From: an uncultured Chloroflexia bacterium
GTDB taxonomy: Bacteria > Chloroflexota > Chloroflexia > QHBQ01 > JADMIH01
Direction of reading: 5' to 3'
DNA: 64,000 nucleotides
Assembly (NCBI GenBank): GCA_963797095.1
Contig: CAWCNY010000003.1
Span: 704,001 to 768,000 of the forward strand
Below are positions 1-64,000 of this stretch, piece by piece (the stretch's first letter is position 1; each line of letters begins with the position of its first letter). The position numbers and the translations under genes are program-made. Under the pieces are notes generated by a model. The model saw nothing but the letters and a program-made list of their open reading frames with translations, searched no databases and was not told the DNA's origin.

Positions 1-28
1 TGAGTAATGAGTAATGAGTGCCATGAGT

Positions 29-126
29 GCTTCGCAGGCGTGCAATCTGCTTCAAAAGAAGAGCGAAATTGGCGGCTAGCCGCCAATTTCGCTCTTCTTA
101 GAACGCCCCTCCCCAAGATTTGGGGG
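29..126. repeat. Dispersed palindromic element, copy 1 (hairpin 51-103)
   Basis: GCTTCGCAGGCGTGCAATCT, then stem AAGAAGAGCGAAATTGGCGGC-TA-GCCGCCAATTTCGCTCTTCTT, then GCCCCTCCCCA. A homologous copy starts at 55967. Confidence 0.8.
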
Positions 127-146
127 GTTGGGGTGGGGGCTTTGGT

Positions 147-968
147 CTAAAACGACAGCAATTGAACGTTACCGAACGCGGTCGTGCACCTTATATTGAG
201 TACCGGCAACGTCCCTTCAAAAGCGGCCCTCGTCCAAATAGCCCCCTCCTGCCGGACAAAACCCGCATCCATATTCGGGTTTCCCAATATGCTTTCAGTG
301 GTCAACTTGACCGCTGTAGTAACCGGGAACCTTAGCTCAACACCCGAAACAGCGGACGAAATGAGCGCAGACGCCTCTTGACGCAACTCCCCGCCAAAGT
401 GCAGTTTGTAGCTCGCCGCACCGCCATCCACATGCAGATAGACGAAGTTCGCGTTCAGCAGGTTGGTTGCATCGATGCTGCCCGCCCCCACCGTCAGCTT
501 GAGCAGGCTCATCGGCTGCGGGTTAGGGCGCGAGAAATCAAGCCTCATAGCGCCCGCGCCGTCCGTGATCTCCAGCCTCGTGATGGGCAACCCTCCCAGG
601 TCGATATAGTTCCCGCCGGCTGCCGCCTCGATTGCGAGGGCATAAGGGAACTTCCCTCCCAGCACCAGGTCGAGTTTGGGCGTGCCGGCAAAGAGATCAA
701 ACACGTCAAGCATGTTCTCACCGATCACGATCCTGGTGATATCGCCATCTGCTTCGACATGCATAGGAATCCGCCCGCTTGGGTCCTGATAACTCCCTGT
801 TACCCACATCGTGCCAGGAACCTCCGACGGCTCCTGCCTGATATTGAGCCTGCAAGCGCCCGCCGAGATCTTCAAGTGCGGCATATGGCCTTCCGGCAAC
901 TGGCGATATTCGATATTTATGGGGGTTGCGGCTCTGGGTTCGATAACTGTAGGCTGCGTGGTTTGCAT
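147..968 (-). CDS. LiaF/DUF2154-like (cell-envelope stress, beta-rich) protein
   Basis: Repeated GAG/GGA beta-turn motifs (LKISAGAC, LTVGAGSI, VDGGAASY). ATG at 968 follows AAGGAG. The ORF could extend to 1016. Confidence 0.6.
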   Translation of the reverse strand: MQTTQPTVIEPRAATPINIEYRQLPEGHMPHLKISAGACRLNIRQEPSEVPGTMWVTGSYQDPSGRIPMHVEADGDITRIVIGENMLDVFDLFAGTPKLDLVLGGKFPYALAIEAAAGGNYIDLGGLPITRLEITDGAGAMRLDFSRPNPQPMSLLKLTVGAGSIDATNLLNANFVYLHVDGGAASYKLHFGGELRQEASALISSAVSGVELRFPVTTAVKLTTESILGNPNMDAGFVRQEGAIWTRAAFEGTLPVLNIRCTTAFGNVQLLSF

Positions 969-1220
969 TGTTTTTCTCCTTACCTTTGATCTGATCACCC
1001 GATATCCAGACTTCACCCGTCAATTGGAGAACCGAACACAAAAAATCGGCCTGAATGGAGGCCGGTTTCACTATTGGGTCGCGGGGGTTCAAGTGACCAC
1101 ATACGAACCCCAGGTCATACCCGCCGAACGGTGTGTTCAGTTAGGAGGAGCAACTGGACTCCTCCGACTATATTGTAAGGGTCAAGAATCTGAAGCAGGG
1201 TGTACAGAGGTTACAATTTA

Positions 1221-1246
1221 GTGACAGCCCAGGCCTGGGCTGTCAC
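1221..1246. terminator. Perfect 26-bp palindrome downstream of rpoN (terminator or operator)
   Basis: GTGACAGCCCAGG/CCTGGGCTGTCAC. Confidence 0.45.
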
Positions 1247-1356
1247 CCCACCCAACTCCGAAAGAGCCTCGCAAACAAAGGGCCAAACACCCCCCAAAAC
1301 CAAATCCGCCCAACGCCCGCTACCGACCATCCACCCTCACTCGTCACCCGTCACTC

Positions 1357-2865
1357 TCACCTCAAAGTAGAGGGCATAATCCCCAGTTGCGCGCGATACT
1401 TAGCAACCGTGCGCCGAGCGATACGAATCCCCTGGTCCTGTAGCCGAATGACGATCTCATTGTCGGTCATGGGGCGCGCCTCTTTAGTAACCAGCTCCTT
1501 AATCACATCCTTGATCGACAGAGACGCCGAGAAGAAATCGCTGAACGGAATCACGCGCTTGTCCGGCAACATCAAATACTTATCGGCTGTAGCCCTGCTG
1601 ATCGTACTTTCGTGAAGCCCCAGGTACTGGGCCACCTGGGCGCGCGTGAGAGGCTGTAGGAACCGCACCCCATGCCTGATGAAATCCTCCTGTAGCTCGA
1701 TCAAACAGTTAGTCACCCTGAGGAGCGTCTCATGACGCTGGTTAATGCTCGAAATAAAAAGCTTCGCCTGGTTGACGTAGTGCTTGATATGCTCGCGGTC
1801 CCCCTGAGACATAGCCGCCGTACCACCTGCACTCGCGAGACCGTTTGCGCTATGCCCGTTATCGCCGCTCTTCCCATCCCCCGCCAACTGCTGGTAAATA
1901 GGGTTCATCCGCAAGCTGAACCTGTACTTCTCCACCACCTCAGCCTCCAGCCTACCTTCGCGCTCGCGCACAATCACGTCAGGCAGCACAAAATTGGTGG
2001 TTGAAGGAGCGCTCCAGGTACGCGCCTGCGCCAGGTCGATTGGAGGTCGCGGCTGCAAATGAGCTTTGATGAAATCATGCACCACTACCACATCGTCATG
2101 TGTGCACCCAATCGCATGTGCAATCGCCGTATACTTGTGCTCGCCAACCTCTCTCAGATGGTCTTTGATAACCGCCTCAACATACGGAGGTATCTCCAAT
2201 ACCTCGCCTTCAGCCTCCAACTCGTGCAGTTGTATAAGAAGGCACTCACACAGGTCGCGTGCTCCCACGCCCACCGGGCCGGCGTTCTGCAGAATATCGA
2301 GCACAACCTCCACCCGTTCTACACTTACGCCCACAGCATTCGCGGCAGCTTCCACGCTGCACTTCAAAAATCCATGCTCATCCAGGCTGCCGACCAGGTA
2401 GCGAGCCACCGGATGGTCCTCTTCAGGGAGAGATGCCAACAGGTCGCTAAGTAGGTCGTCATAGATATTGTCCCGCGAGGCAACCAGCGTAAGCGGGTCG
2501 AAATCCTCATCGGCAACCGACCTGGTGGCACGCATACCGTCCCTGAAGCCGCGCAAATCGTCAAAATCGAAATCATCATCAGCCTTCCTGCGCCCATCGG
2601 CTTCCGGGCCGGCATTCGCCGCGCCCGGATAGACCGGCTGCGAGCACACAGGGCAAAACCGCCCTGTTGTGCCTGCCCCACAATTGGTGCACACCGACGC
2701 TTCCACGCTTTCCAGGGCGGGGTTCTGTTCAAGCTCGATGTGTACCATCTGCTGTAGCTCCAATGAAGAGACGGCCAGCAAGCTGTTCACCATAATCAGC
2801 GTGGGTGACACACGTAATGACTGCTCCGGAGCCATGTATACTTGCATATCCATGTTGGTGTCCAT
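1357..2865 (-). CDS. rpoN: RNA polymerase sigma-54 factor
   Basis: RpoN box ARRTVAKYR, HTH LHESTISRA, region I ELEQNPALE, core-binding GVGARDLCECLLIQL. Confidence 0.97.
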   Translation of the reverse strand: MDTNMDMQVYMAPEQSLRVSPTLIMVNSLLAVSSLELQQMVHIELEQNPALESVEASVCTNCGAGTTGRFCPVCSQPVYPGAANAGPEADGRRKADDDFDFDDLRGFRDGMRATRSVADEDFDPLTLVASRDNIYDDLLSDLLASLPEEDHPVARYLVGSLDEHGFLKCSVEAAANAVGVSVERVEVVLDILQNAGPVGVGARDLCECLLIQLHELEAEGEVLEIPPYVEAVIKDHLREVGEHKYTAIAHAIGCTHDDVVVVHDFIKAHLQPRPPIDLAQARTWSAPSTTNFVLPDVIVREREGRLEAEVVEKYRFSLRMNPIYQQLAGDGKSGDNGHSANGLASAGGTAAMSQGDREHIKHYVNQAKLFISSINQRHETLLRVTNCLIELQEDFIRHGVRFLQPLTRAQVAQYLGLHESTISRATADKYLMLPDKRVIPFSDFFSASLSIKDVIKELVTKEARPMTDNEIVIRLQDQGIRIARRTVAKYRAQLGIMPSTLR

Positions 2866-2938
2866 CGAGGTGTGTCCTCCTTAATTCCTGTTTCCGGCGT
2901 CAGACGGCAGACCGTTAGCCATCGCCATCCGGCGCAAT

Positions 2939-4318
2939 TCAATCGAATATGGGTTTCTCTATACCAAGCGCTGCGTAAGCCCGGTCCTGGTCATCGTTTG
3001 CCGCTTCCATCGCCTGGGCGATTGCCAGCCGCTCCACTCGCCGCAAGATTTCATTCATACTCACGCCATCACGAACCAGTTGCGCAACATCCACCAGCGA
3101 CCTATCGATCAGGTTTGATGCAAGGATATGCGCGCTCGTGATGATCCCGCCTTTGGAGAGCACCACCGCCCTCTGGATTGAGTTCTCAAGCTCGCGCACG
3201 TTGCCCGGCCAATCGTACTCCATCAACCTCTGCATAGCCTCTTCCGAGATGCGGGCGGGCGTAGCCGTCTGGCTGTAGCGGTGCTTATCCAGAAAGTGCT
3301 CCACCAGCAGCGGTATGTCTTCTTTGCGCCTCCGCAGCGGCGGCAGATCGATTGTGACCACGTTCAACCTGTAATACAGGTCTTCTCGAAAACGTCCCGC
3401 CTCCACCTCATCACGCAGGTCGCGGTTGGTGGCCGCGATCACGCGCACGTCAACCTTGATCGGGATCGACCCACCCACCCGCTCGAACTCGCGCTCCTGC
3501 AACACGCGCAGCAACTTGCGTTGCGTGCTCAGCGTCATCTCACCTATCTCATCCAGAAATATGGTCCCTTTGTTAGCCAACTCAAAGCGGCCCTTCCGCT
3601 GGGTAACAGCGTTCGTAAAAGCGCCCTTTTCATGCCCGAAAAGCTCAGTCTCAAGGAGCGTCTCAGGCAGCGCGGCGCAGTTCACCTTGACCAACGGGCC
3701 GCCCCTGTAAGTCGAATAGGCATGCACTATATTGGCGACCAACTCCTTGCCTGTGCCCGTCTCGCCCGTAACCAGCACCGTAGCATCCGTGCCCGCCGAC
3801 CGCCCGACCAGCCGGTACACCTCGTACATAGCGGGCGAGCCTCCAATGATCTGGTCCTGCGGCCTCCGGTTTGCCCCGGCAACAGCAGACGGTGGGCTTG
3901 CAGGATCGACCTGCGACCGCAACGCGCGCACCTCTTCCTTCAGCCGTTGCGTCTCGAAGAAGTGATGCACTTGCTGGAGAATGTCGTCTAACTCGAAAGG
4001 CTTGCCGATAAAACCATACGCACCCAGCGAAGAAGCCTGGATAGCTATGTTAGGAGACCCATGCGCCGTGATCAATATCACCGGCAACTCCCCTTGCTGG
4101 TTCCGTAGCTCCTTAAGCACATCGAGACCCGACATGCCGGGCAACTGAAGATCGAGCAAAACAAGCGCGTGCTTGCCCGCCTTGAGGCTTTCCAGGGCCT
4201 GCTCCCCGGTGGTCGCCTCCGAAACTACATATTCGTCACCGAGGATCTCTGTAAGAAGCTCGCGAATGGCGGGATCGTCGTCCGCAACCAGAATCTGCGA
4301 GTCACTTCTATTGGTCAT
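2939..4318 (-). CDS. Sigma-54-dependent response regulator (NtrC/AtoC type; REC-AAA+-Fis)
   Basis: Receiver domain (ADDD, LLDLQLPG), Walker A GETGTGKE, GAFTNA loop, FLDEIGE, FREDLYYRLNV, WPGNVRELEN. Confidence 0.95.
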   Translation of the reverse strand: MTNRSDSQILVADDDPAIRELLTEILGDEYVVSEATTGEQALESLKAGKHALVLLDLQLPGMSGLDVLKELRNQQGELPVILITAHGSPNIAIQASSLGAYGFIGKPFELDDILQQVHHFFETQRLKEEVRALRSQVDPASPPSAVAGANRRPQDQIIGGSPAMYEVYRLVGRSAGTDATVLVTGETGTGKELVANIVHAYSTYRGGPLVKVNCAALPETLLETELFGHEKGAFTNAVTQRKGRFELANKGTIFLDEIGEMTLSTQRKLLRVLQEREFERVGGSIPIKVDVRVIAATNRDLRDEVEAGRFREDLYYRLNVVTIDLPPLRRRKEDIPLLVEHFLDKHRYSQTATPARISEEAMQRLMEYDWPGNVRELENSIQRAVVLSKGGIITSAHILASNLIDRSLVDVAQLVRDGVSMNEILRRVERLAIAQAMEAANDDQDRAYAALGIEKPIFD

Positions 4319-4405
4319 TGGTGCTCACTTTCATCGCAAGGACAAATACCTAACCTTCTCTGCTTCTTGGCGGGCCTAAAAGCAGAGCGTCAAAAACCCG
4401 TTAAT

Positions 4406-4421
4406 AGCAAGAAGTATGCCA
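4406..4421 (-). promoter_or_regulatory. Sigma-54 (-24/-12) promoter for the activator-rpoN operon
   Basis: Minus strand reads TGGCATACTTCTTGCT, matching TGGCAY-N5-TTGCW. Confidence 0.75.
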
Positions 4422-4444
4422 GGGCTTCACGTACGTAAACTGTA

Positions 4445-4460
4445 TGGCACGCTTCTTGCT
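4445..4460 (+). promoter_or_regulatory. Sigma-54 (-24/-12) promoter for ytxH-like/glsB-like genes
   Basis: TGGCACGCTTCTTGCT, an exact TGGCAC-N5-TTGCW match. Confidence 0.8.
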
Positions 4461-4503
4461 TCTCCTCCCCCATAACGGTGAATCAGGAGGGGAGTCTAAA
4501 TCA

Positions 4504-4668
4504 ATGCTCAAATCAGTGCGTATTGCAATCAAATACATGACGCTAGGCCTGCTGGCGGGTGTCATTCTCGCTCCACGCAAGGGAGAAGAGACTCGGCGGC
4601 TCGTAACTCAAAGGACTAAGCAATTAATACAGGAAGTGGTCACTGCTGACAAGGGTGCATTGGCATAA
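4504..4668 (+). CDS. YtxH-domain small protein
   Basis: GLLAGVILAPRKGEETR signature. AGGAGG lies upstream. Confidence 0.8.
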   Translation: MLKSVRIAIKYMTLGLLAGVILAPRKGEETRRLVTQRTKQLIQEVVTADKGALA

Positions 4669-4689
4669 TCGTAATGCGCCATGCGTAAA

Positions 4690-4766
4690 GACGAAGGACG
4701 AGGGACGAGGGACGAAGGACGAAAAAAGCCAAATAAGCAATAGTCACCCGTCACCCGTCACTCGTC
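4690..4766. repeat. Heptamer tandem repeats (GACGARG)5 and (GTCACYC)3
   Basis: Read directly. Related heptamer runs occur at 1-20, ~1337-1357 and ~47061-47095. Confidence 0.75.
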
Positions 4767-4793
4767 CACAAAGGAGACAAAGGAGACAAAAAC

Positions 4794-5069
4794 ATGCTGA
4801 TGAACATACTCGGTTGGCTCATAATCGGGCTGCTTGCCGGGCTGGTGGCAGGCCTGATCATGAGAGGAGGTGGATACGGCCTGGTTGGCGACATCGTTAT
4901 CGGCCTGCTCGGCGCGGTCATCGGTGGGTTCCTCGCCGCGGCGCTCGGCCTGGGCGGTCTGAACACAAACGACCCCATAAGCTGGGGCAGTTTCTTCATT
5001 GCTCTGCTGGGCGCAGTCGTCTTGATAGCGGTCCTCAGGCTATTATCAGGCAGCCGGGCACGTATCTGA
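4794..5069 (+). CDS. GlsB/YeaQ/YmgE (transglycosylase-associated) membrane protein
   Basis: IIGLLAGLVAGLIM..G.GLVGDIVIGLLGAVIGG pattern, three TM helices. Confidence 0.9.
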   Translation: MLMNILGWLIIGLLAGLVAGLIMRGGGYGLVGDIVIGLLGAVIGGFLAAALGLGGLNTNDPISWGSFFIALLGAVVLIAVLRLLSGSRARI

Positions 5070-5265
5070 GAGTACAGAATGGCTGTTCAAACAGTTGCCG
5101 GTGTGAAGCAAAGCGCCGCCACCCCGGCTGTGGGTTTTGCTCGCACCGGCAAACTGCAAGCTACAAGCTACATCCCGCCTTACACGCTCTGATGAGTCGT
5201 AGGTTGTAGATCTTATTAGCAACACTATTCAGGGCGCAATGTAACGTTTCAGATGGGAGACAACC

Positions 5266-5676
5266 GTGAAATCGATCCTCGTAATAGAGGACAACGCTTT
5301 GCTTGCCGACCTCATTGCGGAAGTGCTCCAGGAAGAAGGTTACGATGTCGAAGTAGCCGCAGATGGACAAGAGGGGCTTAATAAACTACCGGAAATGAAA
5401 CCGGATTTGGTAATCACCGATCTCATGATGCCACATTTGAGCGGTGACGAGGTATGTAACGTCATACAGGCAGACCCTCAGTTCCGCTCGGTACCTGTAG
5501 TAATGATGAGCTCCAGGCAGGAAGAGTCGATGAAGGTCAAATGCAAGTACGATGCGTTCTTGCCCAAGCCTTTCGACCTTCAATTCTTCCTGGGATTGGT
5601 TAAGCAATTGATGGAGGCCACACAAAATGTAGACGCGCCTGCTCAACTTGGCAGGCATCTCGAATTGCCGTCTTAG
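5266..5676 (+). CDS. Single-domain response regulator receiver
   Basis: ILVIEDN, PDLVITDLMMP, KPF. Confidence 0.9.
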   Translation: MKSILVIEDNALLADLIAEVLQEEGYDVEVAADGQEGLNKLPEMKPDLVITDLMMPHLSGDEVCNVIQADPQFRSVPVVMMSSRQEESMKVKCKYDAFLPKPFDLQFFLGLVKQLMEATQNVDAPAQLGRHLELPS

Positions 5677-5689
5677 CGTGCCCCTTGTC

Positions 5690-6703
5690 CTACTTCTCAA
5701 CCACCGAGCGTATTACCATACCACCCACTTTGGACGAAAGGTAGGTGGCCGGATGGTGCCCCGCGAAGAGATTGGTCACAGAGGGTGGCCGAGGCTTGCC
5801 GGTATCAATGTCCTCCACCCGCCGCGAGTCATAACGCGATTGCGGCTTATAAAGAGGCGACAACAAGTTCGGTGATGCCACGCTATCCGCGCTATTGTAC
5901 AGGTTGATCCACCTTGGAAGTCGAGAAGGGAAAAGTAGCATACCTTCATCCATCTCATCATCCAGGTCAAGCACTTCAGCAAGCGCGACGCGCACGATCT
6001 CCAGGCCCAGCGGAGAACCCAGCGTTACCAGGCAGCGCACCGGCAAATCGGGATAGCGCATCAATAGCTCATAACAGGTAATCGAGCCTAGCCCATGCGC
6101 CAGCAGCACCACTTCCTCGTGCTTTCCCTCGATCTCAACGGCCAATCGTGACAGCAACATCTCACGAAGATCAGGCTCTGTCAGATAGCTCGCAACCGTA
6201 GTGGCGAAGTTCCACAGCACACCTTTGGCCGCCACCCCAGGCATATTCCTCTCCATCTCGGCCAAAAGCGTCGCCAGAGTAGGATTAGTCAGCACATAAT
6301 CGGCCCGTATCCCTCTAATAGGGATCCGCGCGCTTGCCAGCAGTTCGAGCGCCAGCCCCACCTCGATCTCAGCGTGAGAAGGATCACCCACTGTATCGAG
6401 TGGATATAGCTGCATGAACGGCCCAAACCTGTCCAGTTTCCTTATCGGGTCGCCCCATCGCAAACCCGCCTCATGGGCCTGCCACAGGTCGCCGTAGAAA
6501 GCAAATCTGAACGGTATCGTCAGCGCATAGTCGGCCCCAACCCGGTCCAATCCTATGCGGGTCGCGTTCTCATATTGGTCTGCCAATTCCAGGCCGCTAT
6601 CGGTCGGGTCCTCCATGCCATGAACGCCTACCAGACAGGCAGTCCGCCGTCTGCTCTCCATGCCATAAAGGACCGTGCTAAGGCTTGATGCTGGTATGAA
6701 CAT
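5690..6703 (-). CDS. Alpha/beta-hydrolase-fold protein with Gly in place of the nucleophile Ser
   Basis: VGVHG, FYGDL, LAHGLGS (canonical AHSLGS), LVTLGSPLG, WINLY..D, H..YL. Confidence 0.75.
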   Translation of the reverse strand: MFIPASSLSTVLYGMESRRRTACLVGVHGMEDPTDSGLELADQYENATRIGLDRVGADYALTIPFRFAFYGDLWQAHEAGLRWGDPIRKLDRFGPFMQLYPLDTVGDPSHAEIEVGLALELLASARIPIRGIRADYVLTNPTLATLLAEMERNMPGVAAKGVLWNFATTVASYLTEPDLREMLLSRLAVEIEGKHEEVVLLAHGLGSITCYELLMRYPDLPVRCLVTLGSPLGLEIVRVALAEVLDLDDEMDEGMLLFPSRLPRWINLYNSADSVASPNLLSPLYKPQSRYDSRRVEDIDTGKPRPPSVTNLFAGHHPATYLSSKVGGMVIRSVVEK

Positions 6704-7094
6704 TATCGGAGGTCCTCTCGCTCAGTAAAATCCGGCAAATCGCGTCATAAAAACGCCGGTGTCACCATTGCCGCCCATAGGCACAAGGGAGCACCGTGGG
6801 CTGGTAAGGTTGTTCTCATTGCAAGTGCGTTTGTGTGATGGTAGTCGTGTATGGTAATGAGGTCGACTGCATTGCCTTCTTGCTAGGATTGAACAGGCGA
6901 CTGAGCTTGACCTCCATGGTAGCTGGTAGCCCGAGAAGCATTGTACGCAACAACCCCGACTTCACAGAATCGGGTTCGTTACCCTCTGAAATGCACACCG
7001 CCTGCATTTTACTCATCGAGCCTACTGATTATGATTATCGACACGCTTTGTGTTATCGATACATAGATTATGCCCCTAAACACGCACAAGCGGT

Positions 7095-7113
7095 TGTCAC
7101 AAAAAGTGTCACA
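7095..7113 (+). promoter_or_regulatory. Putative operator TGTCACAAAAAGTGTCACA (copy 1 of 3)
   Basis: TGTCAC direct repeat with 12-bp period. Homologous boxes at 7776 and 10729. Confidence 0.5.
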
Positions 7114-7126
7114 GGCCACAAAACTG

Positions 7127-7690
7127 TCACAACCGGGACAACGGACGGTCGCATAGCCACGAGAGCATCAACATGTGCCCACTTGGAAGATACAACGGAA
7201 TTCGGTAAACTGTGATGTGCACCCCAAACGCGCCCGCCTTGCGAAATTGAAGGAGTAGATTGGCATCGCAAAACCGATCGGCCACCCTAAGGGTATATAT
7301 ATTAGGGCCGTGGTAACTATCCTGCGTATATACTCCTGCCAGCGTTTCAACCATGCTATCATCACCAGGCGCGATCTCTCGTACCACTTCTACACCCTTC
7401 CACCAGGTCACGCCCGGCGAGGTCGAAAGTACCAACTTTACCTCGTCAGGTTCAAGCGTGGGGTCCTCACGCAGAAGGCCCGTAACATGGTCGCTGTTCG
7501 TATGCACAACTGTGACAGGCCTGGAGCCGTTGAGGCAGGTAGGCCACCCGAAATATTGGCAAGCAGTTTGGGGGCTTACCAGTTCGCTCTGTCTGCCAGG
7601 CAACACCTCTGGCTGAAGGAGAACACTACTACTCCGAAATAATTCAACTCTACTCGTGCTCACGTTCCTAATCTCCTTTGATCGGCCCAC
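7127..7690 (-). CDS. Hypothetical protein
   Basis: 187-aa ORF with motif-like segments (VTWWKGVEV, FRKAGAFGVH, LSWLCD). Start uncertain. Confidence 0.55.
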   Translation of the reverse strand: MGRSKEIRNVSTSRVELFRSSSVLLQPEVLPGRQSELVSPQTACQYFGWPTCLNGSRPVTVVHTNSDHVTGLLREDPTLEPDEVKLVLSTSPGVTWWKGVEVVREIAPGDDSMVETLAGVYTQDSYHGPNIYTLRVADRFCDANLLLQFRKAGAFGVHITVYRIPLYLPSGHMLMLSWLCDRPLSRL

Positions 7691-7763
7691 TTGAGAAATA
7701 GCGACCGCACCAATACGTCAGTCCCTAAATAAGCAACGGCTACCTGTATTGTCAGGCATCTTC

Positions 7764-7794
7764 TGCTATAATGGCTGTCACAAGAAGTGTCACA
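7764..7794 (+). promoter_or_regulatory. Extended -10 promoter (TGCTATAAT) followed by operator TGTCACAAGAAGTGTCACA
   Basis: TGn-TATAAT at 7764-7772; repeat box at 7776-7794, upstream of the XRE-NB-ARC gene. Confidence 0.6.
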
Positions 7795-7931
7795 AATATC
7801 GCAGTGACACTCCACGTGTGATAGGCAACACGTGACACGCAAACGCCCATTAAAAAGCACGCAAGCCCATAACCGTTACGTGTTGCCTTTTGATCATAGG
7901 TATAACTTGCTGGTCTAATCGTTGTTCAATT

Positions 7932-10673
7932 ATGGATAGTACTTCCACTTCATTCGGCCAATGGCTCAGAAAAACGCGTAAAGCCCAGGGCATAACCCAG
8001 GAAGAGCTCGCGTCACAAATCGGCTGTGCCTTCGAGACAATTCGGAAGATCGAGGCAGGAAGCAGGCGCCCATCGCGCCAGATGGCCGAGCTAATCGCGC
8101 GCAAGCTTGGCATAGCTGAGCGGGACCTACCCGAATTCGCCGCCTGGGCAAGAGCCGATTCAAACAGGCAGCACGCGCCTGCTCCTATCGAACACAATGA
8201 TCAGGGCACAGGCACGTCCCCACATCTCACCCCTCATCCCTCACGTTTCACGTCCAGCGGCATCCCCTCCCCGCCAACCCCGTTCATCGGTCGCCAGGAC
8301 GAAGTACAGGCCGTTTGCCATCTCCTCGAAGGCGAGCGCACGCGCCTCGTCACCCTCTTGGGTCCACCCGGCATAGGCAAGACCCGCCTCGCCATTGAGG
8401 TCGCCCGCACCTGCAAACAAGACTTCGAACACGGCACGTTCTTTGCAGAGATGGCCTCCATTTCAACCCATGAACTATTCATCCCAACCCTCGCCGCCGC
8501 CATTGGCATCAAGGGCAGGGGTGGCCCCGACGGCGTGAGCGACCCCCACCGTATCATCTACGACCACCTGTGCGGGCGTCGTGCCCTCCTCGTGCTCGAC
8601 AATATGGAGCACATCCTCCCCGAAGCCGCTAACGAAGTGATCGACCTGCTAGATGCCTGTCCCCACCTCAGAATCCTCGCCACCAGCAGAGAACCCCTCC
8701 ACATTTACGGCGAACGCGAGTACGATGTGCCTCCCCTCACCAACGCCCAGGTCGACCCGGACCCTGATGCGAAGTCCCCCAACCTCGCGCGCCCACCCTC
8801 GTACTATGAACAATACGAGGCCGTGCAGCTTTTCCTCCAGCGCGCACACGATGTCGATCCCAATCTGACCCTCACCGAAAACCACGCCTCCTACATAGCC
8901 CGCATCTGCCATCAACTGGATGATTTGCCCCTCGCCATTGAGCTAGCAGCCGCCCAGTGCAAAGTGCTGACACCCAAAGTATTGCTAGCCCGCCTCTCCA
9001 AAAAGCTCGCCTTGCTAACACGAGGCGCGAACGACCTTCCTGATCGCCAGCAGACCCTCTTTGGAGCCATAGATTGGAGCTACAAACTCCTCACCGAGAG
9101 AGAACGCAAACTCTTCAGGCGCTTGAGCGTCTTCAAAGGGGGCGCATCCCTCGAAGCAATAGAGGCTATATGTGCCCTGCCGGGCGAGCAAGGCTCTGAT
9201 CTACTGAACTCAATTAGCGCCCTCGTAGACAAGAGCCTTCTAAGACGTGAAACAGATGACGAAGGCGAGCCACGCTTCTATATGCTCCTGACAATCGGAG
9301 AATATGCCGCCGGTCGCCTGAACGAAAGCGACGAAGCAGCAACTATACGCGAGCGTCACGCAGCCTACTACACCGCCCTCGCCGAGCACGCCGAATCTGC
9401 CCTCACAAGCGCCAGGCGCGAAACCTGGCTCAGCATCCTCGACGCCGAGCTATACAACCTCCGCGCCGCCATGCGATGGGCATTGCAATCCGACACCGAC
9501 AACCAGGCAAGCGCCAGGCCCATCCAGGCCCTCCAGGTCGCCGGGGCGCTCCACTGGTTCTGGTTCCTGCGCGGGCGCAGTATTGAAGGCCGCGACTGGC
9601 TTGAGAAATCACTTGCCGCCGCCCACAACCAAAACACCTACGAACACAACAACACCAAACCAATCCTCGCCAGGGCGCTTGACGCGGCGGGCAGGCTTGC
9701 CCTCATGCAAAGCGATTTCGATAGCGTCCTTCCCCTCCTCGAACAGGGCGTGGCTCTCTGGCGTGATATTGGCGACAAGCGCGGGCTGGCCTACGCCCTC
9801 ACCAACCTGGGCGTTGCCATCGTCTACCTGGGCCGTCAGGATGGCTCCGCAGGCACGGCCCTTATCGAAGAAGCCGCCGCCATCTTCAAAGATCTGAAAG
9901 ATAACTGGGGCCTCGCTTTCGCCCTCGATTTCATGGGCGACGCCATCGCCCTCCTCGGCGGCAGCGACGAACGGGTAGCCAGGCACAAATTGCAAAGCCT
10001 TAACCTCTACCGGGACCTCGAGGACAGCTGGGGTATCGCCTCCCTCCTCAGCGACCTCGGCTACACGGCCCTCCGCCAGGACGATTTCAACAGAGCGCGC
10101 CAGTACCTCGAAGAGGCCCTCGAAGTAGCGCGCATCGTAGGTGACAAGCGCTATATCGCCTTCGCCGTCGGTGGCCTGGCCGAGGTTACCTGGCACATGG
10201 GTAACCTCGTTGAAACGCACAAACTCTTCACCGAGAGCCTGGAACTCCACCGCGAATTGGGCGAGCGCCTCGGCGAGGCAACCGCCCTCCGCAACCTCGG
10301 CCTTCTCGCCCATACCGAAGGCAAAGTATACGAAGCGAGCAAACTCTTCAGGCAAAGCCTTAAGATCGCCCAGGAGGTCGGCAACAAGCAAAACCTGGCC
10401 CTCATGCTGGGTGCTGCTGCCGGGCTGATCGGGGCGGTCGGCAAGACCAGGGAGGCCGCCCGTCTGCTCGGCGCATCAGATACCCTACGCGAATCGAGCG
10501 GCGGTCTCCTCCCCCCCACCGACCGCATCCAGCGGACCTATACCTACGAAACCCTCCGCTCTCTACTGGGCGACTCCAGCCTCGAAGAGGAAATGGCGAA
10601 TGGCAAAGCTACTCCTCTGGAGCGAAGTCTACAACTAGTTGAATCCGGCCTCCTGTCTATCTACACAGATTAA
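7932..10673 (+). CDS. XRE-HTH / NB-ARC (STAND) ATPase / TPR transcriptional regulator
   Basis: FGQWLRK..TQEELA..IRKIEAGSRRPS; Walker A GPPGIGKT; LLVLDNMEH; LPLAIELAAA; C-terminal TPRs. The ORF opens at 7890. Confidence 0.92.
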   Translation: MDSTSTSFGQWLRKTRKAQGITQEELASQIGCAFETIRKIEAGSRRPSRQMAELIARKLGIAERDLPEFAAWARADSNRQHAPAPIEHNDQGTGTSPHLTPHPSRFTSSGIPSPPTPFIGRQDEVQAVCHLLEGERTRLVTLLGPPGIGKTRLAIEVARTCKQDFEHGTFFAEMASISTHELFIPTLAAAIGIKGRGGPDGVSDPHRIIYDHLCGRRALLVLDNMEHILPEAANEVIDLLDACPHLRILATSREPLHIYGEREYDVPPLTNAQVDPDPDAKSPNLARPPSYYEQYEAVQLFLQRAHDVDPNLTLTENHASYIARICHQLDDLPLAIELAAAQCKVLTPKVLLARLSKKLALLTRGANDLPDRQQTLFGAIDWSYKLLTERERKLFRRLSVFKGGASLEAIEAICALPGEQGSDLLNSISALVDKSLLRRETDDEGEPRFYMLLTIGEYAAGRLNESDEAATIRERHAAYYTALAEHAESALTSARRETWLSILDAELYNLRAAMRWALQSDTDNQASARPIQALQVAGALHWFWFLRGRSIEGRDWLEKSLAAAHNQNTYEHNNTKPILARALDAAGRLALMQSDFDSVLPLLEQGVALWRDIGDKRGLAYALTNLGVAIVYLGRQDGSAGTALIEEAAAIFKDLKDNWGLAFALDFMGDAIALLGGSDERVARHKLQSLNLYRDLEDSWGIASLLSDLGYTALRQDDFNRARQYLEEALEVARIVGDKRYIAFAVGGLAEVTWHMGNLVETHKLFTESLELHRELGERLGEATALRNLGLLAHTEGKVYEASKLFRQSLKIAQEVGNKQNLALMLGAAAGLIGAVGKTREAARLLGASDTLRESSGGLLPPTDRIQRTYTYETLRSLLGDSSLEEEMANGKATPLERSLQLVESGLLSIYTD

Positions 10674-10728
10674 TCTCTGACAGGAAAAAAGCTATCTTAA
10701 ACGGGCTGGACCTGCCCCCGCTTCATTT

Positions 10729-10747
10729 TGTGACACTTCTAGTGACG
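10729..10747 (-). promoter_or_regulatory. Putative operator CGTCACTAGAAGTGTCACA (copy 3), upstream of the protease-precursor operon
   Basis: Reverse complement matches the 7776 box at 17 of 19 positions. Confidence 0.55.
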
Positions 10748-10822
10748 GTAAATCCACTTGTATATCCCATAGAATGTCTGTAGAGTAATAGACACTCTAG
10801 TTCGCTCCGCGGCGCGTGAGAG

Positions 10823-12478
10823 ATGGGTAAGTATAAAGTCGATACCGCCATTCACAGTCCTACTGACACTGTAGCCTACCACCAACAAGATACCAGCCAT
10901 TGGTGCGCCTCAGCCTGCGCGCTCATGGTGCTCCATACTCTTGGCGTGACACGTTCGGCGGGCTTCCCGCTCGACCAAAAGCGTGTGCGCATGGTAGCAC
11001 AAAACAGCGCCAGGTCCGACCCTACTTATCAATGGGTCGCGGCCCCCGATGGCCTGACGGCAGCTCTCAACTACTTCTGCGAGCGCAGCGATGTGGCCCT
11101 CCCAGATAAGCAAGGCGCAACCAGGCGCTGGGAGTTGGTGGCCGCCGACACCGAGGAAGAGGTCTCCCGCTACATAGTCTGGACCCTCTGGCACTACCGC
11201 AGCCCGGCCATCGCCCTCGTCTTTGGTATGCAGCACTGGCTGGTCGTCGGCGGGTGCGTTACCAGCGCCCCACCTAAAGGCCCCGACGACACAGGCTACG
11301 ACATAATTGGCTTCCACCTCAGCGACCCCTGGCCCCCCATTCCTCGTGAGCTTGCCCGCAACGACCACTTCCAACACATGGACCGCCGCGAACCGACCGG
11401 CAGCTTCGTCGCCATAGACGGCTGCGGCAGCGGCTGGCAAGGAGACCCCAACAGCGACGTCCTGGGCGGGCGTGGCGTAGCCCTTCGCTACGTCTCTTAT
11501 AACGACTGGCGCGTCCGCGATCATAGCACCCCCGACCGCAGACGTCATACCGGCTACATGACCGGCATCCCTCCCACCCTCAAGCTAACCACCAGGCGCG
11601 GCAAGCCCGACATCCCGGTCCGCTCGCGCTGGGTCGGCAAATTCCTCGCCATCTGCGACCCCGTAACCACCACACAATCCCGCCGCACCACCGCAACAAG
11701 CGAACCCGCCGAGAGGTTCCTGACAGGTCTCCCAACCACCCCCCAGGCCCCCAAAGGCAATCCACAGAGCCTTCAACAGAACAAAGGACTCCTCTTGCGG
11801 CAAATATCACCCGCCGAAGCTATCGAGGTCGCCACACAAGCCCTGAGCAAAGAAAGTGCCTATTTGGAGCAGCCCCTGCAAGCCCATACAACCACACACG
11901 ATGGGGCTAAACAAGTCGATTTGCAGCAAGATCGGTTGCCATCAAACGCGGCACAGGCCGGAGAGCCTCTGCTAGTCGAATGGCTCGACGAACCTGGCAC
12001 CTACCACCTGGAATCGGCTTACTACATAATCCCTTTCACCTCGCATGGAGCGCAACACACTGCCGTACGCATAGCGGCCCGCATGCCCTTCTGGCTAAAA
12101 GATGCGCGCGAGGAACAAGAGGAGAAAAGCAAACTCTTTCTGGGTTTCAATATGCTTGCGCAAAACAGCCGCAATAATCACGAGGCGCGGCAGGCTTCCG
12201 CGATCATGGGCGCAGACAGAGCGCGCACCATCATAACGGGCGGCTCTTTCAGAGGTACACAAGGAGAGCGTATCGCCGTGCCGAACACCTACACAGGCAC
12301 GGGTAGAGCGGTCTGGAAGCCCTGCATCGAATCGTTCGATCCCTACTGTCCCTTCTACGAATTCGCGATCCAGGCGGCAGAAAATAACAGTAATCGTAGC
12401 GAGCCTGCGTACTTGTACGTTCGGGCCTTTGACGGGAAGGTATTCACCCACCTGACCGAACACTTCGGCGGCGCATGA
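10823..12478 (+). CDS. Papain-fold (C39-like) cysteine peptidase with C-terminal accessory domain; candidate RiPP leader peptidase 1
   Basis: YHQQDTSHWCASAC (Gln..Cys), QHWLVV (His), LSDPWP (Asp). The C-terminal YYIIPF..VWKPC..PFYEF domain is shared with 20351-21001. Confidence 0.75.
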   Translation: MGKYKVDTAIHSPTDTVAYHQQDTSHWCASACALMVLHTLGVTRSAGFPLDQKRVRMVAQNSARSDPTYQWVAAPDGLTAALNYFCERSDVALPDKQGATRRWELVAADTEEEVSRYIVWTLWHYRSPAIALVFGMQHWLVVGGCVTSAPPKGPDDTGYDIIGFHLSDPWPPIPRELARNDHFQHMDRREPTGSFVAIDGCGSGWQGDPNSDVLGGRGVALRYVSYNDWRVRDHSTPDRRRHTGYMTGIPPTLKLTTRRGKPDIPVRSRWVGKFLAICDPVTTTQSRRTTATSEPAERFLTGLPTTPQAPKGNPQSLQQNKGLLLRQISPAEAIEVATQALSKESAYLEQPLQAHTTTHDGAKQVDLQQDRLPSNAAQAGEPLLVEWLDEPGTYHLESAYYIIPFTSHGAQHTAVRIAARMPFWLKDAREEQEEKSKLFLGFNMLAQNSRNNHEARQASAIMGADRARTIITGGSFRGTQGERIAVPNTYTGTGRAVWKPCIESFDPYCPFYEFAIQAAENNSNRSEPAYLYVRAFDGKVFTHLTEHFGGA

Positions 12479-12551
12479 CCGGACCGCAAAACATGGCGGC
12501 TTGTGTTTCGCGCTCCCAGGTCACAGAGTTCAAATCATTGAGGAGGATGAC

Positions 12552-13019
12552 ATGGCACAGGATTGGATACAGAACAAGTTGGTAAGCGATATAGAGGACG
12601 GCCTATGGGGCGAGCGACTTCCCAAGAACCTGGTAGCGGTCTGGGGCTTCCCCGCCAACTCAGGACGCGAAGAATACGACCGCCTTTATCTATCCCTTAA
12701 TTTCAACGAGTACATCGAGTTCCCCCACAACGGCGTAGTCCACGTGGAGGACGCGGGTGGGCCTGACAACCCTTTCAGCGGTTCGATGGTCTGGCTGAGG
12801 CATGATACCCCCGTAGACCACGTGCGCATCGACGCCGTTGACCTCCAGCGCGGCTTCCTGCAAGGCGGAATAGCAGGCTCCCTCATGGGCAACGCCCAGA
12901 ACATGACTGCCAACAACGCCAACGCCCTGGCTGGAGTAGCTGCCGGTGGCGGCACTCTCGTATGCACAGGTGGCGGCACGCTCGTCTGCACAGCAGGCGG
13001 CCCCGGCACAGACGGCTAA
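12552..13019 (+). CDS. RiPP precursor 1: ~130-aa leader plus repeated core (GGGTLVCT)2
   Basis: AGGAGG RBS at 12541. Leader is homologous to 17154-17618. 24-nt tandem repeat at 12945-12992 differs only at synonymous sites. Confidence 0.8.
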   Translation: MAQDWIQNKLVSDIEDGLWGERLPKNLVAVWGFPANSGREEYDRLYLSLNFNEYIEFPHNGVVHVEDAGGPDNPFSGSMVWLRHDTPVDHVRIDAVDLQRGFLQGGIAGSLMGNAQNMTANNANALAGVAAGGGTLVCTGGGTLVCTAGGPGTDG

Positions 13020-13039
13020 CCCACACCAGGCCGAAAACG

Positions 13040-13135
13040 CATTCAGGGGGTGTCACCCCCGCCGAGTGGTTGGGATGTCTCCCAACTCTCCCCTTTCCCC
13101 ACCTTACGGGGAAAGGGGTCAGGGGTGACGGGCAA
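13040..13135. repeat. REP-like GC-rich palindromic element between convergent genes
   Basis: CAGGGGGTGTCACCCCCG..TTGGGATGTCTCCCAA..CCCTTTCCCC/GGGGAAAGGG. Related to 15636, 28106 and 56080. Confidence 0.6.
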
Positions 13136-13188
13136 ACGCCCATCTCCCCATCTATGTCTATGCCAGGAGACCTATCCCTGAAACCCCT

Positions 13189-15594
13189 TCAGGGCACTCT
13201 ACCCCATGCTTTCGGCTCAACAAGAAGTACCGAAGGCACCTGCGGGTGTGCCAACCTCAAATAGAAGTGCCCTATCCCTGCTACCCCAAGCATCAGGCCC
13301 GGAGCCTGAGCATTCGGCCTGCCTCCCGTCCCGCACGCCCACCACCCATTCGCCTTATACCTGCGCGTCCCTTCCTCCCCTACCTCTTGAGCCAGGCTCC
13401 CTAGAGCCGCCCTTTCGCCATCACCCATCACACCACCAAGCGCGGCATGCCCCAATATGGTCGCGTTACCCGCCAGCCCGTGACACAGGGAATAATTACT
13501 CCCCCTCATCGCCAGGTCGCTCCGAACCGCATGTTCCGTCGTGCCGATAGCGATCCGCGCCTCCTCCCGGCGGGCCTCTTCCCCGGTCAACTCATAAGCG
13601 CGTAACCGCGACAGCGCAATCCCCGGCGCGCCATGACACCAGTACGTCATATAAACGAGAGCATCCCCTTCCCGGCCCCTCCCCCGCGACGGCCCTGTCT
13701 CCCGGAAATCAGGCCAGTTTCCCAACCTGCAATTCAACCACCCTTCCTCGTACCTGAAAGCGCCAAGCGCGGCCTCTCGGTATTGCCCATCCCCCGTCGC
13801 ATCCCACAATTCCAGCAGAGCGTACCCTATCCCCGCCGCCCCATGTGAAAACCCCGTAAGCGGCGCGGCCACCTTGCTCCCCACGCTCGGCCACGACAGC
13901 GCTCCCGACCTCTTATGCACCCGCGCCGAAGCCACCAACTCCTCGCCCAGCCGAACAGCGTAATCCAGGAGAAAGGGCGCGCCTGTAACCGACATAAGCG
14001 CCAAACACCCCACTATACCCCCGGCACTCCCCGTCAGCAGGTCGTACTCGTGCCCTGGGTGATCCTCCGAGGCACAGCGCCGCGCAATCTCGATGCCCGC
14101 CTCCAACATCTCTGCCTCACCAAGCAGCAGACCCGCCCTCCCCGCACCAAGCGCGATTCCCAGCCACCCCGTGTACAAGCCGGGTCGCGCCGCGGGCTTA
14201 AAAGCCTCCGCCTTATAGTAAGCATGGCGAAACGCCCCCAGCGCGCTTCGCCGCGCCTCCTCGTCGCCCGTCAACGCCGCGTATTCCGCCAGGAAAAGCC
14301 CAACACCAGCCGTGCCCGTATACAGATCGGGTCCAAGCGTGCTCCACTCCTCACGCCGCCCGCTGATCTCCGTCCCCTTCCTCTCATACAACACCTCGGT
14401 GCCGAGCCAGTTGCACATCCCCTCGTACCACACCGCGTCCGCCACAAGCTGATCCGCTATCGTGGATTCGTTCGAATTTATACCCGATCCAGACCGAGCA
14501 ATCTCGCCGATGCCGGCCCTTTTACCCCCAACCCCACGTCTCTCGCCCACACTTTTCGCGATTCGGCCCTCGTCAAACTGGAATGTGTAATTCCCCTCAG
14601 AACCCGCACCAAGATACGGCTGTTCGAGCGAGATACCCGCCTCATTGAAGCGATCAACCACCGCCCGAAGCCGGTCCTCAATCGAATGTGCGCCCTCCTC
14701 ATAAGCCCGGATAAGCCCATCCGCCACCAGCCCACACCTGTGCAGGCCGAAGCTATCCCCATCGCCTGGGTCTTCAGCAAGGCCCAACCCCGGTGCCAGC
14801 ATCAGAGTAAAAGCGGGCACAACACGCTGCATCTCTCCGTACAGGCTCGGGTAAATCTCCTCAAGCAGCGATGCCACCCTCCGGTAATGCCCCCGCCGAA
14901 TATACAGCACCCCTGCATCACACCGCTCGTACCTCTCGGGGTCATTCAGCACCTTCAGCCTGAACGGCACCTTTGCCCTATTCAAAGCTTCAGTACACAG
15001 TCGCATCAAGCCCGCCGCTCCCTCAGGCGTCACGTGCCAGTAAAAGCGCACCAGTTCCCCGCCACTCTCCTGAGAGCCATCATCCGGCGCGTCCAGGTCG
15101 AGATTCCCCACCGCCATATAGAAACCGGGCGACACAGCAGGAAGCTCCTTGCCAAACCGCAACAGCAGACCTCGTCCCCCCTCACCCTTCCTTCGGTAGC
15201 TCCCTTCCCCCGCCACCAGCAACAACCCCGCCCGTCCGGCAGCCACCAGCCCCGGCCCCAACCCCTCCAGGTCCACCTCCTCCCACCCATCGGCCCAGTA
15301 CCCCTGCCCGCTATTCGCTTCCGACAGCCTCTCGACATATGGAGCCTGCCCCCCCAATTTCCCGGCCCCCTCGCCCTCGCGCACAGGGATAGCCGACCCC
15401 GCACAATAGAAATGGCTGTAGAGGCGTGATTGAAGCGTATATTGAAGGAAACTGCGTGCCGTCCTCGGCGTGATCTCTCGCTCGATCCGGGGCAGCAATC
15501 GAGGCGAGCGCTTACCGAACCACGAAAAGACGGTGGACGAGTGTATATGCACAGCGCCAACAGCGCCGCTCAACTGCATCTCGTAATTGCTCAT
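13189..15594 (-). CDS. HopA1-like (LanY-type lyase) / LanC cyclase fusion
   Basis: N-terminal half: SPGFYMAVG, VRFYWHV, PFRLKVL..YERCDAGVLY, LAPGLGLAEDP..SFGLHRC (HopA1 family). C-terminal half: DLYTGTAG, GFSHGAAG, WCHGAPG, LCHGLAG, GLMLGVAGIG (LanC catalytic His and Zn ligands). The ORF opens at 15636. Confidence 0.88.
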   Translation of the reverse strand: MSNYEMQLSGAVGAVHIHSSTVFSWFGKRSPRLLPRIEREITPRTARSFLQYTLQSRLYSHFYCAGSAIPVREGEGAGKLGGQAPYVERLSEANSGQGYWADGWEEVDLEGLGPGLVAAGRAGLLLVAGEGSYRRKGEGGRGLLLRFGKELPAVSPGFYMAVGNLDLDAPDDGSQESGGELVRFYWHVTPEGAAGLMRLCTEALNRAKVPFRLKVLNDPERYERCDAGVLYIRRGHYRRVASLLEEIYPSLYGEMQRVVPAFTLMLAPGLGLAEDPGDGDSFGLHRCGLVADGLIRAYEEGAHSIEDRLRAVVDRFNEAGISLEQPYLGAGSEGNYTFQFDEGRIAKSVGERRGVGGKRAGIGEIARSGSGINSNESTIADQLVADAVWYEGMCNWLGTEVLYERKGTEISGRREEWSTLGPDLYTGTAGVGLFLAEYAALTGDEEARRSALGAFRHAYYKAEAFKPAARPGLYTGWLGIALGAGRAGLLLGEAEMLEAGIEIARRCASEDHPGHEYDLLTGSAGGIVGCLALMSVTGAPFLLDYAVRLGEELVASARVHKRSGALSWPSVGSKVAAPLTGFSHGAAGIGYALLELWDATGDGQYREAALGAFRYEEGWLNCRLGNWPDFRETGPSRGRGREGDALVYMTYWCHGAPGIALSRLRAYELTGEEARREEARIAIGTTEHAVRSDLAMRGSNYSLCHGLAGNATILGHAALGGVMGDGERAALGSLAQEVGEEGTRRYKANGWWACGTGGRPNAQAPGLMLGVAGIGHFYLRLAHPQVPSVLLVEPKAWGRVP

Positions 15595-15635
15595 AATTGG
15601 TGAATTATACAAAATCGCGGGAGCAAATATGAGCA

Positions 15636-15690
15636 AAGAAGGAGTGCAGGGGCGAAGTCCCAGCCGGGGCCTCAGGTGTCCCTACCCTTC
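15636..15690. repeat. REP-like element (GGAGTGCAGGGGCGAAGTCC..GGTGTCCCT)
   Basis: Similar to 56085-56140 and 28106-28170. Confidence 0.5.
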
Positions 15691-15764
15691 CATATCTCCC
15701 TAACATCTCTCACGAGTACGCACCTGCGCCTGCGCAGCAATTCTACCCCAATAAACCACCCGAA

Positions 15765-15824
15765 AGTACACCCCAAAACCTGTCCAGTTTTGCCCCATCA
15801 ACGTCACTTAGTATATAGAGGCAA
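15765..15824 (+). repeat. 60-bp dispersed intergenic repeat, copy 1
   Basis: AGTACACCCCAAAACCTGTCCAGTTTTGCCCCATCAA...; 49/60 identical to 41529-41588 by manual alignment. Confidence 0.75.
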
Positions 15825-15889
15825 ACCGACCATCCACCACCCGAATCTCAACAAAAAGCCGGAAGACTACCCGATGGTCTACATTATTG

Positions 15890-17119
15890 TCAGGTCTGAA
15901 CTTGCTGCCAGAGCATTCTGCGCGTACCAAGCGGAATCCCCAACAACGCAATCGAAGCCTCTTCCGGGCGCTGGAGGATATTGAACGCAAGCTGTAACAA
16001 CACAACAATATTACCCGTCAGCAAGGCAGATACCTGCCCCTGCTCATAGGCCGTCTGCACCAGCCGGGCAGTGGCATACCGCACCGACCGGATCAGAAAC
16101 GCATCATGCAACCCAGGGTCGGTCAACCCACTCCCGCTCACATAAGCCGACCAGAAAGCCCGTATAGCCGGTCTCATCTTATCCAATGGATATCGCGCCA
16201 GGTCCAGAAACCGGTCGGGCGGGTCCTGCCCCGTAACAGGGATCGAAAGGAGCCAGTATGTCAGATACTCACCAAAAAACGAGCCGACATCCCAGCAGGG
16301 ATCGCCCAGCCTCGACAACTCCCAATCCACTATCTTCACGCCCGAAGACCAATCATAAGCGACCCCACCGCCCCCTCCGCAGGTCGGGCGATGCGCAAGT
16401 ATATTATTCCACTTGATATCGCAATGTATAGACGTATGCGAAATAGCCGCTTCCGCCCCTCAGCCCCTACCCACTCCTGCCTCAGACCATCAAGCAGCGC
16501 GCAGAACTCCGGAAATCTCTGCACGATCTTCACCGTCTGCACATTAGCATTCGAGAGCAACCCAAGCTCCCGCAAATAAGGCCTGTGCACAGACAATATC
16601 CAGTGTGGGGACCCACCATAAAACGAACGCTCAAGCACCCTGAACAGATTCAGGGTTATCTTCCAGCGTGATCGAATGAAGCGCCGCCAGCGCCCGCCCG
16701 ACCTCCCGCGCCAACCCGACCGAGAACTTGCCGGTGCGCGTGTGCCGCTCGCCAAGCGTCTCAGCCTCCCTCACCAGATCAAGAATTAGGGTGCTATCCG
16801 CCTCCTCAAAACCAAAGAAGCGAGGCAGAAAGCGAGCCACACCCGTCCCTGCCCCGCTCCCAAGCAGAGCCTCATAAACCGCCGCCTCATGCCCCACAGT
16901 AGCAGACCGCTCCGCCCCCACTCCCTGCTTCAGCAGATAAGAAGGCCCCAACTCGCTCTCAACCCGGAAGTTAGTATTGCGAAACGAAGCGTCGGAGATG
17001 CGAAGGGCATCCGCAACCAACACTCGCGATGATAGAAGTTCGTTCTGGAGGAGATAGTTGAGAATGATCCATTGTGCAGGCCGAGCCAATCTTTCGTCAG
17101 ACCTCAGCGACTCAAACAT
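15890..17119 (-). pseudogene. APH-family Ser/Thr kinase (LanK type) with two compensating frameshifts (real or assembly error)
   Basis: RNTNFRV..YLLKQ..HEAAVY..ALAALH (frame A); PHWILSVHRP (frame B); IHCDIKWNNIL..KIVDWE..GDPCWDVG (frame A again). The shifts near 16640 and 16460 both fall in G/C runs. Confidence 0.82.
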
Positions 17120-17153
17120 TGCACTATCTCGTTGTGCGGATAAGTACCATACG

Positions 17154-17618
17154 TCACGTCTTGGCCTTACCACCCTTATTGGGCTTTTCGCCACATCCAC
17201 AGTTAGGCTTGGTGCTACATCCACCATGAACCGACCCTGCAAGCAACGCTTCTACTAGACCAGTCTCGCCGAGGCTAGCTGCAAGATCAGCATGAGGCAG
17301 ATAGAGTGTTGCTAGATCACCCACCAGAAAAGTCTGTACGCGGTCAACCTCAGTTGCACCGCCAAACCACACAATGGCAGGCTCGAGGGCCTCAGGATCA
17401 CCCTGCTTCTGGTGGTCCTTACTTACTTGAAAGACAAACTCAACCACGTCCTTCCCGAATCTTAGGTACTCATCGAAAGCTAGCGATCGATATAAGCGCC
17501 AAGTGTCTTTCGCCTCATCTTTCTGCAGATAACCACTTATTGGAACCAAATTCTTACCTAGGTTCCTGATCTCCTCAATAAGTGGATTACTGCGCAACCC
17601 CTCTTTCGTGTCGGCCAT
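17154..17618 (-). CDS. RiPP precursor 2: shared large leader plus core GG-CSTKPNCGCGEKPNKGGKAKT
   Basis: GGAGGAG RBS before ATG 17618. KNLV..G(Y/F)..RLY.SL.F.EY..F..VW..T.VD.V..FL.G motifs are shared with precursor 1. Confidence 0.8.
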   Translation of the reverse strand: MADTKEGLRSNPLIEEIRNLGKNLVPISGYLQKDEAKDTWRLYRSLAFDEYLRFGKDVVEFVFQVSKDHQKQGDPEALEPAIVWFGGATEVDRVQTFLVGDLATLYLPHADLAASLGETGLVEALLAGSVHGGCSTKPNCGCGEKPNKGGKAKT

Positions 17619-17829
17619 CTTCTCCTCCATTCTGTCAATCGAGACAACTGTTACAGCACACCATTGAGAGCGAATGGGCCAATGTATGGGCTCAGCAACG
17701 GACCAAAAGGCACAGTGATAACGACGTTCAGATAATGCCAATCATACGTGATATGAAAGCGTCTGGACCCACCATATTGTACATCTGACTTTTCACTATG
17801 TCAACACTCAGGTGTTATTGGGGTGCATT

Positions 17830-19336
17830 TCAGATAGGGGGCGAGTTGTAGACCAGGTGCCAGCACTGATCGAAGCGTGAACTGAGGATTGCCGTCCGCA
17901 CGGGCAACAGCTTTTCGGCACCCAGGCGGCTCCAACGCATACCTGCTCCGGCGAAGCGAGCCTTGAACTGCTTGCCTGCGCTCTCCACCGTGCCTGACCC
18001 AATCGGATAGCCCGCTTCGCGCATCTGGGAGTAGTTCATACGATGTGCGTTGTTGCTGAAGTAACCCGCTTCCTCCTTTAGCTGTTCAGCTTGTTTTGGT
18101 TGCCGCTCTGCCAAGTCAGCTAGCACCTCTGCCAAGTAGCCTGCTCCACCCTCAAATAGCAGCTTTTTCTGTGCCTCTAGCCATTGTTTGGAGGCGCCCG
18201 CATCGCCTTCGTGTGCTGCTAAAGATGCTGAGGCCAGGTGCTGCGCTCCATGATACCAGTCCACCAGTTGAGCACTGTCATACAAATGCTCCTCAGCTAG
18301 GTTCCAAATCCAGGCGGCACCGTCTGCTACTACCAGCGTGTGATCAGCCCTCTCCCACCCTCTGTGGTGTGCCTCTCCCCATAGCATCTGTCCGAAAACG
18401 GTGGGTCCGCCTAGATGGGCTACATAGCTTTGGTTAGTAGCACGGGCACGACTATCTTCGCTTCCTTCCTCCTCAAACTCAGTGGCCAATGCAGGCTCCG
18501 TTTTATCAGCCTCCATCTCCATAGCTTCAATGTCGAACACGCAGCCCACCTTCAACTCTTTCCAACCTTCCTCACGAATATGGATCATAGCGCCATCCAT
18601 ACTCGCACCCATCTTTGTGAATTGCCCAGGCACCCCAGGCACCCCAGGCACCCCAGGCACCCCAGGCACCCCAGGCGCAAATGCGTTGGAACCTTCTGCC
18701 TTAGAACCTTCCCTCTCGACCTGTACCTGTATATGTACATCGTTGGCGGAGTTGGCTGCCACCCACCGTGCAGCCTCCACCTCTCCAAAGCTACTACCCC
18801 ACTCCTGGCACAGCCTCCAAACAGTGCTGTCGGAGATGGACACACCTCCTATCTGCTCAAGTATTTGTGCCCCTCTCTCGAAGTCCACCAATCCTCCCAG
18901 CCATACTGACTGCTTGATTATCCATTCGCTCCAATGCACGTCCCACAAGTGCAACTGCTCATCCAGGGGGGAAAAGCCCCTTACGGCAGTAGGAGCAATA
19001 GTAGTAGGAGCGTTGTACTTTGATGGTGCCTATCCTGCTTTCCACAGGGTGAGCCTTCTCTCCCTTGTAGCGCATCTCCCTCCCACACTCAGGACAAGGT
19101 GGGCCAGGTACATTCTGAGTGGAGACCTCTTGCTGTGCCAGCACCGCCTGTGCCATCTGCTCACTCAGTTGCCTGCGCAGCTTCACTACCGCCTCCTCGA
19201 TCTGAGCTAGTGTGGGTTGGGGGGTGTCGGCTGACCAGCCAATCAGTTGTTCAATTGCTTGCTCTGCCTGTGCCATAAGCTCTGCCTTCATCTGTTCTCG
19301 GGTACGTTTCATCAGGAGCCTCCATGCTACGCGCAA
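17830..19336 (-). CDS. ISKra4-family transposase in two frames (18959-19336 and 17830-18954)
   Basis: CPECG and CSYC Zn motifs. LFPPG* shifts to F(F)PLDEQL at TTTTCCCCCC. SMDG, DGAAWIW, VDWYH, PIGSGTVES (DDE). Confidence 0.88.
18625..18676. repeat. 9-bp tandem repeat (CCCAGGCAC)5.8 encoding PGV repeats inside the transposase
   Basis: Read directly. Confidence 0.9.
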
Positions 19337-19485
19337 GATCCTCCTATTATCTCAAACCTTGCCCCCTATCTGAAATGCACCCGTGTTATTGATCCTACAC
19401 TATCTCTGTAACACATTCTGGTGTCTTGACAACAATCCTTTATGTTGCAAGGATAAGGCAATTACTGGTCAACAATTAGGGGGTA

Positions 19486-20280
19486 GTGAAAATGCCCTTC
19501 GATCTCAAGTATCATTGCCAGAGTTGCCCAACATTCTGCGGGCTAGCATGTGTGCAGATGCTAGCATACTCTCTTGACCAAGTCTTGCAGATTCAGCAAG
19601 CAGATTGGAAAGGATGTTCGGAGTCAGATGGATGGGGTGCACACCCCACCAATCTGCAACGCTACCTAAATGGTTTGCCGAACAAAGCGACTTCTATCCC
19701 AAACCTTACTTTCTATCTTGTGATATCCGACACCAAGAGCGCAATATCACACTGGGTTGCATATACACTTCGCAAGAAAAGGCCGGCACCTATGGTGCTT
19801 GTTGAGGGAGACGATCACTGGGTATTGGTCAAGGAATACACGCTGAAAGAAGAACCGGCCGCCGATTCACCCACCACCAAGTACAAGATCGACCGCTTCT
19901 TCATAGCGGATCCTTCCGTAAACTACGATCCCGTATCGGGTGAATGTCTAGAATGCCTTGCGAATGAGCTAAATGCCCTTACATTGCATGATCCCGACGA
20001 TATATGCGGAAATGCTGAAAGTTATACTTGCGGTTCTAAGCATTGCAAGATCGATCGGGGCCGTGGGATAAGGAGAACGAAGTATAGCACTTGGCGGAAT
20101 CACTGGCTGCATCAATTCCCAGGTCCGATATCTATTTGGTCGCATAAATATCTCGCTGTTATTGCGCTGGACGAAGAGAACGATCCTCTGAATGGGGATG
20201 ATTTTACAAGCCACACACTAGCAGGCGAAGAATGCGTAAATGGAGCATGGACTGATGAGGATTGTCCTGAGTTTGATTGA
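19486..20280 (+). CDS. Papain-fold (C39-like) cysteine peptidase 2, catalytic domain
   Basis: YHCQSCPTFCGLAC, DHWVLV, IADPS, GRG..Y.TW, KYLAV, collinear with the N-terminal half of 10823-12478. Confidence 0.72.
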   Translation: MKMPFDLKYHCQSCPTFCGLACVQMLAYSLDQVLQIQQADWKGCSESDGWGAHPTNLQRYLNGLPNKATSIPNLTFYLVISDTKSAISHWVAYTLRKKRPAPMVLVEGDDHWVLVKEYTLKEEPAADSPTTKYKIDRFFIADPSVNYDPVSGECLECLANELNALTLHDPDDICGNAESYTCGSKHCKIDRGRGIRRTKYSTWRNHWLHQFPGPISIWSHKYLAVIALDEENDPLNGDDFTSHTLAGEECVNGAWTDEDCPEFD

Positions 20281-20350
20281 TGACCCACTCTCAAAATACT
20301 GAAGCCTTCATTTGACCGAATGTTAGAGTTCTACACTATAGCAAGATGAG

Positions 20351-21001
20351 GTGCCTACTGTGGCTGCAGATAATAAATTCCAACTAGATGACGATACCCT
20401 CCGCAACAAGGCCCAGCAAGCATTACAGGAAGAAGCGGAGGTCATACCTAATTCCACCTCCTCGTGGGACAAATTGCTTGCTAATGCATCAGTTGCTCCA
20501 TCCGATCTCATTCTGCAAGTTGAGGATCTGAAGGAAGGTGAGCAGGGTTTTTGCTATTATTTGGTTCCCATCGTCAATCCCAATGGCTCTATACCCGTTG
20601 TTATACTCTTGGACGCAACCACTGGTGAGTTGCTTGAATCTACAGGCGTCGAAGAGAGTGTACAAACCGCCGATGGCCTCAACGCAATCATTCTAGTGCC
20701 TGCTCAACAAATAAAGGATCAGCTTCTATCGATCGGTTTTGTCACAATAAATGGGCAACGAAGGCCCATAAAGCAAGTTCAAATTGACCAACGTTCAGTA
20801 TGGCGGCATACTAGGCTTACGCCTCTGCCATATTTCCCTCGCTATAGGATGCACGTCACATTCAGCGATGGTCTCATTCAAGAACTGAGTACGTTCTACG
20901 TTCCAATATCGGGCCTTTCACTGCCAACTCCTCCACCTGGTGGGCTAGGAGAGGTCCCGGACTTAACACCATATACGAACTATCCAGGTATTAAACAATA
21001 A
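20351..21001 (+). CDS. Stand-alone homolog of the C-terminal domain of peptidase 1
   Basis: VEDL..YYLVPI, VWRHT..PYFPRY, FYV versus VEWL..YYIIPF, VWKPC..PYCPFY, LYV in 10823-12478. Confidence 0.65.
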   Translation: MPTVAADNKFQLDDDTLRNKAQQALQEEAEVIPNSTSSWDKLLANASVAPSDLILQVEDLKEGEQGFCYYLVPIVNPNGSIPVVILLDATTGELLESTGVEESVQTADGLNAIILVPAQQIKDQLLSIGFVTINGQRRPIKQVQIDQRSVWRHTRLTPLPYFPRYRMHVTFSDGLIQELSTFYVPISGLSLPTPPPGGLGEVPDLTPYTNYPGIKQ

Positions 21002-21008
21002 TCTGCAA

Positions 21009-23949
21009 CTATAACAACCCGTGCTCCATCGCAAATCGAATAGCCGCAGTACGCGACGTGACATCGATCTTATTGTAGATTGAGTAGAGGTGCGAACGTA
21101 CTGTATTCGGGCTTAGAAATAGCCGAGCAGCTACCTGTGCATTGTTGAGCCCAAGCGCAATCAATCGTAACAACTCAACCTCGCGTTTGCTGAGGCCGTT
21201 AGGATATGTTGGATCTTTAGTCAGTAGGTTTGTAGGTTGCGTCGCGTCTATTGGTAGCGCCATCGGATCTACAGGAGCTTCCACTGCGAAGGCCATAGAC
21301 ACTATTCGATCCAACGACAGGGCTTGACCCTCGGCCAAATACAAATTAAACTCATCATCTCCTAATCGCTTTCGAGTCTGAGCCACCATTTGCTCATATT
21401 CTGCAACGTCAACTGTCGTGGCGTTCACAAAGCTAATCCCCTCAGGGCGAATGGATAGCGGTGCGGCAAGCAATCGTGCAGCCAATTGGGGATCACCACC
21501 ATCAAAAGCCACCCCAGCAATGCTAGCCAGGCACAGGGCAGCCTGCCGTTTGCGCCCCAACTCCTGGTAAATTGCTGCTGCTTCTTGGTGTAGCGCCAGT
21601 GTACTATCATACCGTCTCTGCCGGTACGTTGCATATCCAATATGACGGGTTATTAAGGCCAACCGGCCCCTGTCACCCAGAGCCTGATATAGAGCGAAAC
21701 TTTCCCGATAGAACGCCTCAGCCTTGTCGTATGCCCCCTCAAGGTGCGCCACCATTCCATAGCCAAAAAGAACGTGCCCCAGATAATACCTGTCGCCTAC
21801 CTCACGCAGCAAGGGTATCGCTTCATCGAAACTACTACGGGCCAGACTGAAATCGCGAAGCTGAACGGCATCTAGGCCAACCGTCCCCAGCATCGAAGCA
21901 ACATTCCACTTGTCGCCCAGTTGCCTGTACAAGCCGATACTTTCCTTATCAAGGGACACAGATCCATTTACATCCCCCAGGCGGTATGGGATGCTGGACG
22001 CAAGGTCCAAGCCATGCGCCAACCCCCAAAGATCACCTGTTTCACGAAAGAGTGCTAACCCTTCGTCGGCCAGTTCATACAGCGAGCGTTCCAACGTATG
22101 CGATCCAACTCGCGAGAGTAATATCAGTGCATAAGCAAGTAGCTTCTTCTCACCCAGTTCCCGCAGTATTGCAACGCTTTCCTGTAGCGCAGCACGCGAA
22201 CCATCCAGGTCAAAATGCTGTTCGGCTAACTTAGCGGACGCATAAAGCGCTTTGGCAAGCCCAACACTTCGCTCGTTGTGGTCAATTTTCTCCAGTACGC
22301 TACCCAGCCAACGCTGCCCCTCAACAAAATGCCCCCTGAAATACCAATACCACCCCAGCGCCCCAGCCAACCGCAACCCGACGTTGGCATCCCCACCATC
22401 ACTCAGGCTCCAGCCCAGGGTCGCGCGGATATTGTCCAGGTCGGCATCCAGCTTGCGCAGCCAGGGATCGCGGCCACCCGTCGTCATATGAGGCTCGGCC
22501 TCCTCTGCCAGCGCCAGCATAGCCAGCGCGTGGGCGCGGCGCACCTCGTTCTCTTCCCCACTCTCGACCAGCCGCTCAAGCCCGTACTCGCGGATCGTTT
22601 CGAGCATACTGAAGCGCGCTTCCCCGTCCGGCCCTTCCTCCTGCTTCAACAAACTCTTATCCAGCAGCGATGCGACCAGGTCCAGCGTGTCCAGGCCTGA
22701 AGGCACGCGCCCTCCTCCCTCGCTCGCCACCCGCTCCGCAGCGTCCAGCGTAAAGCCCCCCACGAACACCGACAATCGTCTGTACGCCGCCTTCTCCGCC
22801 TCGTCCAGCAGGTTGTAGCTCCAATCGATAGCTCCCCGCAGCGTGCGCTGGCGAGGCGGCAGATTCTGCGCACCTCCCGTCAGCACCCCAAGCCTGCTGT
22901 CGAGCCGGGCCAGCAGCGCTTGCGGCCTCAACACATTGATCCTCGCGGCGGCAAGCTCTATCGCAAGCGGCAGCCCATCCAGTTTCCGGCAAATATCGGC
23001 AATCACAACCGCCGTCGCGTCATCCACAACCAGGTCAAGACGAGACCGCGCGGGCACGCTGCACAAACAGGTCGGTGGCCTCCGATTGCGACAGGCTTTC
23101 CGCCGTGGTCTGCGCGTCGCGTGGAGGCACAGGCAGCGGCGGCACTCGCCAAATCTGCTCGCCATAAACATGCAGCGCGCTCCGGCTAGTCGTTACCACC
23201 TGCACATCAACCGCGGCAGTGAGAAGCTCTGCCAGGTGCTCCTCCGGCTCGTCGATCTGCTCCATATTGTCGAGCACCAGCAGCATCCGCTTGTCCCGCA
23301 GAAAATCGGCCAGCACCTCGTTCGCGGGCCTCCCCGTCGCCTCCTTCACCCCCAGTGCCGACGCCACAGCCTGCGCAATCCCTTTGCCATCCACCAGGGC
23401 AGCCAGCGGCACAAAAAACACCCCGTCCTCGTAATCGCCGCCCCTGAGCAAACGCCGCCCAGCCTCTATGCTCAGGCGCGTCTTCCCTATGCCCGGCGGG
23501 CCAAGCAGCGTAAGCAACCTCACGCCCGGCTTGCTCAGCAGATCCACCACCCGCTCCACATCCGCTTCCCGCCCGACAAAAGTCGTGAGTTGCGCCGGTA
23601 AGTTCGATGGGGGTTGGGCGCGCACCCGCCACGGGGCTTCCGGGTCGAAGTCCGGGTCGGCGGCTGCCCCACTTCCCGGGTAACCCTCGTCGGTGTCCAG
23701 GTCGGAAATAGCAAACAGCACAAAAGCCTTGTGCTCGTTGCGGGCGACCGCGAAAATGTGCGCTACCCTTTCGGCCATCCGCCGCGTGGGCCTCGCCGCG
23801 CCCGCTTCCCACTCCTGCACCAGCTCCGGCGTGCAATCTACCCCCACGCGCTCCGCAAGCTCTTCCGGTGAAATTCCGCGCGCTTCCCGGCGGCTTCGTA
23901 GCCACAACCCGAATAGCGTGCGTGCCTGTTGTTCTTTTTCAGTCACCAT
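21009..23949 (-). pseudogene. XRE-HTH / NB-ARC / TPR / LuxR-HTH regulator, frameshifted near 23040
   Basis: FGLWLR, GPPGIGKT, LVLDNMEQ, LFVQRARAV, then a frame change into LDGLPLAIELAAAR, TPRs and LSKREVELL..LSPNTVRSHLYSIYNKI. Confidence 0.88.
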
Positions 23950-24450
23950 AGCCACACCTGTGCTCTTTATATAGAGACACAAATCAAAAGGGCGGGTGGT
24001 TTCCAGGGCCGACGCCTATTTCTTGACGACAGCCCTGCGTCGTTGTCCCACAGTATAGCACTACCGTGCCCCGGATGTAATAGGTCTCTGGTCCCATTGC
24101 ATGTCGGGCGTTATGCGTACCCAGGCATGCAGACCCCGCACCCCACCCCAAAATTAATCCTCCCCCGATCCCCTGATTAATCCTTTCATCCGATGGAGCC
24201 ACCGTTCCAAAGGGCTAGCATAAGGGCAATGGCGAGATATTTCCAACCAACCAAAATAAAGTACCTCGCCAGGGCGGTAACGAGTATGGCTCCTGTCAAA
24301 CGCAAGCACGCTACAACGACCCGAGGCGCCAGGGTCAACAGAGCACAGCAGGCCACGCAAGAGTCACACTCAGGTTTTACGGCTCTCCAGGGGTCAAGTC
24401 TCGCTCAATACAGGGGGAGCGCACCCGGTGGAGAAAAGGAGGGTAAGAAA

Positions 24451-25269
24451 GTGTACGGCAAAACTATCGGTATGAGGTTTCTAGCGGTCGTCGCGCTGTT
24501 GCCCCTGCTGGCCCAGGTGACCGGCAGCCCGGTAACCGGCCCCGACCCTATAGACACCACTCTCAGGTTCGATAAGCTTGCCGTCTACAAGTACGAAGGC
24601 TTCCAACCTTACGATGTAGTCGCCCGAGTCGTGGACGGCAACGGCCAACCTGTAGATGGTGCTGATGTGAAAGTGGTCTTTGCGGCAACCGGCAAGACCG
24701 CCATCCCATTGAAAAGCACTGGTAAAGGCAACTATATAGGCTGCGATCTGGAGTGGATAGACGCCCCTTCCGGCGATCTCACCATCCGGGTGGTCGCCCA
24801 GAAGAGGGGTATGCTCACCGCCGAAGCTACCGTCAAAGATCAACCCGGCAATGGCTGCGGTGCCGGTGAGCCTCAACTCTATATCTCCAAGATCGACGCC
24901 GACAAGCTCAACGGCTCCAAGAAGTCGCTCGACGTCGCACTACGCGTCACCGATGAGCGTGGCCTTCCAGTCAAGGGGGCTGAGGTGATGATCCGCGCAA
25001 CCGACTACCACAACTATGTGGACGCGCGCCTCGCCGACGCCGGTGATGGCAAATACATGGCGTGCTCGCTCGGCAGCTTCGATACTTCCGGTGCTGGCCA
25101 GATCGTCATCCATGCGCGGGCCTCCGCACTCGGCTATCGAGAGGCTGAGGCTGATTCGGTCAACAAAGTGGGCACAATCTGCTCCCGTCAGGCACCCCCG
25201 TCTGACGATACAACAACAGGCTCTACTACCCAGGCTACGGCCAGGGGTGATGGGAGGTTCGCGAGATGA
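24451..25269 (+). CDS. Secreted protein with two Ig-like repeats
   Basis: AGGAGG plus GTG at 24451; signal peptide; repeats VVDGNGQPVDGADV..GNYIGC and VTDERGLPVKGAEV..GKYMAC. Confidence 0.7.
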   Translation: MYGKTIGMRFLAVVALLPLLAQVTGSPVTGPDPIDTTLRFDKLAVYKYEGFQPYDVVARVVDGNGQPVDGADVKVVFAATGKTAIPLKSTGKGNYIGCDLEWIDAPSGDLTIRVVAQKRGMLTAEATVKDQPGNGCGAGEPQLYISKIDADKLNGSKKSLDVALRVTDERGLPVKGAEVMIRATDYHNYVDARLADAGDGKYMACSLGSFDTSGAGQIVIHARASALGYREAEADSVNKVGTICSRQAPPSDDTTTGSTTQATARGDGRFAR

Positions 25270-26447
25270 AATCCAGACTAATCCTAACCGGTCTGGCGCT
25301 CGTGCTCCTGTCTCTTGCACTTGTGGCGGCTCCTCTGCGAGCCGCCCAGGCCGGAGCCGGAAGCACAGCAACCCAGCCCGACATGCAGGAATCACCGTCC
25401 GTTCAATATCAGACCAACTTTGAAAAGACTATCCAGCCCTGGGAGGCTGGCACTAACGACCGCTCCGTAACCGCAAGCCTGTCAAGGCAGGAAGGCGACA
25501 ACGGTTGCGGCGATGGCGGCAATGCCTTTGCGGACCTGGAGAGCTACCCCGGCCCCATCCAGGACGCTCCCGAGGCCGGTGGCCCGCATCCCCTGCCAAT
25601 AACAACCTGGGCAGCCATCGAGCTTTCCGGGCCACGGGGTCCCGTCGATGTGACAGTTGAGTGGGCCACGCGCAACCAGGGCGCCTGCGAAGGATGTATG
25701 CCAGCCGTCTTCGTCGGCACTCAGGCCATCGACGACAGGAGTCTCTTCCACACGATCGCCTCTCCTCTCTCCAAGCAGTGGCAGAGCCTCAGCTATCAGA
25801 CCACTTTCCTCTACGGCAACACCGGCACGATCTACGTGGCCCTCGGCTGGATGGGCAGCAATGCCGCCATCGCACTTGACTGCGTCAGCATAAGCATCAA
25901 CGCCCATTACGACTACGACTACAGCTTTGAAAACGGCACCGCCCCCTGGCAGCCTGTGGAGATGAACGACGAGACCCCTATCCTCAACCAGGGCGCCGGA
26001 GATGCCGGCTGCAGCCGCAGGATCGACACCTGGCACGCGGCCCTCAGCAACTACTTGGGGCCACTGGACAGTGAGACTGATGTAGGCCCCCTCGCGCCGC
26101 TTATGCTATCTCGCATGATGCAAGCGTCCTTCCCACCATCCAGCGACCGCTTCAGCGATGTCACGGTCACCTGGTCGGCACGTAGCGACTATGGATGCGC
26201 GGGCTGTACGCCTCTCATCTACCTGGGCACAAGCCCCCTTACCAGTAGCGGGCAGCTAAGGCCACTGGCCGCCAAGATAGCCGACTTCTGGCAGCCCATG
26301 GGCTATGAGGCCGCCATCTTTACTCCCGACACCAGCCACGTATACGTGGCCCTGGGTTGGCAGGAACCTGCCGGCCCGACACGCTTGCGGGCAGTTGGCT
26401 ACGACTGCCTCAACGTCCATATCCAACCGGCGGACATCAACCCATGA
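25266..26447 (+). CDS. Secreted protein with two Cys-containing beta-sandwich-like repeats
   Basis: Signal peptide; duplicated FE...PW, CxGCxP, YVALGW and DC motifs; ATGA overlap with the upstream gene. Confidence 0.72.
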   Translation: MKSRLILTGLALVLLSLALVAAPLRAAQAGAGSTATQPDMQESPSVQYQTNFEKTIQPWEAGTNDRSVTASLSRQEGDNGCGDGGNAFADLESYPGPIQDAPEAGGPHPLPITTWAAIELSGPRGPVDVTVEWATRNQGACEGCMPAVFVGTQAIDDRSLFHTIASPLSKQWQSLSYQTTFLYGNTGTIYVALGWMGSNAAIALDCVSISINAHYDYDYSFENGTAPWQPVEMNDETPILNQGAGDAGCSRRIDTWHAALSNYLGPLDSETDVGPLAPLMLSRMMQASFPPSSDRFSDVTVTWSARSDYGCAGCTPLIYLGTSPLTSSGQLRPLAAKIADFWQPMGYEAAIFTPDTSHVYVALGWQEPAGPTRLRAVGYDCLNVHIQPADINP

Positions 26448-26722
26448 AGCAGGGCTTGCTTCTCGGAACATCACAATAATGACGGCAGGGCGGGGGCAGT
26501 TCCCCTCCTTGCTGCCCCCGCTGGGAGGGATGCCGTTTGGCGTCCCTCCTTTAGGTGTAGTGCAACTGCCATCCGTGTATGCTAGAGTAGAATAATTCAC
26601 CACCCTCACAAGCAACTGACGCTTCAGGCAGGCTAACCTCACTATGGCGGCGAGCGATATTCTTGTCTCCGCCACCGCCCTGTCGCATAAGCAATCACAC
26701 CATCTCTATTTCTCACGGAGGT

Positions 26723-28094
26723 ATGGCCATGCTGGAAAGGAACAATCCTTCCGTTGTCGAGGCAGCAGCTTTGCGCCTTGCCCTTATAACCTCAGCCCTC
26801 GTGATCTCTATAACTGTAGCTGTCAACCTCAGCACACCGGTCTCCGCCCTCCCCTCTGTCAACTCCACAACCCCAGGCGACCCTCCTTCGCCCACCTGCG
26901 GTCCGGCCTAGCGCCTTGTATCGAGTCCCAGCCCACCCGCCTTCCCCGGTTTCTATGGCTACTCACTCTCCGGGGTTGATGCGATATCTGCAAGTGATGT
27001 CTGGGCTGTCGGCTCCCATTATTACGGCGATTTGATTAGCGGAACCTACTCAGCACCACTGGCCGAGCATTGGGATGGAAATCAGTGGAGCGTGGTGCCA
27101 CCCGCCTATACGGGCGATGGTGAAAGTGGCCTCTACGCAGTGGCCGCTATTTCGAGCAGTGATATCTGGGCTGTAGGTAATTACACCGGCCACTCTGTGT
27201 ACCAGACCCTCATAGAGCACTGAGATGGCACCTCCTGGGCCATCATCCCAAGCCCAAACGCAGGGACAGACAGCAGCAAGCTAACCGGCCTGGCTGTGGT
27301 CTCCGGCAACGATATCTGGGCCGCAGGCTCTCCCATCGAACACTGGGAGGCAGCACATGGAGCATCGTGCCAGGCCCCTACGGCCTCGCAGCTGTTGCAG
27401 CAACAGCACCCAACGATGGTTGGGGCATGGATCGGGCTCGGGTACATTGGTGGATATCCAGCACCACTCAGACCTTCAGCTCAGTGATGTTCCGCCTGGC
27501 AGCACATCCTACACCTACATCCGCTGCCTGGTATGCGCGGGCATCATCAGCGGTTACACCGACGGCACTTTTCAGCCTGCCAACAACGTCACCAGGGGCC
27601 AGCTTTCCAAAATCGTATCCAATGCCGCCGGCTTTACCGGCGACCCGGGCCAGCTCTTCGAGGACGTGCCTGTTGGCTCTACCTTCCAGGTCTACGTCAG
27701 CCGCCTCGCTTCTCGGGGCTATATCAACGGATGTCCCTGCGGCGGCGACGGCGAGTCCTGCCAGCCACCTCGTAATCTCCCCTACTTCCGCTCCAACAAC
27801 CCTGCCTCCAGGGGACAGATCACTAATATTGTCTCTAATGCAGCAAACTTGGACGACACACCAACGGGCCAGCAATTCCAGGATATCCCCTCGGGCAGCA
27901 CATACTACACGTACACCTACCGGCTGGTTGCCCGCTCTGTAATGTCAGGATACCCATGTGGACGACCCAACGAGCCATGTTCCCCGCCCGGCAACCTCCC
28001 CTACTTCCGCCCCAACGACCCCGCCGCCAGAGGCCAGACCTCAAGAATCATCTCTAATACCTTCTTCCCATCTTGCAGCACAGCCTTCAAATAA
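26723..28094 (+). pseudogene. Degraded S-layer homology (SLH) protein with beta-propeller-type DVWAVG/EHWDG repeats
   Basis: Stop codons where Trp is expected (CGPA* at 26909, IEH*DG at 27221) plus frame changes. Intact SLH repeats at 27480-28094 (ISGYTDGTFQP..TRGQLSK). Confidence 0.8.
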
Positions 28095-28105
28095 GGTAAG
28101 CCTGG

Positions 28106-28170
28106 CAAAAGGGGTGCAGGCGGAACTGCCTGCCGGGCGGGTGCCCCTGGGCGGCGTGGGTATCCTCCTA
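28106..28170. repeat. REP-like element (AAAAGGGGTGCAGGCGGAACTGCCTGCCGGG)
   Basis: Similar to 56085-56140. Confidence 0.5.
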
Positions 28171-28171
28171 C

Positions 28172-28270
28172 CTCTTCCGGGTCAACCAACAGCACGCGCC
28201 CGCCTCGCTCGGCGAGCGCATAGCCAGGATTGAGTGTGGTGGTAGTTTTCCCGGCGTTCCCGGCCCTCAT
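28172..28270 (-). pseudogene. ParA/Soj N-terminal remnant
   Basis: GNAGKTTTTLNPGYALAERGGRVLLVDP resembles GGVGKTTT..NL..ALA..G.RVLLVD. No continuation follows. Confidence 0.65.
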
Positions 28271-28331
28271 GGGCTATGCTGATGATCAACTTACTCCTGC
28301 CATTCCAATAAAGAGTGGTGGGAATGGTAGT

Positions 28332-28802
28332 TTAGCAAGCTCGATCTTGATCCCGCACCTTCCCCACCTGGGCAAGATCGTCTTTTTCAAGGAACGAATA
28401 CACAAGCCCAGCGGTAATCGCGCCCGCTGCCAGTGTGGAGAACCACATACAGACTTGTGCGAACGTGCCCCACCCATTCCAGGTTCCGCCGAGGCCGAAC
28501 AAAAACAACATCAAGGCAGCCAGCCCATTGCTGACGATCCCCACTATGACTACCGTCCGAATATTATCGCCCCGTTTGTGCCCTTGATACCCGAGCCAGT
28601 AACCGACGAAGAGGGCGCTGTAGGCACCGGCCAGTAGTATTACAAAGAGCATAGGCTCGGGCTTAGGTATGTCAAACCATCCAAACGACCACTCGGATGA
28701 TAATAGGGCCAGCACCCAAATAGCGGTCATGATCATCTTGAAGATCAGGACGCTGGTTAGTATGTTAGCATGCTTCTTTTCAATGCGGTCAGAAGGTTCC
28801 AT
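28332..28802 (-). CDS. Four-TM membrane protein of unknown function
   Basis: Four hydrophobic segments; GAGGGG RBS. Confidence 0.65.
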   Translation of the reverse strand: MEPSDRIEKKHANILTSVLIFKMIMTAIWVLALLSSEWSFGWFDIPKPEPMLFVILLAGAYSALFVGYWLGYQGHKRGDNIRTVVIVGIVSNGLAALMLFLFGLGGTWNGWGTFAQVCMWFSTLAAGAITAGLVYSFLEKDDLAQVGKVRDQDRAC

Positions 28803-28822
28803 AGACCCCTCATAGCGCTGCC

Positions 28823-29350
28823 CTATAGAGAGGAGAATGTGCCATTAGCCAATGTGCCGGTAGTTAGCGTCGTATGGGGCCCTCGCACACTACGGATCTC
28901 GTCCCAACATGCCGTTATAGTGCGCCCCACTTCTATCAGCGGCTCCATACACGCCTCGATAGCTTGCTTAAGGTTCTCTACCCAGCTCGTCCACCCGCCG
29001 CCTTGCTCTTTGCCCAGGCGAGCGATATGCGCCAGCTCCCAGTCCGAGGCAACCACGGCCATAAACTGCTTCACCAGCGCATTGTAGCGCTGCTGGCAGG
29101 TAGAGATCGCCCGCCGCGCCCGATCCGGGTCGGTCAACCGCTCTACTGCTTTCTGGTATTCGACTGCCGCTTCAAAAGCCTCCTCCGATAGGCCGAGCGC
29201 CTCTTCCACGGCTTCATCGTAGCGGACTGCCAGCCTGACCACGTATCCTCCCGGTCTCGGCCTGTCCTCTATTGCCGTAACGCGCAACCTGAGCATTGCA
29301 TCGGCCAATCTGCCCAGTCGTACTGTTAGTTCGCGGATTGCGATCTCCAT
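28823..29350 (-). CDS. Helical hypothetical protein
   Basis: 175-aa ORF with an RBS, divergent from the LuxR gene. Confidence 0.65.
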   Translation of the reverse strand: MEIAIRELTVRLGRLADAMLRLRVTAIEDRPRPGGYVVRLAVRYDEAVEEALGLSEEAFEAAVEYQKAVERLTDPDRARRAISTCQQRYNALVKQFMAVVASDWELAHIARLGKEQGGGWTSWVENLKQAIEACMEPLIEVGRTITACWDEIRSVRGPHTTLTTGTLANGTFSSL

Positions 29351-29630
29351 CGCTTCACCATCTCCTTACCTTGCTCTTAGTTCAAGCGGTTGCTTGTCAC
29401 CACCAGTTTGCGCCATGATTTCGCATTCGGCAAGTCCTACTTTTGCGTGTCACTCATCTATGCGATTAGTATTCTATGCACGCAACTTTAATCTTTTTGT
29501 CTGATGTGGAGCCGTCACTTCACGTCTAAAATAAGCTCACAACATAAACGCGGCCCCATAGATCGTAACCCACGCTATCGCCGCAGAGGCCCTTCAAACC
29601 AACAGAGTTAACACGCGAAAGAGGTGACCC

Positions 29631-30110
29631 ATGAACGCAATTCTACAGTTCCAACCACGTGAGCTTCCGGCCATCAACGACACAGCCCAGTTGGAGGGAG
29701 TTCTGGAGCAGATAACGGAATGTGTGCGGCGGGGAGGCAGACCCAGATATGTGGACACCTGGCCTAACAGCGCATCGAAATCGAGCGTTCCATTCGGTGG
29801 CAGCGATCAAGTTGAGGAGCTTGTGCAGATCGAGATGGGCGGGCGCGTCTACTCTCTGATGTGCTGGTTCAGGCAGCCGGTCGAGGAGCAATACTATCTC
29901 AGCCCCCGCGAGCGCGAGGTGGTGCGCCTGGTGGCCAAAGGGCTTCCCAACAAGACGATTGCTTGCGCCCTCAAGATAAGCGCCTGGACCGTAGCCACCT
30001 ACATGCGGCGCATCTTCACCAAACTGGAAGTCAACTCGCGGGCCGAGATGGTGGCGAAAGCCCTCAAGCAGGGTCTACTGGCAGAAAGCGATCTCCATGT
30101 CGTGCGATGA
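29631..30110 (+). CDS. LuxR-family HTH regulator
   Basis: LSPREREVVRLVAKGLPNKTIA..ISAWTVATYMRRIFTKL. Confidence 0.9.
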   Translation: MNAILQFQPRELPAINDTAQLEGVLEQITECVRRGGRPRYVDTWPNSASKSSVPFGGSDQVEELVQIEMGGRVYSLMCWFRQPVEEQYYLSPREREVVRLVAKGLPNKTIACALKISAWTVATYMRRIFTKLEVNSRAEMVAKALKQGLLAESDLHVVR

Positions 30111-30118
30111 CTATCGAG

Positions 30119-31858
30119 CTATTTTGTAGAATTGATCCATTGTGTGAGGCTCAAACCGTATTCGGAATGGTTGAAGCCGGTGCCGCCTTTCTCTTGCAAC
30201 TCCGGTCTCCACACAGAGGGTAGCACGGCAGGGTCCATAGGGCTGGATGGGAAAAACGGGTTTAGCGTAAGAGAGTTTCCGGTCGTGAAGTGCCATGTTT
30301 GGTCAAAAGCTATTCCCTCTACATTGCCTCTCGCGTGAACGGTGTATGTACTGTCAGGTTGCAAGGGGTTGACGGCGATCAGCGCATAGCAGTTGAAAGT
30401 AATGCAATCAGCGGGGTTGGGGTGAATGGGCACGAGATCTCCGGTCGATGTGCGCAAGTCGGCCTCATCAACATGGAGCGCCCCACCCTCTCCTTCCAGG
30501 GTGACCGGGAAACCCACCGGGCGGGGTGCTCCAGGAGGCAACGGATCTGGAGACTCGCCGCCGTCCCACTGAGGAGGCACACCTGTCTCGTTGTCGACAG
30601 GATAGCCCAGCATATAGGGTGTGGGGGTAGCTGAAGCAGCGGGCGCTGCGCCGAAATCCATTACATCAACCGCCTGCCGGTATTCTCCCTCCTGCTGCGA
30701 CCCCCAGCCGTATCCCGTATAGCGGGCGTTGATGTCGAGCATGATAACCCTGTGGTAAATGGTGGACATCCAACCATCAACGCTACTTACAGGTTCTCCG
30801 AGGAAATGCATTACCTCAGCGCCACCCCACCATGGATAGCCCGCTGCCACTATACGATCCGAGGGCCATTGGCCGGTGTATGCTGGTTTGCCTTCGACCT
30901 CGCCATGAGGGCCGTAGATCATTGCCGAAGCGTCGTTATGATTGAGCAGATAGTAATTGGCGTGGCTCTGGGTTGCCGTCTGTATGGCGGGATATATGTC
31001 GAGCAACGGCAAGCCAGCTATGTTCCTGTAAATATTCAGCCAGTTGAGCGCTCTATCGGGGGCGGGCAAGGCATTGTATGCGATCTTTGCAAGCTGACCG
31101 CGTAATGCATTGCCGTTAGTGCGGAAATAGTGCCTGCTTGCCGTGTCGCACGGCTCGCCTGGCCCGCCACATTCATAGCCGCTGATAATATCTTTGCTCG
31201 CTGCGGTTTCAACGTACTGGTAGAAGGTAGAACCGAAGGCAACATCAGCAAAGGTCGGGTCAGATGGGTTGGCCAGGGTCCAACCGGCAGCTATTGAGAT
31301 TACCTTGCATAGCTGCCCCCTGGTGATATTGTTGTTGGGGCGGAAATATGGCCGCCTCGACGAATCGCAAGGCTCATGTAGGCCGCCGCAAGCGTAGCCG
31401 CTGACGATCCCGGCGTGGTTGGCGGCCTCGATCACTGCGAAGTATGTGGAACCGTTGGGCACGTCCGTAAACGTATGATCGTTCCCGGCGGGAGTATAGG
31501 GGGCGATATTGAAAGCGTTCACCACGATCTTCACAACCTGGGCGCGGGTGGTATTGTTTGATGGGCGGAAAGTATCGTCGGAGTAACCCGATATTATCGA
31601 CTGCGAAGCAAGATAGCTGACGGGGACGTAAAAGTAATCCGACGGCCGGACATCGCTGAACCAGACGAATCCGCTCGTTGACCTTCCTGCCGTGCTTGTT
31701 GTTGTTTCAGGCAACTTGCTTGCACGGGCCTCGTGGTTCCTTTGGCTACCCAGCAGTTGGACGAGTACCAGCGCGACCAGCAAAAGCAGTCCGGATAGTA
31801 TAAGATGAAATACTCTGCTGTGAGTTATCCTACCGGACCTAGCGAAAGTACTGCTCAT
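30119..31858 (-). CDS. SLH + CAP(SCP) domain surface protein
   Basis: N-terminal TM; three SLH repeats; CAP motifs LNIYRNIAGL, HANY, WMSTIYHR; C-terminal Ig-like domain ending WHFTTG. Confidence 0.85.
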   Translation of the reverse strand: MSSTFARSGRITHSRVFHLILSGLLLLVALVLVQLLGSQRNHEARASKLPETTTSTAGRSTSGFVWFSDVRPSDYFYVPVSYLASQSIISGYSDDTFRPSNNTTRAQVVKIVVNAFNIAPYTPAGNDHTFTDVPNGSTYFAVIEAANHAGIVSGYACGGLHEPCDSSRRPYFRPNNNITRGQLCKVISIAAGWTLANPSDPTFADVAFGSTFYQYVETAASKDIISGYECGGPGEPCDTASRHYFRTNGNALRGQLAKIAYNALPAPDRALNWLNIYRNIAGLPLLDIYPAIQTATQSHANYYLLNHNDASAMIYGPHGEVEGKPAYTGQWPSDRIVAAGYPWWGGAEVMHFLGEPVSSVDGWMSTIYHRVIMLDINARYTGYGWGSQQEGEYRQAVDVMDFGAAPAASATPTPYMLGYPVDNETGVPPQWDGGESPDPLPPGAPRPVGFPVTLEGEGGALHVDEADLRTSTGDLVPIHPNPADCITFNCYALIAVNPLQPDSTYTVHARGNVEGIAFDQTWHFTTGNSLTLNPFFPSSPMDPAVLPSVWRPELQEKGGTGFNHSEYGLSLTQWINSTK

Positions 31859-32015
31859 GGACTTTCCTTCTCGTGTGAAGCGTATGAAAAAACCGCTTAA
31901 TGTGTAGACGCTAGTTCCATAAGCGAGGGCGTTTTGTTATGAAGCGTAACAGGCACAGTATAGAACGAAAGACGAAGGCCAGCTACCTTCGTCTTTCGTA
32001 TCCCCTATTTGACCT

Positions 32016-33413
32016 TCAAGTTCCCATGCGCGAGGGTCGCTGGTGGGCCTGGGCTGCACGGCGGTAGTATTCCATCGCCTGCTTGTGATCGCCCCGCTCT
32101 TCCAGCACCTGAGCATAGCTGAACGTGAGTGCGTACACCGCTTCCTCAAACGGAGTTTGCTCGATGGCCTCAAGCGCCTGGTGGAACAATCGATCTGCTT
32201 CTTTGGTGTTGCCCCGCTTTTCCTCGATCAAGGCCGCAACCTGGAGGGCCTCGGCATGTGTGCGCTGGGCGTTCCCGCGTGTTTGCTTGCCGGTACCTTC
32301 ACTCTGCTTGCTGAGTGCCTCGCTCAGTTTGACGCTCTCCTCTGCATATTTGGCTGCCTCGTCCAGGTTGCCCCGCTGCCTTGCCAGGTCGGCGTAGTTG
32401 TGATACAGGCTGCTGAGCAACACCTGGTCTCCCGCATTGGCAAGCAGGCCCTCCGCCTTCTTCAGCAGATCTTCGGCCTCCGAGTACTTCTGTTCGCCCA
32501 TCATTAGCTCGGCCAGATTCATACTGATAGCTGCGGCTTCTGCCCGGTTGTCGGCGGCCTCATAGATGTGGAGGGCACGCGTTGCATATAACTTGGCTCT
32601 GGCCCAATCGCCCTTGGCCTTATAGCCTGTCGCTATACCCCAGAAGATATTTGCCTGGCGTTGCAGATCGTACACATCATCGAGCATTTTGAGGGCATTC
32701 TGATATGTGCTGATGGCGTGCGGCAGATCGTTCGCCGCCCAGTAATCATTCGCAAGGTTGCGATATACGCTCAGGTGTAGGTTTACATCCTTGGCTTCGT
32801 TCTTCTGGACCGCACGCAAGCATTGCAAATGGTATTCCAATGCCAGTTGCGGCTGGCTCTGTTGATAAAGTGCTACGCCGAGCATGTTGCGAACGGTGGT
32901 AGTAGCTTCCGCATCACCATCTTTCTCAGCGATCTCAAGGGCCTTTTCCAATTCAGGGCGCGCAAGGTCCGGCTCCGATTTTTGCAAATAGGCCAGCCCG
33001 CGCAGGAATGGGATGCGGTAACGAATACGGGCGGGTAGTTTTGGCATATATAACTCGGCGCTTGCTTCAGCATCCGCCAGGAGCTTGAGCGCTTCGTCCG
33101 AATTATCGGTACGGATCAGCATTTTGGCATAATTGAACTGGTATGTCAGGTCTTCTTGGAGTGCGTCAACTTCTGGCGGAGTCTCTGTATCGAGCCGAGC
33201 AACCAGGAAATCAGCAATGGGGATATTCAATCTCCTGGCAAAAACGTCCAGGGCTTTGAGCGATGGCCTTACCGCCCCACGCTCCAGAGCGCTTACATAC
33301 CCCTTGGTAAATTCGGGGCCGGCAAGCACTTCCTGTGTCATGCCCCGCTCTAACCGTGCCTTGCGAATCCTCATTCCAAGCGCGGCTAGCGTATTCTTAG
33401 TAGAGACATCCAT
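32016..33413 (-). CDS. XRE-HTH / TPR regulator (RRNPP-like architecture)
   Basis: LGMRIRKARLERGMTQEVLAGPEFTKGYVSALERG..RPS followed by TPRs. Confidence 0.9.
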   Translation of the reverse strand: MDVSTKNTLAALGMRIRKARLERGMTQEVLAGPEFTKGYVSALERGAVRPSLKALDVFARRLNIPIADFLVARLDTETPPEVDALQEDLTYQFNYAKMLIRTDNSDEALKLLADAEASAELYMPKLPARIRYRIPFLRGLAYLQKSEPDLARPELEKALEIAEKDGDAEATTTVRNMLGVALYQQSQPQLALEYHLQCLRAVQKNEAKDVNLHLSVYRNLANDYWAANDLPHAISTYQNALKMLDDVYDLQRQANIFWGIATGYKAKGDWARAKLYATRALHIYEAADNRAEAAAISMNLAELMMGEQKYSEAEDLLKKAEGLLANAGDQVLLSSLYHNYADLARQRGNLDEAAKYAEESVKLSEALSKQSEGTGKQTRGNAQRTHAEALQVAALIEEKRGNTKEADRLFHQALEAIEQTPFEEAVYALTFSYAQVLEERGDHKQAMEYYRRAAQAHQRPSRMGT

Positions 33414-33670
33414 AGGTTACTCCCCCTTGTGGGTGTAGGTTTAGATTTAACCGCGTATCTATGTTTCATAATAACATAGATCGACCTGCAAGCAAAGGAT
33501 TAGGACTGACTGTAAACTGCAACTTCTTTTATGCCATCAATTACCCTCCTGTTCTTAGACATCCATCTAAGTAGGGGAACGACAACATGCGTAGAGCTAG
33601 CTGCACGCATAGGCCGCCTGCCAAAGTGAACTGCATTATACTAGATAATATGGCCTGGTGCAAATTCCTT

Positions 33671-33774
33671 TCCATATCGTCCATATCGTCCATATCGTCC
33701 ACTACAATGGTGCGAAGATAATGCGTACAAAGCCCCACCACGATATCAAGTCTGCCCCACCACGATATCAAGTC
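33671..33774. repeat. (TCCATATCG)3 and 2x GCCCCACCACGATATCAAGTC direct repeats upstream of the XRE-TPR gene
   Basis: 9-mers at 33671-33701; exact 21-mers at 33732 and 33754. Confidence 0.8.
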
Positions 33775-33847
33775 GCTAGATGCTACATGTAACATCTGAT
33801 ATTGCCTATCCTACTATTCAGTCGCTATCAGGTTCGGTCATCATCAG

Positions 33848-36235
33848 CTACTCGTCGCACTCAGAAAGAAATGTGTTGGACACGATCTTGGTCACCTGCC
33901 CTCTCGTTGCGTTGTTGCTTGGGCGGAAATATGGTAGATCGCTCGGAGGTACGCACGGCTCCGGGTTGCTACAGGGATAGCCGCTCACTACACCCCGGTT
34001 AGCAAGTTGCTGGGTGAAAGTATAGAAAGTCGAGCCTGGAGGCATATCCTCGAATAACTGCGTGCCTGGCGGATCTATGATATTTGCTGCCAGCGCCACA
34101 ATCTTCGAGATCTGCCCGCGTGTCGCGTTGCTATTCGGCCTGAAGTAGGGCAAATTGAGAGGACCTACACAGGGCTCGCCCACACCTCCACATGGATAGC
34201 CGCTCATTATGCCCCTGCTCGCCAGCCTCTGTATGAAGGTATAGAAAGTTGAGCCGGGGAGCACATCCTCGAAGCTCTGACCGCTGGCGGGTTCTACAAA
34301 TCCTGCGGCGCTTGCCACCACGCTTGAGAGCTGCCCCCTGGTGATGTTCATACCGGGCCGGAAGTATGGATCGTCAGTTGGATCGCAAGGCTCACCAACC
34401 CCGCCGCAGGGATACCCCGACAGAATGCCTCTGCATGCCAGGCACCTCGCAAACGCGTAGAATGTGCTTCCCTCCGGCACATCCGCGAATTGCATGCTGC
34501 AAGTAGTCGGGCTAGGGCTTGCGGTCGGTCCACCTGTAGATGTAACTATTGGTGTGAGTGCAGCGCTAGCAGTGGGAGTAGTGGTCGCAGTGTCGGTAGT
34601 GGTCGCGGTGTCGGTAGCGCTAGCGGTGGGGGTAAACGTGGGGGTGGATGTAGGCGTCGCTGTGGGAGTGGACGATGGCGTAGATGTAGGGATCGGCGTC
34701 TGTACTCCCGGCCGGTCTCCTCTGTCCACGTAGAAGTCGCCCTCCCCCGCCCCATGCCTCGTATCTATCCACGAGGCCAGCGCATAGCTATTGTCCGGTG
34801 CGAACACCAGCGACTTGCGCACGCCCAGGTAATCCACCAGCTTGAGGTCTTGCACGTTGTCCGGGTTGTTCGATACGTCGGTGACGCGCACGTTGGAGCT
34901 CCAGGTCACCCCCCCATCGGTGGACTGCGAGTAAACCAGGTCATACATGTCGCCCGTGGGCTGGTAGCGCCTGTCGTACCATGTCACCCCTGTAGTGCCA
35001 TCTGGGGCTGTCGCTATCGAAGGTTGGAACTGGTCGATGTTGTTGCCTACCGGATCGTCGTTGATTCGCGTTGGCGTGCTCCACGTGACCCCACCGTCGG
35101 TGGTCCTGCTGAAAGCTATATCCCCGAACCTGCCGCTGCTGCCACACAGCTTATAGTCAGGCTCCCATCGCCCATCGTTCCACACCGCGTATACCGCTTC
35201 CGGGTCGGTAGGCGACACCGCGATCTGGGGGTAGTGATTAATACGCAGGTAGTTGCAACTTTCCTTCACCACCAGCACCAGCTCGTGATATTTGTAGTCC
35301 GGCCCGCCGGCCAGGGTCGCAGGCGTGCCACCGATCAGCCTGTCCGGCCCCCAGGTGGCCCCACCGTCCGTGCTCCGATCCAGGTATATATCTCTCGGCT
35401 CCAGCAACAGATTGTTCGGCTTGTACTCGAATGCTACATATACCGTGCCGTCCGAAGCCACCGCCGACGATGGCCCGAACGAGTAGTAGTGGTTCGCATC
35501 CGACACATCTACCTGCGAGCTCCAACTAACCCCTCCATCGGTGGAGCTACGCATTTTGACCCCCTGCCAGAACGGGTCCGTGTTGTTGATGTAAGTCCAG
35601 AAGGCGTACAGCTTGTTGGCGAGCGGTCCCTGGGTACGCCGGTCAATAGCCAGGCTTATGCCCGCCACGTACTCATACTGGCCCTGCACCACCACCGGCA
35701 CAGGCGAACTCCAATCCAACCCGTTGGTGGTGGTCAGCACAAATAGAGCGGTGGACACGGTGCTCGATATGGCGAGACCTGTAAGATAAGCCGTACCGCT
35801 ACCGTTGAACGCCACGTTCGTTTCACCCGGTATAGGTGTGAAGCCGTTGCCCCATACATCGGTGAAAACCCGCGTGACCCAGCTATTTCCTCCGTCGGTG
35901 CTGGTAGCATAAGCAGGTGCCGAGCCGTTCCTGTCAAAATGGTCGTATCCCGCTATGATCATCTGCGGATCGAGCGGATTGATCGCTATTACCTGGTTCT
36001 TATAATTGGTAGGCGTAACCACCAACAATGGGGTGACGGCGATATCGGTTCCCCATAGTGGTTTCACGCCTCCCACCTGTGTGTAAGTGTGCGCTGTGGT
36101 GCGTACGGCAAGCACCAGGAACAGAGCGGCGCTCGCCGCGAGCACGACAACAGATCGACCCGGGCCTGCCCTCCAGGTCTGGATGTGGGGTTTCAGCCCG
36201 CGACGTACGGAATGCGAAGTGCGATTATCGCTCAT
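33848..36235 (-). CDS. BNR/Asp-box (sialidase-like) beta-propeller with PT linker and SLH domains
   Basis: Multiple STDGGxxW boxes, a TPTPT linker and three SLH repeats. Confidence 0.85.
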   Translation of the reverse strand: MSDNRTSHSVRRGLKPHIQTWRAGPGRSVVVLAASAALFLVLAVRTTAHTYTQVGGVKPLWGTDIAVTPLLVVTPTNYKNQVIAINPLDPQMIIAGYDHFDRNGSAPAYATSTDGGNSWVTRVFTDVWGNGFTPIPGETNVAFNGSGTAYLTGLAISSTVSTALFVLTTTNGLDWSSPVPVVVQGQYEYVAGISLAIDRRTQGPLANKLYAFWTYINNTDPFWQGVKMRSSTDGGVSWSSQVDVSDANHYYSFGPSSAVASDGTVYVAFEYKPNNLLLEPRDIYLDRSTDGGATWGPDRLIGGTPATLAGGPDYKYHELVLVVKESCNYLRINHYPQIAVSPTDPEAVYAVWNDGRWEPDYKLCGSSGRFGDIAFSRTTDGGVTWSTPTRINDDPVGNNIDQFQPSIATAPDGTTGVTWYDRRYQPTGDMYDLVYSQSTDGGVTWSSNVRVTDVSNNPDNVQDLKLVDYLGVRKSLVFAPDNSYALASWIDTRHGAGEGDFYVDRGDRPGVQTPIPTSTPSSTPTATPTSTPTFTPTASATDTATTTDTATTTPTASAALTPIVTSTGGPTASPSPTTCSMQFADVPEGSTFYAFARCLACRGILSGYPCGGVGEPCDPTDDPYFRPGMNITRGQLSSVVASAAGFVEPASGQSFEDVLPGSTFYTFIQRLASRGIMSGYPCGGVGEPCVGPLNLPYFRPNSNATRGQISKIVALAANIIDPPGTQLFEDMPPGSTFYTFTQQLANRGVVSGYPCSNPEPCVPPSDLPYFRPSNNATRGQVTKIVSNTFLSECDE

Positions 36236-36267
36236 AGGCCAGGAACCCGCAAAGCGTTAGAGCAAGC

Positions 36268-37488
36268 CTAAAGCCTTCTCAACTGCGGCTTATAAACCCC
36301 TGTGATACGCTCGTAGTTGGGACGATAGCGCTCGGTGTTGTAATCGGCGGGATCAACTCTGCGCGCCGGGTACTCTTTGCCCGGTATGTCTGTGTAGATG
36401 AATTCGCCCTCTCGGTGCCCCGCCATTACGCCCTCAACACCTTTCTCTATGAGTCCCATCACCAGGTTGGCATAGAAGTTCGCCATACGCTTGTCATACA
36501 CGTCAGGCTCCCCGCTACGCAGTATATAAGTGAGATCTACCGGCAGGAAACGCACCCCTGGCAGCAGTCTCCTAAGCTCCTCTGCCAGGAACTCGGCTAC
36601 GTTTGTCTTTTTGCGGTGCCCATAAGCATCAGGCGCTCCCACTTCGGGCACAGTCACGCCCAGGTTTGCGCCCTCAGACATTATCACAATCGAGTAGCCG
36701 GAAGGATTGTGGCGATCACCCTTTACCAGGTCGGCCAGCTTCTCAATATCGACGGGTATCTCCGGGATGAGAAGGCGGTCGGCCCAGGTTGCTATGGCCG
36801 TTTCCAGGGCGGTGAAGCCCGCATCGCGGCCAAACAGGCGGAACAGTACCGTCTCTCGATGTGAGCCTGCCGTTGAACGGATGCGCTCGACGCTTTCGGA
36901 CGCCCGGTTGATCGCCGTTTGGAATCCGATACAATAGTCGGTGCCCGGCACGTCGTTGTCCATCGTCTTGGGTATCCCCCAGGTCGATACACCGTGCTTC
37001 TTCAGGACCGACCCGTAACTCAGCGTATCGTCGCCCCCGATCACGATCAGGCCATCCAGGCCCAGGAATTCGATATTCGCCAGAACCTCTTGAGTGAGGT
37101 CAACCCGCTCATCAGCGCTGTGTCCCTCCCCGTACTTGCGCAGGTGGGGCGGCAGATCCCCCACACTTATGCGCGCCGGGTTGGTGCGGGTTGATTGGAG
37201 GATCGTGCCTCCCGTGCGGTCGATTGTACGCGTGTTCAACCTGTTGAGCGGCAGCAAGTAACCTGCTTCCCACGTAGACTCGTTGTCGGCGCGAAAGCAA
37301 AGTGCATCGATGCCCCGCGCCCTGTCCATGTAAGTGATCCCTTCCCACCCGGCACGTAAGCCCATAACCTCCCAGCCCAGCGTATACGCCCTGTACACTA
37401 TTGCCTTAATAGCGGCATTGAGGCCGGGTACATCACCGCCCCCAGTCAATACCCCCAACTTCTTCATTCTCTGTGTGGTTTGTGTCAT
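36268..37488 (-). CDS. pfkA: 6-phosphofructokinase (PfkA family)
   Basis: LTGGGDVPGLN, GGTILQSTR, GGDDT, PKTMDND, GR.AG. Confidence 0.9.
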   Translation of the reverse strand: MTQTTQRMKKLGVLTGGGDVPGLNAAIKAIVYRAYTLGWEVMGLRAGWEGITYMDRARGIDALCFRADNESTWEAGYLLPLNRLNTRTIDRTGGTILQSTRTNPARISVGDLPPHLRKYGEGHSADERVDLTQEVLANIEFLGLDGLIVIGGDDTLSYGSVLKKHGVSTWGIPKTMDNDVPGTDYCIGFQTAINRASESVERIRSTAGSHRETVLFRLFGRDAGFTALETAIATWADRLLIPEIPVDIEKLADLVKGDRHNPSGYSIVIMSEGANLGVTVPEVGAPDAYGHRKKTNVAEFLAEELRRLLPGVRFLPVDLTYILRSGEPDVYDKRMANFYANLVMGLIEKGVEGVMAGHREGEFIYTDIPGKEYPARRVDPADYNTERYRPNYERITGVYKPQLRRL

Positions 37489-38070
37489 TCGCGAACTCTA
37501 CCTTCTCGTAAGTGTCGCTGAGAGCCACATCGCACCCAACCGATTCCAATCCAGGCACCTCAAGCCCGCCATGCTTGGTGTATCTATTCACTCTGCTCTA
37601 CATTGCACAGAGTGTCTGCACGTCGAAATGTCTATATCTATTCTGCCCTGCGATACAAGCACATACTCCCGCAACAATGCCAGCTTGAGATAGTGAGCAA
37701 CCTACGACCATTATACAACAGCCACCGCGGATTAATATACCGGGTTCTTCCAGCAAGCATTCTGAACGGGCTGGGCGGGCGTAAGACCCGCCATACCAGA
37801 TCCCCGCCGGCCCCACATGACAGTTATTATCCCAACTAATGTGATTAGAACTGTATGCTAACAAACTCTGTTTACATTGACATCTATCTACGTCATTATG
37901 GGTATTGATACTTCGTAAACTCATGGTATAATAGCGGCGTTATGTATGGATCAGCATCCTGACATGCTAGATGCCTCTGGTTCGCGTATTGGAACCTGGG
38001 TCCTAAACCGTGCGGTGTATCTTTTCAACATAGCTACCTTCCATAATCATAATCAAGAGGGGCACATACC

Positions 38071-39582
38071 ATGACTATGCCACATCCGAAGAGACGTACC
38101 CGCAGAGCACCTGTCCGAACGGTCGGTCTGCGCATCCGCAAGCTAAGGCGTGCACGAGGGATGGGTCCCCTTGCCCTTGCCGGGCCGGAGTTTACCAAGC
38201 GATACCTGCGCGCCGTTGAACGCTGCAATCTTATTCCATCCCTTCGAGTGCTAGAGCTTTTTGCCCATCGCCTTGATGTTCCGGTACAGCAGATCCTGAG
38301 GGCTAACAGCGCGCAATACACAAGCTCCGGCCTGACGAGCGACACCGAGTTGGGCGCCTTGCATGAAGACCTTAACTATCAACTCAACTATGCCAAAATG
38401 CTCATTAAGGACGGCAAACTGGAGGAGGCCCTCGATTCCATCCGCTTGGCGCAAACCTATCTTGAATCGGCTCGCCCTCACAACGCCAAGCTGCCGCCCC
38501 ACCTCCTTTATCGCATCCCGATGTTGCGTGGTATGACCTATCTGCAAAGCTATAAGCCCGATACTGCCTTGCCTGAGCTGGATAAGGCGCTCGTATTCGT
38601 TCAGGGAGACGAAGAGAAAGCCGCCACAGTGCATAATCTGATCGGCGTGGCCTACTACCTCAAGGAACGCCCGGAACTGGCTATCAGGGAGCACCTGATT
38701 GCTTTCCATGCCGTCCAAAACAATGTCGTGCGCGACTTAAGCTCCCGTTTCAGCATCTACCGTAACCTGGCTAACGACTACGTCACGCTGGGTGATACCA
38801 AACAAGCGGTTGCTACTTACAAACTTGCGCTGCCCATCCTCCAGGACCTGAACGACCCGGCTCGCAAGGCTGCGATCTTCTCAGGATTAGGCATTGCTTA
38901 CGCGGATATCAACGATACTGTCAATGCCATACTCTGGTCCAGCCGCGCGCTGGAGATCTATACGGAGACCGGATTGCACCTCAAGGCCGCGGAAGTATCC
39001 CTCAATCTCGCCGAGCTACTGGTAAGCGAGCAGAGATTTGACGAGGCCGAGCCGTTCCTTCGGGAAGCGCATGCTATCCTGGCCGACCCCCGGCAGGAGG
39101 GAAATAACCTGCTCCTGTGCCAGCTCAACAGGGTCCGCGCGCTGTCAGCACTCTATCAAGGGCAGATTGGTGCGGCTGACGAGCATATTCAGGCAAGTCT
39201 CACGTTCGGAAAAGAGGCCGCCGTGGAGGCAAGCGACGCGTGCGCCATCGTGGCCGGTTCGTATAGAGGCACCGACAAGAAGATTCGCCCTGGAAGCGCC
39301 TGCTACCCCATACGGGCCTATGTGGAGTCCCTGCACCTGGCGGCCAAAATAGCAGAGATCAGGGGTAACCTCCCCACCGCGGACGAGATGTTTGGCAGAG
39401 CCCTTGAGTGGGCGGAGAAAACCGGCTCGCATGAAACCATCCGTACCATCACTCTCGGTTATGGCTCGACTATGGAAATGCGTGGAGCACTCGAGCCTGC
39501 TATGGTTTACTACAAAGCCGCTGCTCAGGCCAATCAACCATTGAAGCGAAAGAATGCTGGGCCGGCTGTATTGGTAGGGTGA
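38071..39582 (+). CDS. XRE-HTH / TPR regulator, paralog of 32016-33413
   Basis: LAGPEFTK..ER..PSL; both share EDL.YQ.NYAKMLI and SxYRNLANDY. Confidence 0.85.
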   Translation: MTMPHPKRRTRRAPVRTVGLRIRKLRRARGMGPLALAGPEFTKRYLRAVERCNLIPSLRVLELFAHRLDVPVQQILRANSAQYTSSGLTSDTELGALHEDLNYQLNYAKMLIKDGKLEEALDSIRLAQTYLESARPHNAKLPPHLLYRIPMLRGMTYLQSYKPDTALPELDKALVFVQGDEEKAATVHNLIGVAYYLKERPELAIREHLIAFHAVQNNVVRDLSSRFSIYRNLANDYVTLGDTKQAVATYKLALPILQDLNDPARKAAIFSGLGIAYADINDTVNAILWSSRALEIYTETGLHLKAAEVSLNLAELLVSEQRFDEAEPFLREAHAILADPRQEGNNLLLCQLNRVRALSALYQGQIGAADEHIQASLTFGKEAAVEASDACAIVAGSYRGTDKKIRPGSACYPIRAYVESLHLAAKIAEIRGNLPTADEMFGRALEWAEKTGSHETIRTITLGYGSTMEMRGALEPAMVYYKAAAQANQPLKRKNAGPAVLVG

Positions 39583-39639
39583 AAGAAGCCTTTGTAAAGC
39601 AGTCGCCAAGTAGTATGGCGGCTCCATCAATTTACTAAT

Positions 39640-39683
39640 AAGTGGTAGATATGCCGCGTATATACGCGGCATATCTACCACTT
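39640..39683. terminator. Perfect 44-bp palindrome between convergent genes
   Basis: AAGTGGTAGATATGCCGCGTAT/ATACGCGGCATATCTACCACTT. Confidence 0.7.
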
Positions 39684-39724
39684 GCCTGTCATCGGTAAGA
39701 ATAACTGGTATGACGAAAGAGACT

Positions 39725-39958
39725 CTAGTGACCAGGATCAGGAGTAGGTGTGGCCGTGGGCGTTGGCGTCGGATCGTCCGGACAGTCGATGTCCGGGTCG
39801 GGCCTCCCCACGCCATCGCAGTCCGAAGCGTAGGTTACTCGCACGTTGTTGCTTTGTATCGAAGGCAGGATCACCGATCCGGCGACAGTGGAACCGGCCA
39901 ACAACATCGCCAGTAACACTCGCTTCGGCGCCTTTTGCCTTGGGGTCTTGACTTCCAT
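39725..39958 (-). CDS. Small secreted peptide (77 aa)
   Basis: GAGGAG RBS; basic n-region plus hydrophobic h-region; acidic tail with two Cys and PT repeats. Confidence 0.6.
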   Translation of the reverse strand: MEVKTPRQKAPKRVLLAMLLAGSTVAGSVILPSIQSNNVRVTYASDCDGVGRPDPDIDCPDDPTPTPTATPTPDPGH

Positions 39959-40199
39959 CGCATTCTCCTCTCAATGTGTGGTTGCGCACCTGCCCTGAGG
40001 CGCTTCTCTGGTCGGCGCCGGGCAGAGTACCTGTTTCGATGAGAGGAGTTTGCGGTTGCATCGGTGCAACCTCAACGGCTATTCTTGACAACCATTTGTC
40101 ATGTTTATCGTCAAATGCGTTGCTGACCCTGCAATATTGTCAAGACCGGCAACCAGGGCCACCGGCAAAGCGCACCCGGCCCAACAAGAGGTTATGGTT

Positions 40200-41510
40200 A
40201 TGGTTATGGTCAGCCTGCACAGGACGCATCCTTTCGGTGATCTCGTCACCCGGTATCGCGCCCGAAAACATGGCCTGAGCCAGGCAAAGCTCGCCGACTT
40301 GAGCGAGCTTGATTCCACCGTGTTGAGCCACATGTGCAACGGCAGGCGGCTGGAGGGCAGCCACGCTCGCGAGCGAGTGCTCAAGGTGATAACAGGGTTC
40401 TACAGGGCGGGCGCGCTCAAAACCGTGGAAGAGGCCAACAGCCTCCTGAGGACTGCCAGGCTGGCCGACCTCGACAACTCCGACCCCGATGACGCGCGCT
40501 TGCTCGCCCTCCTGGAAGCGGAGCGCGCCCCAATCCCGATCAATCCCCCACAGCAGCCTTCACAAGTGCAGTCCGAGAGGTCGCCAGGGACCAGCCTTCC
40601 ACCTCAAAGTGATAACCAGAAGAATAGGCCCGACCTTATAGGGCGGCATATCATAGGCGCTGCCGCGATCGATGTGCCTTTGGACGATTCGCATCCGTTC
40701 ACGGTCGGCACGCCTGTGATCTACCCTCGCTTCTTCTTTGGCCGCTCAAAAGAGCTTGATAGGCTGTTTCGGTTATTGCGCGGGCCGCAGTTGCAAAATG
40801 GGGCCGTGATCGGCCCGCGCCATATCGGCAAGACCTCCCTGCTGCGCCACATGGCCGCTATCACCCTTGTGGACGCAGACTCCCTACGGCCCGGCCAGCG
40901 GCACAACTGGTTGCCCCACCCCGATGGATATGTATGGGCTTACGTCGACCTCCGAGACTCGCGGCTGAATACGCCCAAACTCCTCCTCTCGCACATCCTC
41001 CATCAATTCGGCCTGCCAATACAGAGGAAATGCACAATCGAGGTGTTCGGCCAGGTTGTACGCGACAGTCTGCGGCTCCCTTCGGTGATCCTGCTCGACA
41101 ATATAGACGTGGCGGTGGAACACTACAGCAGGCTCGATTACGAGTTCTGGGTGGGTCTTAGCTCGATTGCTCTCAACGACGCCGAGGGGCGGCTGAGCTT
41201 CATAGTTAGCTCCCAGGAACCCCTCGCCCACATGGCGAGCCACCCGGTGGTGGGGTCATCCTTCTTTACGTCAATTGTCACAAGCACTGAACTGGGGCCA
41301 CTAGAGGAAAGCGAGGCCCTGGAATTGATAGATGCCTCCCCACTCCCGTTTCCCCTGCGCGACGTTGCGTGGATCCTGGTGCAGAGCAACCTGGAGCCGA
41401 TGCCCCTACAATTCTTGTGCCGCGAGTGCCTCCACTCGCTGGAAGCCGGGCAACGCGACGATAACTGGCGCGATGAAGCCCTCCGCCAGATCGATGCCTG
41501 GCCTAAGTGA
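40200..41510 (+). CDS. HTH + STAND-like AAA ATPase protein
   Basis: GLSQAKLA HTH; PF.VG.P....FFGR..EL; GPRHIGKTSLL; ILLDNID. The ORF opens at 40101. Confidence 0.78.
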   Translation: MVMVSLHRTHPFGDLVTRYRARKHGLSQAKLADLSELDSTVLSHMCNGRRLEGSHARERVLKVITGFYRAGALKTVEEANSLLRTARLADLDNSDPDDARLLALLEAERAPIPINPPQQPSQVQSERSPGTSLPPQSDNQKNRPDLIGRHIIGAAAIDVPLDDSHPFTVGTPVIYPRFFFGRSKELDRLFRLLRGPQLQNGAVIGPRHIGKTSLLRHMAAITLVDADSLRPGQRHNWLPHPDGYVWAYVDLRDSRLNTPKLLLSHILHQFGLPIQRKCTIEVFGQVVRDSLRLPSVILLDNIDVAVEHYSRLDYEFWVGLSSIALNDAEGRLSFIVSSQEPLAHMASHPVVGSSFFTSIVTSTELGPLEESEALELIDASPLPFPLRDVAWILVQSNLEPMPLQFLCRECLHSLEAGQRDDNWRDEALRQIDAWPK

Positions 41511-41528
41511 CACCAAAAACGGTACTTG

Positions 41529-41588
41529 AGTACACCCCAAGACCTGTCCAGTTTTGTCCCACCAATGCCCTTTAGTTAATGGGGGCAA
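41529..41588 (+). repeat. 60-bp dispersed intergenic repeat, copy 2
   Basis: Homologous to 15765-15824. Confidence 0.75.
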
Positions 41589-41759
41589 GTCTAGCCACCC
41601 TCAAATCAACATACCAAAAACCGGATCACAGGCTTCATCTCACATTTCTGTCACCGATCTGTAACCTGCTCATACTCTATATTTCACTGACCGGTGCTAT
41701 CCTCGGATGGGAGTGATGATCTCATATGTAGCTGTTGCCGGTAGAAGGAGACCAAGCAA

Positions 41760-42041
41760 ATGCAGGATTGCCTGATCGCGCTTAACGGGAGAAACCAATC
41801 AATCATTGCGGGCACAGATGTAACCGTTGCCTATATCCTGGAGAGACTAAGTTCGGGAGATAGCATCGACGATATTTGTCGCGACAAAAGACTCACCCCA
41901 GAGCAGGTACGAGCAGCCGTCTTGTTTGCTGAGTTGGATATACCCCATTACGCCCTCGACAGGATACTTCATCCCGAATTGAACCCGTCCGCGCCGGATC
42001 GAGAATTGGATTACAGCCTGCTTAGCGCGTATATGTCTTGA
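41760..42041 (+). CDS. DUF433-domain protein
   Basis: IIAGTDVTVAYILERLSSGDSIDDI...LTPEQVRAAVLFA. Confidence 0.8.
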   Translation: MQDCLIALNGRNQSIIAGTDVTVAYILERLSSGDSIDDICRDKRLTPEQVRAAVLFAELDIPHYALDRILHPELNPSAPDRELDYSLLSAYMS

Positions 42042-42192
42042 GGTCGCTGCCATAAAGCAGCGTGAGATCGCCAGCCATATAAGAAGCGGTCCTGCGAGAG
42101 ATCGGTGAATCGGGCGGTGGTTTGACCTTCCCGTTGTCCGCACCGGTTGCGGTACGCATGTGCTCCCAATCAAATAACAAGCAGCCAGAGAG

Positions 42193-43110
42193 GTGAGTGA
42201 CATGACAGCGCACATCCTGGTACCCTTGGACGGCTCTGCGCTGGCAGAAAGCATACTCTCGCTGGATGTCGCGCTGGCCCGCCTGACGTCCAGCGGAATT
42301 ACCCTGCTGATGGCCGTGCCCCCGCCGCAATCGACCCAATCTTCTCCTGAGAAGGCCTCTACCCCGAAGGATCTGGTCGAGGCACAAGCTTACCTGAATA
42401 ACATCGTGAAGCGTCTCGAAGAAACCGGCCTGCAGGTGCACACCGAGATAATAGAAGGTTCACCCACCACCGCCATCACAGAATATGCCGAGCAAGACCC
42501 CGGCGTGTGGCTGGTATCGCTGGCAATTCGCAGGCACGAACGGCCCAGGGCATGGGCGTTGGGGAGTGTTATAGAGCGGGTACTTCACACGGCATCCAAA
42601 CCGGTCTTGCTTACCCGCCCAACAATAGAAGAAACAGGCAAGCTGGTATTCGAAGAACCGGTCCTGCACATCATCATCGTGCCGCTCGATGGCTCGAAAT
42701 TCGCTGAAGAAGCGCTGCTCGTAGCCGGCCGCCTGGCCGACATCACGGGTGCCATCCTGACGCTTGTCACCGTGATCCCGCCGGGCAACAACTCAGCAAT
42801 CGATCAGGGGGAGTTTTCGCGTATGTCGTCGGACATGGCTCGCGGGCGCGAGATGCGGCGTGTGTTACGCTACCTGAATAGCGTCGCCGAGCGTTTGCAG
42901 GCCGAAGGGCTTGAAGTGAACACCGAACTGGTGTATGGCCACCCGGCTGAGATGATTCTCCTGACCGCCCGCCGGCTACACGGCGACATGATCGTGATGG
43001 CGGCTCACGGCCGCAGAGACCGCGAGCGCGTCTGGTTGGGAGGTATCGCTCAAAAGGTGGTACAGGGTTCGGCCTTGCCCGTGCTACTTATAAGGGAGAG
43101 CGAGCACTGA
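42193..43110 (+). CDS. Tandem universal stress protein (2x USP)
   Basis: ILVPLDGS twice; MIVMAAHGR..WLGGIAQKV..PVLL. Confidence 0.92.
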   Translation: MSDMTAHILVPLDGSALAESILSLDVALARLTSSGITLLMAVPPPQSTQSSPEKASTPKDLVEAQAYLNNIVKRLEETGLQVHTEIIEGSPTTAITEYAEQDPGVWLVSLAIRRHERPRAWALGSVIERVLHTASKPVLLTRPTIEETGKLVFEEPVLHIIIVPLDGSKFAEEALLVAGRLADITGAILTLVTVIPPGNNSAIDQGEFSRMSSDMARGREMRRVLRYLNSVAERLQAEGLEVNTELVYGHPAEMILLTARRLHGDMIVMAAHGRRDRERVWLGGIAQKVVQGSALPVLLIRESEH

Positions 43111-45235
43111 CGCGTAACCGTGCATCAACAGCCAACGCGCCCTCTCCCTGCGCCATAACGATGAGCGGGTTGACCTCTATCTCTTGAATTTCCGGCCGGT
43201 CAAGGGCGATCTGAGCCAGGCGCAGGATCACGTTCGCGGCGGCACTACGGTCGGCGGGCGTTGCTCCCCGAAATCCGTCCAGCAGGCGGCCTGCAGGGGT
43301 GCGATCCAGAAGGTCATTAGCCTGTTTGGCCGTTAAAGGGGCAAGCTCGAAAGCCACGTTGCGCCTCAACTCAACCTCAGTACCGCCGATACCGGCCATC
43401 ACAAGCGGGCCGAACTGAGGATCGCGTGTGACGCCGACGATTAGCTCGGCCAATCCCTTCACCATTCGCTGAACATGCGCGCCCTGTATGGCAAGCCCAT
43501 TCACGTTGGACCTGGCACTTTGCATCATGGCCTCATAGGCGCTCCGAAGCTGTTCAGGTGTTTGAATGTTCAGGACCACCCCACCGACGTCTGTTTTGTG
43601 CGTCACGCCCGAAGCCGCCAGCTTAAGCACCACAGGGTAACCGATCTTCTCGGCCAGGACCACCGCGCCCTCGGCGTCCATCGCAAGGCCACTCCCTGGC
43701 ACCGGGATATGGTAGGCGGCCATTAGCGCTTCTACGGATTCGGGCGAAGCCCACCCACTTGTATTGGCCAGGGTTGCCTCGATGGCCCTCTGTGCGATCT
43801 CGGAATTGACATCCTCAAGAGGGGCTGGAGGCGCTTGAGTCTCAAGCTCGTCAAGCCATTGTTTGCGAGCCCACATCGCGCCCAGGGTGCTCCCGACACG
43901 TTCGGGGAAGGCGTAGTTAGGCACATGGCGGCGGTGCAGTATCTGTGTGGCCTCGCTGGTGGAGGCGAGGCCCATGATGACGGTGAGGATAGGCTTCCTA
44001 TGGGCCGACGGGCGATTCGCCACCTCTCCCGCGACCTCCGCCAGGCTCACAGGCTTGAACCAATCCTGTGGGGCCTGGATTACCACCACGGCATCCACCG
44101 TTTCATCGGCAAGGAGCGCATCCAGGCAGAGAGCGTAGGTTGCCGGACCTGCCCCCGCGAGAATATCAACTGGGTTCTCGACGCTGGCGGCGGCGAATAC
44201 CCGCTGTCGCAGGAAGGCTTTGGTGTCGCCGGTGAGGGGCGCAAGCTGCATCCCCGCCTGTTCAAGCGCGTCGGTGGCGAGGATGGCCGGTCCCCCGGCA
44301 TTGGTGAGGATCGCCACCCGGCTGCCCTTGGGCAGCGGCTGCCACGCCAGCGCCCGGCTGCAATCCACCAACTCTTCCATCGTGTTCGCCCACAGCACCC
44401 CCGCCCTCCTGAACGCGGCCTGGTAGGCGGTGAGGTCGCCCGCCAGCGCGCCTGTGTGGCTGGCGGCTGCCTTGGTGCCGCTTGCTCCGCGTCCTGCCTT
44501 GAGGAAGACGACAGGCAGCTTGCGCGCGGCCTGTTCGGCCGCCTCTATGAAGGCGCGCCCGCTGTCTACTCCCTCCATATAGCCCATGATCACGCGGGTG
44601 TGGTTATCGAGGCCGATCTGCCCGAGCATCTCGGCGGTGCTCACATCCACCTGGTTGCCCAGGCTGACGATCCGGCTGAAGCCAACCCCTGAGCCTACAG
44701 CCCAGTCCATGACAGCGGCGGCCATAGCCCCCGACTGCGACACGAAAGCTATGTCGCCGGGGCGCGGCATTCCTGTCACAAAGGTCGTGTTGAGGGGGGT
44801 GTGAGCGTCAATGGTGCCGATGCAATTCGGGCCAATGACTCGAATACCGTACTTGTCGGCTATACGCTTGATTTCGCGCTCGCGTTCCGCGCCCACCCCA
44901 CCATCGCTCGCGCCCATCTCGCGGAAACCACCGCTGACGACGATGGCACCCTTTATACCACGCTTGCCGCAGGCCTCCATCTGCATAGCGACGGCCTGCG
45001 CCGGCACAACTATTACAGCCAGATCTACAGGATCGGGCACGTCTGCAATGCTTGGATAAGCCTTATAGCCCAGGATTTCATCTTCGTGCGAGTTTACCGG
45101 GTAGATCGGACCCTCGTAGCGGACACTACGGAGGTTGCGCACAACTCCATGGCCGAGTTTCTCCTCATCATTGGAAGCACCGATCACGGCGACGCCGTTT
45201 GGCCGGAAGAATACCGAGAGATCAGATTCGGGCAT
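43088..45235 (-). CDS. Acetate/acyl-CoA ligase (ADP-forming), fused alpha-beta
   Basis: VAVIGAS, GPNCIG, SQSGA, ASHTGALAG (phospho-His), HKTDVGGV, EVNPL. Confidence 0.92.
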   Translation of the reverse strand: MPESDLSVFFRPNGVAVIGASNDEEKLGHGVVRNLRSVRYEGPIYPVNSHEDEILGYKAYPSIADVPDPVDLAVIVVPAQAVAMQMEACGKRGIKGAIVVSGGFREMGASDGGVGAEREREIKRIADKYGIRVIGPNCIGTIDAHTPLNTTFVTGMPRPGDIAFVSQSGAMAAAVMDWAVGSGVGFSRIVSLGNQVDVSTAEMLGQIGLDNHTRVIMGYMEGVDSGRAFIEAAEQAARKLPVVFLKAGRGASGTKAAASHTGALAGDLTAYQAAFRRAGVLWANTMEELVDCSRALAWQPLPKGSRVAILTNAGGPAILATDALEQAGMQLAPLTGDTKAFLRQRVFAAASVENPVDILAGAGPATYALCLDALLADETVDAVVVIQAPQDWFKPVSLAEVAGEVANRPSAHRKPILTVIMGLASTSEATQILHRRHVPNYAFPERVGSTLGAMWARKQWLDELETQAPPAPLEDVNSEIAQRAIEATLANTSGWASPESVEALMAAYHIPVPGSGLAMDAEGAVVLAEKIGYPVVLKLAASGVTHKTDVGGVVLNIQTPEQLRSAYEAMMQSARSNVNGLAIQGAHVQRMVKGLAELIVGVTRDPQFGPLVMAGIGGTEVELRRNVAFELAPLTAKQANDLLDRTPAGRLLDGFRGATPADRSAAANVILRLAQIALDRPEIQEIEVNPLIVMAQGEGALAVDARLRVSARSPL

Positions 45236-45507
45236 AATGTTCTCTTATAGAAGGATCGGCACTGTTCAATATAAGTGCCTGTCCCGCACCGGGCATAATC
45301 TGCCCAAAAGATGGCAATACCGGTAAAGACATAGCAAGTCAAGCGCATCCATACCGACATATCGGCACCTTGAGAGCTATCGCCATCATCAGTATAACAC
45401 CAACGGATCGATCGTTGCATATTCGTAAGGGGTCGAACAGGGTGCTATACTTTATCCTACAAAGCATGTTTGAGCGTGAGATCTTACATACGCCAGGGGA
45501 ATGAGTT

Positions 45508-47037
45508 TTGAACGCATTTATTGGCAATGGCAAGCCGTCAGATCGCTACATCCTGGCCCTCGACCAGGGCACTACCAGCTCGCGCGCCATCGTATTCGAC
45601 CATGATGGGCAAGTAGTTGGTGCGCGCAACCGCGAGTTCCCGCAGATATTCCCCCGTCCGGGCTGGGTAGAGCACAACCCTGAGGATATCTGGGCGAGCC
45701 AGCTTGAGGTGGCGAAAGAGGTGTTGCGCGATTGCAGGCTGAGCGCGAATGACATAGCCGCCATAGGGATCACGAACCAGCGAGAAACAACCCTGGTGTG
45801 GGACAGAAACACCGGACAGCCGGTCTGTAACGCCATCGTATGGCAAGATCGCAGGACAGCCGGACTGTGCGATGCTCTTAAGGAGAGGGGTTGGAGCCGG
45901 CGGATCCAGGAGAAGACCGGGCTTGTGATCGACCCCTATTTCAGCGGCACCAAACTCAAGTGGATACTGGAAAACGTGCCGGGCGCGGCCCAGAAAGCCG
46001 CTTCGGGCGATCTGTTGTTCGGTACCGTCGACACGTTCCTGGTGTGGAGGCTGACCGAGGGCGAAGTCTACATTACCGACCTCTCGAACGCCTCACGTAC
46101 CATGCTTTACAACATCAACGAATTGAGATGGGACGACGAAATCCTGGCCGAACTGGGGATAGCTGCCTCGATGCTTCCCACCGTGCTGCCCAGCAGCGCG
46201 AGCGAGGTGTATGGCTATTCGTCGGAGCGATTGTTGGGAGGCAAGATACCCATCGCTGGCATAGCGGGCGACCAGCAGGCGGCAACGTTTGGGCAGGCTT
46301 GCTATACCCCCGGCATGGCGAAGAACACCTATGGCACAGGCTGCTTCATGTTGATGAACACCGGGCAAGCACCCCGGTTGAGCAAGCACAACCTGCTGGC
46401 GACCATCGGCTGGGGCATAAACGGCCAGACCACATACTGCCTGGAGGGATCGGTATTCAGCGCGGGAGCGGCCATACAGTACCTGCGCGATAGCCTGCAA
46501 ATAATCAATAGCGCGGCTCAGAGCGAGGAGATCGCTACTTCTGTTGAGAGCAGCGCCGGGGTCTATTTCGTGCCTGCTTTTGCCGGGATGGGCGCGCCAT
46601 ACTGGGACCCCTACGCGAGGGGCGCGATCCTGGGGTTGACACGAGGCAGTGGCCGTGCCGAGATCGTGCGAGCCACGCTCGAATCGGTCGCTTACCAAAC
46701 GCGCGACGTGCTTGAGGCGATGGTTGCCGACAGCGGCACAGACCTGAAAGAGCTACGTGTAGACGGCGGAATGGTCGCCAATAACTTCTTGATGCAATTC
46801 CAGGCCGATATTCTGGGCGTGCAGGTCGTGCGCCCCCAGGTCACTGAAACTACCGCCCTCGGCGCTGCCTACCTGGCCGGATTAGCCGTCGGCTACTGGC
46901 AGAACCTGGAAGAGATCGCCCGCAACTGGTCGGTCGAGCGAGTATTCGAGCCAACCATAGACGAAGCCCGAAGGGACGAGCTTTACCACGGCTGGGGTCG
47001 TGCAGTGGAGCGAGCGCTCCGCTGGAGCAGCGAGTGA
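45508..47037 (+). CDS. glpK: Glycerol kinase
   Basis: [38 protein letters not shown]. Confidence 0.97.
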
Positions 47038-47062
47038 CGAGTGACCAACTGCTACCTTCTCG

Positions 47063-50000
47063 TCACTCGCCACCCGTCACTCGCCACTCGTCATTCTTCA
47101 CATCCTCATAGATCCGCGTGGTGCTGGGGAGCGGTTCTATATCCAGGTATTCGCGTAGATTCCGCACGCAACGCTCATAAGTCGCCAGCGCCATCCGCCT
47201 CTGCCCTTGCCGGGCGTAGGCGCGCATCAGGACACAATAAGCGTCCTCCCAACCGGGGTCGCGGACCAGCACCGATTCGCAGAGGCGAATTGCTTCAGTC
47301 AACTCATTCCTGCCGAGTAATGCTTCGGCCAGCAAGGTCGCCGCCTCCATGTACCGTGCTTCCAGGCGCTCGCGCTCGTCGCGGGCCCAATCTTCGTACA
47401 GCCAATCGCTCAGGTACGCCCCTTGATGTAGCTCTACTGCCCTCTCCAACTCCTCGTAATAAGCCCAGGCTCGATCTGCGCCATCTGAGTTGGCTTCATC
47501 CCGAATTCCGTATTCCGTGTTCCGCACTCGCAATGCCCTGGCGCTGTCCAGCCTGGCCTCGAACTCCTCCACGTCTAGCCACACCCCACCGGGCGGGCAG
47601 AAGCGGTAGGCCCCGCCCTGCCTGCGCACGTAGAAGGGCGGCGTGCGGGGCGGGCGCAACGGCTCAAGGGCGGCGTTGAGGCCGTTAAGAGTCACCTTGA
47701 ACTGCGCCTCGGTCTCCGATTGCCCTTCTTCGGGCCACAGCATGTCGCAGATCTGCTCACGCAGGAGCCATCGCTCGCGGTTAGTGACCAGCAGTGCAAG
47801 CATCTGCTGTGCTTTCTTGCGCTGCCATTCGTGCGGCCCAAGCTCCTCGCTGCCGCGCCAAACGCGCAAAGGGCCAAGCGTTTGGATCTTCAGGGTCACG
47901 CCGGGGTTGTACGTTTGTGTGGCATCATCGGCGGCAACAGCGGGAAAGGCCCGGTTGAGGAGCGCTTGCGCTTCCACGCGCCACCTGGGGTGCTCGCGGG
48001 CAGCCAGCAGCACGGGCACAAGCATCATCTGGTCTCGCGGGCCGAACAGCGTTCGGTTACTCAGCAGACCCCTATATCCGTGGCGCTGTGCAAGCTCGAA
48101 CGCCTGGATCGCAAAGAGCGCGGCCTGTTTCGGGTCGCCTTTGCGATAGTACCTGATAGATCTCCAGAGATGCACCACCGCCTGGCCATACGTATCCCTG
48201 CCCGCCCGGTACCGCTTGAGAGCTTCGTCCAGATAGCCCTCTGCATCCGGAGCGCCGTTGGCCGTAGCTACCGCCCCCAGGGCAGTCCACAGTTGAGCGG
48301 CGGTCCATTCGTCGCCGCTGCGCTCCACTATAGACAGACCTTCGCGGGCAGCGTCCTGCGCGGCGGCAAGGTCGCCCCGAAAGCCATGCAGCAACGCCAA
48401 CCCCAGGTAGGCCTCTGCTTTGGGGTGCTGGACATGGAGGCTATCGGCGAGCACCATGGCCTGAAGGTAATGCTCGTTTATCGCTCTGTATTCGTCCGGA
48501 TGCGCCGGTTGCGTAGCGTGGCCTGCACAGATGCGCGCTTCAGCCTCGAACAGGATGGAACCAAGGCGGCGCGATGCATCAAGGCCCGCCTGCGCGTAAC
48601 TCAGGGCGCTAGCGGGATCGCCCTCCATGATGCCTACCAGCGACAGGAGCAGAGTGACCTCACGATGGGCTTCGAACGGACGGTTCCCCGGTAACGATTC
48701 GTGTTCCCGATCCATTTCCGCTTGAAGTTTGGAGCGGGCCTCGGCCAGGCGTCCCAGTCGCACCAAAGCTCTAGCCTCAATCCTGGACGCTTGCGATGTG
48801 TCGCGCTGGCCGAAATCGAGCAGGCGCAACGCCTGGTCGGCTCTGCCCCGGTTGAGGCGATTCTCAGCGATCAGGACGAGCAATTCGGTTCGTGCGGCTT
48901 GCTCGGCCTGTGGCAGCATCCTGAAGGCCTGCCTCAGTAAAGACTCCGCCGGTGCGGGCTGCACCGTGTCGATGTACACCATGGCCTGGCCTTTGAGGGC
49001 TAGAGCTTGGCCTGTTGGATCTCCTTGTGCCTGGTAGATCCTGGCCGCTTGCTCGTAGGCCCGCCGGGCGCTGTCAAAGCGCGCCAGCAGGCGTGCGGCA
49101 TCCCCACGGGCGATCAGAAGTTGAGGGTGGGCTTTGATCTCATCTGCGGGAATCTGATCTATCCATGAGAGCACAGTCATCAAACGGCCACTTCCCAGCC
49201 AGGATGGCGTCCAGTGCTCAAGCTCAAGGGCTGCGCCCTTTACGTCGCCTGTTGCCAGCAGGTGATACATGACCTGTTCGCCTGAGCGTATTTCTCTGTA
49301 GTACTCCGCTGCCTGAGTGTGCAGGGCGTCCCATTCGGGGAGCGTCGCCGCTGCATGCTCTTGAAGGAAAGCATGGAACAGCGGGTGATAGCGGTATGCG
49401 CCACTACCCGACGCCGTCAGGAACAGCCCCTGGCGGTAGAGCGCCTCCAGTTGTGACGCGGAGTCATTGGTCCCTAACACGCGGTCGCAGGCGGCAGGCT
49501 CCAACTCCGACAACACTGACGAGCGCAGCAGGAAGGTTCGGATCTTCGCGGGCTGGCGGGCAAGTACCTCCCGTGCAAGATAGGCAAATAGGGCGTCCCT
49601 GCTCCGGGCTCCAAGAACCGACCCCTCGCTATCAGCCTGCTGTGTGTCAACGCTTGCCTGCTTGCTCTGCCAGACGAGTTGGAGCGCAATCGCCCAACCG
49701 CCCGTCTGCTCGCTGACCTGGGGCGCTTCTTCCTCAGCCAGCCCCTGGCCGTAAACCGAGGTGAATAGCCGGGAGGTCTCGTCCACGGTGAAGGCGAGCT
49801 GCTCCTCCCCAATCTCAAGCAACTCCCCACGGATTCGCAGGGTAGGCAAGCAGTCCAGTTGGGGACGGCGGCGCGTGGACAATACAATGTGCAGCAACGG
49901 TGGTAGGGTTTCGATAAGGCGCTCGATCAAGGCGCGAATATCCGGGTGCTCACCAACCTTGTGGTAATCGTCGAGCACCAGGATCGTTTCGCGGTCGAGC

Positions 50001-50389
50001 GCCGGAACAAGGTCGTTGACCAGTGAGTCCAACGCGTGGCCCCACACCTGTTGCCCGCTGCCCCCATGCTGCAATATGGCGAGAGCGTTGCTGCCCGCTT
50101 CGGCGCTCGCCGCGAGACTCCGGCACGCGTGAACGAGGTGCACAAGAAACACCACCGGGTCATCGCACGCCATCTCGCCAACGGTATACCAGATGGTGGG
50201 GTAGCGGTCCTGTGCGGCAAAGGCGGCCAGCGCCGTGCTCTTGCCATAGCCCGCGCTTGCACTAACCACCGTCAGAGGATATTCGACAACGCTGGAGAGG
50301 AGATTGTCTAGCCGGTCACGTGCCAGCCAGCGCCGAGGCAGCCGAGGAGGCAGGAGCAGAGAACGAATCAGAATATCATCGCCATACAT
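47063..50389 (-). CDS. MalT-like STAND ATPase / TPR / BTAD transcriptional activator
   Basis: AGYGKST, LVLDDYH, GWAIALQL, YRYHPLF; C-terminal OmpR/BTAD (LDVEEF, EDWARDER). Confidence 0.9.
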   Translation of the reverse strand: MYGDDILIRSLLLPPRLPRRWLARDRLDNLLSSVVEYPLTVVSASAGYGKSTALAAFAAQDRYPTIWYTVGEMACDDPVVFLVHLVHACRSLAASAEAGSNALAILQHGGSGQQVWGHALDSLVNDLVPALDRETILVLDDYHKVGEHPDIRALIERLIETLPPLLHIVLSTRRRPQLDCLPTLRIRGELLEIGEEQLAFTVDETSRLFTSVYGQGLAEEEAPQVSEQTGGWAIALQLVWQSKQASVDTQQADSEGSVLGARSRDALFAYLAREVLARQPAKIRTFLLRSSVLSELEPAACDRVLGTNDSASQLEALYRQGLFLTASGSGAYRYHPLFHAFLQEHAAATLPEWDALHTQAAEYYREIRSGEQVMYHLLATGDVKGAALELEHWTPSWLGSGRLMTVLSWIDQIPADEIKAHPQLLIARGDAARLLARFDSARRAYEQAARIYQAQGDPTGQALALKGQAMVYIDTVQPAPAESLLRQAFRMLPQAEQAARTELLVLIAENRLNRGRADQALRLLDFGQRDTSQASRIEARALVRLGRLAEARSKLQAEMDREHESLPGNRPFEAHREVTLLLSLVGIMEGDPASALSYAQAGLDASRRLGSILFEAEARICAGHATQPAHPDEYRAINEHYLQAMVLADSLHVQHPKAEAYLGLALLHGFRGDLAAAQDAAREGLSIVERSGDEWTAAQLWTALGAVATANGAPDAEGYLDEALKRYRAGRDTYGQAVVHLWRSIRYYRKGDPKQAALFAIQAFELAQRHGYRGLLSNRTLFGPRDQMMLVPVLLAAREHPRWRVEAQALLNRAFPAVAADDATQTYNPGVTLKIQTLGPLRVWRGSEELGPHEWQRKKAQQMLALLVTNRERWLLREQICDMLWPEEGQSETEAQFKVTLNGLNAALEPLRPPRTPPFYVRRQGGAYRFCPPGGVWLDVEEFEARLDSARALRVRNTEYGIRDEANSDGADRAWAYYEELERAVELHQGAYLSDWLYEDWARDERERLEARYMEAATLLAEALLGRNELTEAIRLCESVLVRDPGWEDAYCVLMRAYARQGQRRMALATYERCVRNLREYLDIEPLPSTTRIYEDVKNDEWRVTGGE

Positions 50390-50493
50390 GGCATCGTGCT
50401 CCCGATAACCTTTACACTACGAGTTTATCAGAGGCTCCACCGGTTGTCAAAAGCTGAACTGATTTGTAACTGCCATCGGGTAACCTGAACGAG

Positions 50494-50874
50494 GTGGATA
50501 GGATACATAATCCGCAGGATGGAATAATGCCAGGAACCGACCAGACAACGGACTACCCTAAGCTCGACATCTATTTCATGCCGCAGCAATTGATGCTGCA
50601 AGCCTTCCAGGACTGGCAGCAGATTGTCAACCGGTACGCGCAGGACCTGCTGAGTAACCCGCAATTGCTGGACACCGGCGGAAAGACCCTGGAGAGCCTT
50701 GCGCAACTCAAGCGCCAGGCGGATCAGGCTATGGAAATGGCTCTCTCCTCCATGCACATCCCTACGCGAAGCGATATAGACCTGCTTCTTCAAAAGCTCA
50801 GCACACTGGAGAACCTCGTGCGCGACCTGAGCGATAAGGTGGACCAGGCGCTGGAGAAGGAGCTGGCGCTGTAA
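50494..50874 (+). CDS. Short PhaE-like / PHA-granule protein
   Basis: MHIPTRSDID.L..KL..LE coiled-coil tail; stop overlaps the phaC-like start. Confidence 0.65.
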   Translation: MDRIHNPQDGIMPGTDQTTDYPKLDIYFMPQQLMLQAFQDWQQIVNRYAQDLLSNPQLLDTGGKTLESLAQLKRQADQAMEMALSSMHIPTRSDIDLLLQKLSTLENLVRDLSDKVDQALEKELAL

Positions 50875-51896
50875 TGGCCGCGAGCTTCGACGCCGCGTTC
50901 AGGGAGATGTTGGAAGCCAGGTCCGCTTCGGTCGGACATACTCCCGCTGAGGTTGTGTACGCAGAGAACAAACTGCGCCTGCTCCACTACATGCCTGTGG
51001 TTGAGCAACTCGCGCCTGTGCCTTTGCTGATCGTGCCGTCGCTCCTCTACCGCTACTCGATCCTCGATCTCATGCCGGGCGCGAGCCTTGTCGCCTACCT
51101 TGTGGAGCATGGGATCGATGTCTACCTGCTCGACTGGGGCACGCCCGGACGCGAAGACCGCTACGTGACCTTCGACCAGTACATCAGCGGCTACTTGCGC
51201 CGCATAGTGCATCGTGTCCGGAGGTTTGCCCAGCAAGACCAGGTCAATCTACTGGGCTATGGGCTTGGCGGCACGCTGACCGCTATCTTCACCGCCCTCT
51301 TTGGGCGATACGTCGCCAACCTGGTGCAATTGGTGGCCCCGGTCAACTTCCATGACGAAGGTCTCATGTCACAGTGGACCCGCAAAGGCCGTTTCAACGT
51401 TGACCTCGTAGTGGATACGCTTGGCAGTATGCCGGTCGACCTGATGCGCGCCAGTTTCCGCATGCTCAAGCCCTCCACACAGATCGTGCAGAAGATAGCC
51501 CTGGCTACCCGCTTCGGCGACATGGATGGCGTCCAGGACTTCATGGCGCTGCAAAGCTGGCTGACCGACGATATGCCATACCTGGGGGAAGCCTATCGAA
51601 AATACATCAAGGACTGCTACCAGCAGAACTACCTAGTGCAAGGCAAGCTTCTCATAGATGGCGAGCGCGTGGATCTGTCGCGGGTCGCTTGCCCTGTGCT
51701 TACTATCGTAGCTTCCGGCGATCCCATTTGCCCACCTGCCTCGGCTGCTGTGCTGAACGATCTTGTTTCCAGCACGGATAAACAATTGCTCGAACTTCCA
51801 GGTGGGCATATCAGCGCGATAGCCGGGCGAAATGCGGCCCTGCATCTGTGGCCCAAACTTACAGAGTGGCTGCTTGCTCGCTCCCAAAGCGAGTAG
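50874..51896 (+). CDS. Class III PhaC-like protein lacking the catalytic Cys
   Basis: ILDL.PG.S, DVYLLDWG; lipase box GYGLGG (Cys to Gly); Asp (GDPICP) and His (GGHIS) retained. Confidence 0.85.
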   Translation: MAASFDAAFREMLEARSASVGHTPAEVVYAENKLRLLHYMPVVEQLAPVPLLIVPSLLYRYSILDLMPGASLVAYLVEHGIDVYLLDWGTPGREDRYVTFDQYISGYLRRIVHRVRRFAQQDQVNLLGYGLGGTLTAIFTALFGRYVANLVQLVAPVNFHDEGLMSQWTRKGRFNVDLVVDTLGSMPVDLMRASFRMLKPSTQIVQKIALATRFGDMDGVQDFMALQSWLTDDMPYLGEAYRKYIKDCYQQNYLVQGKLLIDGERVDLSRVACPVLTIVASGDPICPPASAAVLNDLVSSTDKQLLELPGGHISAIAGRNAALHLWPKLTEWLLARSQSE

Positions 51897-52073
51897 CCCA
51901 GAAAGGACCAAACTTTTACCCATTTTTGCAATATTCACCCATTTGTAACCCAGGTCAACCGGACTCTACACGCTCCTTTGCTACAGTTATCTTGAAATGC
52001 CCTGCAAGAGTTCGGTGCAGTAGCGCTCCGGTTGACTTGATGTTTTCAATAGCAACGAACAAGGAGGTTCGGG

Positions 52074-53261
52074 ATGGCAGAAGAACGAGAAGTTGTCGTG
52101 CTGAGTGGTGTTCGCACTCCGGTCGGCAAGTATGGTGGCAGTCTCAAAGACTTTTCGCCCAGCGACCTGGGTGCGATGGTCACGAAGGAGGCCGTGAAGC
52201 GCTCAGGCCTGGAGCTTAGCGAGATCGAGCATTCGATCTTCGGTAATATCCTCCACACCGAGGGCGGCGATATGTACATGGGGCGCATAATCGGGCTTAA
52301 GGCCGGTTTGCCGCTCGAGACGCCCGGCCTGACGGTCAACAGATTATGTGGAAGCGGCCTGCAAGCCATCGTCAGCGCATCTCATTACATCAGATTGGGC
52401 GATGCGACCACGGCAGTGGCGGGCGGGACCGAGGTGATGAGCCGTTCCCAGTACTGGCTCCCGGCCATGCGCTGGGGCGCTCGTATGAACGACAGCGCGG
52501 CGGTCGACTCCATGCTCGCTGTATTGACCGATCCGCTCGACGGCTGCCACATGGGCATCACCGCCGAGAGAATAGCAACAAAGTACAGCATCACCCGCGA
52601 AGAGCAGGATGCGCTGGCAGCCGAGAGCCATCGCCGGGCCGTCAATGCCATCGACAACGGCTATTTTAGAGAGCAAATCCTGCCTGTAGAGCTAAAGACC
52701 AAGGCGGGAGTAACCCTATTTGACACCGACGAAGGTCCGCGCCGCGAAGTCGATCCTATCGCTATGGCGAAGCTTCGCCCCGCCTTTGACCCGCAGGGCA
52801 CCGTTACAGCCGGCAATGCCTCCAGCATCAACGACGCCGCGGCTGCCGTGGTGCTGATGGAGCGCAAAGCGGCGGAGCAGAGAGGTCTCAGGCATATGGG
52901 CCGCCTCCTTGGGTCAGCAGTAGTGGGCGTAGACCCGAAATATATGGGCCTGGGCCCCGTGGAGGCAATTCGCAAAGTCCTCGACCGCACAGGGCTGACC
53001 ATAAAGGAAATGGACGTAATCGAGCTGAACGAGGCCTTTGCAGCACAGGCGCTCGGCGTGATTAAGGAGCTTGACCTGCCGATGGACAGGACGAACCCCA
53101 ATGGAAGCGGCGTCTCGCTCGGCCATCCGGTCGGCGCTAGCGGCGCAATCCTGACGATCAAAGCGCTCTACGAGTTGCACCGGATCGGCGGGCGATATGC
53201 TCTTGTTACTCTGTGCATAGGCGGCGGACAGGGTATCGCCGCGATTTTCGAGCGTAACTAA
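52074..53261 (+). CDS. phaA: Acetyl-CoA C-acetyltransferase (beta-ketothiolase, PhaA/BktB type)
   Basis: NRLCGSGLQ, NEAFAAQ, GHPVGASG, LCIGGGQG. Confidence 0.92.
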   Translation: MAEEREVVVLSGVRTPVGKYGGSLKDFSPSDLGAMVTKEAVKRSGLELSEIEHSIFGNILHTEGGDMYMGRIIGLKAGLPLETPGLTVNRLCGSGLQAIVSASHYIRLGDATTAVAGGTEVMSRSQYWLPAMRWGARMNDSAAVDSMLAVLTDPLDGCHMGITAERIATKYSITREEQDALAAESHRRAVNAIDNGYFREQILPVELKTKAGVTLFDTDEGPRREVDPIAMAKLRPAFDPQGTVTAGNASSINDAAAAVVLMERKAAEQRGLRHMGRLLGSAVVGVDPKYMGLGPVEAIRKVLDRTGLTIKEMDVIELNEAFAAQALGVIKELDLPMDRTNPNGSGVSLGHPVGASGAILTIKALYELHRIGGRYALVTLCIGGGQGIAAIFERN

Positions 53262-53327
53262 CCCTATACGCATTGCGGGCCAACAGTGATCCGCAATGCG
53301 TGATTTAACAAAAGGAGAACCAAGAAG

Positions 53328-53930
53328 ATGAGTCAAGCTCCTACTGATGGGTTGGGTCTTCTGGACCCATTTGGATTCTGGAAAACGGCACGCGATACCA
53401 ACCTGGAAGCCTGGTCCAAGTTTATGATCGATCTCGTAAACTCGGACGAGTATGCCCAGGCAACCGGCCTCGCTTTGGAACAGGCCCTGGCTACCTCTCA
53501 GCCTCTGAGGGATGCCATGGAGAGAACTATGACCCAGACGCTGAGCATGTTGAACATGCCCAGCCGCGCCGAGGTGATCAGCCTTGCTGATCGCTTGGTC
53601 AATGTCGAAATGCGCCTTGATGACCTGGACGCCAAGCTGACCACAGTTCAGAAGGCGCTGCAGGAAACAATCAAGAAGGCGATCCATGAGGCTATGCCGG
53701 CGCAAAACCCGCAGTTGAACAGCATAGAGGCCAAACTTGAGGCGATGGACGTCAAACATGATGCGCTCAAGAAAGTCGAGGCGCACCTGGTTGAGTTGAG
53801 CGCTAAGCTCGATGCGTTGCGGGTCCCCGTTGCCGCCGCCCCGGTAAACCGGCCTTCGGAAGCCCCCAAACCTGAGCCTAAACCCCGGCCCACCCAGCCT
53901 GCCGCCAGGAAAGACCAGGAGGCCAAGTGA
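53328..53930 (+). CDS. phaE: PhaE-like PHA synthase subunit
   Basis: LNMPSRAEV..L..RL..VE motif; overlaps the phaC start. Confidence 0.7.
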   Translation: MSQAPTDGLGLLDPFGFWKTARDTNLEAWSKFMIDLVNSDEYAQATGLALEQALATSQPLRDAMERTMTQTLSMLNMPSRAEVISLADRLVNVEMRLDDLDAKLTTVQKALQETIKKAIHEAMPAQNPQLNSIEAKLEAMDVKHDALKKVEAHLVELSAKLDALRVPVAAAPVNRPSEAPKPEPKPRPTQPAARKDQEAK

Positions 53931-55012
53931 TGGCTACCCACACACCTACACCCGACACCGAGACAATGAACTCCGATATCCAGCGGTTCATGAACAACTA
54001 CAGGACGCTGCTCCGAGTGAGCACAACCCGCTACCCGGTGGGCCAGACACCCAAAGAAACCGTCTGGACGCTCAACAAGGCCAAGCTATACAGGTATCTC
54101 CCGACAGTTCCCGTTACGAAGAAGCACAAGACACCCCTCTTGCTGGTGTTCGCTCTGATGAGCCGGGCATACATCCTCGACCTGAGACCGGGGGCCAGCT
54201 TCGTCGAATACATGGCGAACAAGGGGTACGACGTGTACTTGCTTGACTGGGGCGAGCCTGGTCACGAGGACAGGAACCTCAAGTTCGATGATTATGTGCT
54301 CGAATATCTGCCCCGCGCCGTCCGCAAGCTCAAGGAAGTGTCGGGGTCGGAGGAGTTTAGCATGCTTGGGTGGTGCATTGGCGCTATCCTCACCACATGC
54401 TACGCTTCATTGCGCCCTGATGATGGCTTGAAGAACATGGTGTTGCTTACAGCCCCCCTCGACTTCACCGCAAAGGATATAAGCGGCTTCAGTAAGTGGG
54501 TTGCCGAGGACTATTTGGACGTCGAAAGCATTATCACCGCCTTCGGCAATATGCCCCCTGACATGCTTGACGCAGGCGCAAAGCTCCTCAAGCCGGTCGA
54601 AAACTACGTCAGCAACTATATCCGCTTGCTCGACAACCTGGAGAACGAGAAGGTGGTTGATTCCTGGCATGCAATGGACACCTGGGTCAACGACCCGATC
54701 CCGATGCCCGGTGGCGTATTCCGCCAGCTTGTGAACGATTTCTTCCGTGGTAACCGCCTGGTAAAAGGCACGCTGACCATGCGTGGTGAGAGGGTGGACC
54801 TGGCGAATGTGAAGGCCAACCTCATCAATATCATCGCCGACGCAGACCACATAACACCTCCGTGCCATTCCGAGAACCTGTTGCCGGCATTCGGCAGCGA
54901 GGACAAAGAGATGGTGAGGATGAAGGCGGGGCACATTGGCCTTATGCTCAGCAGCACAGCCAACAGGATCACCTGGCCCCTGATCGAGGGCTGGCTCGAC
55001 AAGCGCGACTAA
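53927..55012 (+). CDS. phaC: Class III PHA synthase
   Basis: GQTPK, YILDLRPG, LGWCIG (Cys), ADHI (Asp), GHIG (His). Confidence 0.9.
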   Translation: MMATHTPTPDTETMNSDIQRFMNNYRTLLRVSTTRYPVGQTPKETVWTLNKAKLYRYLPTVPVTKKHKTPLLLVFALMSRAYILDLRPGASFVEYMANKGYDVYLLDWGEPGHEDRNLKFDDYVLEYLPRAVRKLKEVSGSEEFSMLGWCIGAILTTCYASLRPDDGLKNMVLLTAPLDFTAKDISGFSKWVAEDYLDVESIITAFGNMPPDMLDAGAKLLKPVENYVSNYIRLLDNLENEKVVDSWHAMDTWVNDPIPMPGGVFRQLVNDFFRGNRLVKGTLTMRGERVDLANVKANLINIIADADHITPPCHSENLLPAFGSEDKEMVRMKAGHIGLMLSSTANRITWPLIEGWLDKRD

Positions 55013-55080
55013 CAAGCTAAAGTGACCACAGATTACGAATTCTTGCTTCAAATTCGTGGTCCATGAGGGGAGTGTGAAAA

Positions 55081-55860
55081 ATGGGAATTAAGCTAGACAA
55101 CAAAGTAGCCGTAGTCACCGGTGGTGCTCTTGGCATCGGACGTGCCACGGTTATGGCCTTCGCCAAAGCAGGCGCTAAAGTAGCCATCTGGGACCTTGCC
55201 GAGAACGCGGGGCAGGCCCTGGTGGCCGAGATTCGCGACGAGGGCGGTAAAGCAGCTTTCTTCAAAGTCAATGTGGCCTCCCAGGCCGACGTGGAAGCCG
55301 CGGTCACTGCCACCATATTGCAGTTTGGCAAGGTAGATATCCTTGTGAATAACGCCGGCATCACGCGCGATGCTCAACTGGTCAGGATCAAAGACGGCCA
55401 GCTTATCGGCAAGATGAGCGAAGCCGAGTTCGACTCGGTCATAGCGGTAAACCTGAAAGGCGTATTCAACTGCACGCAGGCCGTGGTTCCTGCCATGATC
55501 GCGCAGGGCTACGGGCGCATCATCAGCGCTTCGTCGGTGGTCGGTCTGTACGGGAACTTCGGACAAACCAACTATGTGGCAGCGAAAGCTGGCGTTATCG
55601 GCATGACCAAAGTATGGTCACGAGAACTTGGTAAACGAGGTATCACCGTCAATGCTGTTGCGCCTGGCTATATAGTCACCGATATGACCAGGGCAATACC
55701 TGAGCAGGCCCAGCAGAAGCTGATTGCCTCTACACCCGTCGGACGCCCCGGCCAGCCGGAGGACGTGGCAAACGCGTACCTCTTCCTCGCCTCAGATGAG
55801 GCAAGCTTCATCAACGGCACAGTGCTGAACGTGGACGGCGGTATGGTTGCGGGAACCTGA
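55081..55860 (+). CDS. phaB: Acetoacetyl-CoA / 3-oxoacyl reductase (SDR)
   Basis: TGGALGIG, NNAGITRD, GNFGQTNYVAAK; PHA operon context (FabG-like). Confidence 0.8.
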   Translation: MGIKLDNKVAVVTGGALGIGRATVMAFAKAGAKVAIWDLAENAGQALVAEIRDEGGKAAFFKVNVASQADVEAAVTATILQFGKVDILVNNAGITRDAQLVRIKDGQLIGKMSEAEFDSVIAVNLKGVFNCTQAVVPAMIAQGYGRIISASSVVGLYGNFGQTNYVAAKAGVIGMTKVWSRELGKRGITVNAVAPGYIVTDMTRAIPEQAQQKLIASTPVGRPGQPEDVANAYLFLASDEASFINGTVLNVDGGMVAGT

Positions 55861-55966
55861 TCTGCACAGAATATGTGAGAACCGGTAGGTCTCGTTCCTG
55901 AGTTATGACCGGATATGGGTCACAATCACGAAGAACTAACATAAAACATCCCAAATTTTAGATGCA

Positions 55967-56063
55967 GCTTCGCATGCGTGCAATCTACTTCTAAAACAGG
56001 CAAAAATGGCGGCAATGCCGCCATTTTTGCCTGTTTTAGAATGCCCCTCCCCAGATTTTTGGG
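55967..56063. repeat. Dispersed palindromic element, copy 2 (hairpin 55989-56041)
   Basis: GCTTCGCATGCGTGCAATCT, then TTCTAAAACAGGCAAAAATGGCGGC-AAT-GCCGCCATTTTTGCCTGTTTTAGAA, then GCCCCTCCCCA. Confidence 0.8.
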
Positions 56064-56079
56064 CTTACAAGGGTAGGTT

Positions 56080-56225
56080 TCTGCAAAAGGGGGTGCAGGG
56101 GTACTCCCCTGACAGGGGGTTTGGGGGTGTCCCTCACACTTCCCCCACTATTTACTCTCCCCTCTCCCCGTATTCGGGGTGCCGACGAAGGAGGCGGAGG
56201 GCAGGGGGTGAGGGGTGTTAGCCTG
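56080..56225. repeat. REP-like GC-rich composite element
   Basis: GGGGGTGCAGGGGTACTCCCCTGACAGGGGGTTTGGGGGTGTCCC..CCCCTCTCCCC..GGGGGTGAGGGG. Confidence 0.6.
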
Positions 56226-56413
56226 TGCTCACCAGCGGCTCTTAAAGGAAAACCTACCCTTGAGAGTGTCAGGGGAGGGGTTGGGATGGGGTCTCGGGGC
56301 ATCCTGATGCTCTCCTACGCACGATTTCAAGATTTGGGATTACTCATGTTTAAGTATGGGAAATTGTGTATTGTTATGAGCATTGAGGAGGCCACATCCT
56401 ACCGAGCGCCGGG

Positions 56414-57298
56414 TTATTGCAGGTCCTGGCGAATAGCCTCGAACCATATTTGCGCTACCAGATCGTAGCCACTCGGATTGGGGTGGATACCGTCCTCGGC
56501 CAGGGTAGAGGGGTCGGTGAAGATAGTGGTATTGTAAAAATCAACCGTAGTGGCCCCATACTCCGCTGCCTTGGCGCGGATGACATCGTTGAAGGCGAGG
56601 GCGAGGTGCGACATGTGCGCTAAATCCTCCGGGGAGTAGCCGGCCCCATTAGGGTTCGTTGCGTAAGGGCGCAGCGACTGGTCGTCCAGCAGTGCGATGT
56701 AGACCCTGGCCCCCACCCCCGTCAACGAACGCAGGGTCGTATCGATATTGTTCGTGTACGTGGTCAGGTCCGAATCTTCCTGGTCGGGACCGTTGTTGTA
56801 CCAGAGGTCGTTACTGCCTATCCAGACAAGGGCGATCTGGGGGTTGGCCTGCAGGGCGGGGGGCAACTGGCCCTCGACCATCTGCTGAGAACTCCAACCC
56901 GACAAACCAAGGTTGAGGATTTGTGAGTTGGGCCTTATCTCATTGATAGACTTTTGGAGACGCGCCGGATACCCGCCCCCATCTCCAGGGTAGTCGCCAT
57001 CCCCCTGGGTCAGGCTGTCACCCAGCGCAACGATTGTGAGCGGCCCGTCCGGTATCGGAGCTGGAGTGGCAGGGGAAGACAAGGGTTGCGAGGGCGTAGA
57101 GGTCTCCTCAAGAGGGGGTAGGGTGGGTTCAATGGTGCTCTCAGGCGTAGGTTCGCCAGGCTCGGCGGGAGTTGAGGTTGCAGAAAGGTCAGGGGATGGG
57201 GTTGCGAGAGGAGGGTTAGTGGCAGGTACGGGTACGCTATCAGAGCAAGCCACGAGAAGCCCGCAGAGCAGGACAATAAGTATGGCACATGCGCGCAT
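56414..57298 (-). CDS. SGNH/GDSL hydrolase lipoprotein
   Basis: Lipobox LVAC, GDSLT, GSND, DGIHP. Confidence 0.9.
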   Translation of the reverse strand: MRACAILIVLLCGLLVACSDSVPVPATNPPLATPSPDLSATSTPAEPGEPTPESTIEPTLPPLEETSTPSQPLSSPATPAPIPDGPLTIVALGDSLTQGDGDYPGDGGGYPARLQKSINEIRPNSQILNLGLSGWSSQQMVEGQLPPALQANPQIALVWIGSNDLWYNNGPDQEDSDLTTYTNNIDTTLRSLTGVGARVYIALLDDQSLRPYATNPNGAGYSPEDLAHMSHLALAFNDVIRAKAAEYGATTVDFYNTTIFTDPSTLAEDGIHPNPSGYDLVAQIWFEAIRQDLQ

Positions 57299-57739
57299 GA
57301 TTCACCTCCCGTTTACATAGGCGCAATATCGGACAGGATAGTAGGCAATACTACAGTCCGATTACCTCGCCACTTCCAATGAAATCGCAGGCTTCCCCAG
57401 GGCGTTTCATTGATGGGACCACATAAACGCTATATTATGAAGTAGCGTTGTATGAAGAAGCGTTCGCCTGATTATACACGACTAAGCTACAACGCGTGCT
57501 CCTGAAATGCCTTCCTCTGAGCTTTCTCGCCCAGGTTCTATCTACAAACTCCGAAAAGGATGTGTTCCTGATCTGGAGCACGCGCAATAGCAATTAAGGC
57601 CAGTTCCTTCAACCACCACTGACTGTGAACGTGGAACGTTGGTTCGAAAGTAGGAAGGATAAGTACTTCATTGGGCATGAGCTTGGGGAGCCTGGGGCGT
57701 AACAGGTTTGAGGTAACGGGTAAGATATAGATACACGCC

Positions 57740-58663
57740 ATGAGACAGAGCGCGCTTGCAACAAAGACGATTAGCCGGCTTAGGGGGCTGAAAGCCATGC
57801 CGGGAGCCATGCCTCCGGCAGGGCTGGTGGTGCTCGGCATTGTGTCAGTGCAGATAGGGGCGGCGTTCGCCAAGACGCTCTTCCCGGCTGTGGGGCCTTA
57901 TGGAACCGTTTTCCTGAGGCTGGTTTTCGCCGCGCTGATTCTAATGATAGCCTGGCGACCGCGGGTACGCAGGCATGAGCTTGGGGAGCCTGGGGGCGGA
58001 CGCGACTATCTCCTGGTATTGCTCTTTGGATTGATCTTCGCGGCGATGAATACGAGCTTTTATGCGGCCATCGACCGTCTGCCTCTCGGGGTCGCAGTGA
58101 CGGTGGAGTTTGTAGGACCATTAGGTGTAGCGGTGTTCGGCTCCCGGAGGCTTCTACACCTGCTGTGGGCGGTACTGGCTGCGGGAGGGATCGTCTTGCT
58201 CACTCCGCTCACCGGAGTGAGCGGCATCCAGATCGACTCGTTGGGCCTCGCTCTTGCCCTCCTGGCGGGGCTTTGCTGGGCCGTATATATAGTGACCAGC
58301 GTGCGGGTGGGGCGGTCCTTCCCAGGTGGGACCGGGCTGGCGCTCGGCACGGCGATTGGCGCGGTGCTGGTGGCACCCATCGGCATCTGGCAGGGAGGCG
58401 AAAAACTGCTCGATTGGCCACTCCTGGCGACGGCCGCGGCCGTCGCGCTGCTGTCCTCGGTGATACCTTATTCCTTGGAATTGGAAGCGCTTAGGAAGCT
58501 GCCCGCAAGGGTGTTCGGCGTGCTGATGAGCATCGAGCCGGCAATCGCGGCCATAGTGGGGTTCGTCGTGCTTGGTGAGGCCCTGGGCGAGCGGGAGTTG
58601 CTAGCTATTGGGCTAATTACCGCAGCCAGCATAGGCGCTACCAGATTCAGGGCGGAAAGTTAG
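57740..58663 (+). CDS. EamA/DMT transporter (RhtA-like)
   Basis: SVQIGAAFAK.LFP, LPLGVAVTVEFVGPL, PYSLELEALR..FGVLMSIEPA. Confidence 0.9.
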   Translation: MRQSALATKTISRLRGLKAMPGAMPPAGLVVLGIVSVQIGAAFAKTLFPAVGPYGTVFLRLVFAALILMIAWRPRVRRHELGEPGGGRDYLLVLLFGLIFAAMNTSFYAAIDRLPLGVAVTVEFVGPLGVAVFGSRRLLHLLWAVLAAGGIVLLTPLTGVSGIQIDSLGLALALLAGLCWAVYIVTSVRVGRSFPGGTGLALGTAIGAVLVAPIGIWQGGEKLLDWPLLATAAAVALLSSVIPYSLELEALRKLPARVFGVLMSIEPAIAAIVGFVVLGEALGERELLAIGLITAASIGATRFRAES

Positions 58664-58900
58664 GGAAGAGAGAGCACTGTCTGGCTATGGTTTGCCGATA
58701 GAGCCTGGTGAGTGTTGTGAACTTGCAGCGGGGAGGCCAGACAACCCAATTGTGGTATGATATAGCTCACATATGTCGTTGTGCGACTGCCTCCGGTTCC
58801 TCGCAACCGAGGAATGTCACCGGCAATATCGTTGTGGATCAAGTGCCTTTCCGGTTACTGCCAGGTGTATTCGCCTGGTTGGGAACAAAGGAGATAGACG

Positions 58901-61546
58901 ATGAAAGTGCGCGCTACTCTGATCGCTGCGGTCCCGCTACTGGCGCTGGCGCTGGTGCTCTCGGCATGCGACCAGCAGGCCATTCCCACCGCCCCACCCG
59001 TCCCAACACAAGGCACAGCCACCACCCAGGATCTCCAGGCTACGATAGAGGCCCTGCAAACCGTGGTCGCTTCTACTGTGGTCGCGCAAGCTCCAACCCC
59101 GGAGGCTACAGCCGAGACCGCATCCGAGGCTACATCTGAAGCCACCACCGAGCCTGCCGCCGAAGCCACATCCGAGGCCATTCAGGAGCCGGAGGCCACC
59201 ACTGAAGCAGGTGTGGAGGGCTCTTCGGACGATGAAGTGCCACCAACGGATACGCCCGTTGCGCTCCCCGCAGGGCCTGCTGTGGTCCTCACCGGGCACC
59301 CCCGCCTGCTGGTAAGCGCCGAAGACCTGCCCCGGCTCCGCTCCTGGGCTGTGGACAGCAACCCGATCTACAAAAACGGCCTCCTGCCGGTCATAGAACA
59401 AGCTAAGGCCGATATGGACGCGGGCACGGTTGTGCAGCAGGACAACGCGGGCACCCGCTACTCGGATTACCCGAATGAGCTGTACGCCGAGCTGTTCGCT
59501 TTCGCGTCCCTCATCGCTAATGATCAGGCTACCCGCGACGATTACGCCCAGCGTGCCCGCACCCTCCTCATGCGCATTATGAACGAGGTTGTCAAAGGCT
59601 ATGCCGACAACGAGCCATACCGTGACCTCGCCTTCCCAACCAGCGACCGTTCAAGATGGCAGGGGGAGGCATACGGCCTGACGGTGGACTGGATATATCC
59701 GTACCTCTCCGCGGAGGACAAAGCTATTATCCACAAGGCATTCGTTCAGTGGTCCGACACAATAGTGACCAACGGTTATCACCACCCTGAGCCGATCGGC
59801 CTGGTCAATGACCCGCAACTGGTCGCCGATAAGTCCATCGCCCGTTGGGCAGCCAACAACTACTTCAACGGCAACATGCGGAACCTGGGCCTCATGGCCC
59901 TCTCTTTCGACACAGCAGACGACCAGGGCGGAGAACTGGGGAAGTATCTGAATAACGCTATAGGCGCGCGCCTCTACATGTCCGATTACATAATGCGCAA
60001 TGATGCCGCGGGGGGAATGCCCGCAGAAGGTTTCGAGTACGGCGGAGCGCAGCTCGGCTACATCTTGCAATTCCTCTATGCGTTGCACACTGCCGGCCAG
60101 TCTGACACCGCTGTGTGGGGTCCGCAGGTCTCGATAGACAACCCCTTCTGGAACAACTTCGTCAACGGGTTTTTGCACTCTTTCAGTCCCGCGCCCCTCG
60201 ATCATCCGGAGTTCGGGCAGGTATACCAGACTGCCTTCTACGGTGACGGAGAAAAATACCTACCACCTCCCGACTTCATGGAATCTTTTGGCCCTCTGGC
60301 CCTGTACGCCAGGTCGATGGGCAACACGGAACTGGTGGATAAGATACGCTGGATCGAGACGAACCTGGCCCCCGGAGGCGCGGATAAGCTAATGGAGCGG
60401 GCCGCTGACTCCCATATCTTCTTCGACGACATACTCTACTTCATGCTCTTCGATCCGAACGCAGGGCAGCCCGCCGACCCGCATCTATCGCAGCCACTCA
60501 ACTTCTACGCCCCTGGCACCGGCCACATCCTGTCGCGCACCGGTTGGGACCCCGGTGCGACCTGGTTCACCTACATGCTAAGCTGGATGTCTATAGACCA
60601 CCAGCAGGCCGACGGCAACAGCTTCGATTTCTACCGCGATGGGGAATGGCTCACTAAAGAGCGCGTTGGTTACGAGCTATTCAGCTCCGACTACCACAAT
60701 ACCCTGGCGTTGCAGAACGACAAGCCCGACCGGTACGTTGAGGGAGAGTATCTTGCCATCGAAAGTGATCGCGGCTCGCAGTACATATTGACAAACGATG
60801 AAGGCAAGTTGGTCGCTCACAGCTTCGGCCGGGGATTCACCTACGCACTCGGCGACGCGACGGGCCTGTACAACTCGCTTTACGAAGAAGTGACTGACAT
60901 TACCCACGTGAGCCGCTCCATCGTCTGGCTGCAACCCGACTACATTTTTGTTTACGACCGCGCTTCTTCCAAGACGGCTGGGCGCTTCAAGAGGTTCTGG
61001 CTGCAAACGCCGACCCAGGCTGCGGTCTCGGGAAAGCAAGCCACTATGACGACAGAGAAGGGACAACAACTGTTCGTTACGACGTTGCTGCCCCAGGATG
61101 CCATCGTTGCCTCGGAGCCTGTAGATACCTATGGAGAGGAAAACACCGCTCAGGAAGAGCCAATGAAGTATCGCCTCAGGGTTGAGGCTCCGGGCGGGCC
61201 GCAGAATGTGCGCTTCCTCAACGTGTTGCAGGGCGCGGATGCCGGTGCTAGCCCCGACCCTGCAACCCTCATAGAGAGCACGGGCGGCACACCCTACGCA
61301 GGGGCGGTGGCGCACGGCGTGGCCGTGATGTTCCCCGTTGATCTTGGCGACAACTTCTCCAGCCTTACATACACTGCCCCATCAGACGCGACCGCGCACC
61401 TGATCACCGGGCTAACTCCCAACGCGGGCTATGACGCCGAAGTGACGAGCACAGGAGGGAGTGTGCAGGTAAGTGTGAAGCCGGGCAGCAAGTACACGGC
61501 GGACGACGGTGGCGTGCTGGTGCTGGGCACATTGCCGCGCAACTGA
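58901..61546 (+). CDS. Lipoprotein, heparinase II/III-like polysaccharide lyase fold
   Basis: Lipobox LSAC; TEA-rich linker; HPRL, NN, EG.EYG, RTGW, DHQQAD..F, HNT. Confidence 0.65.
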   Translation: MKVRATLIAAVPLLALALVLSACDQQAIPTAPPVPTQGTATTQDLQATIEALQTVVASTVVAQAPTPEATAETASEATSEATTEPAAEATSEAIQEPEATTEAGVEGSSDDEVPPTDTPVALPAGPAVVLTGHPRLLVSAEDLPRLRSWAVDSNPIYKNGLLPVIEQAKADMDAGTVVQQDNAGTRYSDYPNELYAELFAFASLIANDQATRDDYAQRARTLLMRIMNEVVKGYADNEPYRDLAFPTSDRSRWQGEAYGLTVDWIYPYLSAEDKAIIHKAFVQWSDTIVTNGYHHPEPIGLVNDPQLVADKSIARWAANNYFNGNMRNLGLMALSFDTADDQGGELGKYLNNAIGARLYMSDYIMRNDAAGGMPAEGFEYGGAQLGYILQFLYALHTAGQSDTAVWGPQVSIDNPFWNNFVNGFLHSFSPAPLDHPEFGQVYQTAFYGDGEKYLPPPDFMESFGPLALYARSMGNTELVDKIRWIETNLAPGGADKLMERAADSHIFFDDILYFMLFDPNAGQPADPHLSQPLNFYAPGTGHILSRTGWDPGATWFTYMLSWMSIDHQQADGNSFDFYRDGEWLTKERVGYELFSSDYHNTLALQNDKPDRYVEGEYLAIESDRGSQYILTNDEGKLVAHSFGRGFTYALGDATGLYNSLYEEVTDITHVSRSIVWLQPDYIFVYDRASSKTAGRFKRFWLQTPTQAAVSGKQATMTTEKGQQLFVTTLLPQDAIVASEPVDTYGEENTAQEEPMKYRLRVEAPGGPQNVRFLNVLQGADAGASPDPATLIESTGGTPYAGAVAHGVAVMFPVDLGDNFSSLTYTAPSDATAHLITGLTPNAGYDAEVTSTGGSVQVSVKPGSKYTADDGGVLVLGTLPRN

Positions 61547-61602
61547 GCCATCTCCCCTATGGCGCTTTGGGGGTCTTGGCCATAGCTGAACTACAACGCG
61601 GG

Positions 61603-61785
61603 CTACTTCTCTCCCACAACTGACGGGCAGTAGGAGGAGAAGGTGTTGGAGACGATCTTGGCGGCCTGCCCCCTCGTTACGTTGTTCCCTGGCCGGAAGT
61701 ACGGCCTGTTCTCAGGTCCTACGCACGGCTCACCCTCTCCTCCACATGGGTAGCCGTTGACTATGCCCCTGCTGCTCAGTCGCTC
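61603..61785 (-). pseudogene. C-terminal SLH fragment of a gene cut by IS6
   Basis: ERLSSRGIVNGYPCGGEGEPC..RPGNNVTRGQAAKIVSNTF abuts the IS end. Confidence 0.8.
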
Positions 61786-62099
61786 GGAAGCGTCAGGACT
61801 CAGTACTCGCAATTCTCTCTGTCGCGCTTTGGGTGTCTTAGCCAAGCCTCAACCACGATCATAGTCTGCCGTTAGGCCACCATCAGTAGATATTGTAGGG
61901 CACCAAGTCTCTCCCTGAACAGGCGGCGTTGTTCGGCCAAGGGCACGGTTTGTTTCTGCTTGGTTCGGTATCGGAAGTGGTCTCGCTGCTCATCATACGC
62001 CCGGCAAAATCGAGATGCCGACTCGAAAGAGCCGAACCCACGCATTGGGTAGTATCTCTGTTTGATGCCACGATGATCGTGTTCCAGCCTATTTTTCAA

Positions 62100-63608
62100 G
62101 TAGGATAGGCGGCCAGCGAGTTACCTTTGCAGGCACTTTTCCAACCGCCCTCCCCCGAGCCCTGCGTGCCCGTTTCCGTATCACGTGGCCCTCCGGTGAC
62201 CTATCTCGGCGAGTGCTCGCCCATCATAGCGCCCGTATTGAATGTCATGGTGGCATTTCTGGCAGACTATCAAGGTTTTGCGCTGTCGTGCTGCCATTAT
62301 TCGCATCCATCTTGGTCGTTCTGCGTGACCCTTTTGCTCAACGTCTGCTAACTTCCGTATGGGGTGAACTTCGATTTGCTCCGTTGCACCACATAGCTCA
62401 CAGCGTTGCGCCAGTAGTCGTTCGACCAACTCGCTACGGTCGCTCCAGATGGAGATGTTCAGGACTGTTTCGGCGTTTCGCATCACGCGTACCTCACAGC
62501 TACCGACCATCAGGTCACTTGTGCTCCTTCGCGCTGTGAGCGGACTTCCCGCTCTCCCTGGTGGGTCGTTACTCCCACGACTACTATGAGCTACTCCGTC
62601 ACCATTGGCCCGAAGGCCAACCCTAGGGCTCGAGCCCCTTAGGTGGTCCCATGTTCCGTCACAGAGGAACGTGCTAGAGCGACTTAGGTTCCCCACTCAT
62701 ATCCTTAAATGAGTCATTACTCATCATTCCTGTGTGCAAGGTGTACTACGCACGAAAGTGGATTACGTAGTTCATACAGGCATCGGTGTACAAACGTGCT
62801 ACCGACGTGCGTGCCTTTACGCTACTGGACATTGGGGTTCAGGTAGTTTAGCTTTAACCATATTGCTCAGGTGTTGCAGGGCCACAGTGTACACGTCTTC
62901 GACTGCTCCCCGCTTCACGACATGCTCTTGTTCCCTTTCCCTTTCGGATCCAGGTAAGTATGTTCACCTCGAAGTCATTACCCTGAACTTCGGCCATCTA
63001 CGATGGCGATTCCTCTATGCGTGACATGGCGCACGCTTTCCAGGCACGAGGCTCTCCAGTGGTAACTCTATCGATAACTACTCAGTTTCGGCATTCTGCA
63101 TCTCGCATACCTATCTGGCTGGCTATCTGTACCACCTGTGCCCCTTCCCCTTGTACTGGGCGTTACCCCAATCATTTGAGTAGTGTGGGCACTCCGTTAC
63201 CTTAGGCCTCTCGACCCTTAGGCAATCCCGCATTTACCCTTGTCAGACGTTTAGCTCGTTTAGGTGCCTCTCTCGTCCCCTTCCTCCTGTTCGTTACAGG
63301 TCGTTCACCGCGTAGAGCGTTCCATCAGCCGCTATTTTACTGACGTATTGCGGTGACGCCGATTACAAGTATGCTACGGCGGGTCACCAATTCGACCACT
63401 GGAGACTAAGGTTCAGCCAATACAGGTTTCACTATGTGAGCAGGACTTGCGGTGCATCGTGCTACATACTTTCACACTTATCCGCTTTAGTGCCATGCTG
63501 TTTTCCCCTTTGCCTTTCGACGCCAGGTAGGGCAGTTGTCCTTAGGGTCATATGCTCTCAACCCTATCGTCCTGAGAACGAAATCTGATAAGAGCCGAAA
63601 CGGCGCAC
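62100..63608 (-). mobile_element. Nested group II introns with deleted RT ORFs
   Basis: 5' GTGCG at 63608 and again at 63034; DV/DVI and 3' CCTATCCTAC at 62100. Removing the interval restores RTNRS|LKNRLEHDH in frame. Confidence 0.88.
62181..62483 (-). pseudogene. Internally deleted intron-encoded protein (N-terminal tip fused to the HNH domain)
   Basis: MRNAETVLNI is joined to ELVERLLA..CELCG..EVH.IRKL..RKTLIVCQKCH. No RT/YADD motif. Confidence 0.85.
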
Positions 63609-64000
63609 AGAGCGGTTGGTCCGGCGCTCGACCTTGCGGCCCAGTATCCGGCGTATGGCTCTTGGATAGGCATTATGTCCGTCGGTGGTCACCTTGGCCG
63701 GTCTGTGGCCAACCACTTCTCTGGCCTGCGTGAAGAACTTCTTGGCCGCCTCCATGTCTCGCTTCTCCGAGAGCATCGAGTCCACCAGATTGCCATCACA
63801 GTCTACGGCTCTGTACAGATAACACCATTTTCCGCCAACCTTGACGTACGTCTCGTCTGTGAACCACGATCCACCAGCTTTGCCTTTGCGCCTGGAGCGC
63901 AGTTGCTCGGTGACCAGCGGAGCGAACCGGCTTTCCCAATCTCTCACCGCTTCGTGGGTGAACTCGAAGCCTCGCTCCAGGAACATCTCAGCAAGATCTC

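Follow-up and report, generated by a model that had tools for sequence, protein, structure and literature searches.

The locus treated here raises the question of whether an APH-type kinase, a protein joining a HopA1-like domain to a LanC domain, and two candidate precursors with Cys/Thr/Ser tails make up a lanthipeptide pathway of a new kind or one that has already been described. It lies in a window of 64,000 nucleotides from an uncultured Chloroflexia bacterium, and all coordinates below refer to that window. The initial annotation proposed a hybrid pathway, class V-type dehydration followed by LanC cyclisation, that does not sit neatly in the known classes. The pathway logic holds; the claim that it falls outside the known classes does not, since class Vb lanthipeptides, for which dehydration by LanK and LanY and cyclisation by LanC are described, are already published (Pei et al., JACS 2022, doi 10.1021/jacs.2c06808, as presented in PMC11186320, PMC12291118 and PMC12328550). 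The locus is most likely a class V (sub-type Vb) lanthipeptide gene cluster that carries the LanY lyase and the LanC cyclase on one polypeptide and is probably inactive in this genome. The plan of kinase, lyase and cyclase is already known from Streptomyces.

The LanY-LanC fusion is encoded on the minus strand (13189-15594) by a single open reading frame in which Pfam recognizes both HopA1 (E 1.7e-43) and LANC_like (E 1.8e-51). The LanY part, a HopA1-like phospho-Ser/Thr lyase, comprises residues 1-360 (14515..15594) and matches PDB 9dk1_B, named "Lyase", at E 5e-11. Its residues R183, K214, R224 and Y231 are invariant in a 20-sequence alignment and have the same spacing as R187, K219, R229 and Y236 of CaoY, residues that have been mutated in that enzyme. 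The LanC part, residues ~420-801 (13189..14337, stop codon included), has H584, C653/H654 and C704/H705 within the motifs SHG, WCHG and LCHG, also invariant among 20 sequences. The fusion first annotated, with its intact catalytic His and zinc ligands, is thereby borne out, and its lyase residues are intact as well. By NCBIfam the LanC part is closest to the C-terminal cyclase region of LanM (240 bits, under the cut-off), and LicM2 is matched among PDB sequences at E 2e-17; the NCBIfam LanL model reaches 118 bits (cut-off 650) and LanKC 72 bits (cut-off 575), both over residues ~419-784 of the fusion only. Chains of LANCL1 and LANCL2 are also among the PDB sequence matches (E 5e-7 to 4.5e-6), as would suit a LanC-like domain that does not cyclise and instead, like the eukaryotic LanCL proteins, couples glutathione or another external thiol to the Dha/Dhb that LanK and LanY have produced. 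Such a role is very improbable: the best matches of this part are the lanthipeptide cyclase domains just named, and substrate Cys sits in exactly the variable tail, which fits intramolecular rings.

Joining LanY to LanC is a recurrent variant and not a defining novelty, because in 80 related loci the two are found as one open reading frame in 24 and as adjacent, separate genes in 51. A tree of 74 LanC domains requires no fewer than 4 changes between the fused and separate states, or 10 by parsimony. These loci were kept from 477 of 600 matched genome stretches that encode relatives. The 2022 list of Pei and colleagues reportedly holds more than 240 clusters, which may overlap the present loci.

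The window shows features by which class V is recognized: a lyase of the HopA1 family (PF17914) bearing the catalytic Arg/Lys/Arg/Tyr residues, an adjoining APH-fold kinase (PF01636, LxmK-like), whose gene is frameshifted twice in the window, and a co-encoded precursor with C-terminal Cys and Ser/Thr, of which the window has two. As in class Vb, there is also a LanC cyclase (PF05147), complete with its catalytic His and the Cys/Cys/His ligands of zinc. The class Vb system of SmoA, LanK, LanY and the LanC cyclase SmoC, known here from the descriptions of citing papers, likewise combines an APH-type kinase, a HopA1-type lyase and a zinc LanC for (methyl)lanthionine formation and has neither LanD nor LanX; the same three separate enzymes are encoded in the 51 related loci with unfused genes. 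In the window, by contrast with that description, LanK, LanY and LanC are not three stand-alone proteins, a difference of architecture only, and the leader is a predicted folded domain of ~95 amino acids; cores in the family are often tandem repeats.

Class Va and the thioamitides (cacaoidin CaoK/CaoY, lexapeptide LxmK/LxmY/LxmX, pristinin SprPT/SprH3) share the LanK/LanY dehydratase pair and the conserved lyase residues with the locus, which differs in having a LanC domain and in lacking both a LanD decarboxylase and LanX. The genome's single match to PF02441, the LanD flavoprotein decarboxylase family, is on another contig (C2), and only one APH match falls within the window. The absence of LanD, methyltransferase and ABC exporter had been noted from the start, and a Pfam scan of 24 ORFs over ~1.4-33.4 kb of the window, which is not exhaustive, found neither of the latter two, nor any immunity gene in the locus. 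Classes III and IV (LanKC, LanL) also proceed from phosphorylation through elimination to cyclisation, with lyase and cyclase on one chain and, in LanL, a zinc LanC domain, but their single chain also includes a PF00069 Ser/Thr protein kinase and an OspF-type lyase. In the window the kinase is separate and of APH fold, the lyase is of HopA1 type, and the fusion has no kinase domain by Pfam. Support for the dehydration and cyclisation logic comes from the domain matches, the conserved catalytic residues and the strong co-occurrence of the genes.

The LanK-type kinase gene (15890..17119, minus strand) was initially listed as coding for an APH-type kinase; the family assignment (APH/LxmK-like) stands, and the gene is broken by two frameshifts. 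As traced by tblastn with the intact 411-aa kinase of related locus L001 (56% identity), one shift of frame lies near 16650 and the other near 16455-16470. A TGA is encountered in the entry frame, and HCDIKWNN and IVDWE are present when three frames are read. The profile of the family finds this kinase in three pieces, the middle one in a different frame, and finds no further kinase of the same family in the genome. The fragments match Pfam APH at E 0.003 and LxmK (NF038156) with 32 and 53 bits, well under the cut-off of 315; the intact orthologue in L022 matches Pfam APH at 4.8e-10.

Two other lesions are found in the neighborhood. Regulator 2 (21009..23949, minus strand), with HTH_XRE, NB-ARC/STAND, TPR and LuxR/GerE domains identified by Pfam on both of its ORFs, has one frameshift near 23040, such that tblastn aligns residues 20-322 of regulator 1 in one frame and 325-916 in another. 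Regulator 1 (7932..10673, plus strand) is intact, with HTH_XRE, STAND/AAA NTPase and TPR domains (Pfam HTH_3 1.4e-12, AAA_22 4.1e-9, TPR_12 3.4e-19). Both were rightly annotated as STAND regulators, with the frameshift in the second going unmentioned. An insertion sequence of 1562 bp (17821..19382), which had also been missed, encodes a UPF0236/ISKra4-like transposase in two ORFs (the Pfam UPF0236 match is weak, E 0.0015) and is bounded by 25-nt terminal inverted repeats and a 9-bp direct duplication at both ends; two more full copies in the genome are 100% and 96% identical to it. It lies upstream of precursor B, in the divergent promoter region that separates this gene from the one for a 264-aa protein discussed below.

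With two frameshifts in the sole LanK, one in a regulator and an insertion sequence upstream of precursor B, the cluster is, judging from its sequence, probably inactive in the source genome. We regard it as unlikely that the cluster still functions, with the kinase and regulator frameshifts being assembly errors and the insertion sequence not blocking expression, and the evidence bearing on this is of several sorts. A local assembly error could also explain the kinase pattern because the two shifts, +1 and -1, compensate to restore the frame, and the second is beside GGGG runs; furthermore, the catalytic motifs are all intact across the three pieces, the assembly of the genome in only 8 contigs suggests long reads, and the copy in G026, another low-contig relative, is likewise fragmented. 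Against this, the first kinase shift is outside any homopolymer, and three independent lesions (kinase, regulator and insertion sequence) fall within 7 kb. The assembly is not generally frameshifted, because rpoB and rpoC are open without stops (1168 and 1548 aa), and the window kinase alone among the genome's 16 APH matches has internal stops. Four public DNA runs, and no RNA run, were found to contain part of the sequence; the DNA runs have only 6-9% of the sampled words, essentially from the insertion sequence (17.6-19.4 kb) and short pieces of relatives, leaving the break sites near 16650 and 16455-16470 uncovered. A relative's short, low-depth contig, at least 10% mismatched, falls in the kinase bin 16622-16895 and has one inserted G behind 16698, at a depth of 2.4. 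If the cluster is indeed inactive, the main value of the window copy is as an example of cluster decay.

The two homologous proteins of ~155 aa with Cys/Thr/Ser tails that had been proposed as precursors are 155 and 158 aa long and 31% identical (E 3e-8). Precursor A (12552..13019, plus strand; 155 aa) has a beta-domain leader (leader HMM E 9.9e-27), an F-L-Q-G-G-I helix and a core of two tandem G-G-G-T-L-V-C-T units; its orthologues, at 67-82% identity, have 3-7 copies of this 8-aa unit. Precursor B (17154..17630, minus strand; 158 aa from the first ATG) has a beta-domain leader (HMM E 2.7e-9), an F-L-V-G-D-L helix and a tail containing Cys, Ser/Thr and Lys. Its best relative is in related locus L004 (E 2.9e-17), and it is the first gene of an operon precursor-kinase-fusion, a position that agrees with the conserved gene order. 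In the AF2 model of precursor A (pLDDT 80 overall, >90 for residues ~30-100) the leader is confidently predicted as a beta-domain of ~95 aa. The leader is without match in Pfam or NCBIfam; with its predicted fold, Foldseek gave no PDB match at E <= 1e-3, and no protein reached an Atlas score of 0.9. A word-indexed search with the leader profile found at least 62 proteins, all unnamed and without Pfam domains, and among Actinomycetes the domain is present in 3 of 301 sampled genomes, counting the centre genome. The cores that follow are hypervariable and often consist of numerous Cys/Thr/Pro units in tandem. The Cys content is 10.0% in the tails versus 0.3% in the leaders; Cys is present in all 56 tails, and in 54 of them together with Ser/Thr. 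The Nif11/NHLP precursors of ProcM-type class II systems resemble this arrangement, in that one synthetase set serves several precursors with a common long leader and very different Cys/Ser/Thr cores. The window leaders differ from them in having no Pfam or NCBIfam match to those families and a predicted fold without PDB counterpart.

The cassette order precursor, kinase, LanY, LanC is conserved across the 80 related loci, with the kinase directly upstream in 73-74 of them, so that the genes do co-occur elsewhere. In 50 loci an ORF with the leader domain precedes the kinase on the same strand. The beta-domain is not universal, since the other 30 are without a match to it; in several of the 20 such loci that were checked, the same spot holds either tandem-repeat Cys/Thr precursors or short ones that retain a motif like F-L-x-G-x-I. 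Members of the family occur in more than 10 phyla, whereas according to a 2025 review class V is known only from actinobacteria. Searches of the literature found no description of the LanY-LanC fusion, nor of the beta-domain leader, the F-L-x-G-x-I helix modelled on the kinase, the repeat precursors or the spread over more than 10 phyla, although supplements (e.g., Figures S5 and S6 of PMC9486802) may list such clusters.

How these leaders may be recognized is suggested by a complex model of kinase, LanY part and precursor from a same-genus locus (L090), built on custom alignments. It scored 0.83, against 0.16 for the best of three controls; 58 of 80 solved complexes attain the mark applied, as do 2 of 110 mismatched pairs. 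At least 55% of contacts are common to the runs, the partner has a pLDDT of 58, and the tightest modelled contacts are between precursor FLAGEI (109-114) and kinase residues 376-385. The controlled model thus has the near-universal F-L-x-G-x-I helix docking on the kinase. The interface is a modelled one and may in part reproduce solved kinase-lyase structures (9dk1-3). The published CaoA-CaoK model, as given in PMC9486802, is similar in that the leader is set on the kinase, held there by hydrophobic contacts. The leader modelled here is much longer than would fit the ORFs under 110 residues that alone were gathered in the mining described there.

The initial annotation also listed two dedicated proteases, described as papain-like or "C39-like". 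The first is a 551-aa protein (10823..12478, plus strand; no Pfam or NCBIfam match) whose N-terminal ~230 aa are Cys-protease-like and whose C-terminal half belongs to no recognized family; the second, a candidate leader peptidase, is a 264-aa Cys-protease-like protein (19486..20280, plus strand; no Pfam match), the gene of which is paired with that for a 216-aa protein (20351..21001, plus strand; no Pfam or NCBIfam match). The N-terminal part of the 551-aa protein is homologous to the 264-aa protein (24% identity, E 2e-9), with a common Q-x5-C...HW...DP pattern, and Q12, C18, H111 and D142 (Q, C, H-W, D-P) are invariant, in an alignment of 4 sequences only. The C39 label was rejected, as neither protein has a Pfam match and PF03412 is absent from the whole genome while matching 7 of 14 control genomes. 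The AF2 model of the 264-aa protein (pLDDT 54) has no fold match at E <= 1e-3; its three best weak matches are papain-like (2bu3_A at E 0.088, ZUP1), further deubiquitinases coming lower, and "papain-like" is used here as a lead only. Also rejected was a reading of the 551-aa protein as the 264-aa and 216-aa proteins fused: the N-terminal halves are homologous, and the C-terminal likeness to the 216-aa protein is non-significant (E 0.62). The 264-aa protein has one homologue in a set of 5.8 billion proteins; in L004 the homologous gene has the same divergent position and is followed by a homologue of the 216-aa gene (E 4e-8). The protease pair is common to only 1 of 80 related loci, and regulator 1 is lineage-specific, as homologues occur in only 4. 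Accessory families each occur in 12 of the 80 at most, and protease or exporter families in 9 at most. The proteases and STAND regulators, initially counted as part of the system, are outside the conserved system.

From the domains, conserved residues, conserved gene order, hypervariable Cys-rich tails and modelled leader-kinase interface we infer the following course of maturation. The precursor, with its N-terminal ~95-aa beta-domain, would dock through the F-L-x-G-x-I helix on the C-terminal helices of the APH-fold LanK, which would phosphorylate Ser/Thr of the C-terminal core. The LanY domain (R183, K214, R224, Y231) would then eliminate phosphate to give Dha/Dhb, and the LanC zinc site (C653, C704, H705, with H584 as the acid) would add core Cys thiols, closing lanthionine or methyllanthionine rings, which for precursor A are predicted to be of a small T-x-x-C kind, with each 8-aa repeat contributing one. 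The two lineage-specific Cys-protease-like proteins would perhaps remove the leader.

An alternative that we consider rather improbable is that the protease-like genes of this locus are unrelated to maturation and that the products are polypeptides stapled by thioethers, with the folded N-terminal domain retained, or long, multi-ring, protein-like tails serving, for example, as structural, metal-binding or surface material. Tails of up to 764 aa (median 65), often with many tandem units, would fit such products, as would a leader predicted to fold as a domain of its own and the rarity of protease and exporter families in the related loci. However, many tails in this precursor family are short, at the 6-40 aa that are typical for the core of an ordinary lanthipeptide, the long ORFs derive from longest-ORF calling and in part from MAG contigs, and proteases are often encoded elsewhere in class V and other RiPP systems, away from the cluster. 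For the family as a whole, we give somewhat less than an even chance to a reading in which the window is part of a large class V branch that spans phyla and is so far uncharacterised, with a new precursor family that unites a folded beta-domain without solved counterpart, a kinase-docking F-L-x-G-x-I helix and hypervariable or tandem Cys/Thr cores of 6 to >700 residues. The products, none of which has been described, may include multi-ring stapled polypeptides besides small peptides.

If this reading of the family is true, class V(b) chemistry would not be an actinobacterial speciality, but a cassette of three or four genes found widely in soil and aquatic bacteria, with cultured carriers that include Tumebacillus, Kordia, Undibacterium, Spirosoma, Catellatospora and Micromonospora. 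Among the cultured carriers of an intact cassette are Tumebacillus avium AR23208 (L005), Catellatospora paridis (L010), Kordia periserrulae DSM 25731 (L067) and an Undibacterium strain (L074). Because the published mining gathered only short ORFs (under 110 residues in PMC9486802), it would have overlooked precursors of 150-900 aa. The F-L-x-G-x-I helix would be easy to exploit in genome mining and in leader-guided engineering, and the repeat cores, in which close relatives have between 2 and 7 copies of a single 8-aa ring unit, would provide a natural test of how one kinase/lyase/cyclase set deals with iterated substrates.

A single open reading frame on the minus strand (13189-15594) joins a HopA1-type lyase (LanY; Pfam HopA1, E 1.7e-43) to a LanC cyclase (LANC_like, E 1.8e-51), as the initial annotation had proposed. 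The ORF listing and Pfam/NCBIfam scans of the window also bear out an APH/LxmK-like kinase (LanK; 15890-17119, -), two homologous precursors of about 155 residues (precursor A, 155 aa, 12552-13019, +, and precursor B, 158 aa, 17154-17630, -; 31% identity, E 3e-8) and two STAND regulators, of HTH_XRE-STAND-TPR (7932-10673, +) and HTH_XRE-NB-ARC-TPR-LuxR (regulator 2; 21009-23949, -) architecture. No exporter, methyltransferase or LanD was found among the window ORFs scanned. The cluster is flanked by sigma-54 and its activator on one side and by Big_1 and SLH proteins on the other. The sigma-54 gene and the activator, a response regulator, lie upstream in the region 1357-4318, the SLH-domain proteins are at 27357-28094 and 30119-31858, and a third HTH_XRE-TPR regulator lies downstream at 32016-33413.

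Class V lanthipeptides, as set out in excerpts of PMC11186320, PMC12291118 and PMC12328550, are made by a stand-alone LanK (PF01636) and LanY (PF17914); LanD and LanX, but no LanC, mark subgroup Va, and subgroup Vb has a LanC cyclase, with SmoA of Streptomyces (Pei 2022) as its only characterised member. The window had been read as a hybrid that joins class V-type dehydration to LanC cyclisation and does not fit neatly into the known classes. The first part of that reading stands, but since published Vb combines LanK/LanY with LanC, the "hybrid" is class Vb. Distant LanK/LanY pairs have already been seen in Cyanobacteria, Planctomycetes and Proteobacteria (PMC7794033, section 9), and the pair is described as co-occurring in diverse contexts, with candidate precursors taken only if shorter than 110 residues (excerpts of PMC9486802).

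Relatives of the fusion are widespread. A search of 5.8 billion proteins, with length limits of 440-1402 aa, gave at least 264 matches among 8000 candidates scored, and both Pfam domains occur in 120 of the 120 matches listed. In species-representative genomes at least 600 stretches matched, at least 477 encoding relatives. The 80 loci kept belong, by their record titles, to Chloroflexota, Acidobacteriota, Myxococcota, Planctomycetota, Verrucomicrobiota, Gemmatimonadota, Cyanobacteriota, Alpha-, Beta- and Gammaproteobacteria, Actinomycetota (Catellatospora, Plantactinospora, Nonomuraea, Micromonospora), Bacillota (Tumebacillus avium) and Bacteroidota (Kordia, Spirosoma, Flavobacterium). Two Nitrososphaeraceae MAG contigs binned as ammonia-oxidising archaea (L008 and L011) carry a kinase with a fused LanY-LanC; both nest among bacterial sequences in the LanC tree, and gene transfer or mis-binning could account for them. 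Of 24 other genomes from the genus of the window, 10 gave a match, the best only 66% identical.

Neighbourhood analysis supports the kinase as partner: it was detected by phmmer in 73 of the 80 loci, and its C-terminal piece by tblastn in 74, always directly upstream and on the same strand. Clustering of all ORFs of at least 90 aa left only three families in most loci, LanY/LanC (78), kinase (73) and precursor (51). Two more apparent families (47 and 46 loci) lie wholly on the opposite strand and are probably antisense artefacts of the conserved genes; the next real ones comprise a TPR protein (12 loci), ABC exporters (9) and S8 subtilases (9). Kinase and fusion genes abut or overlap in most related loci, unlike the window, where about 295 nt (15595-15889) lie between the stop of the kinase and the start codon of the fusion. 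One locus matched by the LanC part only (L068, 1490-4465) carries a LanB dehydratase of class I (Lant_dehydr_N, E 6e-32) alongside an ABC exporter, and is therefore an ordinary class I cluster drawn in by the LanC motif.

The lyase and cyclase share one ORF in only 24 of the 80 loci; in 51 the two parts are neighbouring genes of ~335-356 and 420 aa that often overlap, four loci encode LanC alone, and one is truncated by the end of its contig. Sequencing errors could account for some of the split states called in MAGs; among cultured isolates the fused state occurs in Tumebacillus, Catellatospora, Plantactinospora and Pseudomonas, and the split state in Undibacterium, Kordia, Spirosoma, Nonomuraea and Micromonospora. 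On a quick maximum-likelihood tree built from 74 LanC domains (73 loci and the window), whose topology does not follow phyla, the state needs 10 changes, at least four of these forced by well-supported branches; none of 500 shuffles gave as low a number, which shows the state to be clustered. Locus L004 is the window's partner in this tree (SH-aLRT 94).

The cyclase residues H584, C653/H654 and C704/H705 (SHG, WCHG and LCHG motifs), among them the catalytic histidine and zinc ligands, are invariant in an alignment of 20 fusion proteins, as are R183, K214, R224 and Y231 of the lyase part. The latter are spaced 31, 10 and 7 residues apart, versus 32, 10 and 7 for R187, K219, R229 and Y236 of the cacaoidin lyase CaoY, all four conserved and the first three implicated by mutagenesis or modelling (excerpts of PMC9486802). 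In PDB entries 9dk1-3 the lyase part finds chain B ("Lyase") at E 5e-11, in an alignment that includes the K...R.D...Y stretch, and chain A ("Kinase") is a weak match to an orthologous kinase with an intact frame. All of 46 kinases keep the Lys, Glu, H-x-D-x4-N and D-W-E motifs unchanged.

A leader HMM built from the first precursor matches recovered both window precursors and 56 ORFs in 50 of the 80 loci, every one upstream of the kinase and on its strand. The conserved leader part (~95 aa) is modelled by AlphaFold from 49 aligned sequences as six strands followed by helices (pLDDT >90 at residues ~30-100), and Foldseek found no match to this fold in the PDB at E <= 1e-3. Beyond it the sequence is hypervariable, with tails of 6-764 aa (median 65), many made up of tandem repeats. 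Cys makes up 10.0% of tail residues (0.3% in leaders), Thr 10.3% and Pro 13.5%; Cys occurs in every one of the 56 tails, and in 54 of them together with Ser/Thr. A unit of 8 aa, G-x-G-[TS]-x-x-C-x, occurs twice in the window and 3-7 times in proteins closely related to precursor A (67-82% identity). Leader-domain ORFs of 690-917 aa, with tails that are arrays of Cys/Thr/Pro-rich units, occur at L017:5985-8579, L046:5915-8668, L044:6194-8572 and L036:5849-7921; their lengths come from longest-ORF calling with predicted starts, and they would, if genuine, rank with the longest precursors of lanthipeptide type. Of 30 loci without a leader match, 20 were inspected, and in several the precursor position is taken by another type. 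Some of these precursors have a short leader in which just an F-[LF]-x-G-x-[IVL]-like motif is left, the element best conserved after the beta-domain; others are arrays of short repeated Cys/Thr units. A literature search covering main texts other than Pei 2022 gave no account of the LanY-LanC fusion, beta-domain leader, F-L-x-G-x-I motif or repeat precursors.

Binding of the leader to the kinase was modelled with three chains from L090, a locus from the same genus: its intact kinase, residues 1-400 of its fusion and its precursor, each with an alignment. The precursor scored 0.83 (runs 0.84, 0.82, 0.83) versus 0.16 for the best control, on self-built alignments and with kinase-lyase complexes already among solved structures; 58 of 80 solved complexes and 2 of 110 mismatched pairs reach that score. 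Runs share at least 55% of contacts (partner pLDDT 58). The tightest join precursor residues 108-119, which include FLAGEI, to kinase residues 376-385 in the conserved C-terminal helices, and to 201 and 205. The F-L-x-G-x-I segment would thus dock on the LanK C-terminal helices, and the model supports, without showing, leader binding to the kinase. The published model of CaoA and CaoK likewise has the leader bound to the kinase (excerpts of PMC9486802).

Three window proteins lack a Pfam/NCBIfam match, of 551 aa (10823-12478, +), 264 aa (19486-20280, +) and 216 aa (20351-21001, +). The first two have an N-terminal domain in common (24% identity, E 2e-9), and Q12, C18, C22, H111-W112 and D142-P143 are invariant in both, a database homologue and the L004 homologue; the Q-to-C spacing resembles that of papain. 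The C39 profile matches nothing in the genome, so the label "C39-like" given to them initially is not supported. The fold model is weak. L004 repeats the window layout, with protease-like and 216-aa-like genes divergent from the precursor-kinase-fusion operon, and the other 79 of the 80 loci lack the pair; the two proteins are plausible candidates for lineage-specific leader peptidases. The 216-aa protein always follows a protease-like gene in the window and L004, and weakly resembles the C-terminal half of the 551-aa protein (11900-12478; E 0.62).

Going by the assembled sequence, the window's copy of the cluster is probably inactivated. Three-frame translation, tblastn with the intact 411-aa L001 kinase (56% identity) and the DNA sequence at the breaks place two frame changes in the kinase, one at ~16650, outside any homopolymer, and one at ~16455-16470, beside G runs. 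The ~67 codons between them lie in another frame, and the entry frame closes at a TGA. Searched with a profile of 46 kinases, the gene likewise comes out as three segments, of which the middle one lies in another frame, and the 6.0-Mb genome (93% complete, 8 contigs) gave no second copy. Regulator 2 has one frameshift (~23040). That these frameshifts are assembly errors is rather unlikely: the second kinase change adjoins G runs, but the window kinase alone among 16 APH-family matches of the genome has internal stops, and rpoB and rpoC read open. An insertion sequence of 1562 bp (17821-19382) lies ~190 bp upstream of precursor B. It has inverted ends of 25 nt and a target duplication of 9 bp, and its transposase is divided between two frames; two more full copies (100% and 96% identical) occur elsewhere in the genome, as do many short related fragments. 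Split and decayed copies are present among the window's relatives. The cassette of L089 (G026:C8:94000-105000), a same-order relative, has its kinase in two pieces, its LanC in three and internal stops, and decay is therefore not unique to the window.

The initial observation is real apart from the C39 label. The window copy itself is probably dead, and it is the broader family, with its new precursor type, that is worth pursuing.
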